64,000 nt of DNA from an uncultured delta proteobacterium (lineage in GTDB: Bacteria > Desulfobacterota > Desulfobaccia > Desulfobaccales > 0-14-0-80-60-11). Positions 1 to 64,000 of the stretch are shown here, piece after piece. The stretch's first letter is position 1. Every line of letters begins with the position of its first letter. The stretch spans positions 1,248,001 through 1,312,000 of the forward strand of contig CAWETI010000003.1 of assembly GCA_963812015.1 (NCBI GenBank), in the 5' to 3' direction. The translations under genes were made by a program, and so were the position numbers. The notes beneath the pieces were generated by a model. It worked only from the letters and a program-made list of their open reading frames with translations. It did not search any database and was not told the origin of the DNA.

Positions 1-159
1 ATTAAGGAATTTGAAAAAATTACTCAGATCCCCCTGCTCTTGAACACCTCTTTTAATGAGAATGAGCCTATCGTCTGTCAACCCCAAGAAGCCCTGGACT
101 GTTTTCTGCGGACCAGAATGGATGTCCTGGTGCTGGGTCCCTATACCATTAAGCGATAA
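1..159 (+). CDS. Carbamoyltransferase (NodU/CmcH family), C-terminal part, cut by window edge
   Basis: Frame 1 reads IKEFEKITQIPLLLNTSFNENEPIVCQPQEALDCFLRTRMDVLVLG..KR*. The LNTSFN..EPIV motif also occurs in the full carbamoyltransferase at 57539. Not in the ORF track. Confidence 0.85.
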   Translation: MKEFEKITQIPLLLNTSFNENEPIVCQPQEALDCFLRTRMDVLVLGPYTIKR

Positions 160-415
160 TCCTCGTAGATCTGGTGAACCGGGAATCCTGGCCTTATCTC
201 CCTTCTGGTTTCGTGAGGCCAATGGCCCGGCTGTGGGCAAGGTTTTTCTGTTCTTAAAAGATTCAACAAACTGCTTTGCGCCACCCGATAAGTGGTGTTA
301 TAGATGGACGGACTGTCACCACCACTTCCTCATATTCAGGCGGTTTGCTGAGGATGGTTCAAGGGGGGAAAATTTTCCACGCGTGGTACGGCAAAATCCC
401 CAAGCTGGAAAAGCC

Positions 416-1399
416 ATGGATAAGATCTTAGTAACCGGCGCCAACGGCTTTATCGGACGGCAGCTCTGCCGAAGCTTGAGTCAGCAGGGGTTTTGGGTGA
501 GGGCAGCCATACGCCAGACCGCCATCGCCCCAGCCGACGACCTGCACTATGTGGCGGTGGGCGATATTGGACCGGACACCGATTGGACTGAAGCTTTGCG
601 AGGGGTTCACCTGGTAGTTCACCTGGCCGGTCGAGCGCATATTATGCGGGATAGCGCATCGAGCCCAATGGCTGAGTATGAACGGATAAACACCTTAGGG
701 ACCATGCGTTTGGCGCAAATGGCCGCGGCGGCTCACGTCAAGAGATTCATATTCCTCAGTTCCGTTAAGGTGAACGGTGAAGAAACCCATGATCAGCCTT
801 TTGTGGAAACAGATCGGCCTGCTCCTCAGGACTTCTATGCGATGTCAAAATGGCGAGCTGAAGAAGGCCTGCTCCACATACACCAGCAAGGCAGGCTCCC
901 GGTAGTTATCATTAGGCCCCCCCTGGTATATGGCCCGGGGGTGCGGGCCAACTTCCTGCAACTCATTCGCTGGGTGGATTCCGGTTTACCGTTACCTTTG
1001 GGAAAAATTAAGAATAAACGCAGCCTGGTTGGATTGAGGAATTTAGTGGATTTTATTATGATATGCCTCCATAAGCCGTCTGCGGTCGGAGAAATATTTT
1101 TGGTAAGCGATCAAGAAGACTTGTCAACTTCCAACCTGGTCCAAAGGATTGGGGGTTTCTTGGGGAGGTCGACGTATCTCATACCCATTCCCTACCCGAT
1201 CATGTCGATCATTGCCCAGATCACGGGTAAGAAGGACGCTTTTGATAAATTGTGCCGTTCTCTTCAGGTAAACATTGAAAAGGCAAGTAATGTGCTCCAT
1301 TGGAAGCCGCCTTTTTCGATAAATGAAGAATTGGAACAAACTATTACATGGTATAAAAATGAATATAAGCGCAATTCATCAGAGGCCGTAATTAATTAA
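416..1399 (+). CDS. NAD-dependent epimerase/dehydratase (WbpV/WbpK-like extended SDR)
   Basis: Start moved to ATG 416 (MDKILVTGANGFIG); GxxGxxG, YAMSK (YxxxK) and RPPLVYGPGV motifs. Confidence 0.85.
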   Translation: MDKILVTGANGFIGRQLCRSLSQQGFWVRAAIRQTAIAPADDLHYVAVGDIGPDTDWTEALRGVHLVVHLAGRAHIMRDSASSPMAEYERINTLGTMRLAQMAAAAHVKRFIFLSSVKVNGEETHDQPFVETDRPAPQDFYAMSKWRAEEGLLHIHQQGRLPVVIIRPPLVYGPGVRANFLQLIRWVDSGLPLPLGKIKNKRSLVGLRNLVDFIMICLHKPSAVGEIFLVSDQEDLSTSNLVQRIGGFLGRSTYLIPIPYPIMSIIAQITGKKDAFDKLCRSLQVNIEKASNVLHWKPPFSINEELEQTITWYKNEYKRNSSEAVIN

Positions 1400-1527
1400 T
1401 AAATTATGAAAAAAGTGCGCCAGATGTGGTGAATTTGCAAATTCAGTGCATAATCAAGTCATTCGCTAGCGAAAAAGGTAATTATATTTAAATCATATAG
1501 GGTTGAGTGCCCTTTTAATCAGAACTT

Positions 1528-2505
1528 ATGGTTACAATGAACCTGTCCACCGTCGTAGCTTTAGGCCTTATGACAATAGGGCTCTCATATTTCGGAGTAT
1601 TAGAGTATAGCAAGTGGGCTATCAGAGAAAATATATTAGATATTCCCAATGAACGCAGTTCTCATACCGAACCGATACCCCGTGGAGGTGGTATAGTTAT
1701 TGTAGCACTCACCTTGGGTGGCATATTAATCTATCAAGTTTTAGGATATTGCTATTCATGGAAAGTTGTTTTTGGTTTTATGCTCGGGAGTCTCTTGGTT
1801 TCTGGAATAAGCTGGGTGGATGATCTCCATTCTCTTCCCATCGGCATTCGTTTCACCGCCCATAGCTTGGCGGCCATTATGGGCATCGCATCTTTCGGAT
1901 ACTGGCATACGGTAAGCTTCCCTCTCATTGGCCAAATACACCTTGGCCTTGTCGGGTTGCCACTGAGTTTTTTTTGGATAGTGGGTTTGACCAATGCTTT
2001 CAATTTCATGGATGGGATAGATGGAATAGCGGCGGGCCAGGCAACAGTTGCCGGAATCTGGTGGTGTGTTTTCGGGTGGCTCTATCTCCAACCGCTTTTG
2101 ATGGTCCTGGGTTTGTTTTTGGCTTGCAGCAGCATTGGATTTTTAGCCCACAATTGGCCCCCGGCCCGAATTTTTATGGGGGATGTGGGCAGTGCCTTCC
2201 TGGGTTATACTTTCGCCATGTTGCCGATCATGGCCACTGATTCCTTGAATCCACAGGGGGGGTGGGATGGTAGCTTCCTGGCCGCGATTCTCCTGACCTG
2301 GCCGTTCTTGATAGATACAACTTTTACATTTCTGCGGCGCCTGTATAATGGCGAGGATGTGCTGCGGTCCCATCGCTCCCATATATATCAGCGTTTGGCG
2401 ATAGCTGGTTACAGCAGTTGCTTTATAAGTATAACTTATATGGGCCTAACTATAATGGGCGGAATCATGGCGATGCTCTGGTCGGCCCCTAAGGTTCATC
2501 CATAA
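1528..2505 (+). CDS. Polyprenyl-phosphate N-acetylhexosamine-1-phosphate transferase (WbpL/WecA, MraY-like)
   Basis: PNERSSH..P.PRGGG, NAFNFMDGIDG, FMGDVGS and HRSHIYQRL motifs; multi-TM. Confidence 0.9.
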   Translation: MVTMNLSTVVALGLMTIGLSYFGVLEYSKWAIRENILDIPNERSSHTEPIPRGGGIVIVALTLGGILIYQVLGYCYSWKVVFGFMLGSLLVSGISWVDDLHSLPIGIRFTAHSLAAIMGIASFGYWHTVSFPLIGQIHLGLVGLPLSFFWIVGLTNAFNFMDGIDGIAAGQATVAGIWWCVFGWLYLQPLLMVLGLFLACSSIGFLAHNWPPARIFMGDVGSAFLGYTFAMLPIMATDSLNPQGGWDGSFLAAILLTWPFLIDTTFTFLRRLYNGEDVLRSHRSHIYQRLAIAGYSSCFISITYMGLTIMGGIMAMLWSAPKVHP

Positions 2506-2509
2506 GGAA

Positions 2510-4384
2510 ATGCCAATGCCGTTGCGTTTGCGCAATAGATTTTTCTTAATTACTGATATAGTTATAGTTTTTTTATGTGTTTACTTAAGTTTTGTTATTA
2601 GGGTAGAAATATTTAACCTTAAACAATTTTGGTCAGGATTGTTATTATTTGCATTCTTAGCTATAATCATTTTTCCGACTGTTTTTTATTTGATTGGCAT
2701 CTATTCTATTTATTGGCAATATGGTTCCATAGACTCAATATTGATATTGGTTAGTGCTGAGGTAGTTGCTACGTTATTTGTTGCAATTATAAGTATTACG
2801 TTATCTATAATATTGCCGAATAAATTTATCATTCCTCGATCAATTCCAATAATTTTCTTATCGTTGGTTTTGATTCTCATTTCTGGTTCCCGCATCATGT
2901 TGCGGTTAATAGCTCACTATCAAGGTAACACTCAAATTATTTGTACCAATCCTATACAGCATGTTCTCATTATGGGGGCTGGGAAAGCCGGCTCTATGGT
3001 CGTTAGAGAAATCAGAAGAAATCCTCAACTGGGAATACACATTGTCGGTTTTCTGGATGATAACCCCGACAAGCATAATATGGTGATTCATGGCGTAAAA
3101 GTATTGGGAGATAAAAATAGCATACCACATTTAGTAAGGAAATATGCAATAAATGAAGTTGTTATAGCTATGCCTAGTGTACATGGGAAACAAATTAGAT
3201 CTATTGTGGATATCTGTAAAAAGAGTGATGTTAATATAAAAATTATGCCAGGTATCTATGAGTTATTGAACGGCAGCATAGCTATCAATCAACTGCGCAA
3301 TGTTCAAATCGAGGACTTACTTCGGAGGGAACCGATTAAAACGGATCTTAATAGTGTCAGAGCCTTGATTCAAGGTAAAAAAGTCATGGTTACCGGGGGA
3401 GGAGGTTCTATCGGCAGTGAGCTAAGTAATCAAATATTCAATTTCGATCCTGAGGAATTGATAATTTTAGGACATGGAGAAAATAGGATCTTTGAGATCA
3501 ACAAGTATTTTAACAACCACCAAACCTTTAAAAATAAGTGCCGTATTATTCCAATAATCGCTGATATACGCTTTTTATACCGCATACAAGCAATTTTTGA
3601 AGAGTATCGTCCGGATATTGTTTTTCATGCTGCCGCCCATAAACATGTACCATTGATGGAACTTAACCCTACCGAAGCAATTATTAACAATATTATCGGG
3701 ACCCGCAATCTATTGCAAGCCAGTTTGTCCACGGGAACCAGCCGATTTATCATGATTTCTACGGACAAGGTGGTAAACCCCACAAGTATTATGGGGGCTA
3801 GCAAAAAGGTGGCAGAATTATTAGTGCAGCAAGCTGCTATTGATAGTGGCCGTCCTTTTATAACCGTAAGGTTTGGTAACGTCCTGGGTAGCACGGGCAG
3901 CGTAGTTTTAACTTTTAAAGAACAGATAGCCGCCGGTGGCCCCGTAACGGTTACCCATCCGGAAATGAAACGCTATTTTATGACCATTCCCGAGGCAGTG
4001 CAGTTGGTTTTGCAAGCATCGGTGCTTGGCAAAGGTGAGGAAGTTTTTATTTTGGATATGGGAGAACCAGTCAAGATCGTGGACTTAGCCAAGGACCTGA
4101 TTCGGCTCTCGGGTTATTCCGAGGATAATATTGAAATTATTTATACCGGCTGCAGGCCGGGCGAAAAACTTTATGAAGAATTATTTGCAGAGGGGGAAGT
4201 TTACGTCAAAACTGTTCATGATAAATTATTTCTTGCATCTAAGGCCGGTAGCATAATTCACTCGAACCTCAACGGGGAAATCGAATTATTGGAGTTGGCG
4301 GCTCAAAACAACGACAGAGCTGAAATTATAAAAATTTTGAAAAAACTTATCCCCGAATATAAACCCTATACTAATGTCGGATAG
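2510..4384 (+). CDS. Membrane-bound UDP-GlcNAc 4,6-dehydratase (CapD/WbpM/PglF family)
   Basis: N-terminal TMs; TGGGGSIGSEL, HAAAHKHVP, STDK, VRFGNVLGS, RYFMTIPEA and RPGEKLYEEL motifs. Confidence 0.93.
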   Translation: MPMPLRLRNRFFLITDIVIVFLCVYLSFVIRVEIFNLKQFWSGLLLFAFLAIIIFPTVFYLIGIYSIYWQYGSIDSILILVSAEVVATLFVAIISITLSIILPNKFIIPRSIPIIFLSLVLILISGSRIMLRLIAHYQGNTQIICTNPIQHVLIMGAGKAGSMVVREIRRNPQLGIHIVGFLDDNPDKHNMVIHGVKVLGDKNSIPHLVRKYAINEVVIAMPSVHGKQIRSIVDICKKSDVNIKIMPGIYELLNGSIAINQLRNVQIEDLLRREPIKTDLNSVRALIQGKKVMVTGGGGSIGSELSNQIFNFDPEELIILGHGENRIFEINKYFNNHQTFKNKCRIIPIIADIRFLYRIQAIFEEYRPDIVFHAAAHKHVPLMELNPTEAIINNIIGTRNLLQASLSTGTSRFIMISTDKVVNPTSIMGASKKVAELLVQQAAIDSGRPFITVRFGNVLGSTGSVVLTFKEQIAAGGPVTVTHPEMKRYFMTIPEAVQLVLQASVLGKGEEVFILDMGEPVKIVDLAKDLIRLSGYSEDNIEIIYTGCRPGEKLYEELFAEGEVYVKTVHDKLFLASKAGSIIHSNLNGEIELLELAAQNNDRAEIIKILKKLIPEYKPYTNVG

Positions 4385-4445
4385 GCAGATAAAACCTTGG
4401 GGATTGAACCCAAATGGATGTCCTGCTGCGGTATTTTTTAGTTAA

Positions 4446-5672
4446 GTGATTATGATTTTATATCTGGTGGACCGGTATTTTTGGCCTGATGAGTCAGCCG
4501 TTTCGTTGCTGCTCACCGACCTCGCCGAAGACTTGCAGGCCATTGGCCATGAGGTGCATGTCTTTACTTCCCGGCAATTATATAATCAACCCCAGGCCAA
4601 ATTGCCGGAGGAGCAAATTTGGCATGGGGTCAAGATACACCGCCTGCGAACGAGTTGCTTCGGTCGCCGTCATTTCTGGCTACGCCTGGTGGATGCACTT
4701 ACCTTCCATCTGGCGCTACACGCCGCCAATAAGTTAATCGTTAAGCCGGATGCCTGGTTCGTTATGACAGAACCGCCGCTTATTTTAAATACCGTGTTAA
4801 AGTTACGTCGGAAACTGGGTGGTCGAGTAATTCACCATGTGGACGATCTCTACCCTGATCTGGCCATGGCCCTGGGGTCCTTGCCCCGGCGTGGGCCCAT
4901 CGCAACTCTCCTGGAGCGCTGGGCAAAAGAGGGGCTGGCAAACTGTGATCAAGTCCTGGCCTTAGGAGAATGCATGGCCGAGGTTTTGAAGAAAAAGGGG
5001 GTTGCCGATGACCGCCTGGCGATAACGCCACCGTGGGCAGACGGCAGCAGGCTCAAGCCCTTGGACCATGGCGAAAACCGGTTTCGCCAAGAAATTGGCA
5101 TTGCCAGTGATCAGTTGGTGGTGATGTATTCAGGCAATATGGGACAAGGCCACCGGTTTGAAACCATATTGGAGGCGGCTCGTTCCCTGTCGCCTAATGG
5201 CAACGTCCAATTCGTCTTTATCGGCGACGGGGCCAAGAAAAATCAGATTGAAGCCTTTTATCAGGCCCATAACCTTAAAAATATTATGATGCTGCCGTAC
5301 CAACCCAGGGAAAGGCTCAGGGAAACCTTGTCCGCCGGTGATATTCACCTGATTTCCTTGGATCCAAGAGTCCAGGGATTTATCGTGCCCAGCAAGCTGG
5401 CCGGGATTCTGGCGGTGGGTAGGCCGGCGGTATTTGTGGGAGATGAAAAAAACAGCATAGCCTCGGCGATTCTTCGGGAACAATGTGGCCACGTCATCCC
5501 CGAAGGGGATGTCGGACAGCTCCGGAAGATCATCGAGGGATTGCTAAAAAATCCAGAGGAACGCAAGCGGTTAGGGGAATCTGCCAGGAAGTTGTTTGAA
5601 AGGGAATATGACCGCGCCGTAGTGGTACCAAGAATTATCGCTAAAATTGAGAATAGTACGTGTAAAGCGTAG
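4446..5672 (+). CDS. Glycosyltransferase family 4 (WbuB-like)
   Basis: YFWPD, DLYPD, YSGNMG and VPSKL motifs. Confidence 0.88.
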   Translation: MIMILYLVDRYFWPDESAVSLLLTDLAEDLQAIGHEVHVFTSRQLYNQPQAKLPEEQIWHGVKIHRLRTSCFGRRHFWLRLVDALTFHLALHAANKLIVKPDAWFVMTEPPLILNTVLKLRRKLGGRVIHHVDDLYPDLAMALGSLPRRGPIATLLERWAKEGLANCDQVLALGECMAEVLKKKGVADDRLAITPPWADGSRLKPLDHGENRFRQEIGIASDQLVVMYSGNMGQGHRFETILEAARSLSPNGNVQFVFIGDGAKKNQIEAFYQAHNLKNIMMLPYQPRERLRETLSAGDIHLISLDPRVQGFIVPSKLAGILAVGRPAVFVGDEKNSIASAILREQCGHVIPEGDVGQLRKIIEGLLKNPEERKRLGESARKLFEREYDRAVVVPRIIAKIENSTCKA

Positions 5673-6288
5673 TTATTGGGTGAGGGTGACAAGTCATCAC
5701 GGTTAGGAAACACTGCAAATAAGGCATTAAATGGAAGGTATTATTGGCGTGATTTATGAGATAGCACCATAGCGATTATTCAGGATTATAGGAAATTATC
5801 AAAAAACATTAAGTATTTAAAGAGGTTATTAAACTTATCGCGGATATTAACACACCCATTGGACAATTAATAAAACTCATATCGGTACAGGTTTTTGAGC
5901 ACCCGGTGGATGGCCTTGATGATCACGGACCAAAACCCCGAAAACTTTCTTCCTGGTTACTCTGGGGGGCTATGTTATGCGGCCAGTTAAGCACCGCGAA
6001 TAATTCTGCGGCGCCGGGAGTTTATTAGTCTGACAAAGGCGCACACGATCTCTCCTGGGCCTCTCGAGGAGGAAGCGCTCTTCAGCAAGGGGGGCGGCGA
6101 TTGGCGGAACTTGCCAGCTTGCTCCCAACCATGCTCTTGGAACGCCGCAACCTTTACGCCAGGCTTTCCCTTAGACCACCGGATAATTGACAATCCTTGC
6201 TATTCGGTATATATGTCGGACACTAAGGTTATTTCCTGAACTTAATTTGGCAAAAACACCTTATTTAAATCAAGAAAAGGTAAAGTAA

Positions 6289-7653
6289 ATGATGGGAAAT
6301 ATTTCATTACTCATATTTTCAACTATATTTATATGTATTATTGTAATATATTTGTATAAAAAATGGCCAGATCTTGATATAATTGATATATATATTATAT
6401 TTGCGCTATTGCATTTTGGTCTAAATCCTTTTATTAGAGGATTATATTTTGGAAGAGATATTGTTATTGATTTTCGTAATAGCAATCCTTTTGCAATAGG
6501 TATAGTCTTTGGCCAGATATTAATTATATTATTGATTATCAGGGGGGTTATGGCATGTTTCCCCATAAGGTTTCTTAAATACATAAAGATTAGATACATA
6601 ATTGAGCAATGTGATCGCATCAATAAATATGTCTTATTTTTAATATATGCTGGTTTAGTTGCATTTCCGATCGTTAGTTACTATGTTTATGGGGTAAAGA
6701 CCTATATACTGCCAGAAGATTTTGAGAAGATTGGAAAATATCTACCATATTGGTTTAGTTCCGTTCGTACAATTTATAATTATATTGCCTTTTGTATTTT
6801 TCTTAGCCTGTTTGCTAAGATTGTAAAATCTAAGAAACATCAACAGATTATGTGGATTATCTTGACGGTCATTTTTGTTTTAACTATAACAATTTTTGGG
6901 AGAAGATATTTTTTAAATATGATCGTATTGGGAGTCATTTTCTGGTTTGTATATAGGCAAGAAAATATTTATCGATTGAAATATTTAGCTATTGGTTTGT
7001 TATCAGTTGGCGCTTTTTTCCTATTTAGTAATATTTATCAATCATATCGCCAGGTTCTTTTTTCAGTAGGTCAGGTTAATACGAAAAAACTAGAAAATCC
7101 ATTTTCAGCAGCATTTAATTTTAATTCCACGATAGACAATCTTAAAGTAAGAGCGGGAACGTGGGAATTCAATTATTTGGTAATTAATCATCAAATTGAT
7201 AAATCGGGAATGACTACGAATGGACGTGTAATTTGGGAGAGTTTTAAAAGTTCTATACCAAGAATTTTATGGCCAGGGAAACAATTTTCCCTTATAGACG
7301 ATATGTTAGCTGAGTTATACAACATTGATAAACGAGATATTAATATTTCTAAAAATATATTCGGCATCGCCCAATTAGAATATAGTTATTATTCTATTAT
7401 AATCGTGCCAATAGTAATTATATTAATAACCGCTATGATGGCCGGCCTTATTGCTATGACTTTACAATACCCAACTTTCATGGTGTTGTTTGTAGGAAAT
7501 ATCATGTGGTATTTAATAAATTTTGAAGAAAATGGTAATCAGATATTTTTCATGCTAAGATATATAATATTGACAAGCGTTTTATTTATATTATATATTA
7601 TGGTATATAAAATATATGTAAATTATATTAATAATAAAAAAATAGATAATTAA
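6289..7653 (+). CDS. Putative polysaccharide polymerase (Wzy-like), very AT-rich
   Basis: About 10+ hydrophobic segments, a large periplasmic loop (IPRILWPGK), low GC, and position inside a Wzx/Wzy locus. Confidence 0.6.
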   Translation: MMGNISLLIFSTIFICIIVIYLYKKWPDLDIIDIYIIFALLHFGLNPFIRGLYFGRDIVIDFRNSNPFAIGIVFGQILIILLIIRGVMACFPIRFLKYIKIRYIIEQCDRINKYVLFLIYAGLVAFPIVSYYVYGVKTYILPEDFEKIGKYLPYWFSSVRTIYNYIAFCIFLSLFAKIVKSKKHQQIMWIILTVIFVLTITIFGRRYFLNMIVLGVIFWFVYRQENIYRLKYLAIGLLSVGAFFLFSNIYQSYRQVLFSVGQVNTKKLENPFSAAFNFNSTIDNLKVRAGTWEFNYLVINHQIDKSGMTTNGRVIWESFKSSIPRILWPGKQFSLIDDMLAELYNIDKRDINISKNIFGIAQLEYSYYSIIIVPIVIILITAMMAGLIAMTLQYPTFMVLFVGNIMWYLINFEENGNQIFFMLRYIILTSVLFILYIMVYKIYVNYINNKKIDN

Positions 7654-7748
7654 TTGTTAATTAATTAGGTCAATATATGATAATTGTATTATTAATAATT
7701 AATAGATCACATAATCAATTGTAAAAATTACGTAAATTGGTATGGTAA

Positions 7749-9563
7749 ATGTGCGGCATTGCGGGTATCTTCGCCTATCATAACTCGGCTCCCCCGATAG
7801 ATGTGGAGGAGACCTTAAAGATTCGGGAGGCCATGCGACCTCGGGGGCCGGATGGGGCTGGGTTATGGATTTCTCAGGATAAACGGGTAGCTCTGGCCCA
7901 TCGCCGTCTCTCAATTATTGATTTGAGTGAGGCTGGAGCCCAACCCATGGGAACTCCCGATCAATCCGTCTGGGTGGTATTCAACGGCGAAATTTATAAC
8001 TACCGGGAACTCCGGCACGGTCTGGAGAACCGGGGGCATCGCTTCCATTCCCAGAGTGATACCGAGGTCTTGCTCCATCTCTACCAGGAATACGGGGATG
8101 GCATGATGGACCGACTGCGGGGCATGTATGCCTTTGCCATTTGGGACGACGCCCGGAAAAGCCTGCTCCTGAGCCGCGATCCCTTTGGCATCAAGCCCCT
8201 CTATTACGCCGATGATGGGAAAACTTTAAGGTTTGCTTCCCAGGTTAAGGCTTTGTTGGCCGGCGGGGCCGTGGATACCAGCCCCCAGCCCGCCGGGCAC
8301 GCCGGTTTTTTCCTCTGGGGCTATGTGCCGGAACCCTACACCCTGTTCCAGGGAGTTCGGGCTCTCCCGGCGGGATCGACCTTGCTCAGAGACCTCCGGG
8401 GAAACTCAGCGGCGAAGAGCTTCTGTGCGATTCCCCAAGAGCTGGAAACGGCTTTTGCGGCCGGGAAGCAAGCCGGCCTCGGCAAGGCCGCGGTTCAAGC
8501 TGAGTTAAGGACAGCCCTGGCTGACAGCGTCAAGCATCATTTGGTGGCCGATGTGCCGGTGGGCGTATTCCTCTCGTCGGGGTTGGATTCGAGTACGATC
8601 ACGGCCTTGGCCAGCCAGGGGCAGGGGCAGTTACATTCCATCACCCTGGGATTCCAGGAATTGCGGGGTAGCGACAGCGATGAAACCGCTTTTGCCGCCA
8701 CGATTGCGGCGCGCTATGGCACGATTCACCGAACCCAATGGGTCACCAGAGAGGATTTTGAAGGCGATCGCCGACGCATCCTGGAAGTGATGGACCAACC
8801 CAGCATCGACGGGATCAATATGTATTTTGTCGCTAAGGTGGCCGCGGCCGCAGGTATGAAAACCGCCCTGTCGGGCCTGGGGGGTGACGAACTCTTCGGC
8901 GGCTATCCCAGTTTTCAGGACATCCCCCGGATGGTCCGGATCCTGGCCCTGGCAGGGAGGTTCCCGGGATGGGGCCGGATGTGCCGGAGAGTTACGGCGC
9001 CCTGGCTGAAACGCTTCACTTCGCCGAAATATGCCGGGTTGATGGAGTATGGCGGCAGCTACGCCGGGGCCTACCTGCTGCGGCGGGGGTTATTCATGCC
9101 CTGGGAACTTCCCGAAGTCATGGACCCAGATATGGCCCGGGCGGGATGGGAAGAGCTGCAGCCGCTGGTGCGTCTGGAAGAGACTATCCCCAACTCTCCG
9201 GCAGATTTTCTGAAGGTTTCGGCCCTGGAAATGGTATGGTATATGCGGAATCAACTCCTCAGGGTGGCTGATTGGGCCGGGATGGCCCATTCCCTGGAAA
9301 TCCGGGTGCCCCTGGTGGATATCGTGCTCCTGAGAAAGATTGCGCCCTTGCTGGCGGCGGACTATCGCCCGGGGAAACTGGACATGGCCGCTACGCTTGC
9401 GACTCCCTTGCCCGATGCAGTCCTCCAGCGCGCCAAATCTGGATTTTTTGTGCCGGTGGGACGCTGGCTGGTGCCGACCTCTACCCCGTTGGCTGCCAAG
9501 CGGTACCGTCATGGGCGCGCCTGGGCCCGAGTCGTCTATAAGCACCATACCGCCCCCTCGTGA
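7749..9563 (+). CDS. asnB: Asparagine synthase-like glutamine amidotransferase (polysaccharide amidation type)
   Basis: N-terminal MCGIAG (Ntn Cys), RGPD, HRRLSIID, FNGEIYNY, LSSGLDSS and GGDELFGGY motifs. Confidence 0.92.
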   Translation: MCGIAGIFAYHNSAPPIDVEETLKIREAMRPRGPDGAGLWISQDKRVALAHRRLSIIDLSEAGAQPMGTPDQSVWVVFNGEIYNYRELRHGLENRGHRFHSQSDTEVLLHLYQEYGDGMMDRLRGMYAFAIWDDARKSLLLSRDPFGIKPLYYADDGKTLRFASQVKALLAGGAVDTSPQPAGHAGFFLWGYVPEPYTLFQGVRALPAGSTLLRDLRGNSAAKSFCAIPQELETAFAAGKQAGLGKAAVQAELRTALADSVKHHLVADVPVGVFLSSGLDSSTITALASQGQGQLHSITLGFQELRGSDSDETAFAATIAARYGTIHRTQWVTREDFEGDRRRILEVMDQPSIDGINMYFVAKVAAAAGMKTALSGLGGDELFGGYPSFQDIPRMVRILALAGRFPGWGRMCRRVTAPWLKRFTSPKYAGLMEYGGSYAGAYLLRRGLFMPWELPEVMDPDMARAGWEELQPLVRLEETIPNSPADFLKVSALEMVWYMRNQLLRVADWAGMAHSLEIRVPLVDIVLLRKIAPLLAADYRPGKLDMAATLATPLPDAVLQRAKSGFFVPVGRWLVPTSTPLAAKRYRHGRAWARVVYKHHTAPS

Positions 9564-9692
9564 GAGCTTAATTTCAGGCCATGGACGCTTATTGAGGTCT
9601 AGGTTATACTTCTCGAAAATTTCAGATACCATAAAAAATTGGTTTTTAGAAATCCTTATGCGATCATAATTCTTGCAAGATAGGGATGAAGA

Positions 9693-10622
9693 ATGCCGAA
9701 ATTAAAGTGTAATATTCCGAATGGATTTGATTCACCTATAGCACTGCCAAGGGATGAGGGGGAAGAACGCCTTTGGCAAGATTTTAATCGCTCTTGGTGG
9801 GAAGCACACCCGATGACGTATGATTGGGCTCATAAGTTCGATTTCGATGAATTTACAAAAGAATTTTATTTTGATCTGGATAGACGTTTTTTCTCAGGCG
9901 CTCAGGAATATATGCCATGGAATAAAATTCCTTTCGATCCTTTAATTGATTTTAATTCTCTCAGAGATAAAGATGTTCTTGAGATAGGAGTGGGAAGTGG
10001 AAGCCATGCACAATTGCTTGCACATTATTCAAAATCGTTTACTGGCATTGATATTACCGATTATGCGGTTAAAAGCACATCGAAACGGATGAAATGTTTT
10101 GGTTATAATGCAGAAATTATACGTATGGATGCTGAACAAATGAGTTTTAATGATAATAAATTCGATTTTATTTGGAGCTGGGGAGTGATCCACCATTCTT
10201 CAAATACCAATAAAATACTTGCAGAGATGGCAAGAGTTTTGAGACCAGGCGGCCGGGCTATTGTGATGGTGTACCATCGAGGTTTTTTTAATTATTATAT
10301 AGTCAAAGGTTTGATTAGCGGAATATTGAAAGGTAATTTATTTAGAGCAAAATCGATACATAAAACAGCCCAATATTGGACTGATGGCGCTATTGCAAGG
10401 TATTACTCTGCTTCTGAATGGAAGGAGTTATGTTCTAAATTCTTTCATGTTGAAGATATCTCAGTGTTCGGACTGAAATCCGGACTCATCCCATTGCCTG
10501 CAGGGAAAATTAAAGATCTTATTTTGAGGATAATTCCACACCCATTAAGCCGTTTTTTAACCAATGAATGTAAAATGGGCGAATTTCTTGTGGCAAAATT
10601 AGAAAATCGATCGAGCCCTTAG
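9693..10622 (+). CDS. Class I SAM-dependent methyltransferase
   Basis: VLEIGVGSG, FDFIWSWGVIHH and RVLRPGG motifs. Confidence 0.88.
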   Translation: MPKLKCNIPNGFDSPIALPRDEGEERLWQDFNRSWWEAHPMTYDWAHKFDFDEFTKEFYFDLDRRFFSGAQEYMPWNKIPFDPLIDFNSLRDKDVLEIGVGSGSHAQLLAHYSKSFTGIDITDYAVKSTSKRMKCFGYNAEIIRMDAEQMSFNDNKFDFIWSWGVIHHSSNTNKILAEMARVLRPGGRAIVMVYHRGFFNYYIVKGLISGILKGNLFRAKSIHKTAQYWTDGAIARYYSASEWKELCSKFFHVEDISVFGLKSGLIPLPAGKIKDLILRIIPHPLSRFLTNECKMGEFLVAKLENRSSP

Positions 10623-10987
10623 TTCTAGAGGAGACGATCTTTTTGAGAACGACTCAAGCTTGGCAAAGGTGCCTCTTATGTCCAACATCCATAGCTTTGT
10701 CGGAAGTTTCCCTCGAATGCAGAAGGTTTTCCGAAAAATCTCCGGCCTCTTATCGAGATGTTTTCCCTGACCCGGGCATTTCTTGCTGCCTTAGCATGGC
10801 GACACTTCACATCATTAAACAAGATGGGGGCGGAAGTGTCGGTGTAGCAATGTCGGAAGGTTTGCCCACCTGGAGGGATTCTCAGGTAATGTCCATGGGG
10901 GAATGGCTGGGGCCAGGGCGATAGCGTAACGCATCCAGGCTTGCGTTGTATGACAAGAATGGTTTAATAACATCAAGGCTTGTGGCA

Positions 10988-12097
10988 ATGAGAATTCTGG
11001 TGCTTGCTTCCGATGCCTTCGGAGGCTACGGTGGGATAGCCAAGTACAACCGGGACCTGATCGACGCTCTATGCGACTACCCCGGGTTGTTGGAAGTGGT
11101 AGCCATTCCCCGGCATATCCCCATGCCCCTGGAGCTGTTGCCCTCCAAGCTTACTTACGTTACTGACGGTATAAACAGTAAATTTAGATATTTTTCGACG
11201 TTGTTGCGCCGCTTGGTAAGTCGACTAAAATACGATATGATTTTTTGTGGACATATTAATTTGCTGCCCATGGCCTATCTGGCAAAATGGAAACTCCGGG
11301 TCCCTCTGATCCTGGTTATATATGGGGTCGATGCCTGGTATCCTCCCGAAAGCACCCTGACAAAGAATATCCTCTCAAAAGTAGACGCGGTGATTTCCAT
11401 TAGCGAATTTACTAAAGATCGGTTTTTAACCTGGGCAGGGGTTAAAGAAGATAAGGTTTTTATTTTGCCCAATGCCGTGGAGCAGAAACATTACGGGGTT
11501 GGGATTAAGAACCCGGATTTGTTGAACCGGTACGGCTTGAACGGAAAAATCGTCTTACTGACCCTGGGGCGCCTGTCCGCAATTGAGCATGGCAAAGGGT
11601 TCGATGAGGTCATTGAGCTGCTGCCAGCGCTGTCAAAGCAAATCCCTGAGATAGCCTATCTGATCGTAGGCGACGGCGATGATCGTCGACGCCTAGAAGA
11701 TAAGGCCAGGTCCCTACGGGTAGCAGACCGAGTGGTTTTTACCGGCTTCATCGAAGAGAACGAAAAGCCGGACCATTACCGGTTGGCTGACGCCTATGTC
11801 ATGATTGGCCGGTTGGAGGGCTTCGGCTTCGCCTTTTTGGAAGCCATGGCCTGCGGCATACCGGTGGTGGGCAGCAAGCTGGATGGCAGTCGGGAAGCCT
11901 TGCGGGAGGGGGCTCTGGGAATCCTGGTGGACCCCCGGCGTCCGGATGACATTCAGGCCGGCATTCTTGAAGCCCTGAAGCGGCCCCGGGGGGTCATCCC
12001 GGCAGGGCTGGATTATTTCTCCTTCGAAAATTATGAGCAACGCTGCCATCAAATCCTGCGGCAGATTGCCACCCCAGGGAAGTCGGCTGGAATTTAG
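10988..12097 (+). CDS. Glycosyltransferase family 4
   Basis: Start at ATG 10988 (MRILVL); GGIAKY and EGFGFAFLEAMACG (ExF..E) motifs. Confidence 0.9.
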   Translation: MRILVLASDAFGGYGGIAKYNRDLIDALCDYPGLLEVVAIPRHIPMPLELLPSKLTYVTDGINSKFRYFSTLLRRLVSRLKYDMIFCGHINLLPMAYLAKWKLRVPLILVIYGVDAWYPPESTLTKNILSKVDAVISISEFTKDRFLTWAGVKEDKVFILPNAVEQKHYGVGIKNPDLLNRYGLNGKIVLLTLGRLSAIEHGKGFDEVIELLPALSKQIPEIAYLIVGDGDDRRRLEDKARSLRVADRVVFTGFIEENEKPDHYRLADAYVMIGRLEGFGFAFLEAMACGIPVVGSKLDGSREALREGALGILVDPRRPDDIQAGILEALKRPRGVIPAGLDYFSFENYEQRCHQILRQIATPGKSAGI

Positions 12098-12125
12098 CTT
12101 TATGAAGAAATGAAAAAATGAAAAA

Positions 12126-13106
12126 ATGATAAAAATGAAAACAGCGCTGATTTGCGGGATCTCAGGACAGGATGGGGCGTATCTGGCCCAACTTCTCCTG
12201 GCTAAAGGGTACCACGTGGTGGGCAGTTCCCGGGATGCCCAGATGTCATCTTTCGATAATTTGATCCGCCTCGGGGTGCGGAATCAGGTTTCGGTTGAAT
12301 CCGTGGCCCTCAACGATTTTCGGAGCGTGCTGCAGGCTCTCATTAAGGTGGAGCCGGATGAGATTTACAACCTGGCAGGGCAGAGCTCGGTGGCTCTGTC
12401 TTTTCTGCAGCCGGTGGAAACCCTGGAAAGTATCAGTGTGGGGACCCTCAACCTTCTGGAAGCCATCAGGTTCACCGGCAAGCCCGTCAAATTGTACAAT
12501 GCCTGTTCGGGCGAATGTTTTGGGGATATTGCCGACGCCGCCGATGAAACCACCCCGTTTCGCCCCCGCAGCCCGTATGCCGTGGCCAAGGCCGCGGCGT
12601 TTTGGGAAGTGGCCAACTACCGGGAGGCTTATAATATATTCGCCTGTTCCGGGATTTTGTTCAATCATGAATCGCCGTTGCGGCCGGCCCGTTTTGTGAC
12701 CCGCAAGATCGTGAGCGCGGCCTGCCGTATCGCAGCCGGCTCCCGGGAAAAACTTCAACTGGGTAATATTGCCATCCAGCGTGACTGGGGCTGGGCCCCG
12801 GAATATGTGGAAGCCATGTGGCGCATGGTGCAGCAGGAGCAGCCGGATGATTTCGTCATTGCCACGGGAGAGGGCCACTCTTTAGAGGACTTTGTGGCCA
12901 CCGCCTTTACTCAGGTGGGACTGGATTGGCGTGATCATGTCGTCATCGACCCGGGGCTGTTCCGGCCCACCGAAATTGCCATAAGCCGAGGTAATCCCCG
13001 GAAATCCCGGGAAACCTTCGGATGGCAGGCCCAATATAAAATGCCGGAAGTGATCACCTTGATGGTCAAAGATGAGCTGCAACACTTGAAGGGGCATGGA
13101 GCCTAA
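12126..13106 (+). CDS. GDP-mannose 4,6-dehydratase-like SDR (second, divergent gmd paralog)
   Basis: [21 protein letters not shown] and RDWGWAP motifs. Confidence 0.85.
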   Translation: MIKMKTALICGISGQDGAYLAQLLLAKGYHVVGSSRDAQMSSFDNLIRLGVRNQVSVESVALNDFRSVLQALIKVEPDEIYNLAGQSSVALSFLQPVETLESISVGTLNLLEAIRFTGKPVKLYNACSGECFGDIADAADETTPFRPRSPYAVAKAAAFWEVANYREAYNIFACSGILFNHESPLRPARFVTRKIVSAACRIAAGSREKLQLGNIAIQRDWGWAPEYVEAMWRMVQQEQPDDFVIATGEGHSLEDFVATAFTQVGLDWRDHVVIDPGLFRPTEIAISRGNPRKSRETFGWQAQYKMPEVITLMVKDELQHLKGHGA

Positions 13107-14298
13107 AATCCGCTTAGCCTACCTGGTGACTCACCCGATCCAATACCAGGCTCCCCTGCTGCGCCGGATTGCCGCGGAGCCCGGCATTGATCTGACGGTA
13201 TTTTTCTGCAGCGATTTTTCCCTGAGAAGTTACCTTGATCCCAGCTTTGGCAAATTCATTGCCTGGGATGTGCCCCTGGTCGGGGGATACCGGCATGAAA
13301 TTCTCCCAGCCCTGGGAAGGCAAGATCGGCTGTCCTTCTGGCGCCCCTTCAACTACGGTTTGGCGAGGCGTCTCCACCAGGGCAATTTTGATGTCCTCTG
13401 GGTCCATGGTTATAACCGCTGGTTCCATTGGCTCGCCATGGCCTGGGCCAAAATCCGCGGGCTCAAGGTGTTGGTGCGCGATGAAGCCACGCGCCGCAGC
13501 GGCTCCCGGCATAAGCTGAAGCGGCTGCTGAAGAGAATATTCTTTCTGGTTCTCAGGAGCTTAGGTGATGGGTTCCTGGCGATCGGGACGCTCAACGCCG
13601 AGTACTATCAATCCTATGGCATTGCCCCGGACCGGATTTTTTCGGTCCCCTACGCGGTGGATAACGCTTTTTTTCGAGATAAGGCCAGGGAGGCTGCAAG
13701 GGACCGGGAGCACTTGCGGCGCGACTTGGGGTTGGAACCCGGCCGGCCCATCATCCTTTACGCCAGCAAATTATCGGAGATCAAACGCGGCGCGGACCTG
13801 CTCGATGCCTATATCCGGATGTCGCCCGACCAGGGCCAAGAACCGGTCCCCTATCTGCTATTCATCGGCGATGGCGACCAGCGGCAATTCCTGGAGGATC
13901 GCGCCGGGGCGAAGCAGTGGAGTTCGATAAAGTTTTTGGGCTTCAAGAATCAGACCGAACTCCCCCGCTATTATGACCTGTGCGACGTGCTGGTGTTGCC
14001 CTCGGTCTTCGAGCCCTGGGGGCTGGTAATCAATGAAGTCATGAATGCCGGGCGGGCAGTGGTGGTGAGCGATCAGGTGGGGTGCGGCCCTGATTTGGTG
14101 AAACAAGGGGAAAACGGTTACGTCTTCAAAACCGGGGATATTGACGGCCTCCGTTGGGCGCTGCACGACATCGTGAGTAATCCGCCGAAATGCCGGGCCT
14201 TTGGGGAAAAAAGCCTGGAAATCATTGAGAAATGGGGCATAGAAGCGGACGTCGCCGGGCTGAACCAAGCCTTGGCATATGTCATGCAGCCTTCATAA
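13096..14298 (+). CDS. Glycosyltransferase family 4
   Basis: THPIQYQ N-terminus and EPWGLVINEVM motif. Confidence 0.88.
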   Translation: MEPKIRLAYLVTHPIQYQAPLLRRIAAEPGIDLTVFFCSDFSLRSYLDPSFGKFIAWDVPLVGGYRHEILPALGRQDRLSFWRPFNYGLARRLHQGNFDVLWVHGYNRWFHWLAMAWAKIRGLKVLVRDEATRRSGSRHKLKRLLKRIFFLVLRSLGDGFLAIGTLNAEYYQSYGIAPDRIFSVPYAVDNAFFRDKAREAARDREHLRRDLGLEPGRPIILYASKLSEIKRGADLLDAYIRMSPDQGQEPVPYLLFIGDGDQRQFLEDRAGAKQWSSIKFLGFKNQTELPRYYDLCDVLVLPSVFEPWGLVINEVMNAGRAVVVSDQVGCGPDLVKQGENGYVFKTGDIDGLRWALHDIVSNPPKCRAFGEKSLEIIEKWGIEADVAGLNQALAYVMQPS

Positions 14299-14338
14299 GC
14301 AGGGTGATGGTTTATTATTGGGTCGAAGGAAAGATAAA

Positions 14339-15352
14339 TTGAACATTTTATTTCTCGGGGCCGATGGCGGGAATGCCTTAAAAAGAGCCAAGGCCTTGAG
14401 CCGCCTCGGCCACGCAGTAATGCGGATAGATCCCTATAGTTTGTTCCCTTGTAAAAATTTTGTCGGGAGATTAATTTATTATGGGGGGGCTTCATTAATA
14501 GAGAATTACTTGAAGAGAAAGATTGTCCCGCTTATTAAGAAGTCGAGCTTTGATGTGATTTTCGTGGATAACGGGGAATTAGTTGGATGCAAAGTCTTAA
14601 AAGTTTTAAAACAAGTATCATCCATTATTATTAATTATAATAACGATGATCCCTTCGGGTTCCGGGATAAGAAAAAGTGGCGGTTATATCTGGAAGCCGT
14701 CCCGCACTATGATTTGTTGGCCGTGGTGCGATCGGTCAATGTTGCTGAGGCTTATTCCCTGGGGGCTAAGAAAGTTCTCCAGGTATTCATGGCGGTGGAT
14801 GAATTGGATGGGCCGAGGGAAATTACTCCCCAGGATCGGCGGCGATTTCCCCATGAAGTGCTGTTTATCGGGACCTGGATGCCGGAAAGAGGGCCATTTC
14901 TGCAGGAGTTGATGAAAGCCGGGGTGCCCCTGGCCATGTATGGCAACAGTTGGCAGAAGGCGCCGGAATGGCCCCAGTTGCAAGCGGTGTGGCAAGGCCC
15001 GGCTATTTATGGAGATGATTATCTCAAGGCCATTCAACTGGCCAAGATTTCTCTAGGGCTTCTGTCCAAAGGGAATCGAGATTTGCACACCACCAGAACT
15101 TTTGAAATTCCTTATTGCGGGGGATTGCTGTGTGCCGAACGCACCTCTGAACACTTACAGTTATATCAGGAAGATGTCGAGGCGGTTTACTGGAGTGATG
15201 TGAAGGAATGCATTGAGAAATGCCAGTATCTGCTTAATAATGATAAGATACGCCAAGAGATTGCTGAAAATGGCCGGAGGCGTTGTCTGCGGAACGGCAT
15301 TTTCAACGAACGCAACCTGGCAAAAATGTTGGAAGCAGCCGGCGCTTTCTAA
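14339..15352 (+). CDS. Glycosyltransferase (CgeB/DUF3880-like GT-B)
   Basis: Probable TTG start at 14339; DDPF, RDLHTTRTFEIP and LCAERT motifs. Confidence 0.75.
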   Translation: MNILFLGADGGNALKRAKALSRLGHAVMRIDPYSLFPCKNFVGRLIYYGGASLIENYLKRKIVPLIKKSSFDVIFVDNGELVGCKVLKVLKQVSSIIINYNNDDPFGFRDKKKWRLYLEAVPHYDLLAVVRSVNVAEAYSLGAKKVLQVFMAVDELDGPREITPQDRRRFPHEVLFIGTWMPERGPFLQELMKAGVPLAMYGNSWQKAPEWPQLQAVWQGPAIYGDDYLKAIQLAKISLGLLSKGNRDLHTTRTFEIPYCGGLLCAERTSEHLQLYQEDVEAVYWSDVKECIEKCQYLLNNDKIRQEIAENGRRRCLRNGIFNERNLAKMLEAAGAF

Positions 15353-15406
15353 GGCGTATTCTAGCCAAGATATTCTAAAAATCACCCATATTGGGGTAGT
15401 TATTCA

Positions 15407-16633
15407 GTGAAAATCACGATCAGCGTTTTGGGACGTTTCTGGTTATTTTATCTTGCCAAACAACTCCAAGATCATAACTTTCTGGCTAAGTTAATCACCA
15501 GCTATCCCAAATTTGAGGCTGCCAGATATGGGGTTAATCCCGCCAACGTTGATTCGCTGTTGATCCATGAGATTCATAATCGCGGCTGGCGGAAAATCAG
15601 CCGATTCACCGAATCATGGTTCAATCCGCAATATATGATCTTCGAATTATTTGACCGCCATGCCTCAAGGCATATAACGAGTCAGAGCGATATCTTTGCG
15701 GGGCTGAGCGGTTGTTCCCTCTATTCGCTGCGGCAGGCCCGCCGGCTGGGGGCCAAAACCGTGCTGGAGCGCGGTTCGAGCCACATGCTTTACCAGAGAA
15801 AGATATTGGAAGAAGAATACCGCAAAGTTGGCCTGAGGAAAGAAGTGGTGCACCCCAAAGTCGTGGAGCGGGAATTGATGGAATACCAGGAGGCGGATTT
15901 TATTGCCGTACCGTCGCAATTTGTCAAAGACACCTTCTTGCAGCAGGGGGTACCCGAGGCACGGCTCATCCATGTTCCTTTTGGCGTTGATTTGACGAAT
16001 TTCTATCCTGCCCCCAAGCAAGATACGCTATTCAGGATCATTCATTGCGGCACGATCAGCATCCGGAAAGGCGTCCATTATTTATTGCAAGCCTTTGCTG
16101 AATTAAACCTGCCCCGGGCCGAATTGTGGTTGATCGGCAGCATGACCGATGAGATCAAGCCTTTTTGGCAGAAATTTGCCTCGGCGGCCATCCGCCATCA
16201 AGGTCCCTTTCCCGAAAGAGAATTGTATAAATATTATGCGCAGAGTTCGGTCTTCTGTCTGGCTTCCATCGAAGAAGGGCTGGCCATGGTGCAGGTCCAG
16301 GCCATGGCCTGCGGCTTGCCGGTGATCTGTACGACCAATACCGGGGGGGCCGATATCGTCAGGCAGGGCCAGGACGGGTTCATCGTGCCCATCCGGGATG
16401 TGGACGCCCTCAAAGAGAAAATCCTCTATTTCTATGAGAATCCTGAAGCCGGCGCGGTGATGGGGGAGTCAGCCCGGCTGCGGGTGCAAGCCGGTTATGC
16501 CTGGTCGGATTACGGCGATAAAATGATCGCAGCCTACCGGAAAGTGTTGCACCGGGATGATGAGGCGAATTCCCCCGGCGGAGCCGCTCATCATGGACCG
16601 CGGCGGCCAGGGTTGCCGCATAATCTCAAATAA
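15407..16633 (+). CDS. Glycosyltransferase family 4
   Basis: ERGSSH, RKGVHYLL and EEGLAMVQVQAMACG motifs. Confidence 0.88.
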   Translation: MKITISVLGRFWLFYLAKQLQDHNFLAKLITSYPKFEAARYGVNPANVDSLLIHEIHNRGWRKISRFTESWFNPQYMIFELFDRHASRHITSQSDIFAGLSGCSLYSLRQARRLGAKTVLERGSSHMLYQRKILEEEYRKVGLRKEVVHPKVVERELMEYQEADFIAVPSQFVKDTFLQQGVPEARLIHVPFGVDLTNFYPAPKQDTLFRIIHCGTISIRKGVHYLLQAFAELNLPRAELWLIGSMTDEIKPFWQKFASAAIRHQGPFPERELYKYYAQSSVFCLASIEEGLAMVQVQAMACGLPVICTTNTGGADIVRQGQDGFIVPIRDVDALKEKILYFYENPEAGAVMGESARLRVQAGYAWSDYGDKMIAAYRKVLHRDDEANSPGGAAHHGPRRPGLPHNLK

Positions 16634-16676
16634 AGTTACCGACCAACAATCTCGAAAAAAGGGAGATTTACAAGAA

Positions 16677-17807
16677 ATGCCGGTGAACAAAGGGTTCTGG
16701 CGTGGGATGGGGGGCAACCTTGTCTTAATACTGGTGGCGGTGGTGCTGTGTGCGGTGGGACTGGAATTTGCCTGCCGGGCGCTGCCGGTTTCGGACAGCA
16801 TGGGATGGAACCGCACCCCGCCGCTTTCCGAAAGGGCGAAACGGTTTGACGCCTCCGCCCCCATGAAGATCGTGGCACTTGGGAACTCATTCGCAGAGTG
16901 GCGGGCGGGAGAAGGGGTGAACATGTTTGACCTGCTCCAGGAGGATTTATCCCCCCAGGGGTGCAAGATCCTTAATCTCGGCCAAGCCGGCACCGATGTC
17001 ATTGATTATATTGAGTCGTACCGTCGGTATGTGAACTTTACCCCTGACGCCATAATACTATGTCTGACCCTTGGCAACAACGTGTATGATTACTCTGAAA
17101 AATTAGACGTGAGGGAAACCGAGTCGGGTTCGGAAGCCCCGCGATCCGGTATGAAAGGGTTTATAAAAAGGCATAGCGTAGTGTTAAATTATCTCTTCCG
17201 CCTGAGTAAACAATATCTTCCGGTTGTGCAGTCTGGGTCTTTTGATCAGGACCTAAAGAGTCGGCAAAAGAAGGCTGGACTCACTGATGCTCAGGTCCAA
17301 AGCCGCATGGCCAAGCTTGACCCGAAGATCATCGAACTTGCCCGGAGCGATGCAGTGAACCCGTGGGTTCCGGCCATTGGCGCCATCAGCCCGGAGTATT
17401 ACAAGGAGTTATGTAGTGAATCATCACCGAAGGGCCGGGCGATGGCCGAAGACACCCTAAGACTCATCCGGGACTTTTGCTCTGCCCAGAAGGTTAAACA
17501 TTTCCTGGTGTTGCTTCTTCCCGAGAGCCTGCAAGTATCTGAAAAATATGACGAATTTTTCAAGAGGTGCGGCTATGACCTCGATAATTTCCCGTTGCAA
17601 GAGCGCCGCGGCTTGACCAGATACCTCCAGAGGCGCTTGGGAGATTTCGGCATCATGTCATTAGATACGACGCCGGCGCTGGAAAAGGTTTATCCGGCGT
17701 ATATTCCCCTGGATACCCACCCGAATTCCCAGGGACATAAGGCCATTGCCAATGCGATGGCGAAGTTCATAAGCCAGCATTTCGCAGGGAAGCCATCCGC
17801 TGAATAG
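16677..17807 (+). CDS. SGNH/GDSL-type hydrolase or O-acyltransferase, membrane anchored
   Basis: N-terminal TM; GNSF block I, NLG..GT block II, GNN block III and DTHPN (DxH) block V. Confidence 0.72.
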   Translation: MPVNKGFWRGMGGNLVLILVAVVLCAVGLEFACRALPVSDSMGWNRTPPLSERAKRFDASAPMKIVALGNSFAEWRAGEGVNMFDLLQEDLSPQGCKILNLGQAGTDVIDYIESYRRYVNFTPDAIILCLTLGNNVYDYSEKLDVRETESGSEAPRSGMKGFIKRHSVVLNYLFRLSKQYLPVVQSGSFDQDLKSRQKKAGLTDAQVQSRMAKLDPKIIELARSDAVNPWVPAIGAISPEYYKELCSESSPKGRAMAEDTLRLIRDFCSAQKVKHFLVLLLPESLQVSEKYDEFFKRCGYDLDNFPLQERRGLTRYLQRRLGDFGIMSLDTTPALEKVYPAYIPLDTHPNSQGHKAIANAMAKFISQHFAGKPSAE

Positions 17808-17939
17808 GGCGGTTTTATGCATAGCCATTGTCGATATGCCTACTAGACCTCGTGGCCTTTCTTCGCCAGAAAGTAAGGCGGAGGCTGACTAGTTAATCCT
17901 GACGGGGGAGCATATTACCCAGCGCCGATTGCCAACTCT

Positions 17940-18872
17940 ATGGTGGAATTTAAAACCAAACAATGGCTCAGTCATCATGCAGGCTTGAGCGCCGGTCTCT
18001 TTAAAAGAATACTCTATGTTATTATTCGCCCGTTACTATCTTTTAAGTATTCTCGCTATCTCTCTCAGGAAACGATTCAAGCCTATCAGCCGCGTTTTTG
18101 CCTGGGTTCCCGGGGGATGCCGTTGGAAAGCCGGCGCCGCTGGGGCAGTAAGTACCTAAAAAATATCCGGGATGCCATCGTGCTGGTCCAGGGCACCGGC
18201 ACCGGTTGGGATGTGATCAGCTGGGCCCAACTCAGGCCCCGGCAAATTATCGCCACGGATATGTTTCCTTTTGAAGATTCGTGGGGGGAGATCGCCAGGT
18301 ATTGTTATGATCGCTATCAGGTCAGGGTGGATTTCCGGCTGTCTGCCATTGAGGCCGTACCTTTTTTGGCTGATAACAGTGTCGATTTAATTGCTTCGGA
18401 CGCGGTTTATGAGCATTGCCGGGATTTGTCCGCCGTCATGCAGGAGAGCTTCAGAATCCTGAAGCCGGGAGGCTGCATCTATGCGTCCTATGGCCCCCTG
18501 TATTTTTGCGCCAGCGGCGATCACTTTTCCGGGCGTGGCGGGCTTTCGACCTGCTTCAACCATCTCGGGTTGGAGCCGGAGGCCTATCAGCGCTACCTTG
18601 CCGCGAACCAGGAAGAGATCGAGGATTTTCAGGGTGGCGCCAGATACATCGAGCTCAAGTTATTCTCTTATCTAACCACCCGCCAATATCTGAAGATTTA
18701 TCAGGCCGCGCATTTTGTGGTTAAGGAGATAATTTTGGAGATATCGCCGAAGGCATTACAATTTAAGAAAATATATCCTGATAAATTCGATTTTATAGTC
18801 AATAAGTATAAAGATAGGTGCCATCCGGATGATTTATTGATCAAAGTCAATCTCATCATACTTCAAAAATAG
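17940..18872 (+). CDS. Class I SAM-dependent methyltransferase
   Basis: LVQGTGTG, SVDLI..DAVYEH and RILKPGG motifs. Confidence 0.8.
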   Translation: MVEFKTKQWLSHHAGLSAGLFKRILYVIIRPLLSFKYSRYLSQETIQAYQPRFCLGSRGMPLESRRRWGSKYLKNIRDAIVLVQGTGTGWDVISWAQLRPRQIIATDMFPFEDSWGEIARYCYDRYQVRVDFRLSAIEAVPFLADNSVDLIASDAVYEHCRDLSAVMQESFRILKPGGCIYASYGPLYFCASGDHFSGRGGLSTCFNHLGLEPEAYQRYLAANQEEIEDFQGGARYIELKLFSYLTTRQYLKIYQAAHFVVKEIILEISPKALQFKKIYPDKFDFIVNKYKDRCHPDDLLIKVNLIILQK

Positions 18873-18924
18873 ATAAGTAATGTGCGTATAATATGTTAAA
18901 GATTCTGAAGAAATCACTTACCCG

Positions 18925-18995
18925 GTCATGCTGAGGGAACGAAGCGACCGCAGAATCTCAGGATAAGAGATTCTGCGCGGCGCGCAGAAGGCCAA
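18925..18995. repeat. Palindromic intergenic element (GTCATGCTGAG... type)
   Basis: Perfect 11-bp inverted repeat CGCAGAATCTC (18949) / GAGATTCTGCG (18967), preceded by GTCATGCTGAGGGAACGAAGCGA. Confidence 0.55.
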
Positions 18996-19080
18996 AAATG
19001 CGCCTTTGGCAGAAGTCTCAGGTTATTATACAAGTTGAATAATACGGCAATATTTTCCTAAAGAGGCAGAGCAGGCGGGC

Positions 19081-20550
19081 ATGATCAACCGGCTAGTCAA
19101 AGGTATCGGCGCCAATTTCTTGGGGCAGATCATTAATATCATCTCGAGAATTGTGCTGGTGCCGCTGTTCTTGCTGGCCTGGGGCACAGATATTTATGGA
19201 GAATGGCTGCTCCTTTCTTCCATGGTGGCGTATCTTTCTTTAACGGAGATGGGGGCCCAGTTATATATTGTCAACCTTATGACCCAGGCCTTCGCCCGCC
19301 GGGACAATGACCACCTGTGCAAGGTCTTGCACACCGGCCTGGCCTTATTCCTCATCGTCCCCATTGCCGTGTTCAGCGTTTTCGTGGCGGTGATTTTCTT
19401 CTTCAACCCGGCCTCATTCCTCCATATTACCCAAACCAGCCATGCCATGGTTATCCTGGTCCTGGCCATCTTGGCTTTTCAGATTGTCATCTCCCTGCCC
19501 ACCAGTGTTTTATTGAGAGTTTACTTCGCCGTGGAAATGCTGCCCCGGGGGGTCATGCTGCTCAACCTGATGCTGCTGATGAGTCTCATCTTGGTGGCCG
19601 GGGGGTTGTGGCTGGGTTGGGGTATGGTTGCCATCGCCCTGCTCCAGCTCGTTCCCTATGGGCTCACCGCCGGCATTGCCCTTTATGATCTCAACCGGAA
19701 ATTTCCCCAATTTAAGATCCTGTCCTTGCAGGAGGCGGATTTTTCTTTTGGCGTGAGTTTCATTAAACCCAGTCTGCACTTTTTCCTCATTCAGCTCGGC
19801 CAGGCTTTTTCTCTGCAAGGGACCGTGCTGGTGGTGGGGATGGTGATGGGGCCGATCCAGGTGGTGCTTTTTTCCACCATGCGGACCATCGTCAACCTGA
19901 TCCGATCATTTCTCGATCAACTCTCCCATGCGGCCTGGCCCGAGATGACGCGCCTGGACGCCCAACAGGATAGTGATAAATTTCTGCTCCTCTTTCGGGT
20001 GATCTTGCGTACGGCCTTGGTGGCTGCCGTCATCTTTATGACGATCTTTCATTTCTTCGGCGGCTATATCTATCATTTCTGGTTGAGGAAAACGGTGCCC
20101 TTCGAGCAGCCGGTGATGGACCTGTTCCTGATCTACATGGGGCAATTTATCTTCTGGCTCACCTGCAGCCATCCCTTGCAGGCCACCAACCGGCATCAGA
20201 CCCTGGCCAAGATGCTGTTCGTCTCCTCTCTCCTCACCATTGCCCTGGCCTACCTGGGCGGACGGCATCTGGGGTTGCCGGGGATTGTCCTGGGCATGAT
20301 CGTCGGGGACCTGATCCTGCCTTTCTGGTTTGTCCCGTATCTGCTGAGGGGTTATCACGCGAGTTTCTCTTGCAAGTTTTTCGCCATGGAAATGACGCCC
20401 TATATCACGAGTTTAGTAATCCTGGCCACCATCCCCTGGCTCGCCCCCCTGGTCATGCTCGGGCTCCTGGTTTGGTGGTTGAAGGCGGTACCCGGCCATA
20501 TCCTGCGACTGGATCAGTGGCGGCAACTCAAAAAGATGGTGCATTTATGA
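19081..20550 (+). CDS. wzx: Oligosaccharide flippase (Wzx, MOP family)
   Basis: About 12-14 TMs, a YGEW..L early loop, and position inside a polysaccharide locus. Confidence 0.78.
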   Translation: MINRLVKGIGANFLGQIINIISRIVLVPLFLLAWGTDIYGEWLLLSSMVAYLSLTEMGAQLYIVNLMTQAFARRDNDHLCKVLHTGLALFLIVPIAVFSVFVAVIFFFNPASFLHITQTSHAMVILVLAILAFQIVISLPTSVLLRVYFAVEMLPRGVMLLNLMLLMSLILVAGGLWLGWGMVAIALLQLVPYGLTAGIALYDLNRKFPQFKILSLQEADFSFGVSFIKPSLHFFLIQLGQAFSLQGTVLVVGMVMGPIQVVLFSTMRTIVNLIRSFLDQLSHAAWPEMTRLDAQQDSDKFLLLFRVILRTALVAAVIFMTIFHFFGGYIYHFWLRKTVPFEQPVMDLFLIYMGQFIFWLTCSHPLQATNRHQTLAKMLFVSSLLTIALAYLGGRHLGLPGIVLGMIVGDLILPFWFVPYLLRGYHASFSCKFFAMEMTPYITSLVILATIPWLAPLVMLGLLVWWLKAVPGHILRLDQWRQLKKMVHL

Positions 20551-20614
20551 GGTCAGGGCGCGGCAACCGGGGACATGTGGGGCTCGTCATGGGCAAGGGG
20601 CGGCCGGCGAAGTC

Positions 20615-21805
20615 ATGAAGATTCTCCATGTGATTGCCAACCTGGCTCCCCGTTACGGCGGCCCTTCCAAGGCCTGCTGGGAAATGGCCCGGGCCGTGGC
20701 CCGGTTAGGGCACGAGGTGAGCATCTATACCACCAACCAGGACGGGCCCGGAGAATTGGAGGTGCCGGTGGATCGCCCGGTGTGGCGGGATGGCGTGGAA
20801 ATCCGCTATTTTCCCATTCAAGCGCCCCGCTTCTGGGGCACTTCCCTGCCCCTGGCCCTGGCCCTGCGGCGCCAGATCCCGACAGTCGATCTGGTGCACA
20901 TCCACTCCCTCTATCTGTTCCACAACCTGGTGGCGGGCCACTACTGCCGGCGCTACGCCGTTCCCTATCTGGTGCGCCCCCACGGGACCCTGGACCCCTT
21001 TATCCGCCGGCGGCACCGCTGGCGCAAGCACCTCATGGAAGGCTGGTTTGAGGACCGCAATATCCGCCAGGCCGCGGCCCTCCACTTCACTACCCGGGAG
21101 GAAGCGGAATTGGCGGCGCCGTTCACCTTCAAAACCCCCGGTCTGGTGGTGCCCCTGGGGATCAACTTCGATGAATTTGCGGCGATGCCGGAGCCGGGCC
21201 GATTCAGGGGCCGGCATCCCGAAATCGGCGACAAGGCCATCGTCCTGTTTTTCGGGCGGATTAACTTCAAAAAGGGCCTGGATATTCTGGCCAAGGCCTT
21301 TGGGGCCGTGGCCCGCCGGCGGGAGGACGTCCATCTGGTGATTGCCGGGCCCGACAATGAGGGTTGGGGCGCCCGGGTCCGCGCCTGGTTAGGGGAGGAG
21401 GGCGTGCTGGACCGCACCACTTTTACCGGGATGCTGTTGGGGCCTGAGAAACTGGCCGTACTGCGGGACGCCGGCATGTTTGTGCTGCCCTCCTATTCGG
21501 AGAATTTTGGCCTGGCGGTCATCGAAGCCATGGCCGCGGGCCTGCCGGTGATTATTTCCGACCAGGTCAATATCTGGCGGGAGATCCAAACCGGGGAGGC
21601 TGGCCGGGTGATCCCGTGTGCGGCCCCGGCCCTGGCCGACCAGATCCTGGACCTCTTGGACCACCCCGCAGCCGCGAGGCACATGGGCCAGCAAGGCCGA
21701 TCTCTGGTGCAGGAGCGCTTCCAATGGCCCCAAATCGCCCAGCGTCTGGCCGAGGCCTACGGCCGGATCATTGAGGCGAACCAAAGGAACCGGGGCGACC
21801 ATTGA
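20615..21805 (+). CDS. Glycosyltransferase family 4
   Basis: GGP, PHGTL, KKGLDIL and SENFGLAVIEAMAAG motifs. Confidence 0.9.
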   Translation: MKILHVIANLAPRYGGPSKACWEMARAVARLGHEVSIYTTNQDGPGELEVPVDRPVWRDGVEIRYFPIQAPRFWGTSLPLALALRRQIPTVDLVHIHSLYLFHNLVAGHYCRRYAVPYLVRPHGTLDPFIRRRHRWRKHLMEGWFEDRNIRQAAALHFTTREEAELAAPFTFKTPGLVVPLGINFDEFAAMPEPGRFRGRHPEIGDKAIVLFFGRINFKKGLDILAKAFGAVARRREDVHLVIAGPDNEGWGARVRAWLGEEGVLDRTTFTGMLLGPEKLAVLRDAGMFVLPSYSENFGLAVIEAMAAGLPVIISDQVNIWREIQTGEAGRVIPCAAPALADQILDLLDHPAAARHMGQQGRSLVQERFQWPQIAQRLAEAYGRIIEANQRNRGDH

Positions 21806-21839
21806 CCCGGAGAACTCACCCGCTAGCCCGGAAGAAGCC

Positions 21840-22721
21840 ATGACCGACGAATCCCGAAAGAGTCCGGTATCGGTGCTGATTTGCACCAAGAATGAAGAGC
21901 GCAACCTGGGTGATTGCCTCAAGAGCGTGGCCTGGGCCGATGACTGCACGGTCTTTGATTCCTACAGCGATGATCAGACCGTCAAGATCGCCCAGGCAGA
22001 AGGCGCCAGGGTGGTGCAGCGGCAGTTTGACAATTTTTCCGCCCACAAAAACTGGGCCCTGGACCACCTTGATTTTAAGTATGATTGGATCCTGATTGTG
22101 GATGCTGATGAGCGGGTGACCCCGGAGCTGGCCCGGGAGATCGCGGCGTTAGTCAGCGGCTCGCCGGAACACCACGGTTACTACCTGGCCCGGAAGAACT
22201 TTTTTGCCGGCACCTGGATCCGGCACGGCGGCTGGTATCCCGACTGGAATCTGCGGCTGTTGCGCCGGGGGCGAGGACGCTATGAACCGCGCCTGGTCCA
22301 CGAGCATATCCTCTTGGAGGGCCCCCCGGGCTTTTTGGAGAACCCGCTCATCCATTATGATTACAAGGGGATCGAGCGCTACTTTGACCGCCACAACGTC
22401 TATTCCAGCCTGGAGGCCGTGGAGGCCCATCGGACCCTGACCGCGCCGGGCCGGCCCCAGGGGCTGCCGGCGGCTTTGCGGGCCCCGGGGCCGGAGCGCC
22501 GTCGGTTCTTGAAAAATCTCGCCTACCGGTATCTGCCGGCCCGGGCCTTGATGAAATTTCTGTGGATGTACTTGATTAAACTGGGTTTCTTAGACGGGCG
22601 CATGGGGTTTCGCTATTGCCTGCTCCACACCTTTTACGACTACCAGATCAGTCTCAAGCTGGAAGAATTGCGCGACCCCCACTCCCCTCTGTCCCAAAAA
22701 TACAAGGATATTTCAGCCTGA
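21840..22721 (+). CDS. Glycosyltransferase family 2 (WaaE/KdtX-like)
   Basis: Start at ATG 21840; TKNEE, DSYSDD.T, DADE and VHEH motifs. Confidence 0.88.
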   Translation: MTDESRKSPVSVLICTKNEERNLGDCLKSVAWADDCTVFDSYSDDQTVKIAQAEGARVVQRQFDNFSAHKNWALDHLDFKYDWILIVDADERVTPELAREIAALVSGSPEHHGYYLARKNFFAGTWIRHGGWYPDWNLRLLRRGRGRYEPRLVHEHILLEGPPGFLENPLIHYDYKGIERYFDRHNVYSSLEAVEAHRTLTAPGRPQGLPAALRAPGPERRRFLKNLAYRYLPARALMKFLWMYLIKLGFLDGRMGFRYCLLHTFYDYQISLKLEELRDPHSPLSQKYKDISA

Positions 22722-22759
22722 GGGGCTTTGGGCCGGCAGGGGAGGGGAGAGGCGGAAAC

Positions 22760-23713
22760 ATGAGGGCGTTGCCAAACGATGACCGACCCTGCGGGATGTG
22801 CGGCCAGGCGTGCCGGGTGCGCCTGGAGGGGCTGTTTGATGACCGGTTCGGGGCGCCCGGCGCCTACGCCATCCTCCAGTGTACCGATTGCGGCCAGGAG
22901 CAGACCTGGCCCCGACCGGCGGAACCTGAACTCAAAGCGTTATACGAGCGGTTCTATAACGCCGGGGTCGAGCCTGACAGCTTCTACCGGGGCCTTAGGG
23001 AGCGCTTCTTTGCCTCCGGCCTGTATCGCCTCTGGCTCTCGTGGGACGGGGACCTGGGTTTTCACGGGCGCCGGGGCGCCGGCAGGTTGCTGGACGTGGG
23101 GTGCAATGAGGGGCGGGGCTTGGGTCTTTACGCCGGCAACGGCTTTCAGGTGGAAGGCCTGGAGCTGAACGAAGCGGCCGCGGCAGTGGCCCGCCGGCGG
23201 GGTTTCCGGGTGCACACCGAGCCGCTGGCGCAGTTCAGGCCGGAGGAGCCTTATGACGTGGTGGTCCTGGCCAACGTCCTGGAGCACGCCTGGGACCCGG
23301 TGATGATGCTGGGCGAGGTGCGGCGCCTGGTGCGGCCGGAGGGCGAGGTCTGGATTTCCTGCCCCAACGCCGCCAGCCTCTGGCGCCGGGTGTTCGGGCG
23401 CGCCTGGGTCAACTGGCATGTGCCCTACCACCTCTGGCACTTTTCTCCGGCCACCCTGGAAGCGGTCCTGGCGCGAGCCGGCTATGAGGTCGCGGCACTC
23501 GACACCTTGAGCCCGGCTGTCTGGCTGGCCCAGTCTCTCTGTGTCAGCCTGGCCGCCCGGGAGGGCCGCAGCAACCGGGTGATGCGGTCGGCTCCGGTGG
23601 CCGCCGGGCTGACGCTGCTGGCCCGGGCCATGGTATTGCCGTGGTTCAGACATCTCAATCGGGACCGGACCGGGGACTGCCTGATCGTCAGGGCCCGGCC
23701 CCGGCAAGGATGA
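22760..23713 (+). CDS. Class I SAM-dependent methyltransferase with N-terminal Cys motif
   Basis: Start at ATG 22760; CxxC..CxxC, LLDVGCNEG, VLEH and PYHLWHF motifs. Confidence 0.82.
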   Translation: MRALPNDDRPCGMCGQACRVRLEGLFDDRFGAPGAYAILQCTDCGQEQTWPRPAEPELKALYERFYNAGVEPDSFYRGLRERFFASGLYRLWLSWDGDLGFHGRRGAGRLLDVGCNEGRGLGLYAGNGFQVEGLELNEAAAAVARRRGFRVHTEPLAQFRPEEPYDVVVLANVLEHAWDPVMMLGEVRRLVRPEGEVWISCPNAASLWRRVFGRAWVNWHVPYHLWHFSPATLEAVLARAGYEVAALDTLSPAVWLAQSLCVSLAAREGRSNRVMRSAPVAAGLTLLARAMVLPWFRHLNRDRTGDCLIVRARPRQG

Positions 23714-23716
23714 ATC

Positions 23717-24970
23717 GTGGCGCTGCGACTGTTGATTCACGGCATCAATTATGCTCCCGAGTTTGTCGGGATCGGCCGTTATACCGGGGAGTTGGGCGCC
23801 TGGCTGCAGGCCCGGGGGCATGCGGTCACCGTCCTCACCGCCCCCCCTTACTATCCGGCTTGGCGGGTGCCGGAGGCTTACCGCCGGCCGGCCTGGCGGC
23901 GGGAATGGCTGGATGGGGTGGAGGTCCTCCGGGCCCCCCTCTATGCCCCGGCCCGGGTGACCGGCAAAGGCCGGGTGCTGCATGAACTCTCCTTTGGGGC
24001 CAGTTGCCTCGCCTGGTGGCCGGCTCTTTGGGCGCGGCCCTGGGACGCGGTCCTGGCGGTCTGCCCCCTGCTGCAATCGGGGTTGGTTCCGGCGCTCCTG
24101 GCCCGGCGCCGGCAAATCCCCTTTATTTTCCACGTTCAGGATTTGCAACTGGATGCCGCCCGAGAACTGGCGATCATCCGGCAGCCGCTCCTCCTATCCC
24201 TCCTGGAGCGCCTGGAACGCTTCCTGTTCACGCGGGCCCAGGCGGTGACCACCATTTCCCGGGCCATGGCGGCCAGGATCAAGGACAAGGGGGTGCCGCC
24301 GGCACGGATTCATCTCCTGCCCAACTGGGCGGACCTGGAGGACATCAAACCCGGGGAACGCCGGAACGCCTTGAGAACGGAATTGGGGTTGGAGGATGAA
24401 GTCATGGTCCTCTATGCCGGGAATCTGGGGGAGAAACAGGGGTTGGAGGTGATCCTGGAGGCCGCGGCGTTCACCCGCCATGATCCAGACATCCGCTATG
24501 TTTTCGTGGGGGAAGGGGCTGCCAGAAAACGGCTGATGGACCGGGCCCGGCGTCTGGCCCTGGATAGGGTGAGCTTTTTTCCTTTACAATCCCGGGACCG
24601 ATTTCCGCTGCTGCTGGCCGCAGCCGACATCCACCTCATCGTCCAGAAACGCCAGGCCTCAGACCTGGTCATGCCTTCCAAGCTGGGCAATATTTTGGCC
24701 GCGGGTGGGGCATTTATTGCCACGGCCCTGCCGGAGACGGAATTAGGCAGGGTCACCCTGGAGTCCCGGGCCGGCCTCCTGGCGCCCCCGGAAGATGCCG
24801 GCTCCCTGGCCCAGGCCATCATGAAACTCGCCCGAGACCGTGGGGCCCGCAGAAAAATGGGGGTTAGGGCGCGCAAATTTGCCGAAGCGGGCTTGGGACG
24901 TGATAAAATTCTGGCAGAATGGGAACATTTACTTTATCGTCTGGTAAATCAACAGAGAGCCGGGGCTTGA
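23717..24970 (+). CDS. wcaI: WcaI-like glycosyltransferase (GT4)
   Basis: INYAPE..GIG.YT, PPYYP.W, HVQDLQ.DAA, GNLGEKQG and MPSKL motifs. Confidence 0.82.
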   Translation: MALRLLIHGINYAPEFVGIGRYTGELGAWLQARGHAVTVLTAPPYYPAWRVPEAYRRPAWRREWLDGVEVLRAPLYAPARVTGKGRVLHELSFGASCLAWWPALWARPWDAVLAVCPLLQSGLVPALLARRRQIPFIFHVQDLQLDAARELAIIRQPLLLSLLERLERFLFTRAQAVTTISRAMAARIKDKGVPPARIHLLPNWADLEDIKPGERRNALRTELGLEDEVMVLYAGNLGEKQGLEVILEAAAFTRHDPDIRYVFVGEGAARKRLMDRARRLALDRVSFFPLQSRDRFPLLLAAADIHLIVQKRQASDLVMPSKLGNILAAGGAFIATALPETELGRVTLESRAGLLAPPEDAGSLAQAIMKLARDRGARRKMGVRARKFAEAGLGRDKILAEWEHLLYRLVNQQRAGA

Positions 24971-25051
24971 TGCAACCCGGATAAATAAGGTCGAACCGCG
25001 GGGTTAGGGCCCGGGACCGGTTGTTGTCAAGAACCGGCTCAGGCAGGAGAG

Positions 25052-26467
25052 TTGCAGGTGCTTGAACGTCGCCAGGGCATTTTCGATGAATACCGCTGGA
25101 TCATTTCCCGATTGCAGTCGCTCCTGGATGGGTTCGTGGTGGTATTGTTGTTGTTCTTGGTCTGTTGGTTCTGTGGGGAATCCTTCCGGTTAATTTTCCA
25201 GGCCCTGGGGTTGGTGACCTTCCTGTTAACCATCATGGTTTTTCGGGCCGCCCAACTCTATCAGCCCTGGCGCGGCGCCAATTTAATCCGCTTGGTGCGC
25301 CGGGTTTTTCTGGCCTGGCTGGTGATCGTGGCCATCCTCATGATGATGGGTTACGTTACCAAGACTTCGCAGCACTTTTCCCGGAAGGTCCTCCTCACCT
25401 GGATGGTTGTAGTCCCTCTGGCCTTGGTGATGTTGCGGCTGCAGGTCTTTTGGGGCTTGCGCTGGCTGCGGCAGCAGGGCCGCAATGCCCGCACCGTGGT
25501 TATTGCCGGAGCCGGGGACCTGGGGCGGCGCCTGGCGAAAAATGTGGTGGACACCCCCTGGCTGGGGATGCGCCTGCTGGGGTTTTTCGATGATCGGGTG
25601 ACGGGGGAAGTCCATCTGGATCACCAGGGCTATCCGGTGCTGGGCACCCTGGATGACATGGTGGAATTCGTTCAGAAAGAACAGATCGTTATGGTCTATC
25701 TGGCTTTGCCCCTGCGGGCCGAAGACCGCCTCCGGCAGGTGGTGGAATCCCTCCAGGACACCACCGCCTCCGTCTATTATGTGCCGGATGTATTTATTTT
25801 CTCCCTGCTTTCGGCCAGCTTCACCGATTTGCGCGGCATACCCCTCGTGGCTTTGTGGGAAACCCCGTTCTTCGGGGTGAACGGTTGGCTGAAGCGGGCC
25901 GAAGACCTGGTGCTGGCCAGTCTGATCCTGATCCTGGTGTCGCCGCTCCTCGTCTTGATCGCCCTGGGGGTGAAGTTGTCGTCTCCGGGCCCCATAATTT
26001 TCAAGCAACGGCGCTACGGGCTGGATGGCCATGAGATTATGGTCTATAAATTCCGCACCATGAAAGTCTGCGAAGACGGCCCCGAGGTGCCTCAGGCGAT
26101 CCGGGACGACCGCCGGGTGACCCCTTTGGGCAGATTTTTGCGGCGCACCAGCCTGGATGAGTTGCCCCAGTTTTTCAATGTCCTCGCCGGTTCCATGTCC
26201 ATTGTGGGGCCCAGGCCCCATGCGGTGGCCCACAATGAGTATTATCGCCGTCTCATTCCGGGGTATATGCTCCGGCACAAGGTCAGACCAGGCCTCACCG
26301 GTTGGGCCCAGATCAACGGCTGGCGGGGTGAGACGGAAACCCTGGAAAAGATGGAAAAGCGGGTGGAATATGACCTGGATTATCTGCGACGCTGGTCACT
26401 GTGGTTCGATTTGAAGATCATTATTCTGACGATTTTCCGGGGTTTTAAGGACAGCCACGCCTATTGA
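25052..26467 (+). CDS. wcaJ: Undecaprenyl-phosphate glucose phosphotransferase (WcaJ-like)
   Basis: KRAED, YKFRTM, LRRTSLDELPQ, VGPRPHAVAHNE and PGLTGWAQING motifs. Confidence 0.92.
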   Translation: MQVLERRQGIFDEYRWIISRLQSLLDGFVVVLLLFLVCWFCGESFRLIFQALGLVTFLLTIMVFRAAQLYQPWRGANLIRLVRRVFLAWLVIVAILMMMGYVTKTSQHFSRKVLLTWMVVVPLALVMLRLQVFWGLRWLRQQGRNARTVVIAGAGDLGRRLAKNVVDTPWLGMRLLGFFDDRVTGEVHLDHQGYPVLGTLDDMVEFVQKEQIVMVYLALPLRAEDRLRQVVESLQDTTASVYYVPDVFIFSLLSASFTDLRGIPLVALWETPFFGVNGWLKRAEDLVLASLILILVSPLLVLIALGVKLSSPGPIIFKQRRYGLDGHEIMVYKFRTMKVCEDGPEVPQAIRDDRRVTPLGRFLRRTSLDELPQFFNVLAGSMSIVGPRPHAVAHNEYYRRLIPGYMLRHKVRPGLTGWAQINGWRGETETLEKMEKRVEYDLDYLRRWSLWFDLKIIILTIFRGFKDSHAY

Positions 26468-26519
26468 ACGGCAACGCCGGGGGGCTGGCTGAAAAGCCTG
26501 AAAGGATGAAGGGAATTTC

Positions 26520-27590
26520 ATGATGAATCAGGGTAAAAAAGCCCTCGTTACCGGGATAACGGGACAGGACGGCAGTTATCTGGCCGAGTTCCTCCTGGCC
26601 AAGGGCTATGAAGTGCATGGCCTGGTGCGCCGCTCCAGCACCTTCAACACCAGGCGCATTGACCACCTCTATGTGGACCCCCATGAACAGGGCGCCCGGT
26701 TTTTTCTCCATTATGGGGATGTGACTGACTCCGGGCAGCTCAGCCATTTGATCTATAATCTTCAACCGGACGAAATCTATCACTTGGCCGCCCAGAGTCA
26801 TGTACGGGTCAGCTTCGACATGCCCGAATATACCGGGGATGTGACCGGTCTGGGGGTGATCCGGCTCCTGGATGCCATTCGCCGCAGCGGCATCAAGACC
26901 CGGTTTTACCAGGCCTCGTCCAGCGAGCTGTTTGGCGCCACCCCGCCGCCCCAAAATGAAGAAACCCCCATGCAGCCCCGGAGCCCGTATGCCGTGGCCA
27001 AGCTCTACGGCTACTGGATGGTGCGCAACTACCGGGAAGCTTATGGACTTTTTGCCACCAACGGCATTCTCTTCAACCATGAATCGCCCCGCCGGGGGGA
27101 GACCTTTGTGACCCGGAAGATTACCCGGGCGGTGGCCAGGATCAAATTTGGCTTGCAAAAGAAACTCTATCTGGGCAACCTCGAGGCCAGGCGGGATTGG
27201 GGCTATGCCCCTGACTTTGTGGAAGCCATGTGGCTCATATTGCAGCAGGATACCCCGGAAGACTTCGTCATTGCCACGGGGGAGTCCCATTCGGTCCGGG
27301 AGTTTTTGGAAGCGGCGTTTGCCCATGCAGACCTGGACTGGCGGGAATACGTCGAGATTGATCCGAGGTACTTCCGGCCCACGGAGGTGGACTTTTTATT
27401 GGGTGACGCCGCCAAGGCCCGGCGCATCCTGGGCTGGCAGCCAAAAGTCAGCTTCATGGAGCTGGTGCGCATCATGGTGGATGCCGATATTAAGGATCTA
27501 ATCGATCTGCGCCAGTGCCAAGACGTGATCCGGCACCTGAGTCAGGAAAACCACCTCGGCCCCCCGGCCGGAGGCCAGGGACCGGGCTAG
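26520..27590 (+). CDS. gmd: GDP-mannose 4,6-dehydratase
   Basis: [38 protein letters not shown] and RDWG motifs. Confidence 0.95.
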
Positions 27591-27752
27591 GGGTGGGCGC
27601 CATCATATACTGACCTAAAACCGCTTTTTCCCGTCTCCTGGGTGGGGAAGGTGGGATAATTTTTTCCTGCAAGATATGCGTGACATAAACCCCCCGAGAG
27701 CTGGAAAGGCGACCTCACGCCGCCGGAGACGGGGGAATGGATCAGCAGCCTA

Positions 27753-28694
27753 ATGGATGCAAAGGCAAAAATCTATGTGGCCGGGCACCGGGGCCTGGTG
27801 GGGGCCGCGATCCTGCGGCGCTTGCAGGCGGCCGGATTTAAGAACCTGGTGTGCCGCAGCGCCCAGGAATTGGATCTGCGGGACCAAGCCGCGGTAATCG
27901 ATTTTTTTGGGCGGGAACGTCCGGAATACCTGTTTTTGGCGGCTGCCAGGGTAGGGGGAATCAGGGCCAACTCCACCTTCCCGGCGGACTTTATTTACGA
28001 CAACCTGATGATTGAGGCCAACCTCATTCATCAGGCTTACCGGCATGACGTCAAAAAGCTCCTGTTCCTGGGAAGCTCCTGCATTTACCCCAAGCTCTGT
28101 CCCCAGCCCATGAAGGAAGAATATCTCCTGGACGGCAAGCTGGAACCCACCAATGAACCGTACGCAGTGGCGAAAATCGCCGGCATCAAGCTGTGCCAGT
28201 CTTATAACCGGCAGTACGGCACCTGCTTCATCTCGGTGATGCCCACCAATCTTTACGGCCCGGGGGACAATTTCGACCTGCTGGACTCCCACGTCATCCC
28301 CGCCCTGATCCGGAAGTTTCATCAGGCCAAGGTAACGGGGGCCCCGGAGGTGGTGGTTTGGGGCAGCGGCACCCCCAAGCGGGAATTCCTCTACGTGGAT
28401 GACCTGGCGGATGCCTGTCTCTTCTTGATGGAACGCTATCAGGAAGGGGAGATCATCAACGTGGGGGTGGGTCGGGATTTGGAAATCCTGGAGATGGCCC
28501 GCCGGGTAGCGGCCGTGACGGGCTTTCAGGGCCGGCTGGTGCTGGACCCCAGTTATCCCGATGGCACCCCCAGGAAACTGTTGGATGTCAGCCGCCTGAC
28601 TGCCATGGGCTGGAAGGCCACAACCCCTCTTACCGAAGGGCTAAAAATGACCTATGACTGGTTTTGCCGCAGTCCCTGGGCCCGGGAATCCTGA
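27753..28694 (+). CDS. fcl: GDP-L-fucose synthase
   Basis: GHRGLVG, AARVGGI.AN, GSSCIYP, YAVAK and MPTNLYGPGDNF motifs. Confidence 0.95.
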   Translation: MDAKAKIYVAGHRGLVGAAILRRLQAAGFKNLVCRSAQELDLRDQAAVIDFFGRERPEYLFLAAARVGGIRANSTFPADFIYDNLMIEANLIHQAYRHDVKKLLFLGSSCIYPKLCPQPMKEEYLLDGKLEPTNEPYAVAKIAGIKLCQSYNRQYGTCFISVMPTNLYGPGDNFDLLDSHVIPALIRKFHQAKVTGAPEVVVWGSGTPKREFLYVDDLADACLFLMERYQEGEIINVGVGRDLEILEMARRVAAVTGFQGRLVLDPSYPDGTPRKLLDVSRLTAMGWKATTPLTEGLKMTYDWFCRSPWARES

Positions 28695-28697
28695 CGG

Positions 28698-28844
28698 GGG
28701 CAGGGCGGGGAGGTGGTGGTCTCCGAGGCCGTGTACCGCCTGGTCCAGAGCGAAGTGACGATTATCCGGGAGCTTGAGGCCCGGTTGAAAGGGATTCACG
28801 AACCGGTAGCCCGCTATGTGGTCGATCGGCTGGCTACGCCTTGA
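28698..28844 (+). pseudogene. C-terminal fragment of a class III adenylate/guanylate cyclase
   Basis: Reads GQGGEVVVSEAVYRLVQ..EARLKGIHEPVARYVV..*, matching the cyclase C-terminal GxxxxSE..LKG..PV..Y pattern. No credible full-length 5' part. Confidence 0.65.
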
Positions 28845-28895
28845 TGGTGCGGCCGGTGGAATTGGCGGGGGGCCGGGAGAGGTCGTCCGGTCGGG

Positions 28896-29483
28896 TCAAG
28901 CCTGAGCGGTTTTCTGATACTTCTCCAGCATATCTCTCCTGACGGCAAATAAATTCTCCCCTAAGAGGCAGGTCAGAAGATAGTCCACCAGACGGCTGGG
29001 ATTCTGCCGGTAGATTCCCAGGAGTTGTCTCCAGAATTGCCACCGGTGGCGAGGCCGGATCCCCTGGCGCCAGATCAGATGGAATAAGGCAGTCCAATCC
29101 CTGAGGTCACGGGAGCCAGAAAAGAGGCCCGGGGTGGAGGGGGGCGGGGCCGTTCTGTGCTCCCCGGCCTGCAAGGCCAGGGCCTGCCGGGCCGGCCGCA
29201 TGGTGAGGTAGTAGCGGTAAGCCCGGGCCAGATAGCGGGAAGGCTCGTACAGGCGGTCAATAGCCCGGACGTATTCCGACAAGATTTCTGCCTGGGGGCG
29301 GGTGGGCACGTAGTTGAATTTCAGGTTATAAAAATTACCCGAGGTCTCGCCTTGAACCAGGCGGTCTTCTTTTTCGAGGCGGTCCCACAACTTGGTGCCG
29401 GAAAGAATGTGCAGAAGGTTAAGGACGACTACCGGGATACCGTGCTCCTCGACGAACCGGCAAACCCGGTCCCCGGCGCCGCT
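28896..29483 (-). pseudogene. 5'-truncated B12-binding radical SAM / DUF4070 protein
   Basis: Reads SGAGDRVCRFVEEHGIPVVVLNLLHILSGTKLWDRLEKEDRL..NYVPTRP..LYEP..YL.R. The B12 domain and CxxxCxxC part are missing, and an in-frame stop lies just upstream. Confidence 0.75.
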
Positions 29484-29575
29484 GCAAGGACCAGAATGAC
29501 CGTGGAAACTCAGGATTGATCAACAATACCTGCATAATTTTTCTTGTGCCGGTGAGGCTTGATTGGCTGAGAGCG

Positions 29576-31291
29576 TCAAGGTGTTTGGGTCAACCAGGGG
29601 CGCATGTCGATAAGGCGCACATGCTGATCGATGACCAGACTACGAAAGCTGGGTTCAGAGAGCAAGGCATAATTTTGCCGCCCTGCCGTGATATGTCTGA
29701 TTTGCTCGTCAAAGGGGGCGAAAAATGGGCAGTCAAGCCGGTCGGCCAGCTCCGGGGACACCCCGGGAATATGGGGCTTATCTCCGGGAAAGAGAAAGCC
29801 CCCGCCCTTCAGGAAGGCCGGGGTGAAATGCCGGTCATCGACGATGAGAAAGGCGATGCCATACTTCCGACAGAAGGCCACCACCTCCCGGGGATCGGCG
29901 GCATAATAGGCCCGGAAGAGGTCGGTAAAACGAGGCTGCATTGTGGCCCAGTAACCCCGGCTCCAGACTTGGGCCAGTTCATAGGTGGCAAAGGCCCGGC
30001 GCCGGGCGAAGGTGGGAATGGTGTCCATCAGGTGGGGGTGGCCGGCGATGAGGGCATCCTGGGGCGTGGAGCCCAGGGCGGCATAAAGTTTAGTATAGGC
30101 CGAGTAATCTTTGAGACCGACCCCTTCGAGGCGCCAGGCGCCCAGGAATGCTGCCGCCACCAGCGCCAGGATCGCCAGATGACGGGGCCAGCGTTCCACC
30201 CGGAGCGCCGCCCTGAGGCCCAGGGCCAGAACCAGGCAATTAAAGAGGTTTAAGGTATAGATGAGATACCGGTCGGGGACGAATAACTTTAACAGGAAGA
30301 TCCGAGCCAGGAAATAAAGGAGCAGGGAGGCTAATAACAGGTAGCCGGCGGGTTTGAGCCGTTGCCGCCAGGTGGGCCAGTCCAGTCGCCGGACCCCGAC
30401 CGCCAACAGAGTTAATAGTCCCGCGCAAGCCAGGATGCCGGCCACCAAGCCCCATTCCCGAAACGGCGGGATGAATTCCCAGGGGCTGATGAGTTCCCAC
30501 AGGACGGAAGCCTCCGGCAGGAAGCGGTAACGGCCGTTGGCGTAATATTCGGGATGGTTGACCATCTCTCTGGCGCTCACCAGGGGCCCGTAGCCTGCGG
30601 CGCTGAATTGGAGATTCATGGCCATTACCAGCGCGGCCCCAATGCCCAGGAGAATGAAGTGCCCGGCTTGAGCCGGAAAAGGGGGTGGGCGGTCCCGGCC
30701 CAACCGGGCCAGGAGCCAGGCCAACATCGCCGCCGGAGCCGCCACCAGAAAGATATAGGGGATGAACAGGGCCTGGAGCAAGAGCGCTACGCCCATAACC
30801 CAGGGGCGCCGCTCCTGCCAGCCCAGCCAGAAGAGGGCCAGGAGCGGGGCGGCGAAGGACCGGGACAGACCCCCGGACAGGTTGTCCAGGAAGAAAGGCA
30901 TCAGCCAGAAGACGGCCACCATCATCCAACCCAGGCGGCGGTCCGAGAGGTTCACCCCGATCCTAAAGAGACAGATGGCCAAAAAGACGAACAACCCCCC
31001 CGGCAGCAGCTTGGAGAAATAGAGGGGGGACACCCACCAGGAAGCCAGCCAGTAAAGCCCCTTTACGCCCCAGGGGACGTAGGCCCTTGCATAGCCGGTG
31101 AGAAAGTCGCCCGGGAATAAGGCCGGGTTTTGCCACTGCTGCATCCAGTAGATCTGCTGGCGGACATCGTCATTGATGATATAGGGGTGGGTCAGGGCCT
31201 GGTAGTGGGCCAAAACAAAGATGGCCCCGGAAATCAGGGCCACCAGCAGTTCGGGCCAGGGGGGCGCACTCCGACTTCCCTGAGGCGCCAC
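29576..31291 (-). CDS. Polytopic membrane protein, possible GT-C fold glycosyltransferase
   Basis: Probable GTG start at 31291. TM1 is followed by the acidic loop NDDVRQQIYWMQ, then about 11 TMs and a soluble C-terminal domain. Confidence 0.55.
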   Translation of the reverse strand: MAPQGSRSAPPWPELLVALISGAIFVLAHYQALTHPYIINDDVRQQIYWMQQWQNPALFPGDFLTGYARAYVPWGVKGLYWLASWWVSPLYFSKLLPGGLFVFLAICLFRIGVNLSDRRLGWMMVAVFWLMPFFLDNLSGGLSRSFAAPLLALFWLGWQERRPWVMGVALLLQALFIPYIFLVAAPAAMLAWLLARLGRDRPPPFPAQAGHFILLGIGAALVMAMNLQFSAAGYGPLVSAREMVNHPEYYANGRYRFLPEASVLWELISPWEFIPPFREWGLVAGILACAGLLTLLAVGVRRLDWPTWRQRLKPAGYLLLASLLLYFLARIFLLKLFVPDRYLIYTLNLFNCLVLALGLRAALRVERWPRHLAILALVAAAFLGAWRLEGVGLKDYSAYTKLYAALGSTPQDALIAGHPHLMDTIPTFARRRAFATYELAQVWSRGYWATMQPRFTDLFRAYYAADPREVVAFCRKYGIAFLIVDDRHFTPAFLKGGGFLFPGDKPHIPGVSPELADRLDCPFFAPFDEQIRHITAGRQNYALLSEPSFRSLVIDQHVRLIDMRPWLTQTP

Positions 31292-31295
31292 GATG

Positions 31296-32435
31296 TTAGA
31301 TAGGCTTTTCAAAGACGCGGAAGACCTTATAACGCTGGGCTCCAAAGGCCGTTAAAATCTTGATCCAATGCCGGTGAGTTTCCGGAATCAGGGAAAAATC
31401 GGCCATATCACAGGGAGTGTGCTTCACCAGATAAATATATGAGCGCAGGAACAGGGCAATATGCAGGCGCCGCCGTTGATAGGGCTGGCTGATCCCCACC
31501 ACCATGGCCCGGACCTTACGGAGCGGCCGGTACTTGGCCCAATAGAGGAGGCGGAGTTTACCCCAGAGGGTGAGACGTCCGTTTAACTCCCGGATGAGGG
31601 GATTGAGGTCCGGCAGGCCGATGCCGAAGCCGGCCACCCGGTCATGGTCCAGGAGAACGAAAGCCATTTCCGGGCGTAGACAGGGTTTAACCATCTCCAA
31701 CATGTCATTGAATTGGCGCCGGGTCAGGGGTACGTGGCCCCACAGGGGTTCCCATTCGGTATTGAACAGCTGGAAGACCTCGTCGGCGCGCCGCTTCACT
31801 TCTTTCGGGTTGTAAGTCACTACCTCGACGCTCTGACCGTGCATGATGTCAGCATAGCGGCGTTCCATGGCCTCAAGATCCACATTCCGGTTGGTGATCT
31901 TGTAGGCATGCCAATCCATGGCCTTGACAAACCCCAGGGAAGTCAAAAGATCCTGGTAGTAGGGCGGGTTGTGGGTCTGGAAGATGACCGGCATGGAGTC
32001 AAACCCCTCCACCAGCAGGCCCATCTCGTCATAGATACAGAAATTCAAAGGTCCCACCAGGCGGGTCTTGCCATGGGCCCGGAGCCAGGCGGCCGCCGCC
32101 TCAAACAGGGCCGCGGCTGCGTCCTGGTCCTGGATACACTCAAAGAACCCGAAGAAGCCGGTTTCCGGGCCATGATGGGTGTCATGGAGCCGGTTGATGT
32201 GGGCGGACAGGCGCCCGATGGGTTTGCCGTTACGATAGGCCAGAAAATATCGCGCTTCCCCAATTTCAAAGAAGGAGCCGTGTTTGGGGTCCAGAAACTT
32301 GCGCTCGTGGTCGAGGATAGGAGGGACCCAGTAGGGATCTCCCTGGTAAATCCGCCAAGGGAAGCGGAGAAATTCCCAAAAGGCCGCGTCATTCTCAACG
32401 GGAGAAACCGTAATCTCCTCGGTTAAGTGCATCAA
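31296..32435 (-). CDS. YghO-like GNAT N-acyltransferase; candidate bacterial ceramide synthase (bCerS)
   Basis: FPW.IY.GDP.WVPP, GR.SAHIN, GFFGFFE, AA.WL..G...L.GP.N, HNPPYY, WGHVPLT and PDLN motifs typical of the YghO/bCerS family. Confidence 0.75.
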   Translation of the reverse strand: MMHLTEEITVSPVENDAAFWEFLRFPWRIYQGDPYWVPPILDHERKFLDPKHGSFFEIGEARYFLAYRNGKPIGRLSAHINRLHDTHHGPETGFFGFFECIQDQDAAAALFEAAAAWLRAHGKTRLVGPLNFCIYDEMGLLVEGFDSMPVIFQTHNPPYYQDLLTSLGFVKAMDWHAYKITNRNVDLEAMERRYADIMHGQSVEVVTYNPKEVKRRADEVFQLFNTEWEPLWGHVPLTRRQFNDMLEMVKPCLRPEMAFVLLDHDRVAGFGIGLPDLNPLIRELNGRLTLWGKLRLLYWAKYRPLRKVRAMVVGISQPYQRRRLHIALFLRSYIYLVKHTPCDMADFSLIPETHRHWIKILTAFGAQRYKVFRVFEKPI

Positions 32436-32443
32436 TGTACCTC

Positions 32444-33412
32444 TTATTGGGATTTGGGCAGAACGATGCGAGCCTTCAAGCCTTCTTTTAAGGCCAGATC
32501 GGGGTTGGGGACCTTTAACTCTACTTCATAGTAGGCAGGCTGATCCGGGCCGGAGGTAATTGAGGACCAGGAGATGCGGCTGACCTTGCCCTGGAATTTT
32601 CGCCCCGGCAGGGCGTCCAAGGTCAATTCGGCCAGATCGCCGATTTTGATCTGGAGCGCCTCGATTTCAAAAGCCTGGGCCCGCACCACCATGGGGTCCA
32701 TCACGCCCACTTGAAAGGCGGCCGGCAAGGGGGTCAGTTCGGCGTCAACCCGGATTTCGGGGTTGACCCAGATGACGTAACCGCTGATGGGCGCCTTCAG
32801 ACTTACTTCCCGGGGAACCTGGCCGGATTTTAAGGAAGTCCCCAGCAACTGGCTCAAGACCTCCCGGTCCTGCTGGGCCAGTTGGCGGTCCTTTTGCACC
32901 CTCTCCTGGATGGTTGACTTTTGTTTATTCAGAAACTGCATTTCCTGGGTAGTCTGGGCCAGAGTCTGGGGTGGGGCCAACTTTTTCTGGACCAATTGGG
33001 TGAGTTCCCGTTGTTTGGTCTGCACGGGCACGAGACTCCGTTCCACATCCGCCAGTTTCGTCTCCATTTCGGCAAGTTGGGGCGGCGAGAGACGTTGTTG
33101 GATTGCCATGAGGGATTCCGGGGCGAGGCTATAGGTCGCCAGGATTTCTCCTGCTTTTACGGGCTGCCCGGAGACCACCCGTAGGGCCGTGATGATCCCC
33201 TTAAAGGGCAGATCGATGCGCCGTTTCAGGGAGCAGAATAGTTTCCCGTTAAAGATTATTTCTGACTCCCCGGAGGGGGGAGGCGGCGAGGGCTTGGCGA
33301 CCGGAGCTTCGGCGGCGTATCCGGCCTCCAGGTTGCCTAGGCCCAGGCAGATGGCCAAAACCAGGCCGCCCAGGGCTAACCGCTTACTTTTGCCAAGAGT
33401 TCTCATCCACAT
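32444..33412 (-). CDS. Periplasmic adaptor (membrane fusion protein, MacA/HlyD-like)
   Basis: Signal anchor, G.PVKAGEILA lipoyl half, coiled coil, LKAPISG.V and NPD..LK.G motifs. Confidence 0.85.
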   Translation of the reverse strand: MWMRTLGKSKRLALGGLVLAICLGLGNLEAGYAAEAPVAKPSPPPPSGESEIIFNGKLFCSLKRRIDLPFKGIITALRVVSGQPVKAGEILATYSLAPESLMAIQQRLSPPQLAEMETKLADVERSLVPVQTKQRELTQLVQKKLAPPQTLAQTTQEMQFLNKQKSTIQERVQKDRQLAQQDREVLSQLLGTSLKSGQVPREVSLKAPISGYVIWVNPEIRVDAELTPLPAAFQVGVMDPMVVRAQAFEIEALQIKIGDLAELTLDALPGRKFQGKVSRISWSSITSGPDQPAYYEVELKVPNPDLALKEGLKARIVLPKSQ

Positions 33413-34862
33413 AAGTATTACCTAAGTCTCCCGAAAGCTCCCGAAGCTTCAGAACCGCCATGTCATACTGCAAGCCATTGCGTACCGCTTCCTTTTGGGC
33501 CTCCAGCACCTCTTTGCGACTTTCCAAGAACACCGGGAGCGTCACCTCTCCAGAGTGGTACCGTACTTCTTTCTGGTGAGTCTTGAGCCGAGCCAGTTCT
33601 TCCCGGGCTTGGGAATTTTTCAGGGCCACTTGTTTTTCTTGAATGTCCACCAGGTATTCGTACCATTTCTCTTCCAGAAAATTCGCTTTGACATCTTTTT
33701 GGGCTCCGATCTGCTTTAAAACGGCCTTTTGTCGGGAGACGTTGCGGACCCGTTTAAGTCCATCCCACACCGGGATCTCGAGACCGACGCCGACATAGAG
33801 GCCATGGGCAGTGGTCACACTCAAGGGGTCCGGCGTCTGGGTGTTGAATAAAATGGTGGGAAAGACCTTGGCGATGGCCAGGGAGACATTATAACCCTGC
33901 AGCTTTTTATGGATCTCGAGAGCCTTGAGTTCGTAGGAGCGGCTCTTGGCTTGTTCCAGGGAAGCGGTGGCCGGAGCGAAATTGCCCAAGACCTGGCGCT
34001 GGCTGTCCCGGAAATTAACGGTGATATCCTGGTTGGCCGGCAACCCCAAGAAATTCCTCAGGAGGACTGAAATCCGCTTAATGGACAGAGCGATTCCCTC
34101 CTCCTCGCCCTGGGCCAATTGCAATTCCTGCTGGGCCACCTTGACTTCCAGGGAGGTGCCGGTCCCTATATTCATCCGATTTTCCCCGTAGGTGAGGTTC
34201 TCCCGGGCCACCTTAATCAGGTCCTTCTGATAGCCTGCCAACTTGTTCAGGGCATCCAGTTGCAGGTAATAATTCCCCAACGCGTACAGACCCTGGGAAA
34301 TAACTTTGAGATGGGTGAGCACCGCCACTTGCGTGGCCAACTTCTGGGCTTGGAGACTGAAGTACGCTCCCATTGGGTTATACGGGTCCGTCGAAAAGCT
34401 TAAACTATAGGGTGCGCCGCTCAATCCTGCCCCAGAAGGACGGTTGACATAATAATAAGTCCGAAAAGTTAAGGGGGGCACCATGCCGTAGCGACTGTCG
34501 GTTTCGTCCATCCGGCGGATGTCTATATCCAGGGAACTCTGCATTAAACGAGGCGACCGGTTTATCGCGATCCTGACACTGTCTTCAAAGCTCAGCGGGG
34601 AGCCAGGAACAACGGTCTGGGCAGTCGGGTTCGACTCGGCGCCCTGGGCCTGCCGGCACACGCAGATAACCCCGCTGGCCATAACCAGTAGGGCGACGAT
34701 CAGGCAGGCTTGCGTGGCGGCGCTCCAAGAGGAGAAACTAAGAGGGGTTTGCCAGAAACGCCGTGCCGCTCGGGCGTTGTCAACCATAGCGTACAGAGAA
34801 CTCCCCGCAAGGCTGGTTCTGGTGGTCAGGCGCAATTGAGGCTTCCTGGTAAGTAGGCTCAT
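33384..34862 (-). CDS. TolC-family outer membrane efflux protein
   Basis: LSFEDSVRIAI..SP, two helical repeats, R...GTGT.LEV and GLEIPVWDG motifs. Confidence 0.8.
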   Translation of the reverse strand: MSLLTRKPQLRLTTRTSLAGSSLYAMVDNARAARRFWQTPLSFSSWSAATQACLIVALLVMASGVICVCRQAQGAESNPTAQTVVPGSPLSFEDSVRIAINRSPRLMQSSLDIDIRRMDETDSRYGMVPPLTFRTYYYVNRPSGAGLSGAPYSLSFSTDPYNPMGAYFSLQAQKLATQVAVLTHLKVISQGLYALGNYYLQLDALNKLAGYQKDLIKVARENLTYGENRMNIGTGTSLEVKVAQQELQLAQGEEEGIALSIKRISVLLRNFLGLPANQDITVNFRDSQRQVLGNFAPATASLEQAKSRSYELKALEIHKKLQGYNVSLAIAKVFPTILFNTQTPDPLSVTTAHGLYVGVGLEIPVWDGLKRVRNVSRQKAVLKQIGAQKDVKANFLEEKWYEYLVDIQEKQVALKNSQAREELARLKTHQKEVRYHSGEVTLPVFLESRKEVLEAQKEAVRNGLQYDMAVLKLRELSGDLGNTYVDENSWQK

Positions 34863-35566
34863 TGTTCATAGAGGACGCCGTCTCGTATCGAACTGATCCG
34901 GGTGCATCTAGCGGCAATTTCGGGGTCATGCGTGACGACTATTACGGCAGTCTTACCGTCACTGACGATTTCTCCAAAATGTTCCATGATCAGGTGCCCA
35001 TGACTCCGGTCAAGCTGTCCGGTGGGTTCGTCCGCCAGGATGACCTGGGGTTGGTTGACTAAGGCCCGGGCCACGGCCACCCTCTGGCGCTCACCCCCGG
35101 AAAGGCGATTGGAGGAGTGGTGAATCCGGTGCTCCAGGTTCACGCGTTCCAGGGCGGCGGTAATCAGTTCCGGTCGGTCCCGGCGTTCAACTCCGGCATA
35201 GATTAAGGGAAATTCCAGGTTTTCATACACGGTGGAGTTTTCAAACAGATCGCAGCTCTGAAAAACAAATCCCACGCGGCTGCGACGAAATTCCGCCTGG
35301 GCGTTGCGATCCAGGTTGAGCACATCTCTACCCCCCAGGAAATACGAGCCGCTGGTGGGATGGAGAAAAATCCCCAGGATAAAGAGTAAGGTGGACTTCC
35401 CGGACCCGGAAGGCCCCATGATCGCCAGAATCTCCCCGGGGTAGACCTTCATGTTGACATCGCGCAGCACGTGGATCATATCGATGCCATTGTCGTAGGT
35501 CTTGTACAGGTCGGACACCTGAATCAAGGCGCCGTTGGCCTGCAGGGTAGATGCCGACTCATTCAT
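34859..35566 (-). CDS. ABC transporter ATP-binding protein (MacB/LolD type)
   Basis: GPSGSGKST, LSGGERQRVA, ILADEPTG and VTHD motifs. Confidence 0.93.
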   Translation of the reverse strand: MNESASTLQANGALIQVSDLYKTYDNGIDMIHVLRDVNMKVYPGEILAIMGPSGSGKSTLLFILGIFLHPTSGSYFLGGRDVLNLDRNAQAEFRRSRVGFVFQSCDLFENSTVYENLEFPLIYAGVERRDRPELITAALERVNLEHRIHHSSNRLSGGERQRVAVARALVNQPQVILADEPTGQLDRSHGHLIMEHFGEIVSDGKTAVIVVTHDPEIAARCTRISSIRDGVLYEQ

Positions 35567-36734
35567 AGCGGATGGCGGTAACTACTTCCATGCGACTGGC
35601 CCGGATTGAAGGATAGAGGCCAGCCCCCACGCCAATCACCACCGCGAACAGAAAGGCCAGGGTCACTCCGAAGAGAAAGAGATTTTCCGGCGGTCGACTG
35701 CCGATGCAATAACTCAGGATCTCCATCATGATGCGGCCCATCCCGGCCCCTAAGAGGGCTGCCCCGCCGCTCAGGCAGAGAGCTTCGGCGAGGAATTGCG
35801 CCAGAATATCCCGATCTTCGGCCCCCATGGCTTTTTTTAACCCGATTTCCCGGGTCCGGGAGGTTACCGCGGCCATCATGACGTTCCAGATGCCGACGCC
35901 CCCCAGGAGGAAAGTGGCGCTGGTCGCCAGGTAGATCAGAAACTCGATCCACCAAGCCAGCTCCTGAACCCGTTTTAACGCTTCCCAGCCGCCCTCGACG
36001 TGAAGTTCCTCGGGTGACTGGCAGGATGCCACCACCCCGGGAATCGCAGCCGCTACGTCGCGAACATCATCCCAGGTGGTGCACCGCAGATAAAGACGGT
36101 CGGCCAACAGTCTGCCTTGAAAGCGATCAATGGCGGTGGTGAGGGGCAGAAACGCGGAGTTAGATAAGGTGCTATCGGTAACTCCCCCCAACACCCCGGC
36201 TATCCGATAGATCTCCTGGTTAATCTCCAGGATTTTGCCTTTGACGTTGGTGTCGCCAAAAATCTTCTTAGCCAGTTCCGCCCCTAAAACGATCTCCCGC
36301 TTATGCCCGGTTACGTCTTCCTCCCCGAACAGTCTCCCGGTTATCGGCCAGAAATTGCGGACCTGCCAGAAAGACGCATCCACCGCCATGGTGGTGAAGC
36401 CAAAGTGCTGGCCATGCCAGTTGGCTTGACCCCACTTGGCGGCTGTGAGGGATAATTCTTTGACGGCGTGGAGCTTTCTCAGGGCGGCGAGGGTCTGGTC
36501 CCGGAACCACTGGGGCCGGTAAGATCGAGTATTATCAAAGCTGATTCTGAGGATGGTGACGCCGCCGATCAGGTCAAGATTCTCGTTGAAGTTTTTCTTG
36601 ACCTCCCGGCTCATGGTGACGATGTTGAGGAAGCCAGCCACGCCCAAAGCGATAGCCAACACCACCCCGATATAGCGGCGGCGATGACGCAGTACTTGGC
36701 GCAAACTTACGCGTATGAGGTCGTTGAGCCTCAA
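35559..36734 (-). CDS. ABC transporter permease (MacB/FtsX type)
   Basis: TM1, a large periplasmic domain, GGVGIWNVM...V..RTREIGL.KAMGA and the C-terminal YPS.RAS....A.RYE motif. Confidence 0.9.
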   Translation of the reverse strand: MRLNDLIRVSLRQVLRHRRRYIGVVLAIALGVAGFLNIVTMSREVKKNFNENLDLIGGVTILRISFDNTRSYRPQWFRDQTLAALRKLHAVKELSLTAAKWGQANWHGQHFGFTTMAVDASFWQVRNFWPITGRLFGEEDVTGHKREIVLGAELAKKIFGDTNVKGKILEINQEIYRIAGVLGGVTDSTLSNSAFLPLTTAIDRFQGRLLADRLYLRCTTWDDVRDVAAAIPGVVASCQSPEELHVEGGWEALKRVQELAWWIEFLIYLATSATFLLGGVGIWNVMMAAVTSRTREIGLKKAMGAEDRDILAQFLAEALCLSGGAALLGAGMGRIMMEILSYCIGSRPPENLFLFGVTLAFLFAVVIGVGAGLYPSIRASRMEVVTAIRYE

Positions 36735-36762
36735 GCAGGACGTTCCCCCAAATTAGTGTAAA

Positions 36763-38061
36763 TCAATCGCCCAGCATGCTGACGGCGGTGCCATTGGCAC
36801 TGGGATAGGTGGTAGAAAACCCACTCTCCTCCAGGAAAGCATCCGGCTGGGTGAAGTCACAAGCCCGGATACGATGTTTCTTAGCTAATTTTTCCAAAGT
36901 TTCGAGGACATAGCTAATCTGGCTTTCCTTGTGAGTGCTCATGTAAGCCGTGCGGATTACCGCCTGCCCCCGCGGCACTGCGGGATAGATGGCAGGCAAG
37001 GCAAAAACGCCATGCTCAAACATGTCGCGCGCGAAGAGAGCGGCTTTCTCTTCTGCCCCAATATAAATGGGGATGATGGGGGATTTTGAGTTTTTGGTAA
37101 TGAGGCCAATCTCCCGGTAGCCCGCATGGACACGGCGAGTGATGTCCCAGAGGCGGGTAACCCGGTCTGGGTCCTCGTCCAGGATATCCAGGCACGCCAG
37201 GACGGTGGCGGTGTTGCTGGCGGGAAGCGCCGCAGAAAAGATGAGCGGTTTGGAATGGTGCCGCAGATACTCCAGCACCGCCTCATCGTCGGCGGCAATG
37301 AACCCGCCGATGGAGGCCAACGCCTTGCTGAAAGTTCCCATGATGAAGTCTACTTCAGCCGTGAGTCCGAAATGATCGGCGGTTCCCCGTCCCCCCCGAC
37401 CCATCACTCCCAACCCATGGGCGTCATCCAGATAGATCAGCAAGTCTGGATGGCTCTTCTTCAGCGCCACCAGTTCGTCCAGGGGTGCCAGATCCCCGGA
37501 CATGCTAAACACGCCTTCGGTGACCAGGAGCAGGCAGCCGTTGGCGTTCTTCTGGCGGGCGGCCGCCAACTTGCGGGACGCAGCCGCGGCATCGTTGTGA
37601 CCAAAGGGGATCAATCGAGCCCGTGAGGCCTGACACCCCTCAAAAATGCTGGCGTGGCCTTCCCGGTCACAGACGATGATGTCTTGGGGGGTCAACATAC
37701 AGGCAATCGACCCCAAATTTGTGGTGAACCCGGTGGCGTGGACCACCGCCTTTTTCTTACCGACAAAGGCGGCCAGTCGATCCTCTAGGGTCTCGTGCAA
37801 GGTCAAGTTGCCGCACAAAAATCGGGATCCCCCGGGGCCACTCCCCCACCGACGTGCAGCTTTGGCCGTTGCCTCAATTACTCTGGGATCGTGTGTGAAT
37901 CCCAGGTAGTCGTTGGACCCAATCATAATCAGACGCCGGCCCGACACCTCCACTTCTGTGCCCCATGATCGGTCTATGGGCCGGAAGTAAGGGTAAAACC
38001 CTTGTTCCTTGGCGTCTTGGACCATAAGAGCAAAAGGTTGGCAGCGGTTTCTAAGTTTCAT
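36763..38061 (-). CDS. PLP-dependent alpha-oxoamine synthase, serine palmitoyltransferase-like
   Basis: G.YPYFRPI, MIGSNDYLG, GSRFLCG, HASI, DDAHGLG and GTFSKALASIGG (PLP Lys) motifs. YPYF and GTFSK.LASIGG resemble bacterial Spt more than Kbl/BioF. Confidence 0.78.
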   Translation of the reverse strand: MKLRNRCQPFALMVQDAKEQGFYPYFRPIDRSWGTEVEVSGRRLIMIGSNDYLGFTHDPRVIEATAKAARRWGSGPGGSRFLCGNLTLHETLEDRLAAFVGKKKAVVHATGFTTNLGSIACMLTPQDIIVCDREGHASIFEGCQASRARLIPFGHNDAAAASRKLAAARQKNANGCLLLVTEGVFSMSGDLAPLDELVALKKSHPDLLIYLDDAHGLGVMGRGGRGTADHFGLTAEVDFIMGTFSKALASIGGFIAADDEAVLEYLRHHSKPLIFSAALPASNTATVLACLDILDEDPDRVTRLWDITRRVHAGYREIGLITKNSKSPIIPIYIGAEEKAALFARDMFEHGVFALPAIYPAVPRGQAVIRTAYMSTHKESQISYVLETLEKLAKKHRIRACDFTQPDAFLEESGFSTTYPSANGTAVSMLGD

Positions 38062-38101
38062 AAAAGGATTCTACCCCCTCCCCCTCCGGTAGGTTTACAC
38101 C

Positions 38102-38130
38102 TTTTTAGTGCTATCTTAAGAAAATGTCAA
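38102..38130 (-). promoter_or_regulatory. Putative sigma70 promoter for the spt operon
   Basis: On the - strand: TTGACA (38130-38125), a 17-nt spacer, then TAAAAA; a GGAGG-rich RBS lies before ATG 38061. Confidence 0.45.
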
Positions 38131-38614
38131 TGAGATTTGTATTAACAAGTAGATAAACTCCCCCATACCGCCCATTGACATCTCGTATCCTACCACAAAC
38201 GAATCCATTTTTTGACAAAAAAATCTGCTGTCTCGCGATATATCGGTAAATATTAAAGATTATAACAATTTTTTTTTGAAATCCCCTAGTCTCCGGAAAA
38301 ATTTTTAGAAAGTTCACAGTGCTGGTCCCTTCTGGCATGAGGTTTGATTCAATCCGCAAGTTGGATGCGAACCCGTCTTGGCGCCCACCTGCCAACCGGC
38401 AAAGAACAAGGGAACGGATAACCCCCGGCGTCTCTGGCCAGGTTCCCCTGCCAGGGGATTAATCATTAGACCAACCCCACGATCTTGATGTTAAGCCTTG
38501 GGGATTGATCATGGAATGAATCCTTCCCCTGCTAAAATTGATAAGCGGCCCTATACAGGAAAAGGAACCAGAAATCCAGGAAATCCGGGCTTATAGTTCA
38601 TTCGCCTGCATTTT

Positions 38615-39091
38615 TTACAAACCGGCATCGCCAGGACCGCCAAACTCCATGGCCATGATGGTCTCCTGATTTGGATCGCAATCCTCCATGCTCAGACTGC
38701 CCTTGGGGCCGGGGCCTTTAGGAAGGATTTTCTTTACTTCGATCCGAAAGGGAACGACCTTCTCCTGCAGCTTAGCCTTGATAGCATTGATTTCTTTGAG
38801 CTTGGCCAGGATTTGTTTTTCATCCGGATTGTCAGCACGCCAGAGAGTCCTCAACTCCGCCTTTTTGACTAACTTTTCCTTGCGCAAACTGGCGGTGTCA
38901 TCCAGAAATTTCTGCCGCAGATCGAAAAGTTTTCCCGCCTGCTCCGGGGTAAGGTTAGCAAATTTACCCCAATGACCCCCATGCCCCCGGTGTCCCTTCA
39001 TCCCCCCAGGCTGCGCCCAAGAGGCAAAGGCCAGGCTCAAAAATAATCCCAGAGCCAGCAATACCACTACTGATAACTTCTTACCTTTCAT
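38615..39091 (-). CDS. Spy/CpxP/ZraP-family periplasmic protein
   Basis: Signal peptide, G/H/M-rich linker, LTPEQ motif, helical domain with NPD. Confidence 0.8.
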   Translation of the reverse strand: MKGKKLSVVVLLALGLFLSLAFASWAQPGGMKGHRGHGGHWGKFANLTPEQAGKLFDLRQKFLDDTASLRKEKLVKKAELRTLWRADNPDEKQILAKLKEINAIKAKLQEKVVPFRIEVKKILPKGPGPKGSLSMEDCDPNQETIMAMEFGGPGDAGL

Positions 39092-39269
39092 TTTCCTCCC
39101 CCCTTGGCTTGAATTTCTAAGCCCGCATATCTGGCCCTTAATTATTAAACCCTAAAAATAAAATAAACCGGCGTGGCGTACACAAAATTTTCAGATAGAC
39201 AGGCGAGTGAGGAACTGAAGACATTAAATCAGGGATTTGCCGCCAAGCAAAATACTGCTTCTGAGATGG

Positions 39270-39820
39270 TTACCAATTTCCCCGGCCACGGCCGCCGGAA
39301 CCCATGCCGCCGCGCCCCCTGCCTTCGGTCCCTAGCCCATCGGGACCCTGCCCCCGAAAGAGCGGTGCGCCTTTCTCGTCCCGCACTTTCAGTGTGTGGC
39401 CGTTCTTTTTCACCTTGGCCGCGAGCAGTAAGGTCGTCTCGTCCTTGGCAACCTCAGAGCCTGTCACCTCCAGGGTATCCCCCTTTCTTAACGCAAAGCC
39501 TTGCTTATATACCAGGGATGACCTAACTTGATAGTAATATTGCCTTTATCGGTCTTAAGCACCAATCCCTGGATCGCCATCCCCGAGGCTGCCCGCCATC
39601 CCTGCATTCCATAGCGTCCCAGGTCCTCCACCTGTCCTTAAACCGTGGTCACGGTCTGGGGATTGTATACCTGGCGGCCCTGTGCTCCGAAGCCACCGTC
39701 CTACCCGCTACTCTGCCCAAGACCGCGACTTTGCACCGCCGCCGTCCAAGCCATTACCATTATCATGGTAAGAATAATCGGTGATAACCACCATCTAGTG
39801 CTCAAATGAATTTTAGGCAT
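39270..39820 (-). pseudogene. Degraded secreted OB-fold-like protein gene
   Basis: From ATG 39820: signal peptide, in-frame TAG, YNPQTVTTV, TAA, GQVEDLG..LVLKTDKG.ITI.LGHPWY, frameshift, then KQGFALRKGDTLEVTGS..LRDEKGAPLF-like end. Confidence 0.7.
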
Positions 39821-40137
39821 CCCTTATACCGGCCATGGGCTCCTCTGATAATCCTGCCTTGATATAAAGCATATTCAATTTCCTGAGGCCCGGCTTGAGC
39901 CCGGAATACCATCCCGGCAGCAGCTTGACCAGCATAACTCATGGGTAGGAAGGCGTTCATGAGTGCTCTGGGCCCCCACCCAACAGAGGTCGTATCGCCT
40001 GGGCCTGGCCGGGCGGGATGGTGGGGAAGGCATCAGGACAAAACTTACGGTATTCTCCCGGGGTTATGGCCGGGAAAGCATGAGAGCCGCGGTTGAGAGC
40101 GATGGAGCATTTTCTGGCCAACCCCTTCTGCATCCTC

Positions 40138-41385
40138 TTAGCCATTCGGCGTCCTGGGGGCGCAACTTATAAATCCCTGGTCCCGAATCCCCACCGTTGC
40201 CGGGTTCACCCCCCGGGAGGGAATCAGGCCGAGGAGCAGGTGGAAAAACCAACAACTTTGGGGAAAAAGCAGCCCATCAAAGAGTTGAAAATGCGCCAGC
40301 GCCGCGATAAGGGGGAACAGGAGTACCAGGGGATGGAAAAACAGCCCCGGCGGGGGTTTGAAGGCCAGGCCTATCAATCTGGCCAGGAGAATCCCCAGGG
40401 CGGCCAGATAGGTCAGGGTGAAAGGAAACCCCATACCAACCAAAAAAGTTAACAACATATTGTCGGCGCTGACGAGGTCGCGCACGTTTTGGGTAAAATG
40501 CGTTTTGGTGGCGTCCGGGTATTTGGTCTGGTAATCCTGAAGAAATATATCCCGGGGGGCCCGAAGGCCGATCCCGAGCCAGGGATATTTTTTAGCAATA
40601 CTCCAGGAGAAAGGGAAGTTTTCAACCCGGTAAGCAGGATAGGCCAGGGAGAGCTTGTGCCAGATGATTTTTTGATGAAGCACTCCCACCACCAGGGCCA
40701 TGGCCAGGCATAAGATCACAAAATATTTCCAGCGCAGGGTTCCAAATAAGACGCCCACCAGGCAGACTCCCAGGGGGATGAACACCACGGATATCCTTTC
40801 GCTGAGGCACAAAGTGATATAGCTGAGGGCCAGGAGGATGAGACCCAGGAGCATCAAGGGCCGCGACTTGCGGCCCAGCAGGGACAAGGGCGCAAAGGAC
40901 AGGAGCAGAATCACATTGGTGAGGGGATGGCTGCGGTCACAGATAAAATGTTCAATGTAGCCGGTGAGCATGTACCCCAGGAAGCTGAGGAGCAGCAGTC
41001 CTCCCAATAATCCCAGGCAGAGCCAGGTAAACCGGCGTTGATTTTCCGGAGTCTGCAGCAGGAGCCGGGCGCACCAAAATCCTCCCAACCCGGAGCTTAA
41101 TAAAGCGAACACCCGGAAGGAAGAAGGTAAGGGAGTGAGGCTGAAGGCCGCGCCCACCCCGGCCATCACCGCCAGGGCCGCGGAAATCAAGCATTCCGGC
41201 GACCTGAGCTTGATGGCGCCTCGGGGGCTGAGGACCACCGCCACCACCAGGGTGAGGAAACACAGCAAGCCGGAAAACAGGTTGGTTCTCTCCCCGGCCA
41301 CCAACAAGAACGAGGGGTGCTGCAAGACCAACTGGCAGGAGGTGGCGGCAAAAAATATCCAGATAACCTTTTCCGATCCGGTCAT
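40138..41385 (-). CDS. O-antigen ligase-like (Wzy_C) membrane protein
   Basis: About 12 TMs; SERIS, YRVE...W.I....PWLGIG and DN.LL motifs. Start taken at ATG 41385 (alternative 41505). Confidence 0.65.
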   Translation of the reverse strand: MTGSEKVIWIFFAATSCQLVLQHPSFLLVAGERTNLFSGLLCFLTLVVAVVLSPRGAIKLRSPECLISAALAVMAGVGAAFSLTPLPSSFRVFALLSSGLGGFWCARLLLQTPENQRRFTWLCLGLLGGLLLLSFLGYMLTGYIEHFICDRSHPLTNVILLLSFAPLSLLGRKSRPLMLLGLILLALSYITLCLSERISVVFIPLGVCLVGVLFGTLRWKYFVILCLAMALVVGVLHQKIIWHKLSLAYPAYRVENFPFSWSIAKKYPWLGIGLRAPRDIFLQDYQTKYPDATKTHFTQNVRDLVSADNMLLTFLVGMGFPFTLTYLAALGILLARLIGLAFKPPPGLFFHPLVLLFPLIAALAHFQLFDGLLFPQSCWFFHLLLGLIPSRGVNPATVGIRDQGFISCAPRTPNG

Positions 41386-41614
41386 TGCTGCCGATTCTCT
41401 TGGGGCCGCCACCCCGGTGAGGTCAAGCGGTTTGCTTTTTGGGAAAAATCTTAGTATGAAATTCACGTGACAGGTCAGCGCGCCAGGCGAGGCGTCCTTG
41501 CCCATTTGGCCTCAGATAGCCGGTGACTGGTGATGCGCAGCAGATTCGTGGGTTCGGTCCACCCAAAGCATTATTAACCTTATTTATTAGCAGATAATCA
41601 GGAGAAATGAAAGT

Positions 41615-42448
41615 ATGTTGGCCGGAAAAAAAGTGTTGGTGGTCATGCCCGCCTATAATGCCGCCCAAACCCTGGAACGCACCTTCCGGGACATCCCCGC
41701 TGATGTGGTGGATGATGTGTTGTTAGTGGACGACGCCTCCCACGATGAGACGGTGGAGGTGGCCCGGCGGCTCGGCATCCGGTGTTTTCTGCATGAGCGG
41801 AACCTGGGCTATGGTCGCAACCAGAAAACCTGTTACACCGAGGCCTTGAAATTGGGCGCCGATATCGTGGTGATGGTCCACCCCGATTATCAATATTCCC
41901 CAAAAATCATCCCGGCCCTGGCCGGCTTGGTGGCCAGCGGCGAATACGAGGTGGCCATCGGCTCCAGAATTTTAGGAGGGAAAACCCGGCAGGGGGGTAT
42001 GCCCGTCTATAAATATTTATTCAACCGCATGCTCACCCTCTTCCAAAATCTGCTCCTGGGCGCCAAACTCTCCGAGTACCACACGGGTTTTCGGGCCTTC
42101 TCCCGGAAAGTCCTGGAGACCCTCCCCCTGTGGGAGAACTCTGACGATTTTGTTTTCGACAACCAGATGCTGGCCCAGGTCATTTACTTCGGTTTTCCCA
42201 TCGGCGAGGTTTCCTGTCCCACCCGCTATTTCGAGGAAGCCTCTTCCATCAATTTTCCCCGGAGCGTGAAATACGGCCTGGGAGTAGTGGCGACTTCGGT
42301 GCAATTTTTTCTGCAAAAGCGCGGCTGGGTCCACTGCCGCATCTTTTCACCCCAGGGCCGGGGGCTCAGGCCCGGAAATTATTATGCCGAATCGGAGACG
42401 GGCCAGGCTGGCTCCAGCCCCTCGCCGCCGGCTGCCTCCCCTGAATGA
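41615..42448 (+). CDS. Glycosyltransferase family 2 (DPM1-like polyprenyl-phosphate sugar synthase)
   Basis: [29 protein letters not shown] and YHTGFRAF motifs. Confidence 0.88.
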
Positions 42449-42513
42449 GCCGGGGGCTGTCACTGCGTTTCAGGTATTGCAGCCGGCTAGTTCGGGGCAG
42501 GTGAAGGGCAGGC

Positions 42514-43602
42514 TCAAAGGCCGGGGGGTTCCTTAAGCCCGGCAACCTGACCGATCTGCGTCTCCCCGCTCCTCCGCCAGTCCTCCCCCAGTTCCGCCAG
42601 GGTCACGCCCTGCACCGGGCCGGTCTGCACCAGCCAGGTCAGGAAGGTGCGAATCTTAGCTGTAAACCGGTTGACCGCGGCCTCGGTGGGAAAGAGTCGG
42701 GAGGCCCCGGGTTTGAGCTCGGAGGAGTGGAAAAACATGGTAAGCACCCGGCCCCCGCGCCGGCGGTGCAGGGAGGCCGCTAATTTAAGGGGATAAAGGG
42801 GATACCAGGCCGGCTGCACCCCCGAGACGGCCAAATACCGGAATAACCAGCGCAGGCGTCTGCCCCAGGGAGGGGAGGCCAATGCGGCCAGGCGCGCCAC
42901 CAACTCCGGAGTCCCGGGCACCGTCGGTACCATGGTGATGGGGACCTCCAGCAGATTTCTCCCCCCCGGCCTGGAGTCCCAGAGGGGAAAAGGGTCCGCC
43001 GGGGCCAGAAAACCCCGGGGATCGGGATTCTTATAGGTGAGGGGCGCCACGCTGCTGTCCACCTCGAGGTCGAACTCCGGCAAGAGGCTCCAGACCTGAG
43101 GACCCGCATCAAACCGACCCATGCGGAAGGATCGGGGCTTGACCTCCAGGGCGTTTCGGACCTGGGCGGTCAAGTTGGCGAATTTGTCCCGGAGGAGTCC
43201 CCGGGGCAGGCGTTCGGAGCGCACCGGTTCGGGCTCGGGCGGATCAAGAAAAGGCGGGGTGTTCCAGGGGTGCAGATGGAGGCCGATCTCCGCCCCGTAG
43301 CGGTCCCGCCAGTGGGCCAGGACCCGGCAGGCGGCGGGGTCTTGGGCTACCCGGTAGGTGACCAGGAGGGTCAGGGGCAGGCCGAACTCCTGGGGGATGA
43401 ACGCCAGACGCTCCAGTTCGGCCACGTTGGTCACGCCCGGGGGGGTACGGGGATAGAGGCCGGAAAACAGCCCTTCCTCTTCCACGTCCAGGGAGATCAC
43501 CAATTTCATGGGCCATCCGCCCGGCTGGTCCTGATGATTCCCGCCATGGGGATTGAACAGGATAGGCTGATCCTCGGGTTGTGGTTCCTTGACGTCCATC
43601 AT
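42514..43602 (-). CDS. Polysaccharide deacetylase-like protein (WalW/CE4-like)
   Basis: SLDVEEE, EIGLHLHPWNTPP, SFRMGRF, DSS and FHSSEL.PG motifs. Confidence 0.75.
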   Translation of the reverse strand: MMDVKEPQPEDQPILFNPHGGNHQDQPGGWPMKLVISLDVEEEGLFSGLYPRTPPGVTNVAELERLAFIPQEFGLPLTLLVTYRVAQDPAACRVLAHWRDRYGAEIGLHLHPWNTPPFLDPPEPEPVRSERLPRGLLRDKFANLTAQVRNALEVKPRSFRMGRFDAGPQVWSLLPEFDLEVDSSVAPLTYKNPDPRGFLAPADPFPLWDSRPGGRNLLEVPITMVPTVPGTPELVARLAALASPPWGRRLRWLFRYLAVSGVQPAWYPLYPLKLAASLHRRRGGRVLTMFFHSSELKPGASRLFPTEAAVNRFTAKIRTFLTWLVQTGPVQGVTLAELGEDWRRSGETQIGQVAGLKEPPGL

Positions 43603-44804
43603 CTCAGGTCCAGGACCACCTTGAGGCTCTGGTGGCGGCGCTTGTCGAAGGCCGCCTGGAAGGCCCGGCGGTAATCGGCCAGCGGGAAGAGGTGGGAAAC
43701 CAGCCCCTGGGAGGGGTAATCCCCCCGGGCCAGCAATTCCACGGCCTTGGGATAGGTCCGGACGGTCTGGCCCTGACAGACGCCGTAGGCGTAGGTGGAG
43801 GAGCCGGTGAGCTTGAGCTCCCTAAACCACAGGCTGGAGATATCCACCGGGCCCAAGGCCCCGGCGGTCCCCACCAGGACGTAGGTCCCCCGGCCCCTCA
43901 GGGTCAGGAGCCCCTCTTGCAAGGAGGTCTTGGACCCGACACAGTCGAAGAACAGGTCGGCGCCGCCCTCCAGGTTGCCGCCCCCCAGGGTGGTGAGTAC
44001 CAGGCGGGCCCCCACGGCGTCTCCCAGCAGGGTCCGGCCGGGGTTCGACATGACCACGCTGGCTCCCCCTTCAATGGCCAGTTCCGCCTGGAAGGGGTAC
44101 CGGGCCACCATCACCACCCGGGCGGCGGAGCCCAGGGCCCGGAGCAGACGAATCAGGTGCTGGCCGATGATGCCGGCGCCATAAATCACCACGGTGTGGC
44201 GGTCGTCCGGAAAGTGGTCCAGGACCGGTTGAAGGGCCGAGGCCAGGGAATCGGCGAGCACCGCCACCTCATCCGGGAGATTGTCCGGCACCCGCACCAG
44301 CCGGCTGGGATGGGCGGCCATCATCTCGGCCATGCCGCCCCCCACGCCCCGGGTGAGGCCCAGAATCACCCCGGGGGCCAACTCACCCTCCAGGAAATTT
44401 TCGCAGAGGTTATAGGCCCCTGCGGCGCAGTAACGGCACGGCGGCACCCCCCTGACTTCGCAGGGAAGGACCGGCTCCACCACCACCCGGTCCCCCGGCC
44501 GCCATTCCGACCCCGAGGGGGCTTCCGCCACTTCGGCCACTACCTCGTGGCCCAAGACCGCCGGCAGGGAGGCGTAGGGTTCCAGCAAAAAGGATTCGGC
44601 GCCCTTGAGCAGCCCCAGGTCGGAACCGCAGATGCCGCACAGGCGGGGGCGCAGTACCACCCAGGAAGGCCCGGGGGGGCTGAACTCCACTTCTTGCAAC
44701 CTGAGGGGCGCCACCCGGGCAAAGAAGGTCCGATGCCAGAAGCGGTTCAGGCCTTTGGCCAGTAAGTAGCGCCAGACCGAGCGATAATAAACCAGGGCTT
44801 TCAT
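43599..44804 (-). CDS. Zinc-dependent medium-chain dehydrogenase/reductase
   Basis: CGICGSD, LGHE, structural-Zn C..CxxC..C and GAGIIG motifs. Confidence 0.88.
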   Translation of the reverse strand: MKALVYYRSVWRYLLAKGLNRFWHRTFFARVAPLRLQEVEFSPPGPSWVVLRPRLCGICGSDLGLLKGAESFLLEPYASLPAVLGHEVVAEVAEAPSGSEWRPGDRVVVEPVLPCEVRGVPPCRYCAAGAYNLCENFLEGELAPGVILGLTRGVGGGMAEMMAAHPSRLVRVPDNLPDEVAVLADSLASALQPVLDHFPDDRHTVVIYGAGIIGQHLIRLLRALGSAARVVMVARYPFQAELAIEGGASVVMSNPGRTLLGDAVGARLVLTTLGGGNLEGGADLFFDCVGSKTSLQEGLLTLRGRGTYVLVGTAGALGPVDISSLWFRELKLTGSSTYAYGVCQGQTVRTYPKAVELLARGDYPSQGLVSHLFPLADYRRAFQAAFDKRRHQSLKVVLDLR

Positions 44805-45001
44805 GGGATTCGATTTATCGTGGGACAGGTTTCCTTTTTCGTGCTTCCCAGGACTCTGTCCCGGGAAGGGGAGCTTGTCAAGACCATTCTTTCTCCCGGG
44901 GGTTGGGGATTCAACCGCATTGGGGTATAATGGCTGATAAATTGGGACTCGTCAGGCCCCGCGGCGTTTATTATACCAAAATATCGAGGAACATAATTTT
45001 C

Positions 45002-46216
45002 ATGGGAACCAGGAGCAGGATCGCGCTGGGAGTGGTGCTTAAAAACTTCCGGCGCCTGGCGAAACATCCCTGGATCGGCACCAAGCTGGCGACCCTCCAG
45101 GGTGAAAAATGGCTCTTCAACCTGCTCTATCCCCGGGCCCACACCGGGGAGGCCCGGAAAATCCGCCAATTGAGCTTCCGCATCACCGACCTCTGTAATC
45201 TCCGCTGCCACACCTGCGGCCAGTGGGGCGACCAGGGATTTCTTCACGGCCAGAATTTACGGAACTTGAAACGGAACGAAGTCTCTCTGGATCGCTACCT
45301 GGAAGTCTTGCGGGATCTGACCCAGCACGGCCACCACCCCTTTGTGTATCTCTGGGGCGGCGAACCTATGCTCTACGAGGGCTCCCTGGAGTTGATCGAG
45401 GCGGCCACCGCCCTGGGGCTGCCCACCTCCATCGCCACCAACGGCACCCGGATTGCCGCCGCCGCCGAGCGGCTGGTCCGGGCCCCGATGTTTCTGCTGC
45501 AGCTTTCCATCGACGGCCCTGATGCCGCCCTGCACAACCAGGCGCGGCCGGGGGTGGGGGGGGCCGACAACTTCGCCGATATTCAGGCCGCCCTGGCCGC
45601 GGTGGGCGAGGCCAGGCGGGCCCACCGCGGCACCCTCCCCCTGATTGCCTCCCTCACCACCATTTCCCAGGCCAATTTCCGGCACCTGGTGGACATCTAC
45701 GAGGCCTTTCGGGACAAGGTGGACCTGTTTGTCTTTTACCTGTCCTGGTGGATCGACGAAGAGCGGTGCGAGGCCCACGAAGCTGACTTTAGCCGCCGCT
45801 TCGGGTTTACGCCGGTGCGCCCCCGGGGCTGGGTGGGCGGATGGAAGCCGGATGACTACCGGGAGCTGAACCGCCAGCTCGAGGCGGTGCTGGACCGGTC
45901 CCGGCCGGGGCCGGCGCCGCCGGTCACTGTGATCCCCTCCATTACCGGGGAGGACAACCTGCGCGCCTATTACACCGACCACGGGAACTACTTCGGCTTT
46001 CAACAGTGCATCTCCATCTTCCAGGCCGTGGAAGTCAACAGCAACGGCGACCTCTCTCCCTGCCGGGACTACCATGACTATGTGGTAGGGAACATCAAAG
46101 AAGCCACCATCACCGAGCTTTGGAACTCGCCGGCTTACCGGCGGTTCCGCCGCAGCCTGAGCACCGAGGGGTTGATGCCCGTGTGCTCGCGCTGCTGTGG
46201 TTTGATGGGGTATTGA
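45002..46216 (+). CDS. Radical SAM protein with SPASM/twitch domain
   Basis: CNLRCHTC, WGGEP, TNG and SIDG motifs; C-terminal C..G...PC...GNI....I.E.WN....R..C.RCC. Confidence 0.9.
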   Translation: MGTRSRIALGVVLKNFRRLAKHPWIGTKLATLQGEKWLFNLLYPRAHTGEARKIRQLSFRITDLCNLRCHTCGQWGDQGFLHGQNLRNLKRNEVSLDRYLEVLRDLTQHGHHPFVYLWGGEPMLYEGSLELIEAATALGLPTSIATNGTRIAAAAERLVRAPMFLLQLSIDGPDAALHNQARPGVGGADNFADIQAALAAVGEARRAHRGTLPLIASLTTISQANFRHLVDIYEAFRDKVDLFVFYLSWWIDEERCEAHEADFSRRFGFTPVRPRGWVGGWKPDDYRELNRQLEAVLDRSRPGPAPPVTVIPSITGEDNLRAYYTDHGNYFGFQQCISIFQAVEVNSNGDLSPCRDYHDYVVGNIKEATITELWNSPAYRRFRRSLSTEGLMPVCSRCCGLMGY

Positions 46217-46230
46217 GATGCAGAGAACTT

Positions 46231-46374
46231 GTGGGGGAGGGGTGCAGGAGCGGGACAGCCGTTGCCTCCCCCCCAACCTCCCTTCTCCACACCCGTTCAG
46301 GGGGTTGGGAGGGGAGTTTGAGGGGAGGGCGGGGGACTTGACTTACGAAAAATCCCCCGGCCCTCTCCTCAAAA
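46231..46374. repeat. G/C-rich compound palindromic element
   Basis: Inverted arms TTTGAGGGGAGGGCGGGGGA (about 46317-46336) / TCCCCCGGCCCTCTCCTCAAA (about 46353-46373), plus TGGGGGAGG / CCTCCCCCCA upstream. Confidence 0.6.
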
Positions 46375-46397
46375 CCATTCCTGCCTCCTCAGCCCCG

Positions 46398-47471
46398 GTG
46401 CGCCTGGTAGTGCTCCTGCAAGATTTAAAGTTCGGGGGCACCCAGCGCCAGGCCCTGGAGTTGGCCCGGCGCCTTGATCCCACCCGGTTTCAGGTGGAGG
46501 TCTGGCTGCTGGCGGCGGGGGAGGAGATGGCCCCTGGGGCACGGCGTCACGGCATCCCTTTGATTTGGCTGGGCCGGCAGGAACGGGTGGGGCCGATGGC
46601 CTTGGCCCGGTTAGGACGGCGGCTTGCCCATCAGCCCGTCGACGTGCTCATGCCCCTCACCGTGGTACCCAATATCTGGGGCCGGGTGCTGGGCCGCCTG
46701 GCCCGGGTGCCGGTGATTGTGGGCAACTGCCGGGGCGGCGGGGCTCCCCGGCGCCAACACGAACGCTTACTCTGGCCTCTGGCCCACCATATCCTGTGCA
46801 ACAGCCAGGTCTTAAAAGCCGTCTTAACCGACCGCTGCGGGGTCCCGGAACGCCGCATCACGGTGATCCCCAACGGGGTGGACTCGGATTATTTTCAGCC
46901 TGCCGCCGAGCCTGGCGCGGGGCCGCCCCGGGTATTGTCTCTGGCCCGAATGGTGCCGGATAAAGACCACGACATCCTGATCGAGGCCTTTCGCCTGACG
47001 GTCCGGGAGCACCCCGAGGCGGAACTGTGGCTGGTGGGGGATGGCCCCCGCCTGGAGGAGGTCCGGGACCTGTCCCGGCGGCTCCTGCCTCCGGACCGGG
47101 TCAGATTCCTACCCCCCCGGGAGGACCTGCGGCCCTTGTTGCACCAGGCCAGCCTCCTGGTGCTCAGTTCTCGAACCGAAGCCCTGCCCAACGTGGTCCT
47201 GGAGGCCATGGCGGCGGGCCTGCCGGTGGTGGCCACCCGGGTGGGCGGAGTTCCCGAACTGGTGAGGCCGGGGCTGACTGGCTGGCTGGTGGCCCCGGGG
47301 GACGCCCCAGGGCTGGCCGCGGCCCTGGGCCAGGTGCTGGGAGACCCCGCCACCCGGCAAGCCATGGGTCGGGCCGGACGACTGCGGGCGCGGCAAGAAT
47401 TTTCCCTGGATACCATGACGCAACGGTACGAGGCGGTGCTGCTCAATCTCCTCAAGCAGGTGAGACGCTAA
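46398..47471 (+). CDS. Glycosyltransferase family 4
   Basis: Probable GTG start at 46398 after the palindrome; GGTQRQ, IPNGVD and EALPNVVLEAMAAG motifs. Confidence 0.85.
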   Translation: MRLVVLLQDLKFGGTQRQALELARRLDPTRFQVEVWLLAAGEEMAPGARRHGIPLIWLGRQERVGPMALARLGRRLAHQPVDVLMPLTVVPNIWGRVLGRLARVPVIVGNCRGGGAPRRQHERLLWPLAHHILCNSQVLKAVLTDRCGVPERRITVIPNGVDSDYFQPAAEPGAGPPRVLSLARMVPDKDHDILIEAFRLTVREHPEAELWLVGDGPRLEEVRDLSRRLLPPDRVRFLPPREDLRPLLHQASLLVLSSRTEALPNVVLEAMAAGLPVVATRVGGVPELVRPGLTGWLVAPGDAPGLAAALGQVLGDPATRQAMGRAGRLRARQEFSLDTMTQRYEAVLLNLLKQVRR

Positions 47472-47473
47472 AG

Positions 47474-48712
47474 ATGGCCGGACCCCGGGTGGCCTACATT
47501 CTTCTCTGGTTTCCCGAACCCACCCAGACGTTTATTCTGGATGAGGTCAATAGCCTGGTGCGCCTGGGCCTGGACGTCAAGGTTTACACCCTCTTCGGGC
47601 CGCGGCCGGCCTCCCGCCTGGAGGGGATGGCCGAGGTATTAGCGCCGGTGCATCATTTGGGGACGGGCGCCCTTAGACTCCTGAGCCGGGATCTGCTGCG
47701 TCCCGGCCTCAACTGGGGCCCAGAGGCGGCGGCGTTTTGTCGGCAGGTGGCGATGCGCCGCTGGCGCAACCTGGAGACCTGGGGCGAGGCCCTGTGGGCC
47801 GGGTTTGCCGGTGTGCACCTGGCTGGGGTGATGACTGCCGACGGGATCGACCATATTCACGCCCCTTGGGCCAACGGCCCGGCCACCGCCGCCTGGGTGG
47901 CCTCGACCCTCAGCCGCATCCCCTTCAGCTTCAGCGGCCGGGCCCACGACCTCTATCCCTCCGACGGGGCCCTGGGGGAAAAAATGGCGGCCGCCAGCTT
48001 TGTCCGCACCAACACCCAAATCAACCAGCGCTACCTGGCGGAACTGTTTCCCCACCTGGCCGGGAAGGTGGTGAACATTTACAACGGCGTTTCCCTGGCG
48101 GCGCCGGCCGCCCCCCGGCCCCCGGCCCGGCCGCCCTTTCACCTGCTGGCCCTGGGCCGCCTGGTGCCCAAAAAGGGATTTACGGTCCTCATCAGGGGCT
48201 GCCGCTATCTGACCGCCCAGGGGGTGGATTTTCGCCTCACCCTGGCCGGCGACGGCCCGGAGCGGGGGATAATTCGAGACCTCATCCGCCAGCAAGGGCT
48301 GGCGGACCGGGTGAGCCTGCCCGGGGCGGTGCCTCACCGGGAGGTGGCCCGACTCATGGCCCAGGCCGACCTCCTGGTCACGCCCAGTCTGATTGCGCCC
48401 TCCGGAGACCGGGACGGCATTCCCAATGTGATCATGGAGGCCTTGTTCTTTGAGGTGCCGGTGGTGGCTTCCGCGGTCTCCGGCATCCCCGAGGTCATCC
48501 GGGAAGGCGATACCGGCTGGCTGACCGAACCCAATGATCCCGAAGCCCTGGCCCGGACCGTAGCCGCGGCCCTGGCCGACCCCCATGAGGCCCGGCGCCG
48601 GGCTGAGAAGGGCCGGGCCCTGGTGGCCCGGGAGTTCGACTCCCTGAGAAACTACGCGAAATTGAAGGGGCTGTTCGAGGGGGCTATTACTCGGCTGGAA
48701 AAGTTAGCGTAA
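47474..48712 (+). CDS. Glycosyltransferase family 4 (WcaL-like)
   Basis: ATG 47474; FP..TQTFI, HIHA, GRLVPKKG and GDRDGIPNVIMEA motifs. Confidence 0.88.
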   Translation: MAGPRVAYILLWFPEPTQTFILDEVNSLVRLGLDVKVYTLFGPRPASRLEGMAEVLAPVHHLGTGALRLLSRDLLRPGLNWGPEAAAFCRQVAMRRWRNLETWGEALWAGFAGVHLAGVMTADGIDHIHAPWANGPATAAWVASTLSRIPFSFSGRAHDLYPSDGALGEKMAAASFVRTNTQINQRYLAELFPHLAGKVVNIYNGVSLAAPAAPRPPARPPFHLLALGRLVPKKGFTVLIRGCRYLTAQGVDFRLTLAGDGPERGIIRDLIRQQGLADRVSLPGAVPHREVARLMAQADLLVTPSLIAPSGDRDGIPNVIMEALFFEVPVVASAVSGIPEVIREGDTGWLTEPNDPEALARTVAAALADPHEARRRAEKGRALVAREFDSLRNYAKLKGLFEGAITRLEKLA

Positions 48713-48747
48713 ATGATTATCCATACCTCAAAGATGAGCGGTGCATA

Positions 48748-48895
48748 AAGTCCCCCTTTGAAAACGGGGGATTTCTTCTCGTCCCCAAGCTTGGCTTGGC
48801 AACCAGAAGAAAGAACCGCCGGGGGTGGCTGTTCCCCATGTGCATGGCTGATCGTCACCCGCCGGGGTCCTCGGCCCTGAGCCCGTGCCACCCGT
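48748..48895. repeat. Cluster of degenerate palindromic repeats between convergent genes (possible bidirectional terminator)
   Basis: AAGTCCCCCTTT-GAAA-ACGGGGGATTT hairpin, followed by a CCCAAGCTTGGCTTGG remnant resembling the 57248 element. Confidence 0.4.
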
Positions 48896-48903
48896 AACTC
48901 CCC

Positions 48904-49956
48904 TCAATAATCCAACTTCTTTTCCCGGATAAACTGGTCGACCAGAGCGAAGATCTCCTGGTTGCCGCAGAAATTGCCTCCCTGGATATGGGCGCGGCAG
49001 TCCTTCAGGTGCGCTTCGAAGGTGGGGATGATTTCGGGGGGAGGGCGGAATCCGGTGAAGTAGCGGCCGTATCCCAGTCGGTCGATATAGAAGGCGTTGA
49101 GAAACTGTTCAAAGGCGTTTTTGATGGGGAAGGAGATCACCGGCTTGCCGTAGTACAGGGCCTCGGAGGCCAGGGTATGGCTGCCGCCGCAGACCACGTA
49201 GCGGCAGGACGACAGATCGTCCAGAAAGCCGGTCTCGGAATTTTTCTTGAAGTGAAGGTTGCCTTCGGTGCGCGCCTCGTTGAAGCCGTAAACCATCACC
49301 GGTGAGGGGATGGCGCTCAGGAAGGGGAAAAAGCGCTTGAAGGTGGTATAGCCCTGGTAGGCCACTACGTGCTCGCCGATGGTGGCCTGGCGTTCCCGCA
49401 CGCTTTCCCTCAGGAGCGGCGGCAGTATTTTGGCCCGGGCCCCGGGCTTCACCGGGGGCCGGAAAAAGGAGATCACCAGAAAATCCGTGGCCCGGCTGAA
49501 CAGGGAGGACACGGCATAGCTGGTGGAGAGATAACTGGGATACTGGGTCCAGGGGACCGGGTGGCGGCAGCAGGTGATGACGTGTTGATGGTCGATGGAA
49601 AGGCAGGGGACGCCGGTCCGGCGGGACGCCCGGGGCACGAAAAACTCATAATCACTCATGGTCACGTCGGGTTGGAACTGGTCCATGAGGGACAGAATCT
49701 GGCGGAGGTGGCGGCGGGATTGGCCCCTGACCTTGAAGCTGGCGATCAGGGTGGCGAGGACGTCCACGCGGTGGCCCCGGACCACCGTGGGGGGATTGGG
49801 GCATTCCACCACCGGAAATTCCTGTCCCAGGATGGCGGCCCCGGTCTGGTGGCTGACAAAGAGAAACTCGTGCTCGGCAAAATGCCGGGCAATGGTCAGG
49901 GCCCGGACGGCGTGGCCGTGTCCGATCCCATGGACCCCATAGAGAATTCTGGCCAT
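48904..49956 (-). CDS. MJ1255/VC2487-like GT-B glycosyltransferase
   Basis: ILYGVHG.GHGHA.R, SDYE, IDHQH, SEALY.GKP and FEQ.LNA motifs. Confidence 0.82.
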   Translation of the reverse strand: MARILYGVHGIGHGHAVRALTIARHFAEHEFLFVSHQTGAAILGQEFPVVECPNPPTVVRGHRVDVLATLIASFKVRGQSRRHLRQILSLMDQFQPDVTMSDYEFFVPRASRRTGVPCLSIDHQHVITCCRHPVPWTQYPSYLSTSYAVSSLFSRATDFLVISFFRPPVKPGARAKILPPLLRESVRERQATIGEHVVAYQGYTTFKRFFPFLSAIPSPVMVYGFNEARTEGNLHFKKNSETGFLDDLSSCRYVVCGGSHTLASEALYYGKPVISFPIKNAFEQFLNAFYIDRLGYGRYFTGFRPPPEIIPTFEAHLKDCRAHIQGGNFCGNQEIFALVDQFIREKKLDY

Positions 49957-50028
49957 AGCGTTAGGTACCCCAGGAAAGGGCCGGGGTCAGCCGGGGTAAG
50001 GTTTTTTTGACGAGGGCGGGGGCGAAAT

Positions 50029-51240
50029 TCATGGAGTGTGCCTTTGGGGTCCCGGTTTGAGGATAATTTCCCGGACCCGGCCGCCCCAGGTCACCCGGTA
50101 GGAGATGCCGCGCCAGGAGAGGGTGTTGGTGCGCCAGGTCTTGAGGTAGCACCAGGCGGCCATGAAGATATTGGCATAAAAGGCCAGGAGCCAGGGCCCC
50201 AGCGGCGCCTTTTGGGGCACCAGGGTGCGGCACCAGGCTCCGATGGCGGTGAAAACCAGCAAAAATCCGAGACTGGCCAGGGCCAGGGGCGGGGCCGTCA
50301 GTCCCACCAGGCCCCCGAGAACGGCCAGCCCCGCCAGGAGAATGGGCCCGGCCAGCCCGATCACCGCCAGGGAGGCGGCCAGCCAGGAGAGGGGCAGGCA
50401 GTATTTCGCGTATAAGATCTGCCGGGTCAGCCAGGTGGACCAGCCGTCCAGGGTCTGTCCGGTAAGCTTGGTGCTCATGGTCGCGGCGGCCACGGGCACC
50501 ACCCGGATGCCGAATCGCAAGAGGCGCCGCCCTAACGGCAAGTCGTCCAGCATGCTTGACCCCCAGACCCCTTCCACCCCGGATTCGCGGAAGACGGACC
50601 GGAGAATGGCGGTGGCGCCGCCCCAGGGCAGGATGACGCTGGGCAAGCTGTGGAGCAGGTGTATGGTCAGCACGGTCTGGAGCATCCCCAGGGTGGCCAC
50701 CCGGGCATCGCCGGGAATGATACGGTGGAAGCCGGTGGTCAGGACCGCGGCGCCGGTGGCCAGGGGGTGGATGAGCTCCTGGAGAAAGTTGGGCGGGGCG
50801 TCATGGGTGCTGTCGCAAAAAACCAGGATTTCCACCGAGTCGTCCAGGACCCCGAGGCCGGCCAGAATGTTGTGGTTTTTCTGTGAGCAGCCGGAGGCCG
50901 GGCCGCTGACGATGTGGCGGCTTTGCGGGTGGCGGGACAAAAGACTCTGTACCAGGGAAGTGGCAGGGTCTTCCAGGTCCCGGGTGACCAGGACGGTTTC
51001 ATAGTTGGGATAAGGCTGGGTGAGGAGCGACGTGAGCGCGGCCCGCATTTCCGGCGTGTTCCCGGTCAGAGGCACAATGAGGGCGACCCGGGGATAGGCC
51101 GGCCAGGGGCCGGACGCCGGGGATGGTCCTCCGGGGGCCGCCCCGGGGAAACTCCGGCGCAGATGGTGGCGGCTGTGGGCCAGCAGCACCATCAGGACCA
51201 GGAGCTCCAGGACCATGGAGGCCAAAAGCAGGGCCGTCAA
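50029..51240 (-). CDS. Ceramide glucosyltransferase/HpnI-like GT-A glycosyltransferase (GT21/GT2)
   Basis: N-terminal TM; LIVP..G, SQK.HN, FCDS, PWGGA, DD, W..RQ and the C-terminal WRG..Y motif. Confidence 0.68.
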   Translation of the reverse strand: MTALLLASMVLELLVLMVLLAHSRHHLRRSFPGAAPGGPSPASGPWPAYPRVALIVPLTGNTPEMRAALTSLLTQPYPNYETVLVTRDLEDPATSLVQSLLSRHPQSRHIVSGPASGCSQKNHNILAGLGVLDDSVEILVFCDSTHDAPPNFLQELIHPLATGAAVLTTGFHRIIPGDARVATLGMLQTVLTIHLLHSLPSVILPWGGATAILRSVFRESGVEGVWGSSMLDDLPLGRRLLRFGIRVVPVAAATMSTKLTGQTLDGWSTWLTRQILYAKYCLPLSWLAASLAVIGLAGPILLAGLAVLGGLVGLTAPPLALASLGFLLVFTAIGAWCRTLVPQKAPLGPWLLAFYANIFMAAWCYLKTWRTNTLSWRGISYRVTWGGRVREIILKPGPQRHTP

Positions 51241-51408
51241 TCAATCCCTCCCGCAGTCTTTCTCTAAAATAAAGGCCGGGTGCCTCGACCCAGCCGCATA
51301 ATCCGTAAGCTGAAAATCACTTACCAGATACCTTTCGGTCCTGTCAAGGGAAATTCCCCCGCCGGGGGCTCACCCGATGACCGGATTATTCTGCAAATCT
51401 CATGAGTT

Positions 51409-52845
51409 TCAGAGGGTGCCCCGCCTCCGGAGCCACCACCGCCCCGCCAGGTACAGGGTGGGGGCCAGGGCCAGGGCCTCGGTCACTTCCCGGGGCAGAC
51501 GGCCGTTTCCCACCAGGTAAAGCAGAGCGCCCACCAGGACGGCGAGGCCCAACTGGAGCAGCGGGCGCCGGAGTATGAGGCCCAGCCGCCGCTGGCAGAA
51601 AGAGACGGTCAGAAGGGCCACCCCGCCCTTAGTGAACACCATGGCCAGGGCCGCCCCCAACAAGGGAATCCGGGGAATGGCCAGGCTGCACCAGAGCAGA
51701 TTGAAGGCCAGGCCGCTCAAGTAAAAGACCAGGAGCAACCGGTGGAGACGCATGCTGATCATCAGAAACCCCGCCAGATTGTGCATGAAGGCAAAGGCCA
51801 CGGTCACCACCAGGACCTTTTGCAGCCAGATGGCGTCGGGGTACTTGGGGCCGTAAACCAGGGTGATGATGCGGTCGCTTTCGATGAACAGCACAAACAT
51901 GACCGCCAGGGCCGCGGCCAGGAGCCAACGGGCGGTATTTTGGGCCAGGAGGGCGACCCTGGCGCGGTCCACCTCCCAAAGCTGGACAAAGATCGGAAAC
52001 ATGATGGCTTGGAGGAGGAGGTTGGAGACCAGCCCGGAGATGCCGTCCACGGTCTGCCAGGTGACGCTATATTGGGCTACCCCGTGGGCTCCGGCGTACT
52101 TCTGGAGGAAAAAGAGGTTGGCCTTGTTGTAGAGAATGGCCGAGACTTCGATGAGGGCAAACACCAGCCCCAGGTGCAGGGTGGAACCCAGCCTGCCCAT
52201 GGAGGGCCACTTGAACCGGAAGCGGTCATGGGAGCGGACCAGGATAAAGCTGCCTGCCAGATTGACCAGGGCCTCAATGAGCTTAAAAGCGGCCAACACC
52301 AGGGGAGGGGCTCCCAAGGCCAAGGCGATGAGGGCATAGCTGAAGGCCAGGCCGGCCCCCAGGGCTTTGACCGTGCTCTGGAGATCCTGGCGGCCCCGAA
52401 CCTGCAGGGCCACAAAAAAAGTGTTGGACAGGGCATCCAGCCCCATCCCGGCGCTGAGCATAAACATGACGTGTTTGAGTGCCGGGGGGTAGCCCTGCCA
52501 CTCCATGAAGCCCACCACCCCCATGAGGGCCAAAATCAGCAAGGCCCCCTTGAGGAAGGACACCTGGGTCAAGGCGGCATCCGAGTCGCGGTCTTTTTGG
52601 CCCAGGAGGGACACCAGGGGCAGGTTGAGGCCAAATTCCGCCACCAGCAGGAGGATGCTGCCCAATCCCATGGCCAGCATAAACTCCCCGTAGGTGGTGG
52701 AGCTGACCCGGGCCAGGTAGATGAAGAAAACGGCTTGCAAGGACTCCCGGACCCAACGGGCACTCAGGAGATAGGCAAAATTCTTGAGGATGCGGGGAGG
52801 GGCGGGCTCCCCCTGGACCGGCGGGTTATGGCGGCTATCGGGCAT
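51409..52845 (-). CDS. Oligosaccharide flippase (Wzx/MOP family)
   Basis: Start at about ATG 52845; KNF.YL, YLAR...YG.F and EFGL motifs; about 12-14 TMs. Confidence 0.78.
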   Translation of the reverse strand: MPDSRHNPPVQGEPAPPRILKNFAYLLSARWVRESLQAVFFIYLARVSSTTYGEFMLAMGLGSILLLVAEFGLNLPLVSLLGQKDRDSDAALTQVSFLKGALLILALMGVVGFMEWQGYPPALKHVMFMLSAGMGLDALSNTFFVALQVRGRQDLQSTVKALGAGLAFSYALIALALGAPPLVLAAFKLIEALVNLAGSFILVRSHDRFRFKWPSMGRLGSTLHLGLVFALIEVSAILYNKANLFFLQKYAGAHGVAQYSVTWQTVDGISGLVSNLLLQAIMFPIFVQLWEVDRARVALLAQNTARWLLAAALAVMFVLFIESDRIITLVYGPKYPDAIWLQKVLVVTVAFAFMHNLAGFLMISMRLHRLLLVFYLSGLAFNLLWCSLAIPRIPLLGAALAMVFTKGGVALLTVSFCQRRLGLILRRPLLQLGLAVLVGALLYLVGNGRLPREVTEALALAPTLYLAGRWWLRRRGTL

Positions 52846-53270
52846 AAAAGGATCGACGCTGGCCTTGAGGTGGTTTTTTCCAGACCCGGGGTTCCCGGTA
52901 AGGGGGCGTCCCGAAACTTTATATATCAAATATTCCCGCCGCGGGTGAGGAAAAGTCTTCTCTGGGGCCGAAATTCCCGTCTGGGCGCCTTGCTTCCCTG
53001 AGGAGGTTGGATACCCGCCCGGAGATGAGACGCAGGTTCGGGCCGCAAAAGTGATTGCCATGCCCTCGGCGATACTTTATCATTTGAGCAGGCCAGGGCA
53101 GGTCGGCCCAGGGGGGTGACCGGCGGCGACGGTCCTGGGGGCTCTCTTATCGAGCCTGGCCTGGGGGCAATTTTGGCCATTGACCGGGATCAGCTCCCCG
53201 CCCCGGCGGCAGGCTTTCCGGAACTACTCGCCTCCCTGCAATGACCAAGTTTATCCTGGAATAGTCAATA

Positions 53271-54419
53271 ATGCCGGACGACGACCACGATACCGCCACC
53301 AACTGGTTCCAACGCAATCCCAAGAAAACCCTGGTGGTGGTCACCCTGGTTTTCATCCTAGCGATAGTCTACGCCTCGGAAAAATTTCTGGAATTCAACA
53401 ACCGGCGGCAGGGGATTTTCCTGGAGGCGGAAAGAAGGTATGTCCGGCTGAAAGAGTACCGCCCCGGGACCCGCCTGCGGCTGGCCTTTCCCCAAAATCA
53501 CCGGCCCTACACCGACAATGTCTTCACCAAGCAGTACCAGTTTGATATCGACCAAAATGGCTTTATCGTCCCTTCGAAGAAATATGACCGGCCCGATAAA
53601 GTCATCGTGTTCCTGGGCGGGTCCACCACCGAGTGCATGTTTGTGGACCCGGACCACCGGTTTCCTTACGTGGTGGGGAACATCCTGGAGCGGGAGACGG
53701 GAGCCAAGATCAATTCCTACAACGGCGGGATGTCAGGCAACAACACCCTGAACGCCATCGATATTCTGATCAACAAGGTGATCCCCCTGCACCCCCAGGT
53801 GGTGGTCTACATGGAGAACATCAACGACCTGAGCACCCTCCTGTACGCCGGGACCTACTGGAATGAGCGGACGGCCCGGTCGCCCCTGGAGACCCTGAAA
53901 AAGCGGCAACTGGCGGGCAAACTCCTGCAAGAAATTTTTATCCCCAACCTCAATGACGCCTATAGAAAGCTGAAGAAGTCCCTGGCCCGGGCAGAGGAGG
54001 ATGAATTTGCCGGGGCCAGGGGTAAAAAGCTCACCATTGACCAGGCCCGGTTAGTCCACGCCTTCGCCATGAATCTCCAGACCCTGGTCTGCATCTGCCA
54101 GGGGCATGAAATCGTGCCGGTGTTGATGACCCAGGCCAACCGGATCACGGACCACCCCGACCCGGTGGTGGCGGCCTATATCAACCGCGACGGCGGCGCC
54201 ACCGGCGTCAGCTACCAGCAATTCAAAGAGCTCTATGACGCCTTCAACGACACCATCCGGGAAGTGGGCCGGAAGAATCACGTCATGGTCATCGACCTGG
54301 CCCGGGAAGTCCCCCCCGACAAAAAATATCTGTATGATTTGGTCCACTTCAATGACGCCGGGTCCCAACTGGCGGCCCGGATCATTGCGGCCAGGTTGAA
54401 GGGAATTCTGCCCCCGTGA
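53271..54419 (+). CDS. SGNH/GDSL hydrolase-family protein, membrane anchored
   Basis: FLGGSTT, NGGMSGN, INDL and YDLVHFN motifs. Confidence 0.8.
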   Translation: MPDDDHDTATNWFQRNPKKTLVVVTLVFILAIVYASEKFLEFNNRRQGIFLEAERRYVRLKEYRPGTRLRLAFPQNHRPYTDNVFTKQYQFDIDQNGFIVPSKKYDRPDKVIVFLGGSTTECMFVDPDHRFPYVVGNILERETGAKINSYNGGMSGNNTLNAIDILINKVIPLHPQVVVYMENINDLSTLLYAGTYWNERTARSPLETLKKRQLAGKLLQEIFIPNLNDAYRKLKKSLARAEEDEFAGARGKKLTIDQARLVHAFAMNLQTLVCICQGHEIVPVLMTQANRITDHPDPVVAAYINRDGGATGVSYQQFKELYDAFNDTIREVGRKNHVMVIDLAREVPPDKKYLYDLVHFNDAGSQLAARIIAARLKGILPP

Positions 54420-54465
54420 GGACCGGTCCTCCCCTCAATAATCTCTTCAATCCCGCCCGACACCA

Positions 54466-55101
54466 CTACCAAAGCCCCCCCGACCTCGCCACCTTTACCG
54501 CCAGGGTCAGGCCGTCGTGCTCGGGGGAGTGACGGGGCAAGAAGCTCAGCAGGTGGACGGCGCGCCAGGCCGGGTTCTCGAAGATTTCCCGGTTAAAATC
54601 CGCCGCCCCGGAGAACCCCACGTTGTCGGCCACCAGGAGGCCGCCGGCCCGCAGGAGGCGGCGGCAGTGGGACAGGGCCGGCAGGTAGGATTCCTTGTCG
54701 ATGTCCAGGAAGACCAGGTCAAAGGTCTCGGACATGCCGGCCATGAGGTTTAAGGCCTCCCCCACCCTGACCTCCACCACCTGGGCCAGGCCGGCCCGGC
54801 TCAAATTGGCCCGGGCCCTGCCGGCCATGGTCTCGTCGTATTCCAGGGAAATCACCCGGCCGTGGGTTGCCGCACAGGCCCGGCCCAGGAAGATGCCGGA
54901 ATACCCGGTGGCGGCGCCCAGCTCCAGGATACGGGCGGCCCCGGTGGCCGTGGCCAGGATGAAGAGGAGTTCCCCCACCACCGGGCCGACGATGGGGATG
55001 GACTCACGTTCAGCCTCTTCCTCCAGTTCCAGGAGCAAGGCATCGCCCGGGGGCGCCAGGCCCCGAAAATATCCTTCCAGATCAGGCATCATTTTACCCA
55101 T
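54466..55101 (-). CDS. O-methyltransferase (YrrM/CCoAOMT-like)
   Basis: IPIV, ILELGAATGYSG, FDLVFLDIDK..Y and GGLLVADN motifs. Confidence 0.9.
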   Translation of the reverse strand: MGKMMPDLEGYFRGLAPPGDALLLELEEEAERESIPIVGPVVGELLFILATATGAARILELGAATGYSGIFLGRACAATHGRVISLEYDETMAGRARANLSRAGLAQVVEVRVGEALNLMAGMSETFDLVFLDIDKESYLPALSHCRRLLRAGGLLVADNVGFSGAADFNREIFENPAWRAVHLLSFLPRHSPEHDGLTLAVKVARSGGLW

Positions 55102-55292
55102 GGTCCCTCCGTCGATATCGGTATAGGAAGAGATTGCCTCGAAAAATTGTTGAGTTTCGAGTAATATTATGGCAGGAAAAAGGCGGCAGGGGAAGGGGAG
55201 GCTGGGGGGGATCATTAGAACAATGAGTAAGAAATATCCATATCGTTTAGAGACCTGATGAGGTTATTGGAGAGGCAAGGGTTTATAAATGG

Positions 55293-56417
55293 ATGGATAG
55301 ATTTTATAAGAAAGAGGGCATGGGGTTCATGCATCTTATTGATAATGGTAAATTAAAAAGAACGCCTAAGAAAGTTATTAAAATCTTAATTATTAATTTA
55401 ATAATTTTCTTGTTAATTGTAGTCGCAGTTGAAATGGTGATTAGAATTATATTTCCAAATATAAATGTATTGGGTAATAGCAAAAATCTTTTTCAATATA
55501 ATAAATATGGCAGTAGTTTTGGGTTAACTCCAAACAATCATGGATATTCTTACGGGGCTGAAGTTATTACGGACGCGAGAGGATTCCGGATCGACCCATC
55601 CTCGCAAATGTCCAGCGGAAAATATGTAATTTTAGTTTTAGGAGATTCGGTAAGTTTTGGCTTGGGGGTTGCGGCCCGTGATTCATTTCCATTAATGCTG
55701 CAAAAACATGTAAAGGATTGCCAAATTATCAATGGCTCAGTGATTGGTTATTCATCTGAAGATTATTATAATGTATTAAGTCATTGGATTAATTCTGGAT
55801 TAAAATTCGAAGGAGTAATAGTTAGTATTTGCCTAAATGATTTCTCTACTGAGTCTCAGGCTAATATAGAAAAACAATTTCAACTAGGATATTATAAGAG
55901 ATATCCGAATAGGGTAGTGCGGTTGATAAGATATATTTCAGATAACTATTTCAATTTCAATGATTTCTTGAAAGGAAATTCAAAAACCTATCTGTTGATA
56001 AAAAATATGATGCTTGACTAATCAAAAAACTACTTTTTAGCAGACACAACATATTATGATATGCCGGGGATAGAAAGTGTTATATCCGAAAATCTCAAAA
56101 AAATAAATGATCTTGCGGCCAGAAATGGCAAATGGATTGTGTTTTGTGTATTTCCATACGAATATCAATTACGTCAGAGCTCCTATAATAACCGTGAGAC
56201 TGCCAAGCCACAAATATTGATCAACGAGGTGGCCGAAAAAGATAAGTTGCCGGTGAAAGATTTATTGCCAGATATTTATAGAGCTCTCCAAAGATCCGGA
56301 TTAAGTTCAAAGGATATCTATCTTTTTGGTGACCCGATGCATTTATCTCGGCTCGGTCACCAAATAGCTGCTCAGTGCTTATATGAGAAGATCATTACGT
56401 CTGGTCTGGCAGATTAA
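55293..56417 (+). pseudogene. AT-rich SGNH/GDSL protein gene interrupted by one in-frame TAA (56019-56021)
   Basis: The first part has LGDSVSFG, NG.V.GY and LND. The same frame continues after TAA into the 56061 ORF, which carries the DPMHLS catalytic block. Confidence 0.75.
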
Positions 56418-56742
56418 GGTTATCCGGACTTCCAGATCGGGGATCAGTTTGCTCATGGTCCCTCTTTCCGGGACCGCCAGGGGAAGAGAATGCCTCGAAC
56501 ATTTGTTTGGGTTGCGGGTAAGATTATGCCAGGAAATCGGAGGAGGAAAAGGTCGGGCGGCCTGCCTCCTTGCCCGGTTTTTCGACCATCTGCCGGTACC
56601 CTGGCGTTTGGGAAGTGCAAAATTAAACCAGCCTCACCCCGGACCCAGTCCAGGGGCTGCCTCTGAGTCTCCCGCAAAAATTGCCCAAAAAACCATATTC
56701 ATGATAAAATTATAAATTGAGATAAGGGTATAAAGGAGAAGT

Positions 56743-57162
56743 ATGGCGCCAGAAAAGCTGCAAGGCACCAGCCCCGTGGCCCGGTGGCTGACATCCACTC
56801 CGGAGCAAGCCAAAGATACGGGCATGGCCATGGTGTTGATCTGCCTCCTCCTGGGATATTGGGGCAAGTTTCCCAAGTTTCTGCCCGTGAGCCTCGTGCT
56901 GTTGCTCATCACCATGATCTGGCCCAAGGCCTTCCGGCCCCTGGCCGGGCTCTGGTTCGGCCTCTCCCATCTCCTGAGCAGCGTCGTCTCCCGGGTTATT
57001 TTGTCGATCTTGTTCTTCCTGGTGGTCACCCCCATCGGCCTTATCCGCCGATTGACCGGGGCCGATGCCCTGCAATTGAAGAAATGGAAGCAGGGCCAGG
57101 ACTCCGTGTTCACGATGCGGGAGGGCCCCGTTCAGGGGAAGGATATGCTGAACCCTTATTGA
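56743..57162 (+). CDS. SxtJ-family membrane protein
   Basis: W.GL..LL..V.SR.IL..LFF.VVTPIG..RR..G.D.L and C-terminal PY motifs. Confidence 0.8.
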   Translation: MAPEKLQGTSPVARWLTSTPEQAKDTGMAMVLICLLLGYWGKFPKFLPVSLVLLLITMIWPKAFRPLAGLWFGLSHLLSSVVSRVILSILFFLVVTPIGLIRRLTGADALQLKKWKQGQDSVFTMREGPVQGKDMLNPY

Positions 57163-57171
57163 AAGTAAGCT

Positions 57172-57200
57172 TAGGGGCGGGTTTAAAACCCACCCCTACA
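57172..57200. repeat. GTAG-type REP-like palindrome
   Basis: TAGGGGCGGGTTTAAAACCCACCCCTACA. Confidence 0.6.
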
Positions 57201-57245
57201 TGGGGTTTTCCATCGACCTTATTAATATCCAAGGAGTTTTTTCCA

Positions 57246-57333
57246 CTCGTTCCCAAGTTGCACTTGGGAACGACAATAATCCCAAACTAAGCTTGGCTGG
57301 TAAAGGCGTTCCCAACCCCGGCTTGGGAACAAG
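57246..57333. repeat. Paired CGTTCCCAAG...CTTGGGAAC palindromes
   Basis: CGTTCCCAAGT-TGC-ACTTGGGAACG at 57248-57272 and a degenerate copy at 57307-57330. Confidence 0.6.
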
Positions 57334-57376
57334 GCTATAAAGTTACAGCCACGCAAGTGACGCAAGGAGTTGTGCT

Positions 57377-57526
57377 ATGGATTTTGTCAAGGATTTGTGG
57401 GGGTTCCTCAAGGTAAGGAAAAAATTCTGGTTGTTGCCCATCATCTTGACGCTCTTGTTTTTCGGCGCCTTGATGATCTTTGCCAGCGGTTCGGCCATCG
57501 CGCCCTTCATCTACACCATCTTTTAA
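57377..57526 (+). CDS. SxtK/DUF5989-family small membrane protein (49 aa, below the ORF-track cutoff)
   Basis: MDFVKDLWGFLKVRKKFWLLPIILTLLFFGALMIFASGSAIAPFIYTIF*, with an AAGGAG RBS. Confidence 0.85.
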   Translation: MDFVKDLWGFLKVRKKFWLLPIILTLLFFGALMIFASGSAIAPFIYTIF

Positions 57527-57538
57527 GGGGATAACCGC

Positions 57539-59401
57539 GTGCCCGAAGCGATTCTCGGTATTTCCGCCTTTTATCACGACAGCGCCGCCGCCTTGCTGGT
57601 GGACGGCCAGATCGTCGCCGCGGCCCAGGAGGAGCGTTTCACCCGCAAGAAGCACGACCCCGCCTTCCCGGCCAATGCCCTGGCCTATGTCATGGGGGAG
57701 TCGGGTCTGGCCCTGGGAGATTTGGCTGCCGTGGCGTTCTATGACAAGCCCTACCTCAAGTTTGAGCGCCTGTTGGAGACCTACCACGGCTTTGCCCCCC
57801 GGGGCCTCCGGAGCTTTCTCGCGGCCATGCCGGTGTGGATCAAAGAAAAGCTGCTGATGCGCAGCCTGCTCAAGGAGGAACTGGCCAAGGTGGGAGCCGG
57901 CAGTCCCCCGGTCCTCTTTCCCGAGCACCACCTGTCCCACGCGGCCTCGGCGTTCTATCCGTCGCCCTTTACCGAGGCCGCCATCCTCACGCTGGACGGG
58001 GTGGGGGAGTGGGCCACCTCCACCATCGGCTTCGGCCGGGGCCACGAGCTCACCATTTTGCGGGAGCTCCATTTTCCCCACTCCCTGGGCCTGCTCTATT
58101 CGGCCTTCACCTACTACTGCGGCTTCAAGGTCAACAGCGGCGAATACAAGCTTATGGGGCTGGCGCCTTACGGCAATCCCGACTCCGACCAGACCAAAGG
58201 CTGGAAGACCCTGATATTGGACGAGCTGGTGGACCTCAGGGAAGACGGCTCCCTGCTCCTGAACATGGATTATTTCGACTTCGCCACCGGCCTCACCATG
58301 TGCCGGAACGACAAGTGGGAATCCCTGTTCGGGGTGCCGCGCCGGGCCCGGGAAACCTTCCTGGACCAGAGGTACATGGACCTATCCCTGGCCATCCAGT
58401 TGGCCACGGAAGAGATTGTGCTGCGCCTGGCGGAGACCGCCAAAAAGCTCACCGGGGCCGACAACCTGGTGATGGCCGGCGGGGTGGCCTTGAACTGTGT
58501 GGCCAACGGCAAACTGATCCGCCGGGGCACCTTCAAAGACGTCTGGATCCAGCCGGCGGCGGGGGATGCCGGCGGCGCCCTGGGCGCGGCCCTGGCGGCC
58601 TGGCACATCTGGCAGGGCCAGGGGCGCCAGGTCCCCAATTCCCAATTGGACAACATGCAGGGCTCCTACCTGGGACCGGAGTTTACGGATAACGACAGCA
58701 TCAGGTTGGCCCGGCGGCACCATGCCCCTTATCAGCACTTTGCCGATTTCGACGACCTGAGCCGGGAAGTGGCCCAACTCCTGGCCCAGGGACAGGTGGT
58801 GGGGTGGTTCCAAGGGCGGATGGAGTGGGGGCCCCGGGCCCTGGGCAACCGGTCCATCTTGGGGGACCCCCGGCACCCGGAGATGCAAAAACGCCTGAAC
58901 TTGAAAATCAAGTATCGGGAGGGCTTTAGGCCCTTTGCGCCATCGGTGTTGTCTGAGGAGGCGGCCACCTACTTTGAGTTGGACCGGCCGTCCCCCTACA
59001 TGCTGCTGGTAGCCCCGGTCAGAGAGGAGCGGCGCAACCCCCTGCCCCCCGGCTATGAGAACCTGGAGCTCTTTGACCGCCTCTACCACCTGCGGTCCGA
59101 CGTCCCGGCCATCACCCACGTGGACTATTCTGCCCGCATCCAGACGGTGCATAAAGAGACCAACGCACGCTACTGGCGGCTGATCCAGGCCTTCAAGGAG
59201 CACACCGGCTGCGGCCTCATCGTCAACACCAGCTTCAACGTCCGGGGGGAGCCCATCGTCTGCACCCCGGAAGACGCCTACCAGTGCTTCATGCGCACCG
59301 AAATGGATTACCTGGTGGTGGGCGACTACCTGTTCGACAAGCAAAAACAGCCTGCCTGGCAGGAAGCGAAAGACTGGCGGACGGAGTTCGAACTGGATTA
59401 A
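57539..59401 (+). CDS. O-carbamoyltransferase (NodU/CmcH/SxtI family)
   Basis: ILGISAFYHDSAA, QEERFTR.KH, EHH.SHAASAF, GEYKLMGLAPYG, GPRALGNRSI and NTSFNVRGEPIV motifs. Confidence 0.95.
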   Translation: MPEAILGISAFYHDSAAALLVDGQIVAAAQEERFTRKKHDPAFPANALAYVMGESGLALGDLAAVAFYDKPYLKFERLLETYHGFAPRGLRSFLAAMPVWIKEKLLMRSLLKEELAKVGAGSPPVLFPEHHLSHAASAFYPSPFTEAAILTLDGVGEWATSTIGFGRGHELTILRELHFPHSLGLLYSAFTYYCGFKVNSGEYKLMGLAPYGNPDSDQTKGWKTLILDELVDLREDGSLLLNMDYFDFATGLTMCRNDKWESLFGVPRRARETFLDQRYMDLSLAIQLATEEIVLRLAETAKKLTGADNLVMAGGVALNCVANGKLIRRGTFKDVWIQPAAGDAGGALGAALAAWHIWQGQGRQVPNSQLDNMQGSYLGPEFTDNDSIRLARRHHAPYQHFADFDDLSREVAQLLAQGQVVGWFQGRMEWGPRALGNRSILGDPRHPEMQKRLNLKIKYREGFRPFAPSVLSEEAATYFELDRPSPYMLLVAPVREERRNPLPPGYENLELFDRLYHLRSDVPAITHVDYSARIQTVHKETNARYWRLIQAFKEHTGCGLIVNTSFNVRGEPIVCTPEDAYQCFMRTEMDYLVVGDYLFDKQKQPAWQEAKDWRTEFELD

Positions 59402-59434
59402 GCGGCGGCGCGGGCCGCATCGGTTTACTTCGAG

Positions 59435-59463
59435 AGGGGCGCGGCTACCGTGCCCTTTTTTTT
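59435..59463 (+). terminator. Intrinsic terminator after the carbamoyltransferase
   Basis: GGGGCGCGG-CTA-CCGTGCCCT stem followed by a run of T. Confidence 0.65.
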
Positions 59464-59538
59464 ATTAAAAACTGAAAACCGTCAGGCATGTCTCTTGCGC
59501 GCTTCCAATATCAAATCGCAATAGAAAAATGAAGAATT

Positions 59539-59598
59539 GTAGGGGCGCACCTGTCTGTGCGCCCTCAATCAGGGGCGGACACATGCGCCCGCCCCTAC
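59539..59598. repeat. GTAG-type REP doublet
   Basis: GTAGGGGCGCACCTGTCTGTGCGCCC ... GGGCGGACACATGCGCCCGCCCCTAC. Confidence 0.65.
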
Positions 59599-59778
59599 CG
59601 GGAAAATGCCGCTGGCTTCCGAGTTGTTATAAGTCTGCAAGACGCACCTTTCTTAAGGGAATTACCCTTTGGGGCTTAGCTTGGGATGACGCGAGATTTC
59701 TCCTAAGGCCCGTCAGGGTTGTGGTATAGTGGGCCATGATGGCGTAAAAATGACCGAGAATGAGATGAACTCACGCCC

Positions 59779-61422
59779 ATGAAGATTACCCTGGCCCAAC
59801 TTAATCCCGTGGTGGGGGACGTGCGCGGCAACCTTCAGAAGGTCGTCGCCACCTTTGAGCAGGAGCAGGGCGCCTCCGACCTGGTGGTCTTTTCCGAGCT
59901 TTTTCTGGTAGGCTATCCGCCCCGGGACCTCCTGGAGAAACCGGGGCTCCTGGCCCAGGTCGAGGCGGCTTTGGCCGAACTGACGGCCCTGTCCGCCAAA
60001 TATCCCGGCACCGGCCTCCTGGTGGGGGCGCCTCAGCCCACCGGCCGGGACACGGGCAAAGGCCTGTGCAACTGTGCGGTGTTGATCTATCAGGGACAGG
60101 TGCTGCTGCGCCAGGGCAAATCTCTTTTGCCCACCTACGACGTCTTCGACGAGACCCGCCACTTCGACCCCGCCGACCGGGTGGAGGTTATCCCCTTCAA
60201 AGACGAAATTTTAGGGGTCTCCATCTGTGAAGACGCCTGGTACGACCCGGAGTTGTGGTTCCGCCGGCTCTACCCCCTGGACCCCATCCAGGTCCAGGCC
60301 CGGCAGGGGGCGACGGTGCTCATCAATATTTCCGCCTCGCCCTTCCAGGTGGGGAAAGAGGAGCTGCGCCACCGGCTGCTCCAGGCCCATGCCCTGAAAT
60401 ACGGCATCCCCCTCATTTATGTAAACCAGGTGGGGGGAAATGATGAGCTTATTTTTGACGGCCACAGCCTGGCCCTGGACCCGGCGGGGGAGGCCCTGGC
60501 GGCGTTGCCGGGATTTCGAGAAGCAGTGGCCACGGTGGACCTGGCCCGGCCCGGCGTTCCGGGGCGGTACGCCCCCATGGAGCCCATTGCTTCGGTGCAT
60601 GGGGCCCTGGTCCTGGGTCTGAGGGATTATTTGGGGAAATGCGGCTTTAGCAAAGCCGTAGTGGGGTTGAGCGGCGGGGTGGATTCCGCGGTCACCTGCT
60701 GCCTGGCCGGCCAGGCCCTGGGTCCGGAAAACGTCATGGGGGTGTTGATGCCCTCGCCCTATACCTCCCGGGAGAGCATCGACGACTCCCTCATCCTGGC
60801 CCGGAACTTGGGGGTGGAGGCCAGGCTCATTCCCATCACCGCCATTTTTCAGAGCTACCGGGACGCCTTGCAGGGACCCCTGGAACTGGGTGAGATCGAG
60901 GTGACCCTGGAGAACATTCAGGCCCGCATCCGGGGCAACATCCTCATGGCCATCTCCAACAAATACGGCCACATGGTCCTGTCCACCGGCAACAAAAGCG
61001 AAATCGCGGTGGGCTACTGCACCTTATACGGCGATATGAGCGGCGGGCTCAGCGTCCTGGCCGACGTGCCCAAGACCATGGTCTATGAACTGGCGAACTA
61101 CCTCAACCGGGACCGGGAGGTCATCCCCCCTCAAATCATTCTTAAGGCCCCGTCCGCCGAACTGCGCCCCGACCAGAAGGACCAGGACACCCTGCCCCCG
61201 TATGACATCCTGGACCGGATCATGAATTGTTACCTCACCGAGGGCTATGCGTACGGGGACATCGTCAAGCTGGGTTTTGACCCGGAAACCGTGAAGTGGG
61301 TGATCCGCACCATCGACCGAAGCGAATACAAGCGCCGGCAGGCCGCGCCGGGCCTGAAGATCACTTCCAAGGCCTTTGGCATGGGACGGCGCATCCCCAT
61401 TGCCGCGAAGTTCGAGTTGTAA
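59779..61422 (+). CDS. nadE: Glutamine-dependent NAD+ synthetase
   Basis: Nitrilase domain (E..GYPP.D, K..LP.YDVFDE, ICED) plus SGGVDS, ENIQAR.RG, TGNKSE and PSAELRPDQ.D motifs. Confidence 0.95.
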   Translation: MKITLAQLNPVVGDVRGNLQKVVATFEQEQGASDLVVFSELFLVGYPPRDLLEKPGLLAQVEAALAELTALSAKYPGTGLLVGAPQPTGRDTGKGLCNCAVLIYQGQVLLRQGKSLLPTYDVFDETRHFDPADRVEVIPFKDEILGVSICEDAWYDPELWFRRLYPLDPIQVQARQGATVLINISASPFQVGKEELRHRLLQAHALKYGIPLIYVNQVGGNDELIFDGHSLALDPAGEALAALPGFREAVATVDLARPGVPGRYAPMEPIASVHGALVLGLRDYLGKCGFSKAVVGLSGGVDSAVTCCLAGQALGPENVMGVLMPSPYTSRESIDDSLILARNLGVEARLIPITAIFQSYRDALQGPLELGEIEVTLENIQARIRGNILMAISNKYGHMVLSTGNKSEIAVGYCTLYGDMSGGLSVLADVPKTMVYELANYLNRDREVIPPQIILKAPSAELRPDQKDQDTLPPYDILDRIMNCYLTEGYAYGDIVKLGFDPETVKWVIRTIDRSEYKRRQAAPGLKITSKAFGMGRRIPIAAKFEL

Positions 61423-61543
61423 TCTTTCACAGGCGGGTGTCGGGGAACCGAGGGGCGGTTCCCACCCAGCTTCTCCTAGCCTCTCCTCCTATGGACGGAC
61501 CTGGGTGTCCGCCCTTACTCACGGTGCTAAATAACCGCAGCTT

Positions 61544-62038
61544 TTACATCGCCTTGGGCGGCGCCGCGGGTACTCCCGGCGGTTCGGGGCCGGCCGGAGG
61601 TGTGGGCTGCGGCTCCGCAGGAACTTGAGCCGGCGTTTCGTCTGGAGGGATTTCGATGATTTTGCCCTTGGGCGTGGTTACGGGCTCCCCCGGGGTGGTG
61701 GGCGAACCCACGGCGCCCCCGGCTTGCTTGGCGGTTTTGAAATAGGCCGGGTCGACTTTGTAAAACACCTCCGGCACTTTATTCACCGATTTCCAGGGGC
61801 CTTGGGGGGCACGGCCCCGGTAGAAGAAGTCGTTCCAGAAAAAATAGTAGTTGCCCCGGTAGCGAAAGACGTCGGTGGGGAGGTTGGGGGCCCAGAAGAC
61901 CGGGGAGGCCCCGGGGACCTGGGTCCACTGGGGTTTGACGCCCAGCGGCACCGGGTTGATGCGAATGTCCTGAGCCCCGGCCGCCGAAGGGACCGCCAGG
62001 AGTGCCACTACCGCCAAAATCTTGAGAAAACGCCGCAT
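61544..62038 (-). CDS. Hypothetical secreted protein with aromatic domain and Pro-rich tail
   Basis: Start at ATG 62038 with a GGGGAG RBS; signal peptide MRRFLKILAVVALLAVPSAAGA. Confidence 0.7.
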   Translation of the reverse strand: MRRFLKILAVVALLAVPSAAGAQDIRINPVPLGVKPQWTQVPGASPVFWAPNLPTDVFRYRGNYYFFWNDFFYRGRAPQGPWKSVNKVPEVFYKVDPAYFKTAKQAGGAVGSPTTPGEPVTTPKGKIIEIPPDETPAQVPAEPQPTPPAGPEPPGVPAAPPKAM

Positions 62039-62263
62039 CGACTGAATCTCCCCGGTTAGGTTGGCGAGCCAGGGCCGAGGGTGGACCCTGCTTGGGCTCG
62101 GGTGTCTCCGAATTATCATAACGCAGCAAGTTACCGACTATATATATGAACCGGCCGGCAAAAAACTAGCCTTGAAGGCTTTGCCGGGCGACGTAGGGTG
62201 AAGTATAACTCCACGGGCCGGGTCGCCACAAGTCAGGCAATCTCCCCGGGCTGGAGGTCAACT

Positions 62264-62578
62264 ATGCGTCTCGTAATCGCCATGGTCATGATCGCCGTGG
62301 TCGTGTTTTTCTCCGGTCAGCCAGCCAGTCCGGGTGATGTGACCGTGGTGCAGGGAGGGAAAAGCTATTCCGGCTGGACGAATAATTGGGGGGGAATCCT
62401 GATCCAGAACTCCAGGGGCAAAATCATCATGCGCGGTCGGGTCAACCGGATGGGCGGCATCGAAATTATCCCAGTGGACACCGGGGAATCGTTTGTAGGA
62501 CAGGTAAACCCCATGGGTTATGGCTTGCTTATTTCTCCCCAAACCGGCAACAGCATGCGGGTCGAAGTGGAACGCTGA
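62264..62578 (+). CDS. Small secreted protein with three internal repeats
   Basis: GGAGG RBS, ATG 62264, signal peptide; G..N..GG.I repeated three times. Confidence 0.65.
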   Translation: MRLVIAMVMIAVVVFFSGQPASPGDVTVVQGGKSYSGWTNNWGGILIQNSRGKIIMRGRVNRMGGIEIIPVDTGESFVGQVNPMGYGLLISPQTGNSMRVEVER

Positions 62579-62648
62579 GCCGGGCGCCTGCAAACGCGCT
62601 TTGGCCCCCAAACGTTGCCCTGGACCCCGCGGACGCGGGGCCTTAACC

Positions 62649-63365
62649 TCAGGCGGGAATACTCTTCTGCCGGCCCACGGCCAGGTCGTGCAGGGGGATG
62701 AGGATGTCCGCCACCTCTTTGACTCGCCGGGCGCTCTCATAGGCGTCGATGACATTGATATGAACCCCCGAGGGGATGGGAGGTCCCGAGGCGGGGAAAT
62801 TCGCCTCGTTGCAGCAAAACCCGGTGATCACCGCCTTGCCGGCCCGGGTGTTGACCACCACGGACTGGCCTCCCACCGTGTGTCCGGGGGTGAAGAGCAC
62901 GCTGATGCCATCCACGATCTCCGCATCCCCGTCCACCTGCACCACTTCCACGTCATCCAGGAGGTCGGGGAAGTAGCGGTGGTCCACCGGATGCGGCTCT
63001 TTAAAAAACTCGTATTCCCGTTTCTGCACGTAGACCCGGGCGTTGGTGCACTTGTAATCGTTCTCGCAGTGGTCGTTGTGCAGGTGCGTGTGGATGATGA
63101 TGTCGATGTCTTCCGGTTTGAGGCCGAAGCTATCCAGGGCTTCTTCGAACTCCTGGATTTTTAGGCCGTATTGTTCCCCCACCCCAGGGGGCACCATGAA
63201 CTGCTCCAGGCCCGTGTCCACCAGGATCTTCTCCGGCCCCCCTTCCAGGTAAAACACGTAGATGGGGATCCAGATGCGCTTGCCGTAGCCTTTGAGATAC
63301 GTCATGACGCCCTGATCCGTTTCGTTGGCGCCGATTACCAGGGGGTGGATGATATATTCCTGCAT
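62649..63365 (-). CDS. Metallo-beta-lactamase-fold hydrolase (N-acyl homoserine lactonase-like family)
   Basis: ILVDTG, THLHNDH, TPGHT.G.QS and P.HD motifs. Confidence 0.85.
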   Translation of the reverse strand: MQEYIIHPLVIGANETDQGVMTYLKGYGKRIWIPIYVFYLEGGPEKILVDTGLEQFMVPPGVGEQYGLKIQEFEEALDSFGLKPEDIDIIIHTHLHNDHCENDYKCTNARVYVQKREYEFFKEPHPVDHRYFPDLLDDVEVVQVDGDAEIVDGISVLFTPGHTVGGQSVVVNTRAGKAVITGFCCNEANFPASGPPIPSGVHINVIDAYESARRVKEVADILIPLHDLAVGRQKSIPA

Positions 63366-63480
63366 GGTCCTCTCCTGAAGCGATTTTTTTGATGAAAGTA
63401 TTATAAGGCCAAAACGAAGAATTTTGAATTATCGCAGCCCGGTTTTCAGACGGTAATCTCTTTTTAAGCCGGATGCCCGA

Positions 63481-63753
63481 CTAACAGAGCCAGCAGCCCT
63501 GCTCCCGGACCTCCTCGTACCATTTCACCAGAAGCGGCCGCATGGCCTTTTTGTCCACCAGGAGGAGGCGGCGCACCCCGGCCATGTCAATGAACCCGCC
63601 GAAGTAGGCGAACTTCACCAGGCCTTCGAGATTTTCCGGGGAGAATTCCCGGGCCCGTTCCGGCACCCGCTCCCACATCTCTTCCGCCTGGATGATCTCC
63701 CGCACCTGATGAAAATGGCGCTCAAGCCTGGCGGCGCCTGCTTCCGGGGGCAC
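63481..63753 (-). CDS. Hypothetical protein
   Basis: 90-aa ORF with GC3-biased codons, directly after the HtrA-like stop. Confidence 0.55.
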   Translation of the reverse strand: MPPEAGAARLERHFHQVREIIQAEEMWERVPERAREFSPENLEGLVKFAYFGGFIDMAGVRRLLLVDKKAMRPLLVKWYEEVREQGCWLC

Positions 63754-63756
63754 GGC

Positions 63757-64000
63757 TCACTTCATCCAGGGAGCAATGATCTGCCGGGCGATGTTGATGG
63801 GGATCGCGAAACCGATCCCCTGGCCCTGGGCGGAGATCATGGAGTTGATGCCCACCACCTGGCCGTTGATGTCCAACAAGGGGCCGCCGCTGTTCCCGGG
63901 GTTGATGGAGGCGTCCGTCTGGATGAAGTCCCCGTAGGTCCCCTTGCCCAGGCCCCGGCGCCCGGTGGCGCTGATGATGCCCACGGTCATGGTTTTTTCC
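63757..64000 (-). CDS. HtrA/DegP-type trypsin-like serine protease, C-terminal part (cut by window edge)
   Basis: [26 protein letters not shown] and GIGFAIP motifs. Confidence 0.88.

Follow-up and report, generated by a model that had tools for sequence, protein, structure and literature searches.

A seven-gene operon in a Desulfobaccales genome that may couple ceramide-type lipid synthesis to export by a MacB/DevBCA-type pump

In the window, i.e., the whole stretch of 64,000 nucleotides that was analysed, seven minus-strand genes at 29576..38061 place two predicted ceramide-backbone enzymes on either side of a complete envelope-spanning export pump, in a lineage of anaerobic sulfate-reducer relatives. 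We lean towards the reading that a ceramide-type lipid is synthesized by this operon and, once glycosylated, exported through a pump of the MacB/DevBCA type. The product is very probably sphingoid or ceramide-type, and it is probably this product that the pump carries. The (oxo)ceramide proposed in a first-pass annotation stands as far as homology supports ceramide-type synthesis, but a glycosylated ceramide is more likely than the bare (oxo)ceramide. Our literature search found no paper on a seven-gene spt-pump-GNAT-GT-C operon.

All seven open reading frames were found in the span and order first proposed for them. The operon begins with an alpha-oxoamine synthase of the Spt clade (36763..38061, 432 aa, Aminotran_1_2), followed by a MacB/FtsX-type permease of the type VII ABC class (35559..36734, 391 aa, MacB_PCD and FtsX), an ABC ATPase of MacB/LolD type (34859..35566, 235 aa, ABC_tran), a TolC-family outer-membrane channel (33384..34862, 492 aa, Pfam OEP in two stretches), a periplasmic adaptor (MFP) with an N-terminal anchor (32444..33412, 322 aa, HlyD_D23), a putative N-acyltransferase of the bCerS/YghO family, GNAT1 subclade (31296..32435, 379 aa, weak Acetyltransf_1), and a membrane glycosyltransferase of predicted GT-C fold (29576..31345, 589 aa). 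With longest-ORF starts, the junctions from spt to the GT-C gene are a gap of 28, overlaps of 8, 4 and 29, a gap of 8 and an overlap of 50 nt; the tight packing described earlier (about 30 nt or less) holds at five junctions but not at the last, where the GNAT/GT-C overlap rests on an uncertain TTG start. The true start of tolC probably lies downstream of its first ATG. A sigma70-like promoter candidate, TTGACA-17 nt-TAAAAA, can be read from the sequence on the same strand at 38102..38130, 40 nt before the spt start. As the operon's single promoter-like motif it is partly borne out: of 16 upstream regions that were aligned, 14 keep TTGAC at this position, but the consensus scanner passed it over (2 scanner sites, against 5.0 in shuffles). 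The first-pass annotation overlooked a co-conserved glycosylation/redox block at 41615-53061 and an eighth, internally deleted gene on the minus strand (28896..29535). This pseudogene of a B12-dependent radical SAM/DUF4070 protein lacks about 300 codons, and what is left of it aligns with residues 1-18 and 318-518 of the intact L009 gene (535 aa); the gene is intact in relatives, and in some of them it is the eighth gene of the operon.

As had been proposed, the first enzyme falls among the Spt sequences and away from Kbl, BioF and HemA in a tree of 36 rows, 21 of them in the Spt clade (support 100/97). The tree holds no Caulobacter or CFAT sequence, and an spt annotation comes only with the gene from E. 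coli BL21; we assigned the labels of the Bacteroides, Parabacteroides, Rahnella, Roseomonas and Aureispira sequences. The best PDB match is the Sphingobacterium SPT at 334 bits (next, 262), and the pocket residues of Bacteroidota Spt are kept: taking the S. multivorum SPT as reference (His138, Asp210, His213, GTFSKS with Lys244, Asn52, Ser81, Tyr27 and Phe83), the window enzyme has H136, D213, H216, GTFSK246A, N50, S79, Y25 and F81 in its own numbering. The final residue of the GTFSKS motif is Ala, not Ser, in this protein. By clade and pocket, the enzyme would be a serine palmitoyltransferase that condenses serine. A BioF/Kbl-type housekeeping enzyme lying by chance next to an unrelated drug pump, an idea that the zinc dehydrogenase beside the oxoamine synthase suggests by recalling tdh-kbl, is extremely improbable: it is contradicted by the tree and by the co-distribution of spt and adaptor, the genome has a separate bioF within a bio operon, the dehydrogenase scores 80.7 with the Tdh model (cut-off 380), and gene order is kept across three families.

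The amino acid used needs closer consideration. The enzyme forms its own subclade, whose stem is long (1.01 changes per column), and misses every Spt cut-off of the NCBIfam models, which are lineage-specific (best, NF047600, 432.8 vs 640; NF047599, 341.4 vs 500; NF047603, 265.2 vs 670), so its substrate could differ. Use of cysteate, alanine or glycine, yielding a sulfonolipid or a 1-deoxy-ceramide, would agree with this stem, with G77 and D51, which differ from the Sphingobacterium enzyme, with the sulfotransferase gene that adjoins the cluster in G077 and G068, and with the Black Sea 1-deoxy- and sulfono-ceramides that correlate with Desulfobacterota and Bacteroidota (PMC11334938). However, SPT-type residues occupy positions at which cysteate enzymes differ (S79, T110-G-F112, N115, S138 and S245), cysteate enzymes score 246 and 222 bits vs 334 for SPT, and the GT21-like enzyme of the block would need a 1-hydroxyl. 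In a mapping by hand of the CFAT pocket residues (PMC13692747), Ala277 stands where CFAT has Lys280 (8GUH numbering), and we consider a substrate other than serine very unlikely. The same hand mapping rejected a CFAT/SulA identity, for which Lys280/281, Ala82 and Phe113-Gly-Tyr115 are expected and A277, S79 and T110-G-F112 are found.

The GNAT resembles bCerS over its whole length, as first suggested, with 31% identity to E. coli BL21 YghO over 376 aa (E 2e-59). This comparison was made through YghO (ECD_02850), which PMC9386255 lists as orthologous to Caulobacter CC_1154, and not through the Caulobacter protein. Of the 31 conserved columns of the bCerS family, 28 are kept; L40I is conservative, G323R is common to YghO, and N354H is GNAT1-specific, the family-wide Asn (25 of 26 other members) being His or Leu in the GNAT1 clade. 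We infer that this bCerS/YghO-family protein N-acylates a long-chain base.

Between these enzymes, a four-helix permease with a periplasmic domain, an ATPase, an adaptor and TolC complete a tripartite pump. The four transmembrane helices of the permease were predicted by hydropathy, and all seven of its PDB matches are of the MacB/YknZ/YtrF type. The ATPase scores 219.5 bits with MacB and 216.4 with LolD, both below cut-off; the TolC-family protein has one hydrophobic segment (50-68), and the adaptor weakly matches the RND_mfp, DevB and MacA models. No equivalog score reaches the cut-off for orthology to MacB, LolCDE or DevBCA proper. The last gene, earlier called GT-C-like, has no Pfam match and is GT-C by predicted fold: using Foldseek and VIA-align, the top matches of a model built from nine sequences (pLDDT 68.6) are all GT-C enzymes, with Z of 19.2-17.1 to AglB, Pmt, STT3, ArnT, AftA and PglB and 5.9 for the first unrelated row. 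An invariant NDDxRQQ loop follows the first helix, in which the invariant D59-D60 form the acidic motif of the first external loop.

Gene distribution was counted in 83 genomes of the order, 67 of them Spt-positive. The adaptor occurs in all 67, within 7 kb of spt in 62, which upholds the co-conservation expected for the operon; the window-type GNAT occurs in 53, the other 14 using another bCerS-family gene. The linked pair initially put forward, Spt and GNAT, is co-conserved, but the invariant pair is Spt and pump. The fixed core is spt-macB-ATPase-tolC-adaptor, and the GNAT is exchangeable. Among metagenome loci with MacB at 60% identity or above and enough upstream DNA, spt precedes macB in 43 of 46. 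MacB permeases of this kind also exist without spt: none of the 14 loci with MacB at 55-59% has an upstream spt. The full seven-gene order also occurs in another family (G450 and G364), the five-gene core occurs in a third (G431), and spt-bcerS neighbours are found in other phyla as well. The named relatives are Desulfobaccales, as the initial guess of an anaerobic deltaproteobacterial lineage had it.

The genes of the glycosylation/redox block (GT21-like gene, flippase, glycosyltransferases and zinc reductase) travel with the operon. A GT2 of polyprenyl-phosphate sugar synthase type (41615..42448, plus strand; Pfam GT2) is a candidate donor supplier for the GT-C; it weakly matches the AglJ, PpgS and dolichyl-P hexose transferase models, and relatives have it next to spt at 73-94% identity. 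The polysaccharide-deacetylase-like protein (42514..43602, minus) has no Pfam match; its atlas neighbours are named deacetylase, with PF01522 on 14% of one atlas cluster, and its gene is co-located in relatives. A co-conserved radical SAM/SPASM protein (44903..46216, plus), 62-89% identical near spt or glycosylation genes in relatives, might modify the head-group sugar, which is a guess. Next come a GT4 (47027..48712, plus, start uncertain), a GT1/MJ1255-type glycosyltransferase (48904..49956, minus), a ceramide-glucosyltransferase/HpnI-like (GT21-like) enzyme (50029..51240, minus) and a Wzx-type flippase (51409..53061, minus; Pfam Polysacc_synt), which adjoins the GT21-like gene in relatives. 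The sole PDB matches of the GT21-like enzyme, a candidate first-sugar transferase, are to ceramide glucosyltransferase (E 5.7e-12). Its gene is present in 65 of the 83 genomes and in none of the 11 Spt-less genomes of family f2, 10 of which have squalene-hopene cyclase. An HpnI identity was rejected, since TIGR03472 gives 77.5 against a cut-off of 310 and the distribution tracks Spt, not shc.

No cerR was found in or near the operon within the window. The block contains a zinc-dependent medium-chain reductase (MDR; 43599..44804, minus; Pfam ADH_N and ADH_zinc_N), present in 62 of the 67 Spt genomes and next to spt in 11, whose cofactor loop A-R-Y aligns with A-R-S of the NADP(H) ketose reductase 1e3j. 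CerR-like genes (E 1e-50 or better) occur in 23 of the 83 genomes; 16 of the 62 genomes with the MDR also have a CerR-like gene, and both are absent from one genome (G069). As MDR and CerR tend to occur in alternation, the MDR may stand in for CerR as the 3-oxo reductase, a possibility that we hold tentatively and lean slightly against. Elsewhere, the window's genome has a CerR-like gene 32% identical to that of BL21, and a second cluster (G000:C2:814-825 kb) combines a CerR-like gene, a PPTase, a second bCerS and an iterative PKS (NMO-KS-AT-ACP-KR-DH, 2661 aa). This cluster adjoins the operon in G065, G076 and G077, and a PKS-linked CerR-like gene is found in 11 of the 83 genomes.

Several variant loci bear on the cargo. 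In one genome, G417, the genes after an Spt of the window's subclade (60%) encode LolA-like, MmpL, 478-aa, bCerS and SDR proteins; here a different lipid transporter (MmpL-LolA) is in the same slot. In the gut-type genus g79, a related permease follows a GT21-like gene, the ATPase carries a fused GT4 domain, and the tolC-adaptor pair adjoins an oxoamine synthase that does not belong to the Spt clade. The MmpL swap and the ATPase-GT4 fusion both point to a glycolipid cargo. In G230, the pump lies among glycosylation genes and cerR-spt-bcerS is on another contig; the MacB copies of family f54 stand alone. Ceramide synthesis could be correctly assigned and the pump still carry a glycan, glycoprotein or other glycoconjugate made by the block, with ceramide moving to the outer membrane by the ordinary Lpt or Mla route: where spt lies at another place or is missing (G230, g79 and second MacB copies), this MacB subfamily is still accompanied by deacetylase, GT4, GT21-like and flippase genes, and the genome has LptF, LptG and MlaC-like genes. 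Nevertheless, spt-pump adjacency is the one link never broken in the order, whereas glycosylation genes and the GNAT move, and the slot is taken by an MmpL system in G417. We regard a non-ceramide cargo as unlikely.

The pump might instead serve secretion or self-protection, not envelope building, with a sphingoid natural product or a toxic long-chain base as cargo. MacB-TolC pumps release their cargo to the medium, to which TolC channels open, a behaviour more in keeping with secretion than with insertion into the outer leaflet. According to an excerpt of PMC12134224, secondary-metabolite sphinganines of Pseudomonas arise from an iterative PKS together with an oxoamine synthase: the type I PKS of PfSgaAB(C) in Pseudomonas fluorescens MYb115 can supply a synthase with Spt activity. 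The locus here is likewise linked to a PKS, the iterative enzyme that accompanies the PPTase, CerR-like and bCerS genes of the window's genome. However, one family retains the system in 64 of 68 genomes, conservation is 85-96% in nearer genera, and the neighbours are envelope-glycan genes, all of which is more in line with a structural lipid than with an antibiotic cluster of patchy occurrence; a secreted product is quite improbable.

Like the Caulobacter crescentus Spt-bCerS-CerR system and the E. coli BL21 yghO-aasR-cerR-acpR-spt locus, the window has an Spt-clade enzyme and a full-length bCerS/YghO homologue. In contrast to these loci, its operon is without acpR, aasR and cerR, has the pump and GT-C built in, and carries an Spt of the Bacteroidota/deltaproteobacterial type. 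Moreover, bcerS and spt share one operon, whereas an excerpt of PMC11324152 states that cerS is always in a different operon from spt. Transporter genes inside the sphingolipid locus are common to the window and Caulobacter, where they are LptF2/LptG2/LptC2 with LptB (bioRxiv 10.64898/2026.04.12.717747), and not a type VII MacB-like ABC pump with adaptor and TolC. The same preprint proposes an MmpL downstream of spt in Myxococcus xanthus; the transporter directly follows spt in both, but its class in the window is unrelated, and G417 combines the M. xanthus-like layout with the window's Spt subclade. The preprint also expects another transport route in genomes with a single lptF and lptG, which is the case here, with one of each and no more. 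DevBCA-HgdD (TolC) of Anabaena, the heterocyst glycolipid exporter reported in an excerpt of PMC6161253, is alike in permease, ATPase, adaptor and TolC, and the DevA, DevB and DevC models match weakly, all below cut-off; the window permease is closer to MacB, and the cargo would be a ceramide-based lipid.

In the pathway that we favour, the Spt-clade enzyme would condense serine and a long acyl thioester, yielding a 3-oxo long-chain base to which the bCerS-family GNAT would add an N-acyl chain. CerR where present, or the zinc MDR, may reduce the 3-oxo group, as gene distribution suggests. The GT21-like, GT4 and GT1 enzymes would build a sugar head in the cytoplasm, the Wzx flippase would carry it across the inner membrane, and on the periplasmic side the GT-C may attach another sugar, taken from a polyprenyl-phosphate donor. 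By gene position and analogy to DevBCA-HgdD, MacB-ATPase-adaptor-TolC would lift the lipid from the periplasmic leaflet across the outer membrane.

It is conceivable, if doubtful, that MacB-TolC is a third sphingolipid transporter, joining LptF2G2 and the proposed MmpL, which moves glycosylated ceramide across the whole envelope, possibly into a heterocyst-like outer glycolipid coat, and that the zinc MDR is a third class of 3-oxo reductase beside CerR and the SDR-type KDSR. For the sphingolipids that studies of environmental lipids have linked to Desulfobacterota (PMC11334938), the locus offers a set of genes, and where a genome has no CerR the MDR is a candidate for the reductase that is missing. 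Relatives of the adaptor include names of cultured sulfate reducers, so the claim is testable, and the spt-adjacent pump is a testable candidate route for bacterial sphingolipids to the cell surface.

All seven minus-strand open reading frames that the first-pass annotation had claimed at 29576-38061 were found, in the order proposed there. Pfam called the first six, in operon order, as an aminotransferase-fold enzyme, a MacB/FtsX permease, an ABC ATPase, an OEP (TolC) protein, an adaptor and a weak GNAT, and assigned no family to the last product (589 aa). The packing is tight, with 28 and 8 nt separating two of the gene pairs and overlaps of 8, 4 and 29 nt in three others, but the remaining overlap, of 50 nt, exceeds the approximately 30 nt claimed. 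The promoter-like motif (TTGACA-17-TAAAAA) is located 40 nt upstream of the first ATG, and TTGAC is preserved in 14 of the 16 aligned regions upstream of spt, but the promoter/terminator scan missed the motif, calling no site upstream of spt and giving no surplus over shuffled sequence. The leader at 38062-38101, the 40 nt before spt, is nearly invariant across genera and contains a short inverted repeat, CTACC...GGTAG, around a G-rich ribosome-binding region. An eighth gene (B12 radical SAM/DUF4070), intact in relatives such as that of locus L009, has lost about 300 codons in the window. At 38300-41505, the gene that most relatives carry immediately before spt, encoding a ~450-aa nine-helix membrane protein or a PMT-like GT-C, is missing and a zraP-like gene is found instead. 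From sequence reading, a large surface-polysaccharide cluster with low-GC parts (1-28694; many GT4/GT2 genes, a flippase, WcaJ-like, gmd and fcl) converges on the operon, which it also adjoins in several relatives. Thirteen RNA runs had a share of 0.05-0.08, and the relatives' contigs from four of these runs span all 30 bins; such contigs are no proof of transcription or of a single transcript and were left out of the evidence.

Spt, the serine palmitoyltransferase-clade enzyme, was matched in 68 of the 83 genomes of the order, 67 of them with orthologues at ≥64%. The named relatives are Desulfobaccales MAGs, in agreement with the deltaproteobacterial lineage initially guessed. Co-conservation of the genes in these relatives was confirmed: the adaptor is present in all 67 Spt-orthologue genomes and the window-type GNAT in 53, each of the other 14 having another bCerS-family gene. 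The adaptor occurs in 68 genomes of the order; in 62 of the 67 it is at most 7 kb from spt, and in the remaining 5 of these the two genes are split over contigs. Relatives of the adaptor also carry the names of Solidesulfovibrio magneticus RS-1, Fundidesulfovibrio and Desulfolutivibrio. The order spt-macB-ATPase-tolC-adaptor is held in all operon loci read out for gene order except that of genome G065, where macB is relocated behind the adaptor and a GT2. A search with MacB gave 80 metagenome loci, of which the 60 with at least 400 nt upstream were usable; spt lies upstream of macB in 43 of the 46 at ≥60% MacB identity versus none of the 14 at 55-59%, most of which look like additional copies neighbouring glycosyltransferase, radical SAM or GT-C genes. 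In the 401-genome phylum sample, the Spt subclade was present at ≥60% in 17 genomes, 13 of the window's family plus G450, G364, G431 and G417; G450 and G364 carry all seven operon genes and G431 the five-gene core.

The assignment of the 432-aa enzyme (36763-38061) as Spt withstood phylogenetic analysis. In a 36-row tree, in which most Spt labels were assigned by us and Caulobacter and CFAT sequences were not included, it falls inside the starred clade (100/97), apart from Kbl, BioF and HemA, and on its own long stem, with E. coli BL21 Spt and Bacteroides-type and Roseomonas-type enzymes as clade mates. Its best solved relative in a PDB search is the Sphingobacterium SPT (334 bits; the runner-up scores 262 and the cysteate enzymes 246 and 222), and its top NCBIfam model is the Bacteroidota Spt, at a score of 432.8, below the cut-off of 640. 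The pocket residues of S. multivorum SPT, as given in an excerpt of PMC10196870, are preserved. At the hand-mapped sites separating cysteate enzymes, taken from an excerpt of PMC13692747, the enzyme has the SPT letters, with Ala opposite their Lys280. The window's genome has a separate bioF inside a bio operon and two further oxoamine synthases, both outside the Spt clade. These two (L063:7769-9037 and L064:7476-8744) are near-identical; both come after an MlaC-like gene and have an SGNH protein nearby, and downstream of one lies a gene for a B12 radical SAM/DUF4070 protein.

The GNAT (31296-32435) proved bCerS-like, as anticipated, with 31% identity over 376 residues to YghO of the E. coli BL21 sphingolipid cluster, a comparison made with E. 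coli YghO and not directly with Caulobacter bCerS. In the consulted portion of PMC9386255, yghO (ECD_02850) is the orthologue of Caulobacter CC_1154, the N-acyltransferase named CerS in that of PMC11324152. The window GNAT keeps 28 of 31 conserved columns and belongs to a separate subclade of the bCerS family, in which His or Leu stands at the position of an otherwise near-invariant Asn; its sequence gave no PDB match at E 1 and no matching NCBIfam model. A second bCerS-family gene of the window's genome precedes a 2661-aa iterative PKS (NMO-KS-AT-ACP-KR-DH), a PPTase and a CerR-like gene on the minus strand (G000:C2:814073-825094; L061:73-11095). Because G065, G076 and G077 have this PKS-PPTase-CerR-bCerS cluster beside the spt operon, we link the two loci in the window's genome as parts of a single pathway. 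A third module, which lacks spt, combines genes of CerR-like, B12 radical SAM and bCerS-like type close to one resembling a diacylglycerol kinase gene and was observed at L070:4991-8838 (G038), L071 (G034) and L082 (G019). In G019, which is 97% complete, the CerR-bCerS pair is present with no Spt match at E 1e-80; this module could serve salvage.

A gene resembling that of CerR, the 3-oxo reductase, was detected at E 1e-50 or better in only 23 of the 83 genomes of the order. The zinc-dependent medium-chain reductase (MDR, 43599-44804) is present in 62 of the 67 Spt genomes, at most 25 kb from spt in 48 and adjacent in 11, on the same strand in all three adjacent loci read; its close form (≥62%) was found in just 15 genomes of the phylum sample, every one with the operon. 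PKS-type CerR occurs in four of the five Spt genomes without MDR versus 7 of the 62 with it, and any CerR-like gene in 16 of these 62; the Fisher p values of MDR versus CerR (0.002 and 0.025) overstate the significance, since related genomes are not independent. Beyond the order, G450 and G364 carry MDR but lack a CerR-like gene, and G431 carries a CerR-like gene but lacks MDR. In G069, neither was found. Reduction of a 2-amino-3-ketone is threonine dehydrogenase chemistry reversed, and the MDR cofactor loop resembles that of an NADP(H) ketose reductase. We tentatively propose, at somewhat under even chances, that MDR is the 3-oxo reductase of the pathway; the main alternative is that it serves sugar modification. 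Among 15 loci of distant MDRs sharing its amphipathic N-terminal insert, an epimerase is a neighbour in one and spt lies within 1.5 kb in none. The insert itself was discarded as a mark of a lipid substrate because it also occurs in distant MDRs (32-39%) in unrelated contexts. According to an excerpt of PMC9278070, Bacteroides has a KDSR of the SDR type.

The block of genes at 41615-53061 accompanies the operon in relatives. Ceramide glucosyltransferase is the sole PDB match of the GT21-like protein at 50029-51240 (E 5.7e-12). Its gene is present in 65 of the 83 genomes. All 11 genomes of family f2 without Spt lack it, and 10 of these encode squalene-hopene cyclase; the GT21-like gene therefore tracks Spt and not hopanoids, and we rejected a hopanoid role for it. 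The window's genome has a squalene-hopene cyclase match at G000:C3:1624938-1626812, with one TGA within it (open frame of 627 aa). The predicted structure of the 589-aa protein (29576-31345) has a GT-C fold, with Z of 19.2-17.1 to AglB, Pmt, STT3, ArnT, AftA and PglB; the alignment-based model was taken, the single-sequence model (pLDDT 44.4) being unusable, and the alignment profile gave no PDB match. A second copy (64%) lies behind an SGNH protein at G000:C3:796298-798022 (L084:7266-9026). A GT2 of the polyprenyl-phosphate sugar synthase type, a deacetylase-like protein and a Wzx flippase plausibly complete a head-group line. The GT2-deacetylase-GT-C trio resembles ArnC-ArnD-ArnT, which makes lipid A another possible acceptor for the GT-C, lpxC being present. 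Given lpxC, the lipid is unlikely to replace LPS in the way seen in Sphingomonas.

For the cargo of the pump, genus g79 is informative (10 genomes, 4 loci read). There, a 37-39% MacB homologue sits after a GT21-like gene and before a 666-678 aa ABC ATPase (L202:10095-12131 of G153, and L203-L205), fused to a GT4 domain in the one scanned. In the two genomes that gave the tolC-adaptor surroundings, these genes lie beside those for an acyltransferase/ACP protein, a divergent oxoamine synthase, a GT4 and a deacetylase, and a bCerS-CerR pair is located elsewhere. This arrangement connects the pump family with a product that is both acylated and glycosylated. Three observations speak against pump and Spt being strictly linked: the g79 oxoamine synthase falls outside the Spt clade in the tree, G230 has the pump with glycosylation genes and cerR-spt-bcerS on another contig, and the MacB copies of family f54 stand alone. 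At L234:7764-15371 (G153) and L236 (G386), the very divergent oxoamine synthase, with Tyr replacing the conserved Asn50, is transcribed divergently from the acyltransferase/ACP protein, tolC and adaptor genes in genomes that also hold the bCerS-CerR pair; the window's query found no Spt-clade gene in either genome, and an unrecognised sphingolipid-like pathway is possible. In G417, spt is followed in one run (L294:9786-18385) by genes for a LolA-like protein, an MmpL/RND protein with sterol-sensing and cNMP-binding domains, a 478-aa protein with no Pfam match, a bCerS homologue and an SDR. This MmpL is an unrelated lipid transporter occupying the pump's slot after spt, comparable to the MmpL that bioRxiv 10.64898/2026.04.12.717747 notes behind spt in Myxococcus. 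The SDR was rejected as a KDSR, as the yeast-type KDSR (8jat) ranks only 45th among many SDR matches.

Spt-like genes in Desulfobacterota (PMC11334938) and PKS-fed sphingolipids (PMC12134224) have already been published, judging from excerpts of both papers. Our searches of the open-access literature brought up nothing in print on a sphingolipid locus carrying a MacB-TolC pump or, without being directed at MDRs specifically, on an MDR-type reductase. The consulted part of PMC11087976 states that a flippase or transporter had not been found; in that of bioRxiv 10.64898/2026.04.12.717747, LptF2G2 is assigned as the Caulobacter transporter, and alternative routes are expected for genomes with a single lptFG, such as the window's.

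Based on the gene identities, the fold and the co-conservation, we infer all activities and the cargo as follows. Spt would form a long-chain base, which the bCerS-family GNAT would acylate, and CerR or MDR would carry out the reduction. Cytoplasmic glycosyltransferases and the GT-C may then add sugars, with Wzx flipping the product. Finally, by analogy with DevBCA-HgdD, which handles heterocyst glycolipids in the excerpt consulted of PMC6161253, the MacB-type pump would lift the lipid off the periplasmic leaflet and out through TolC.
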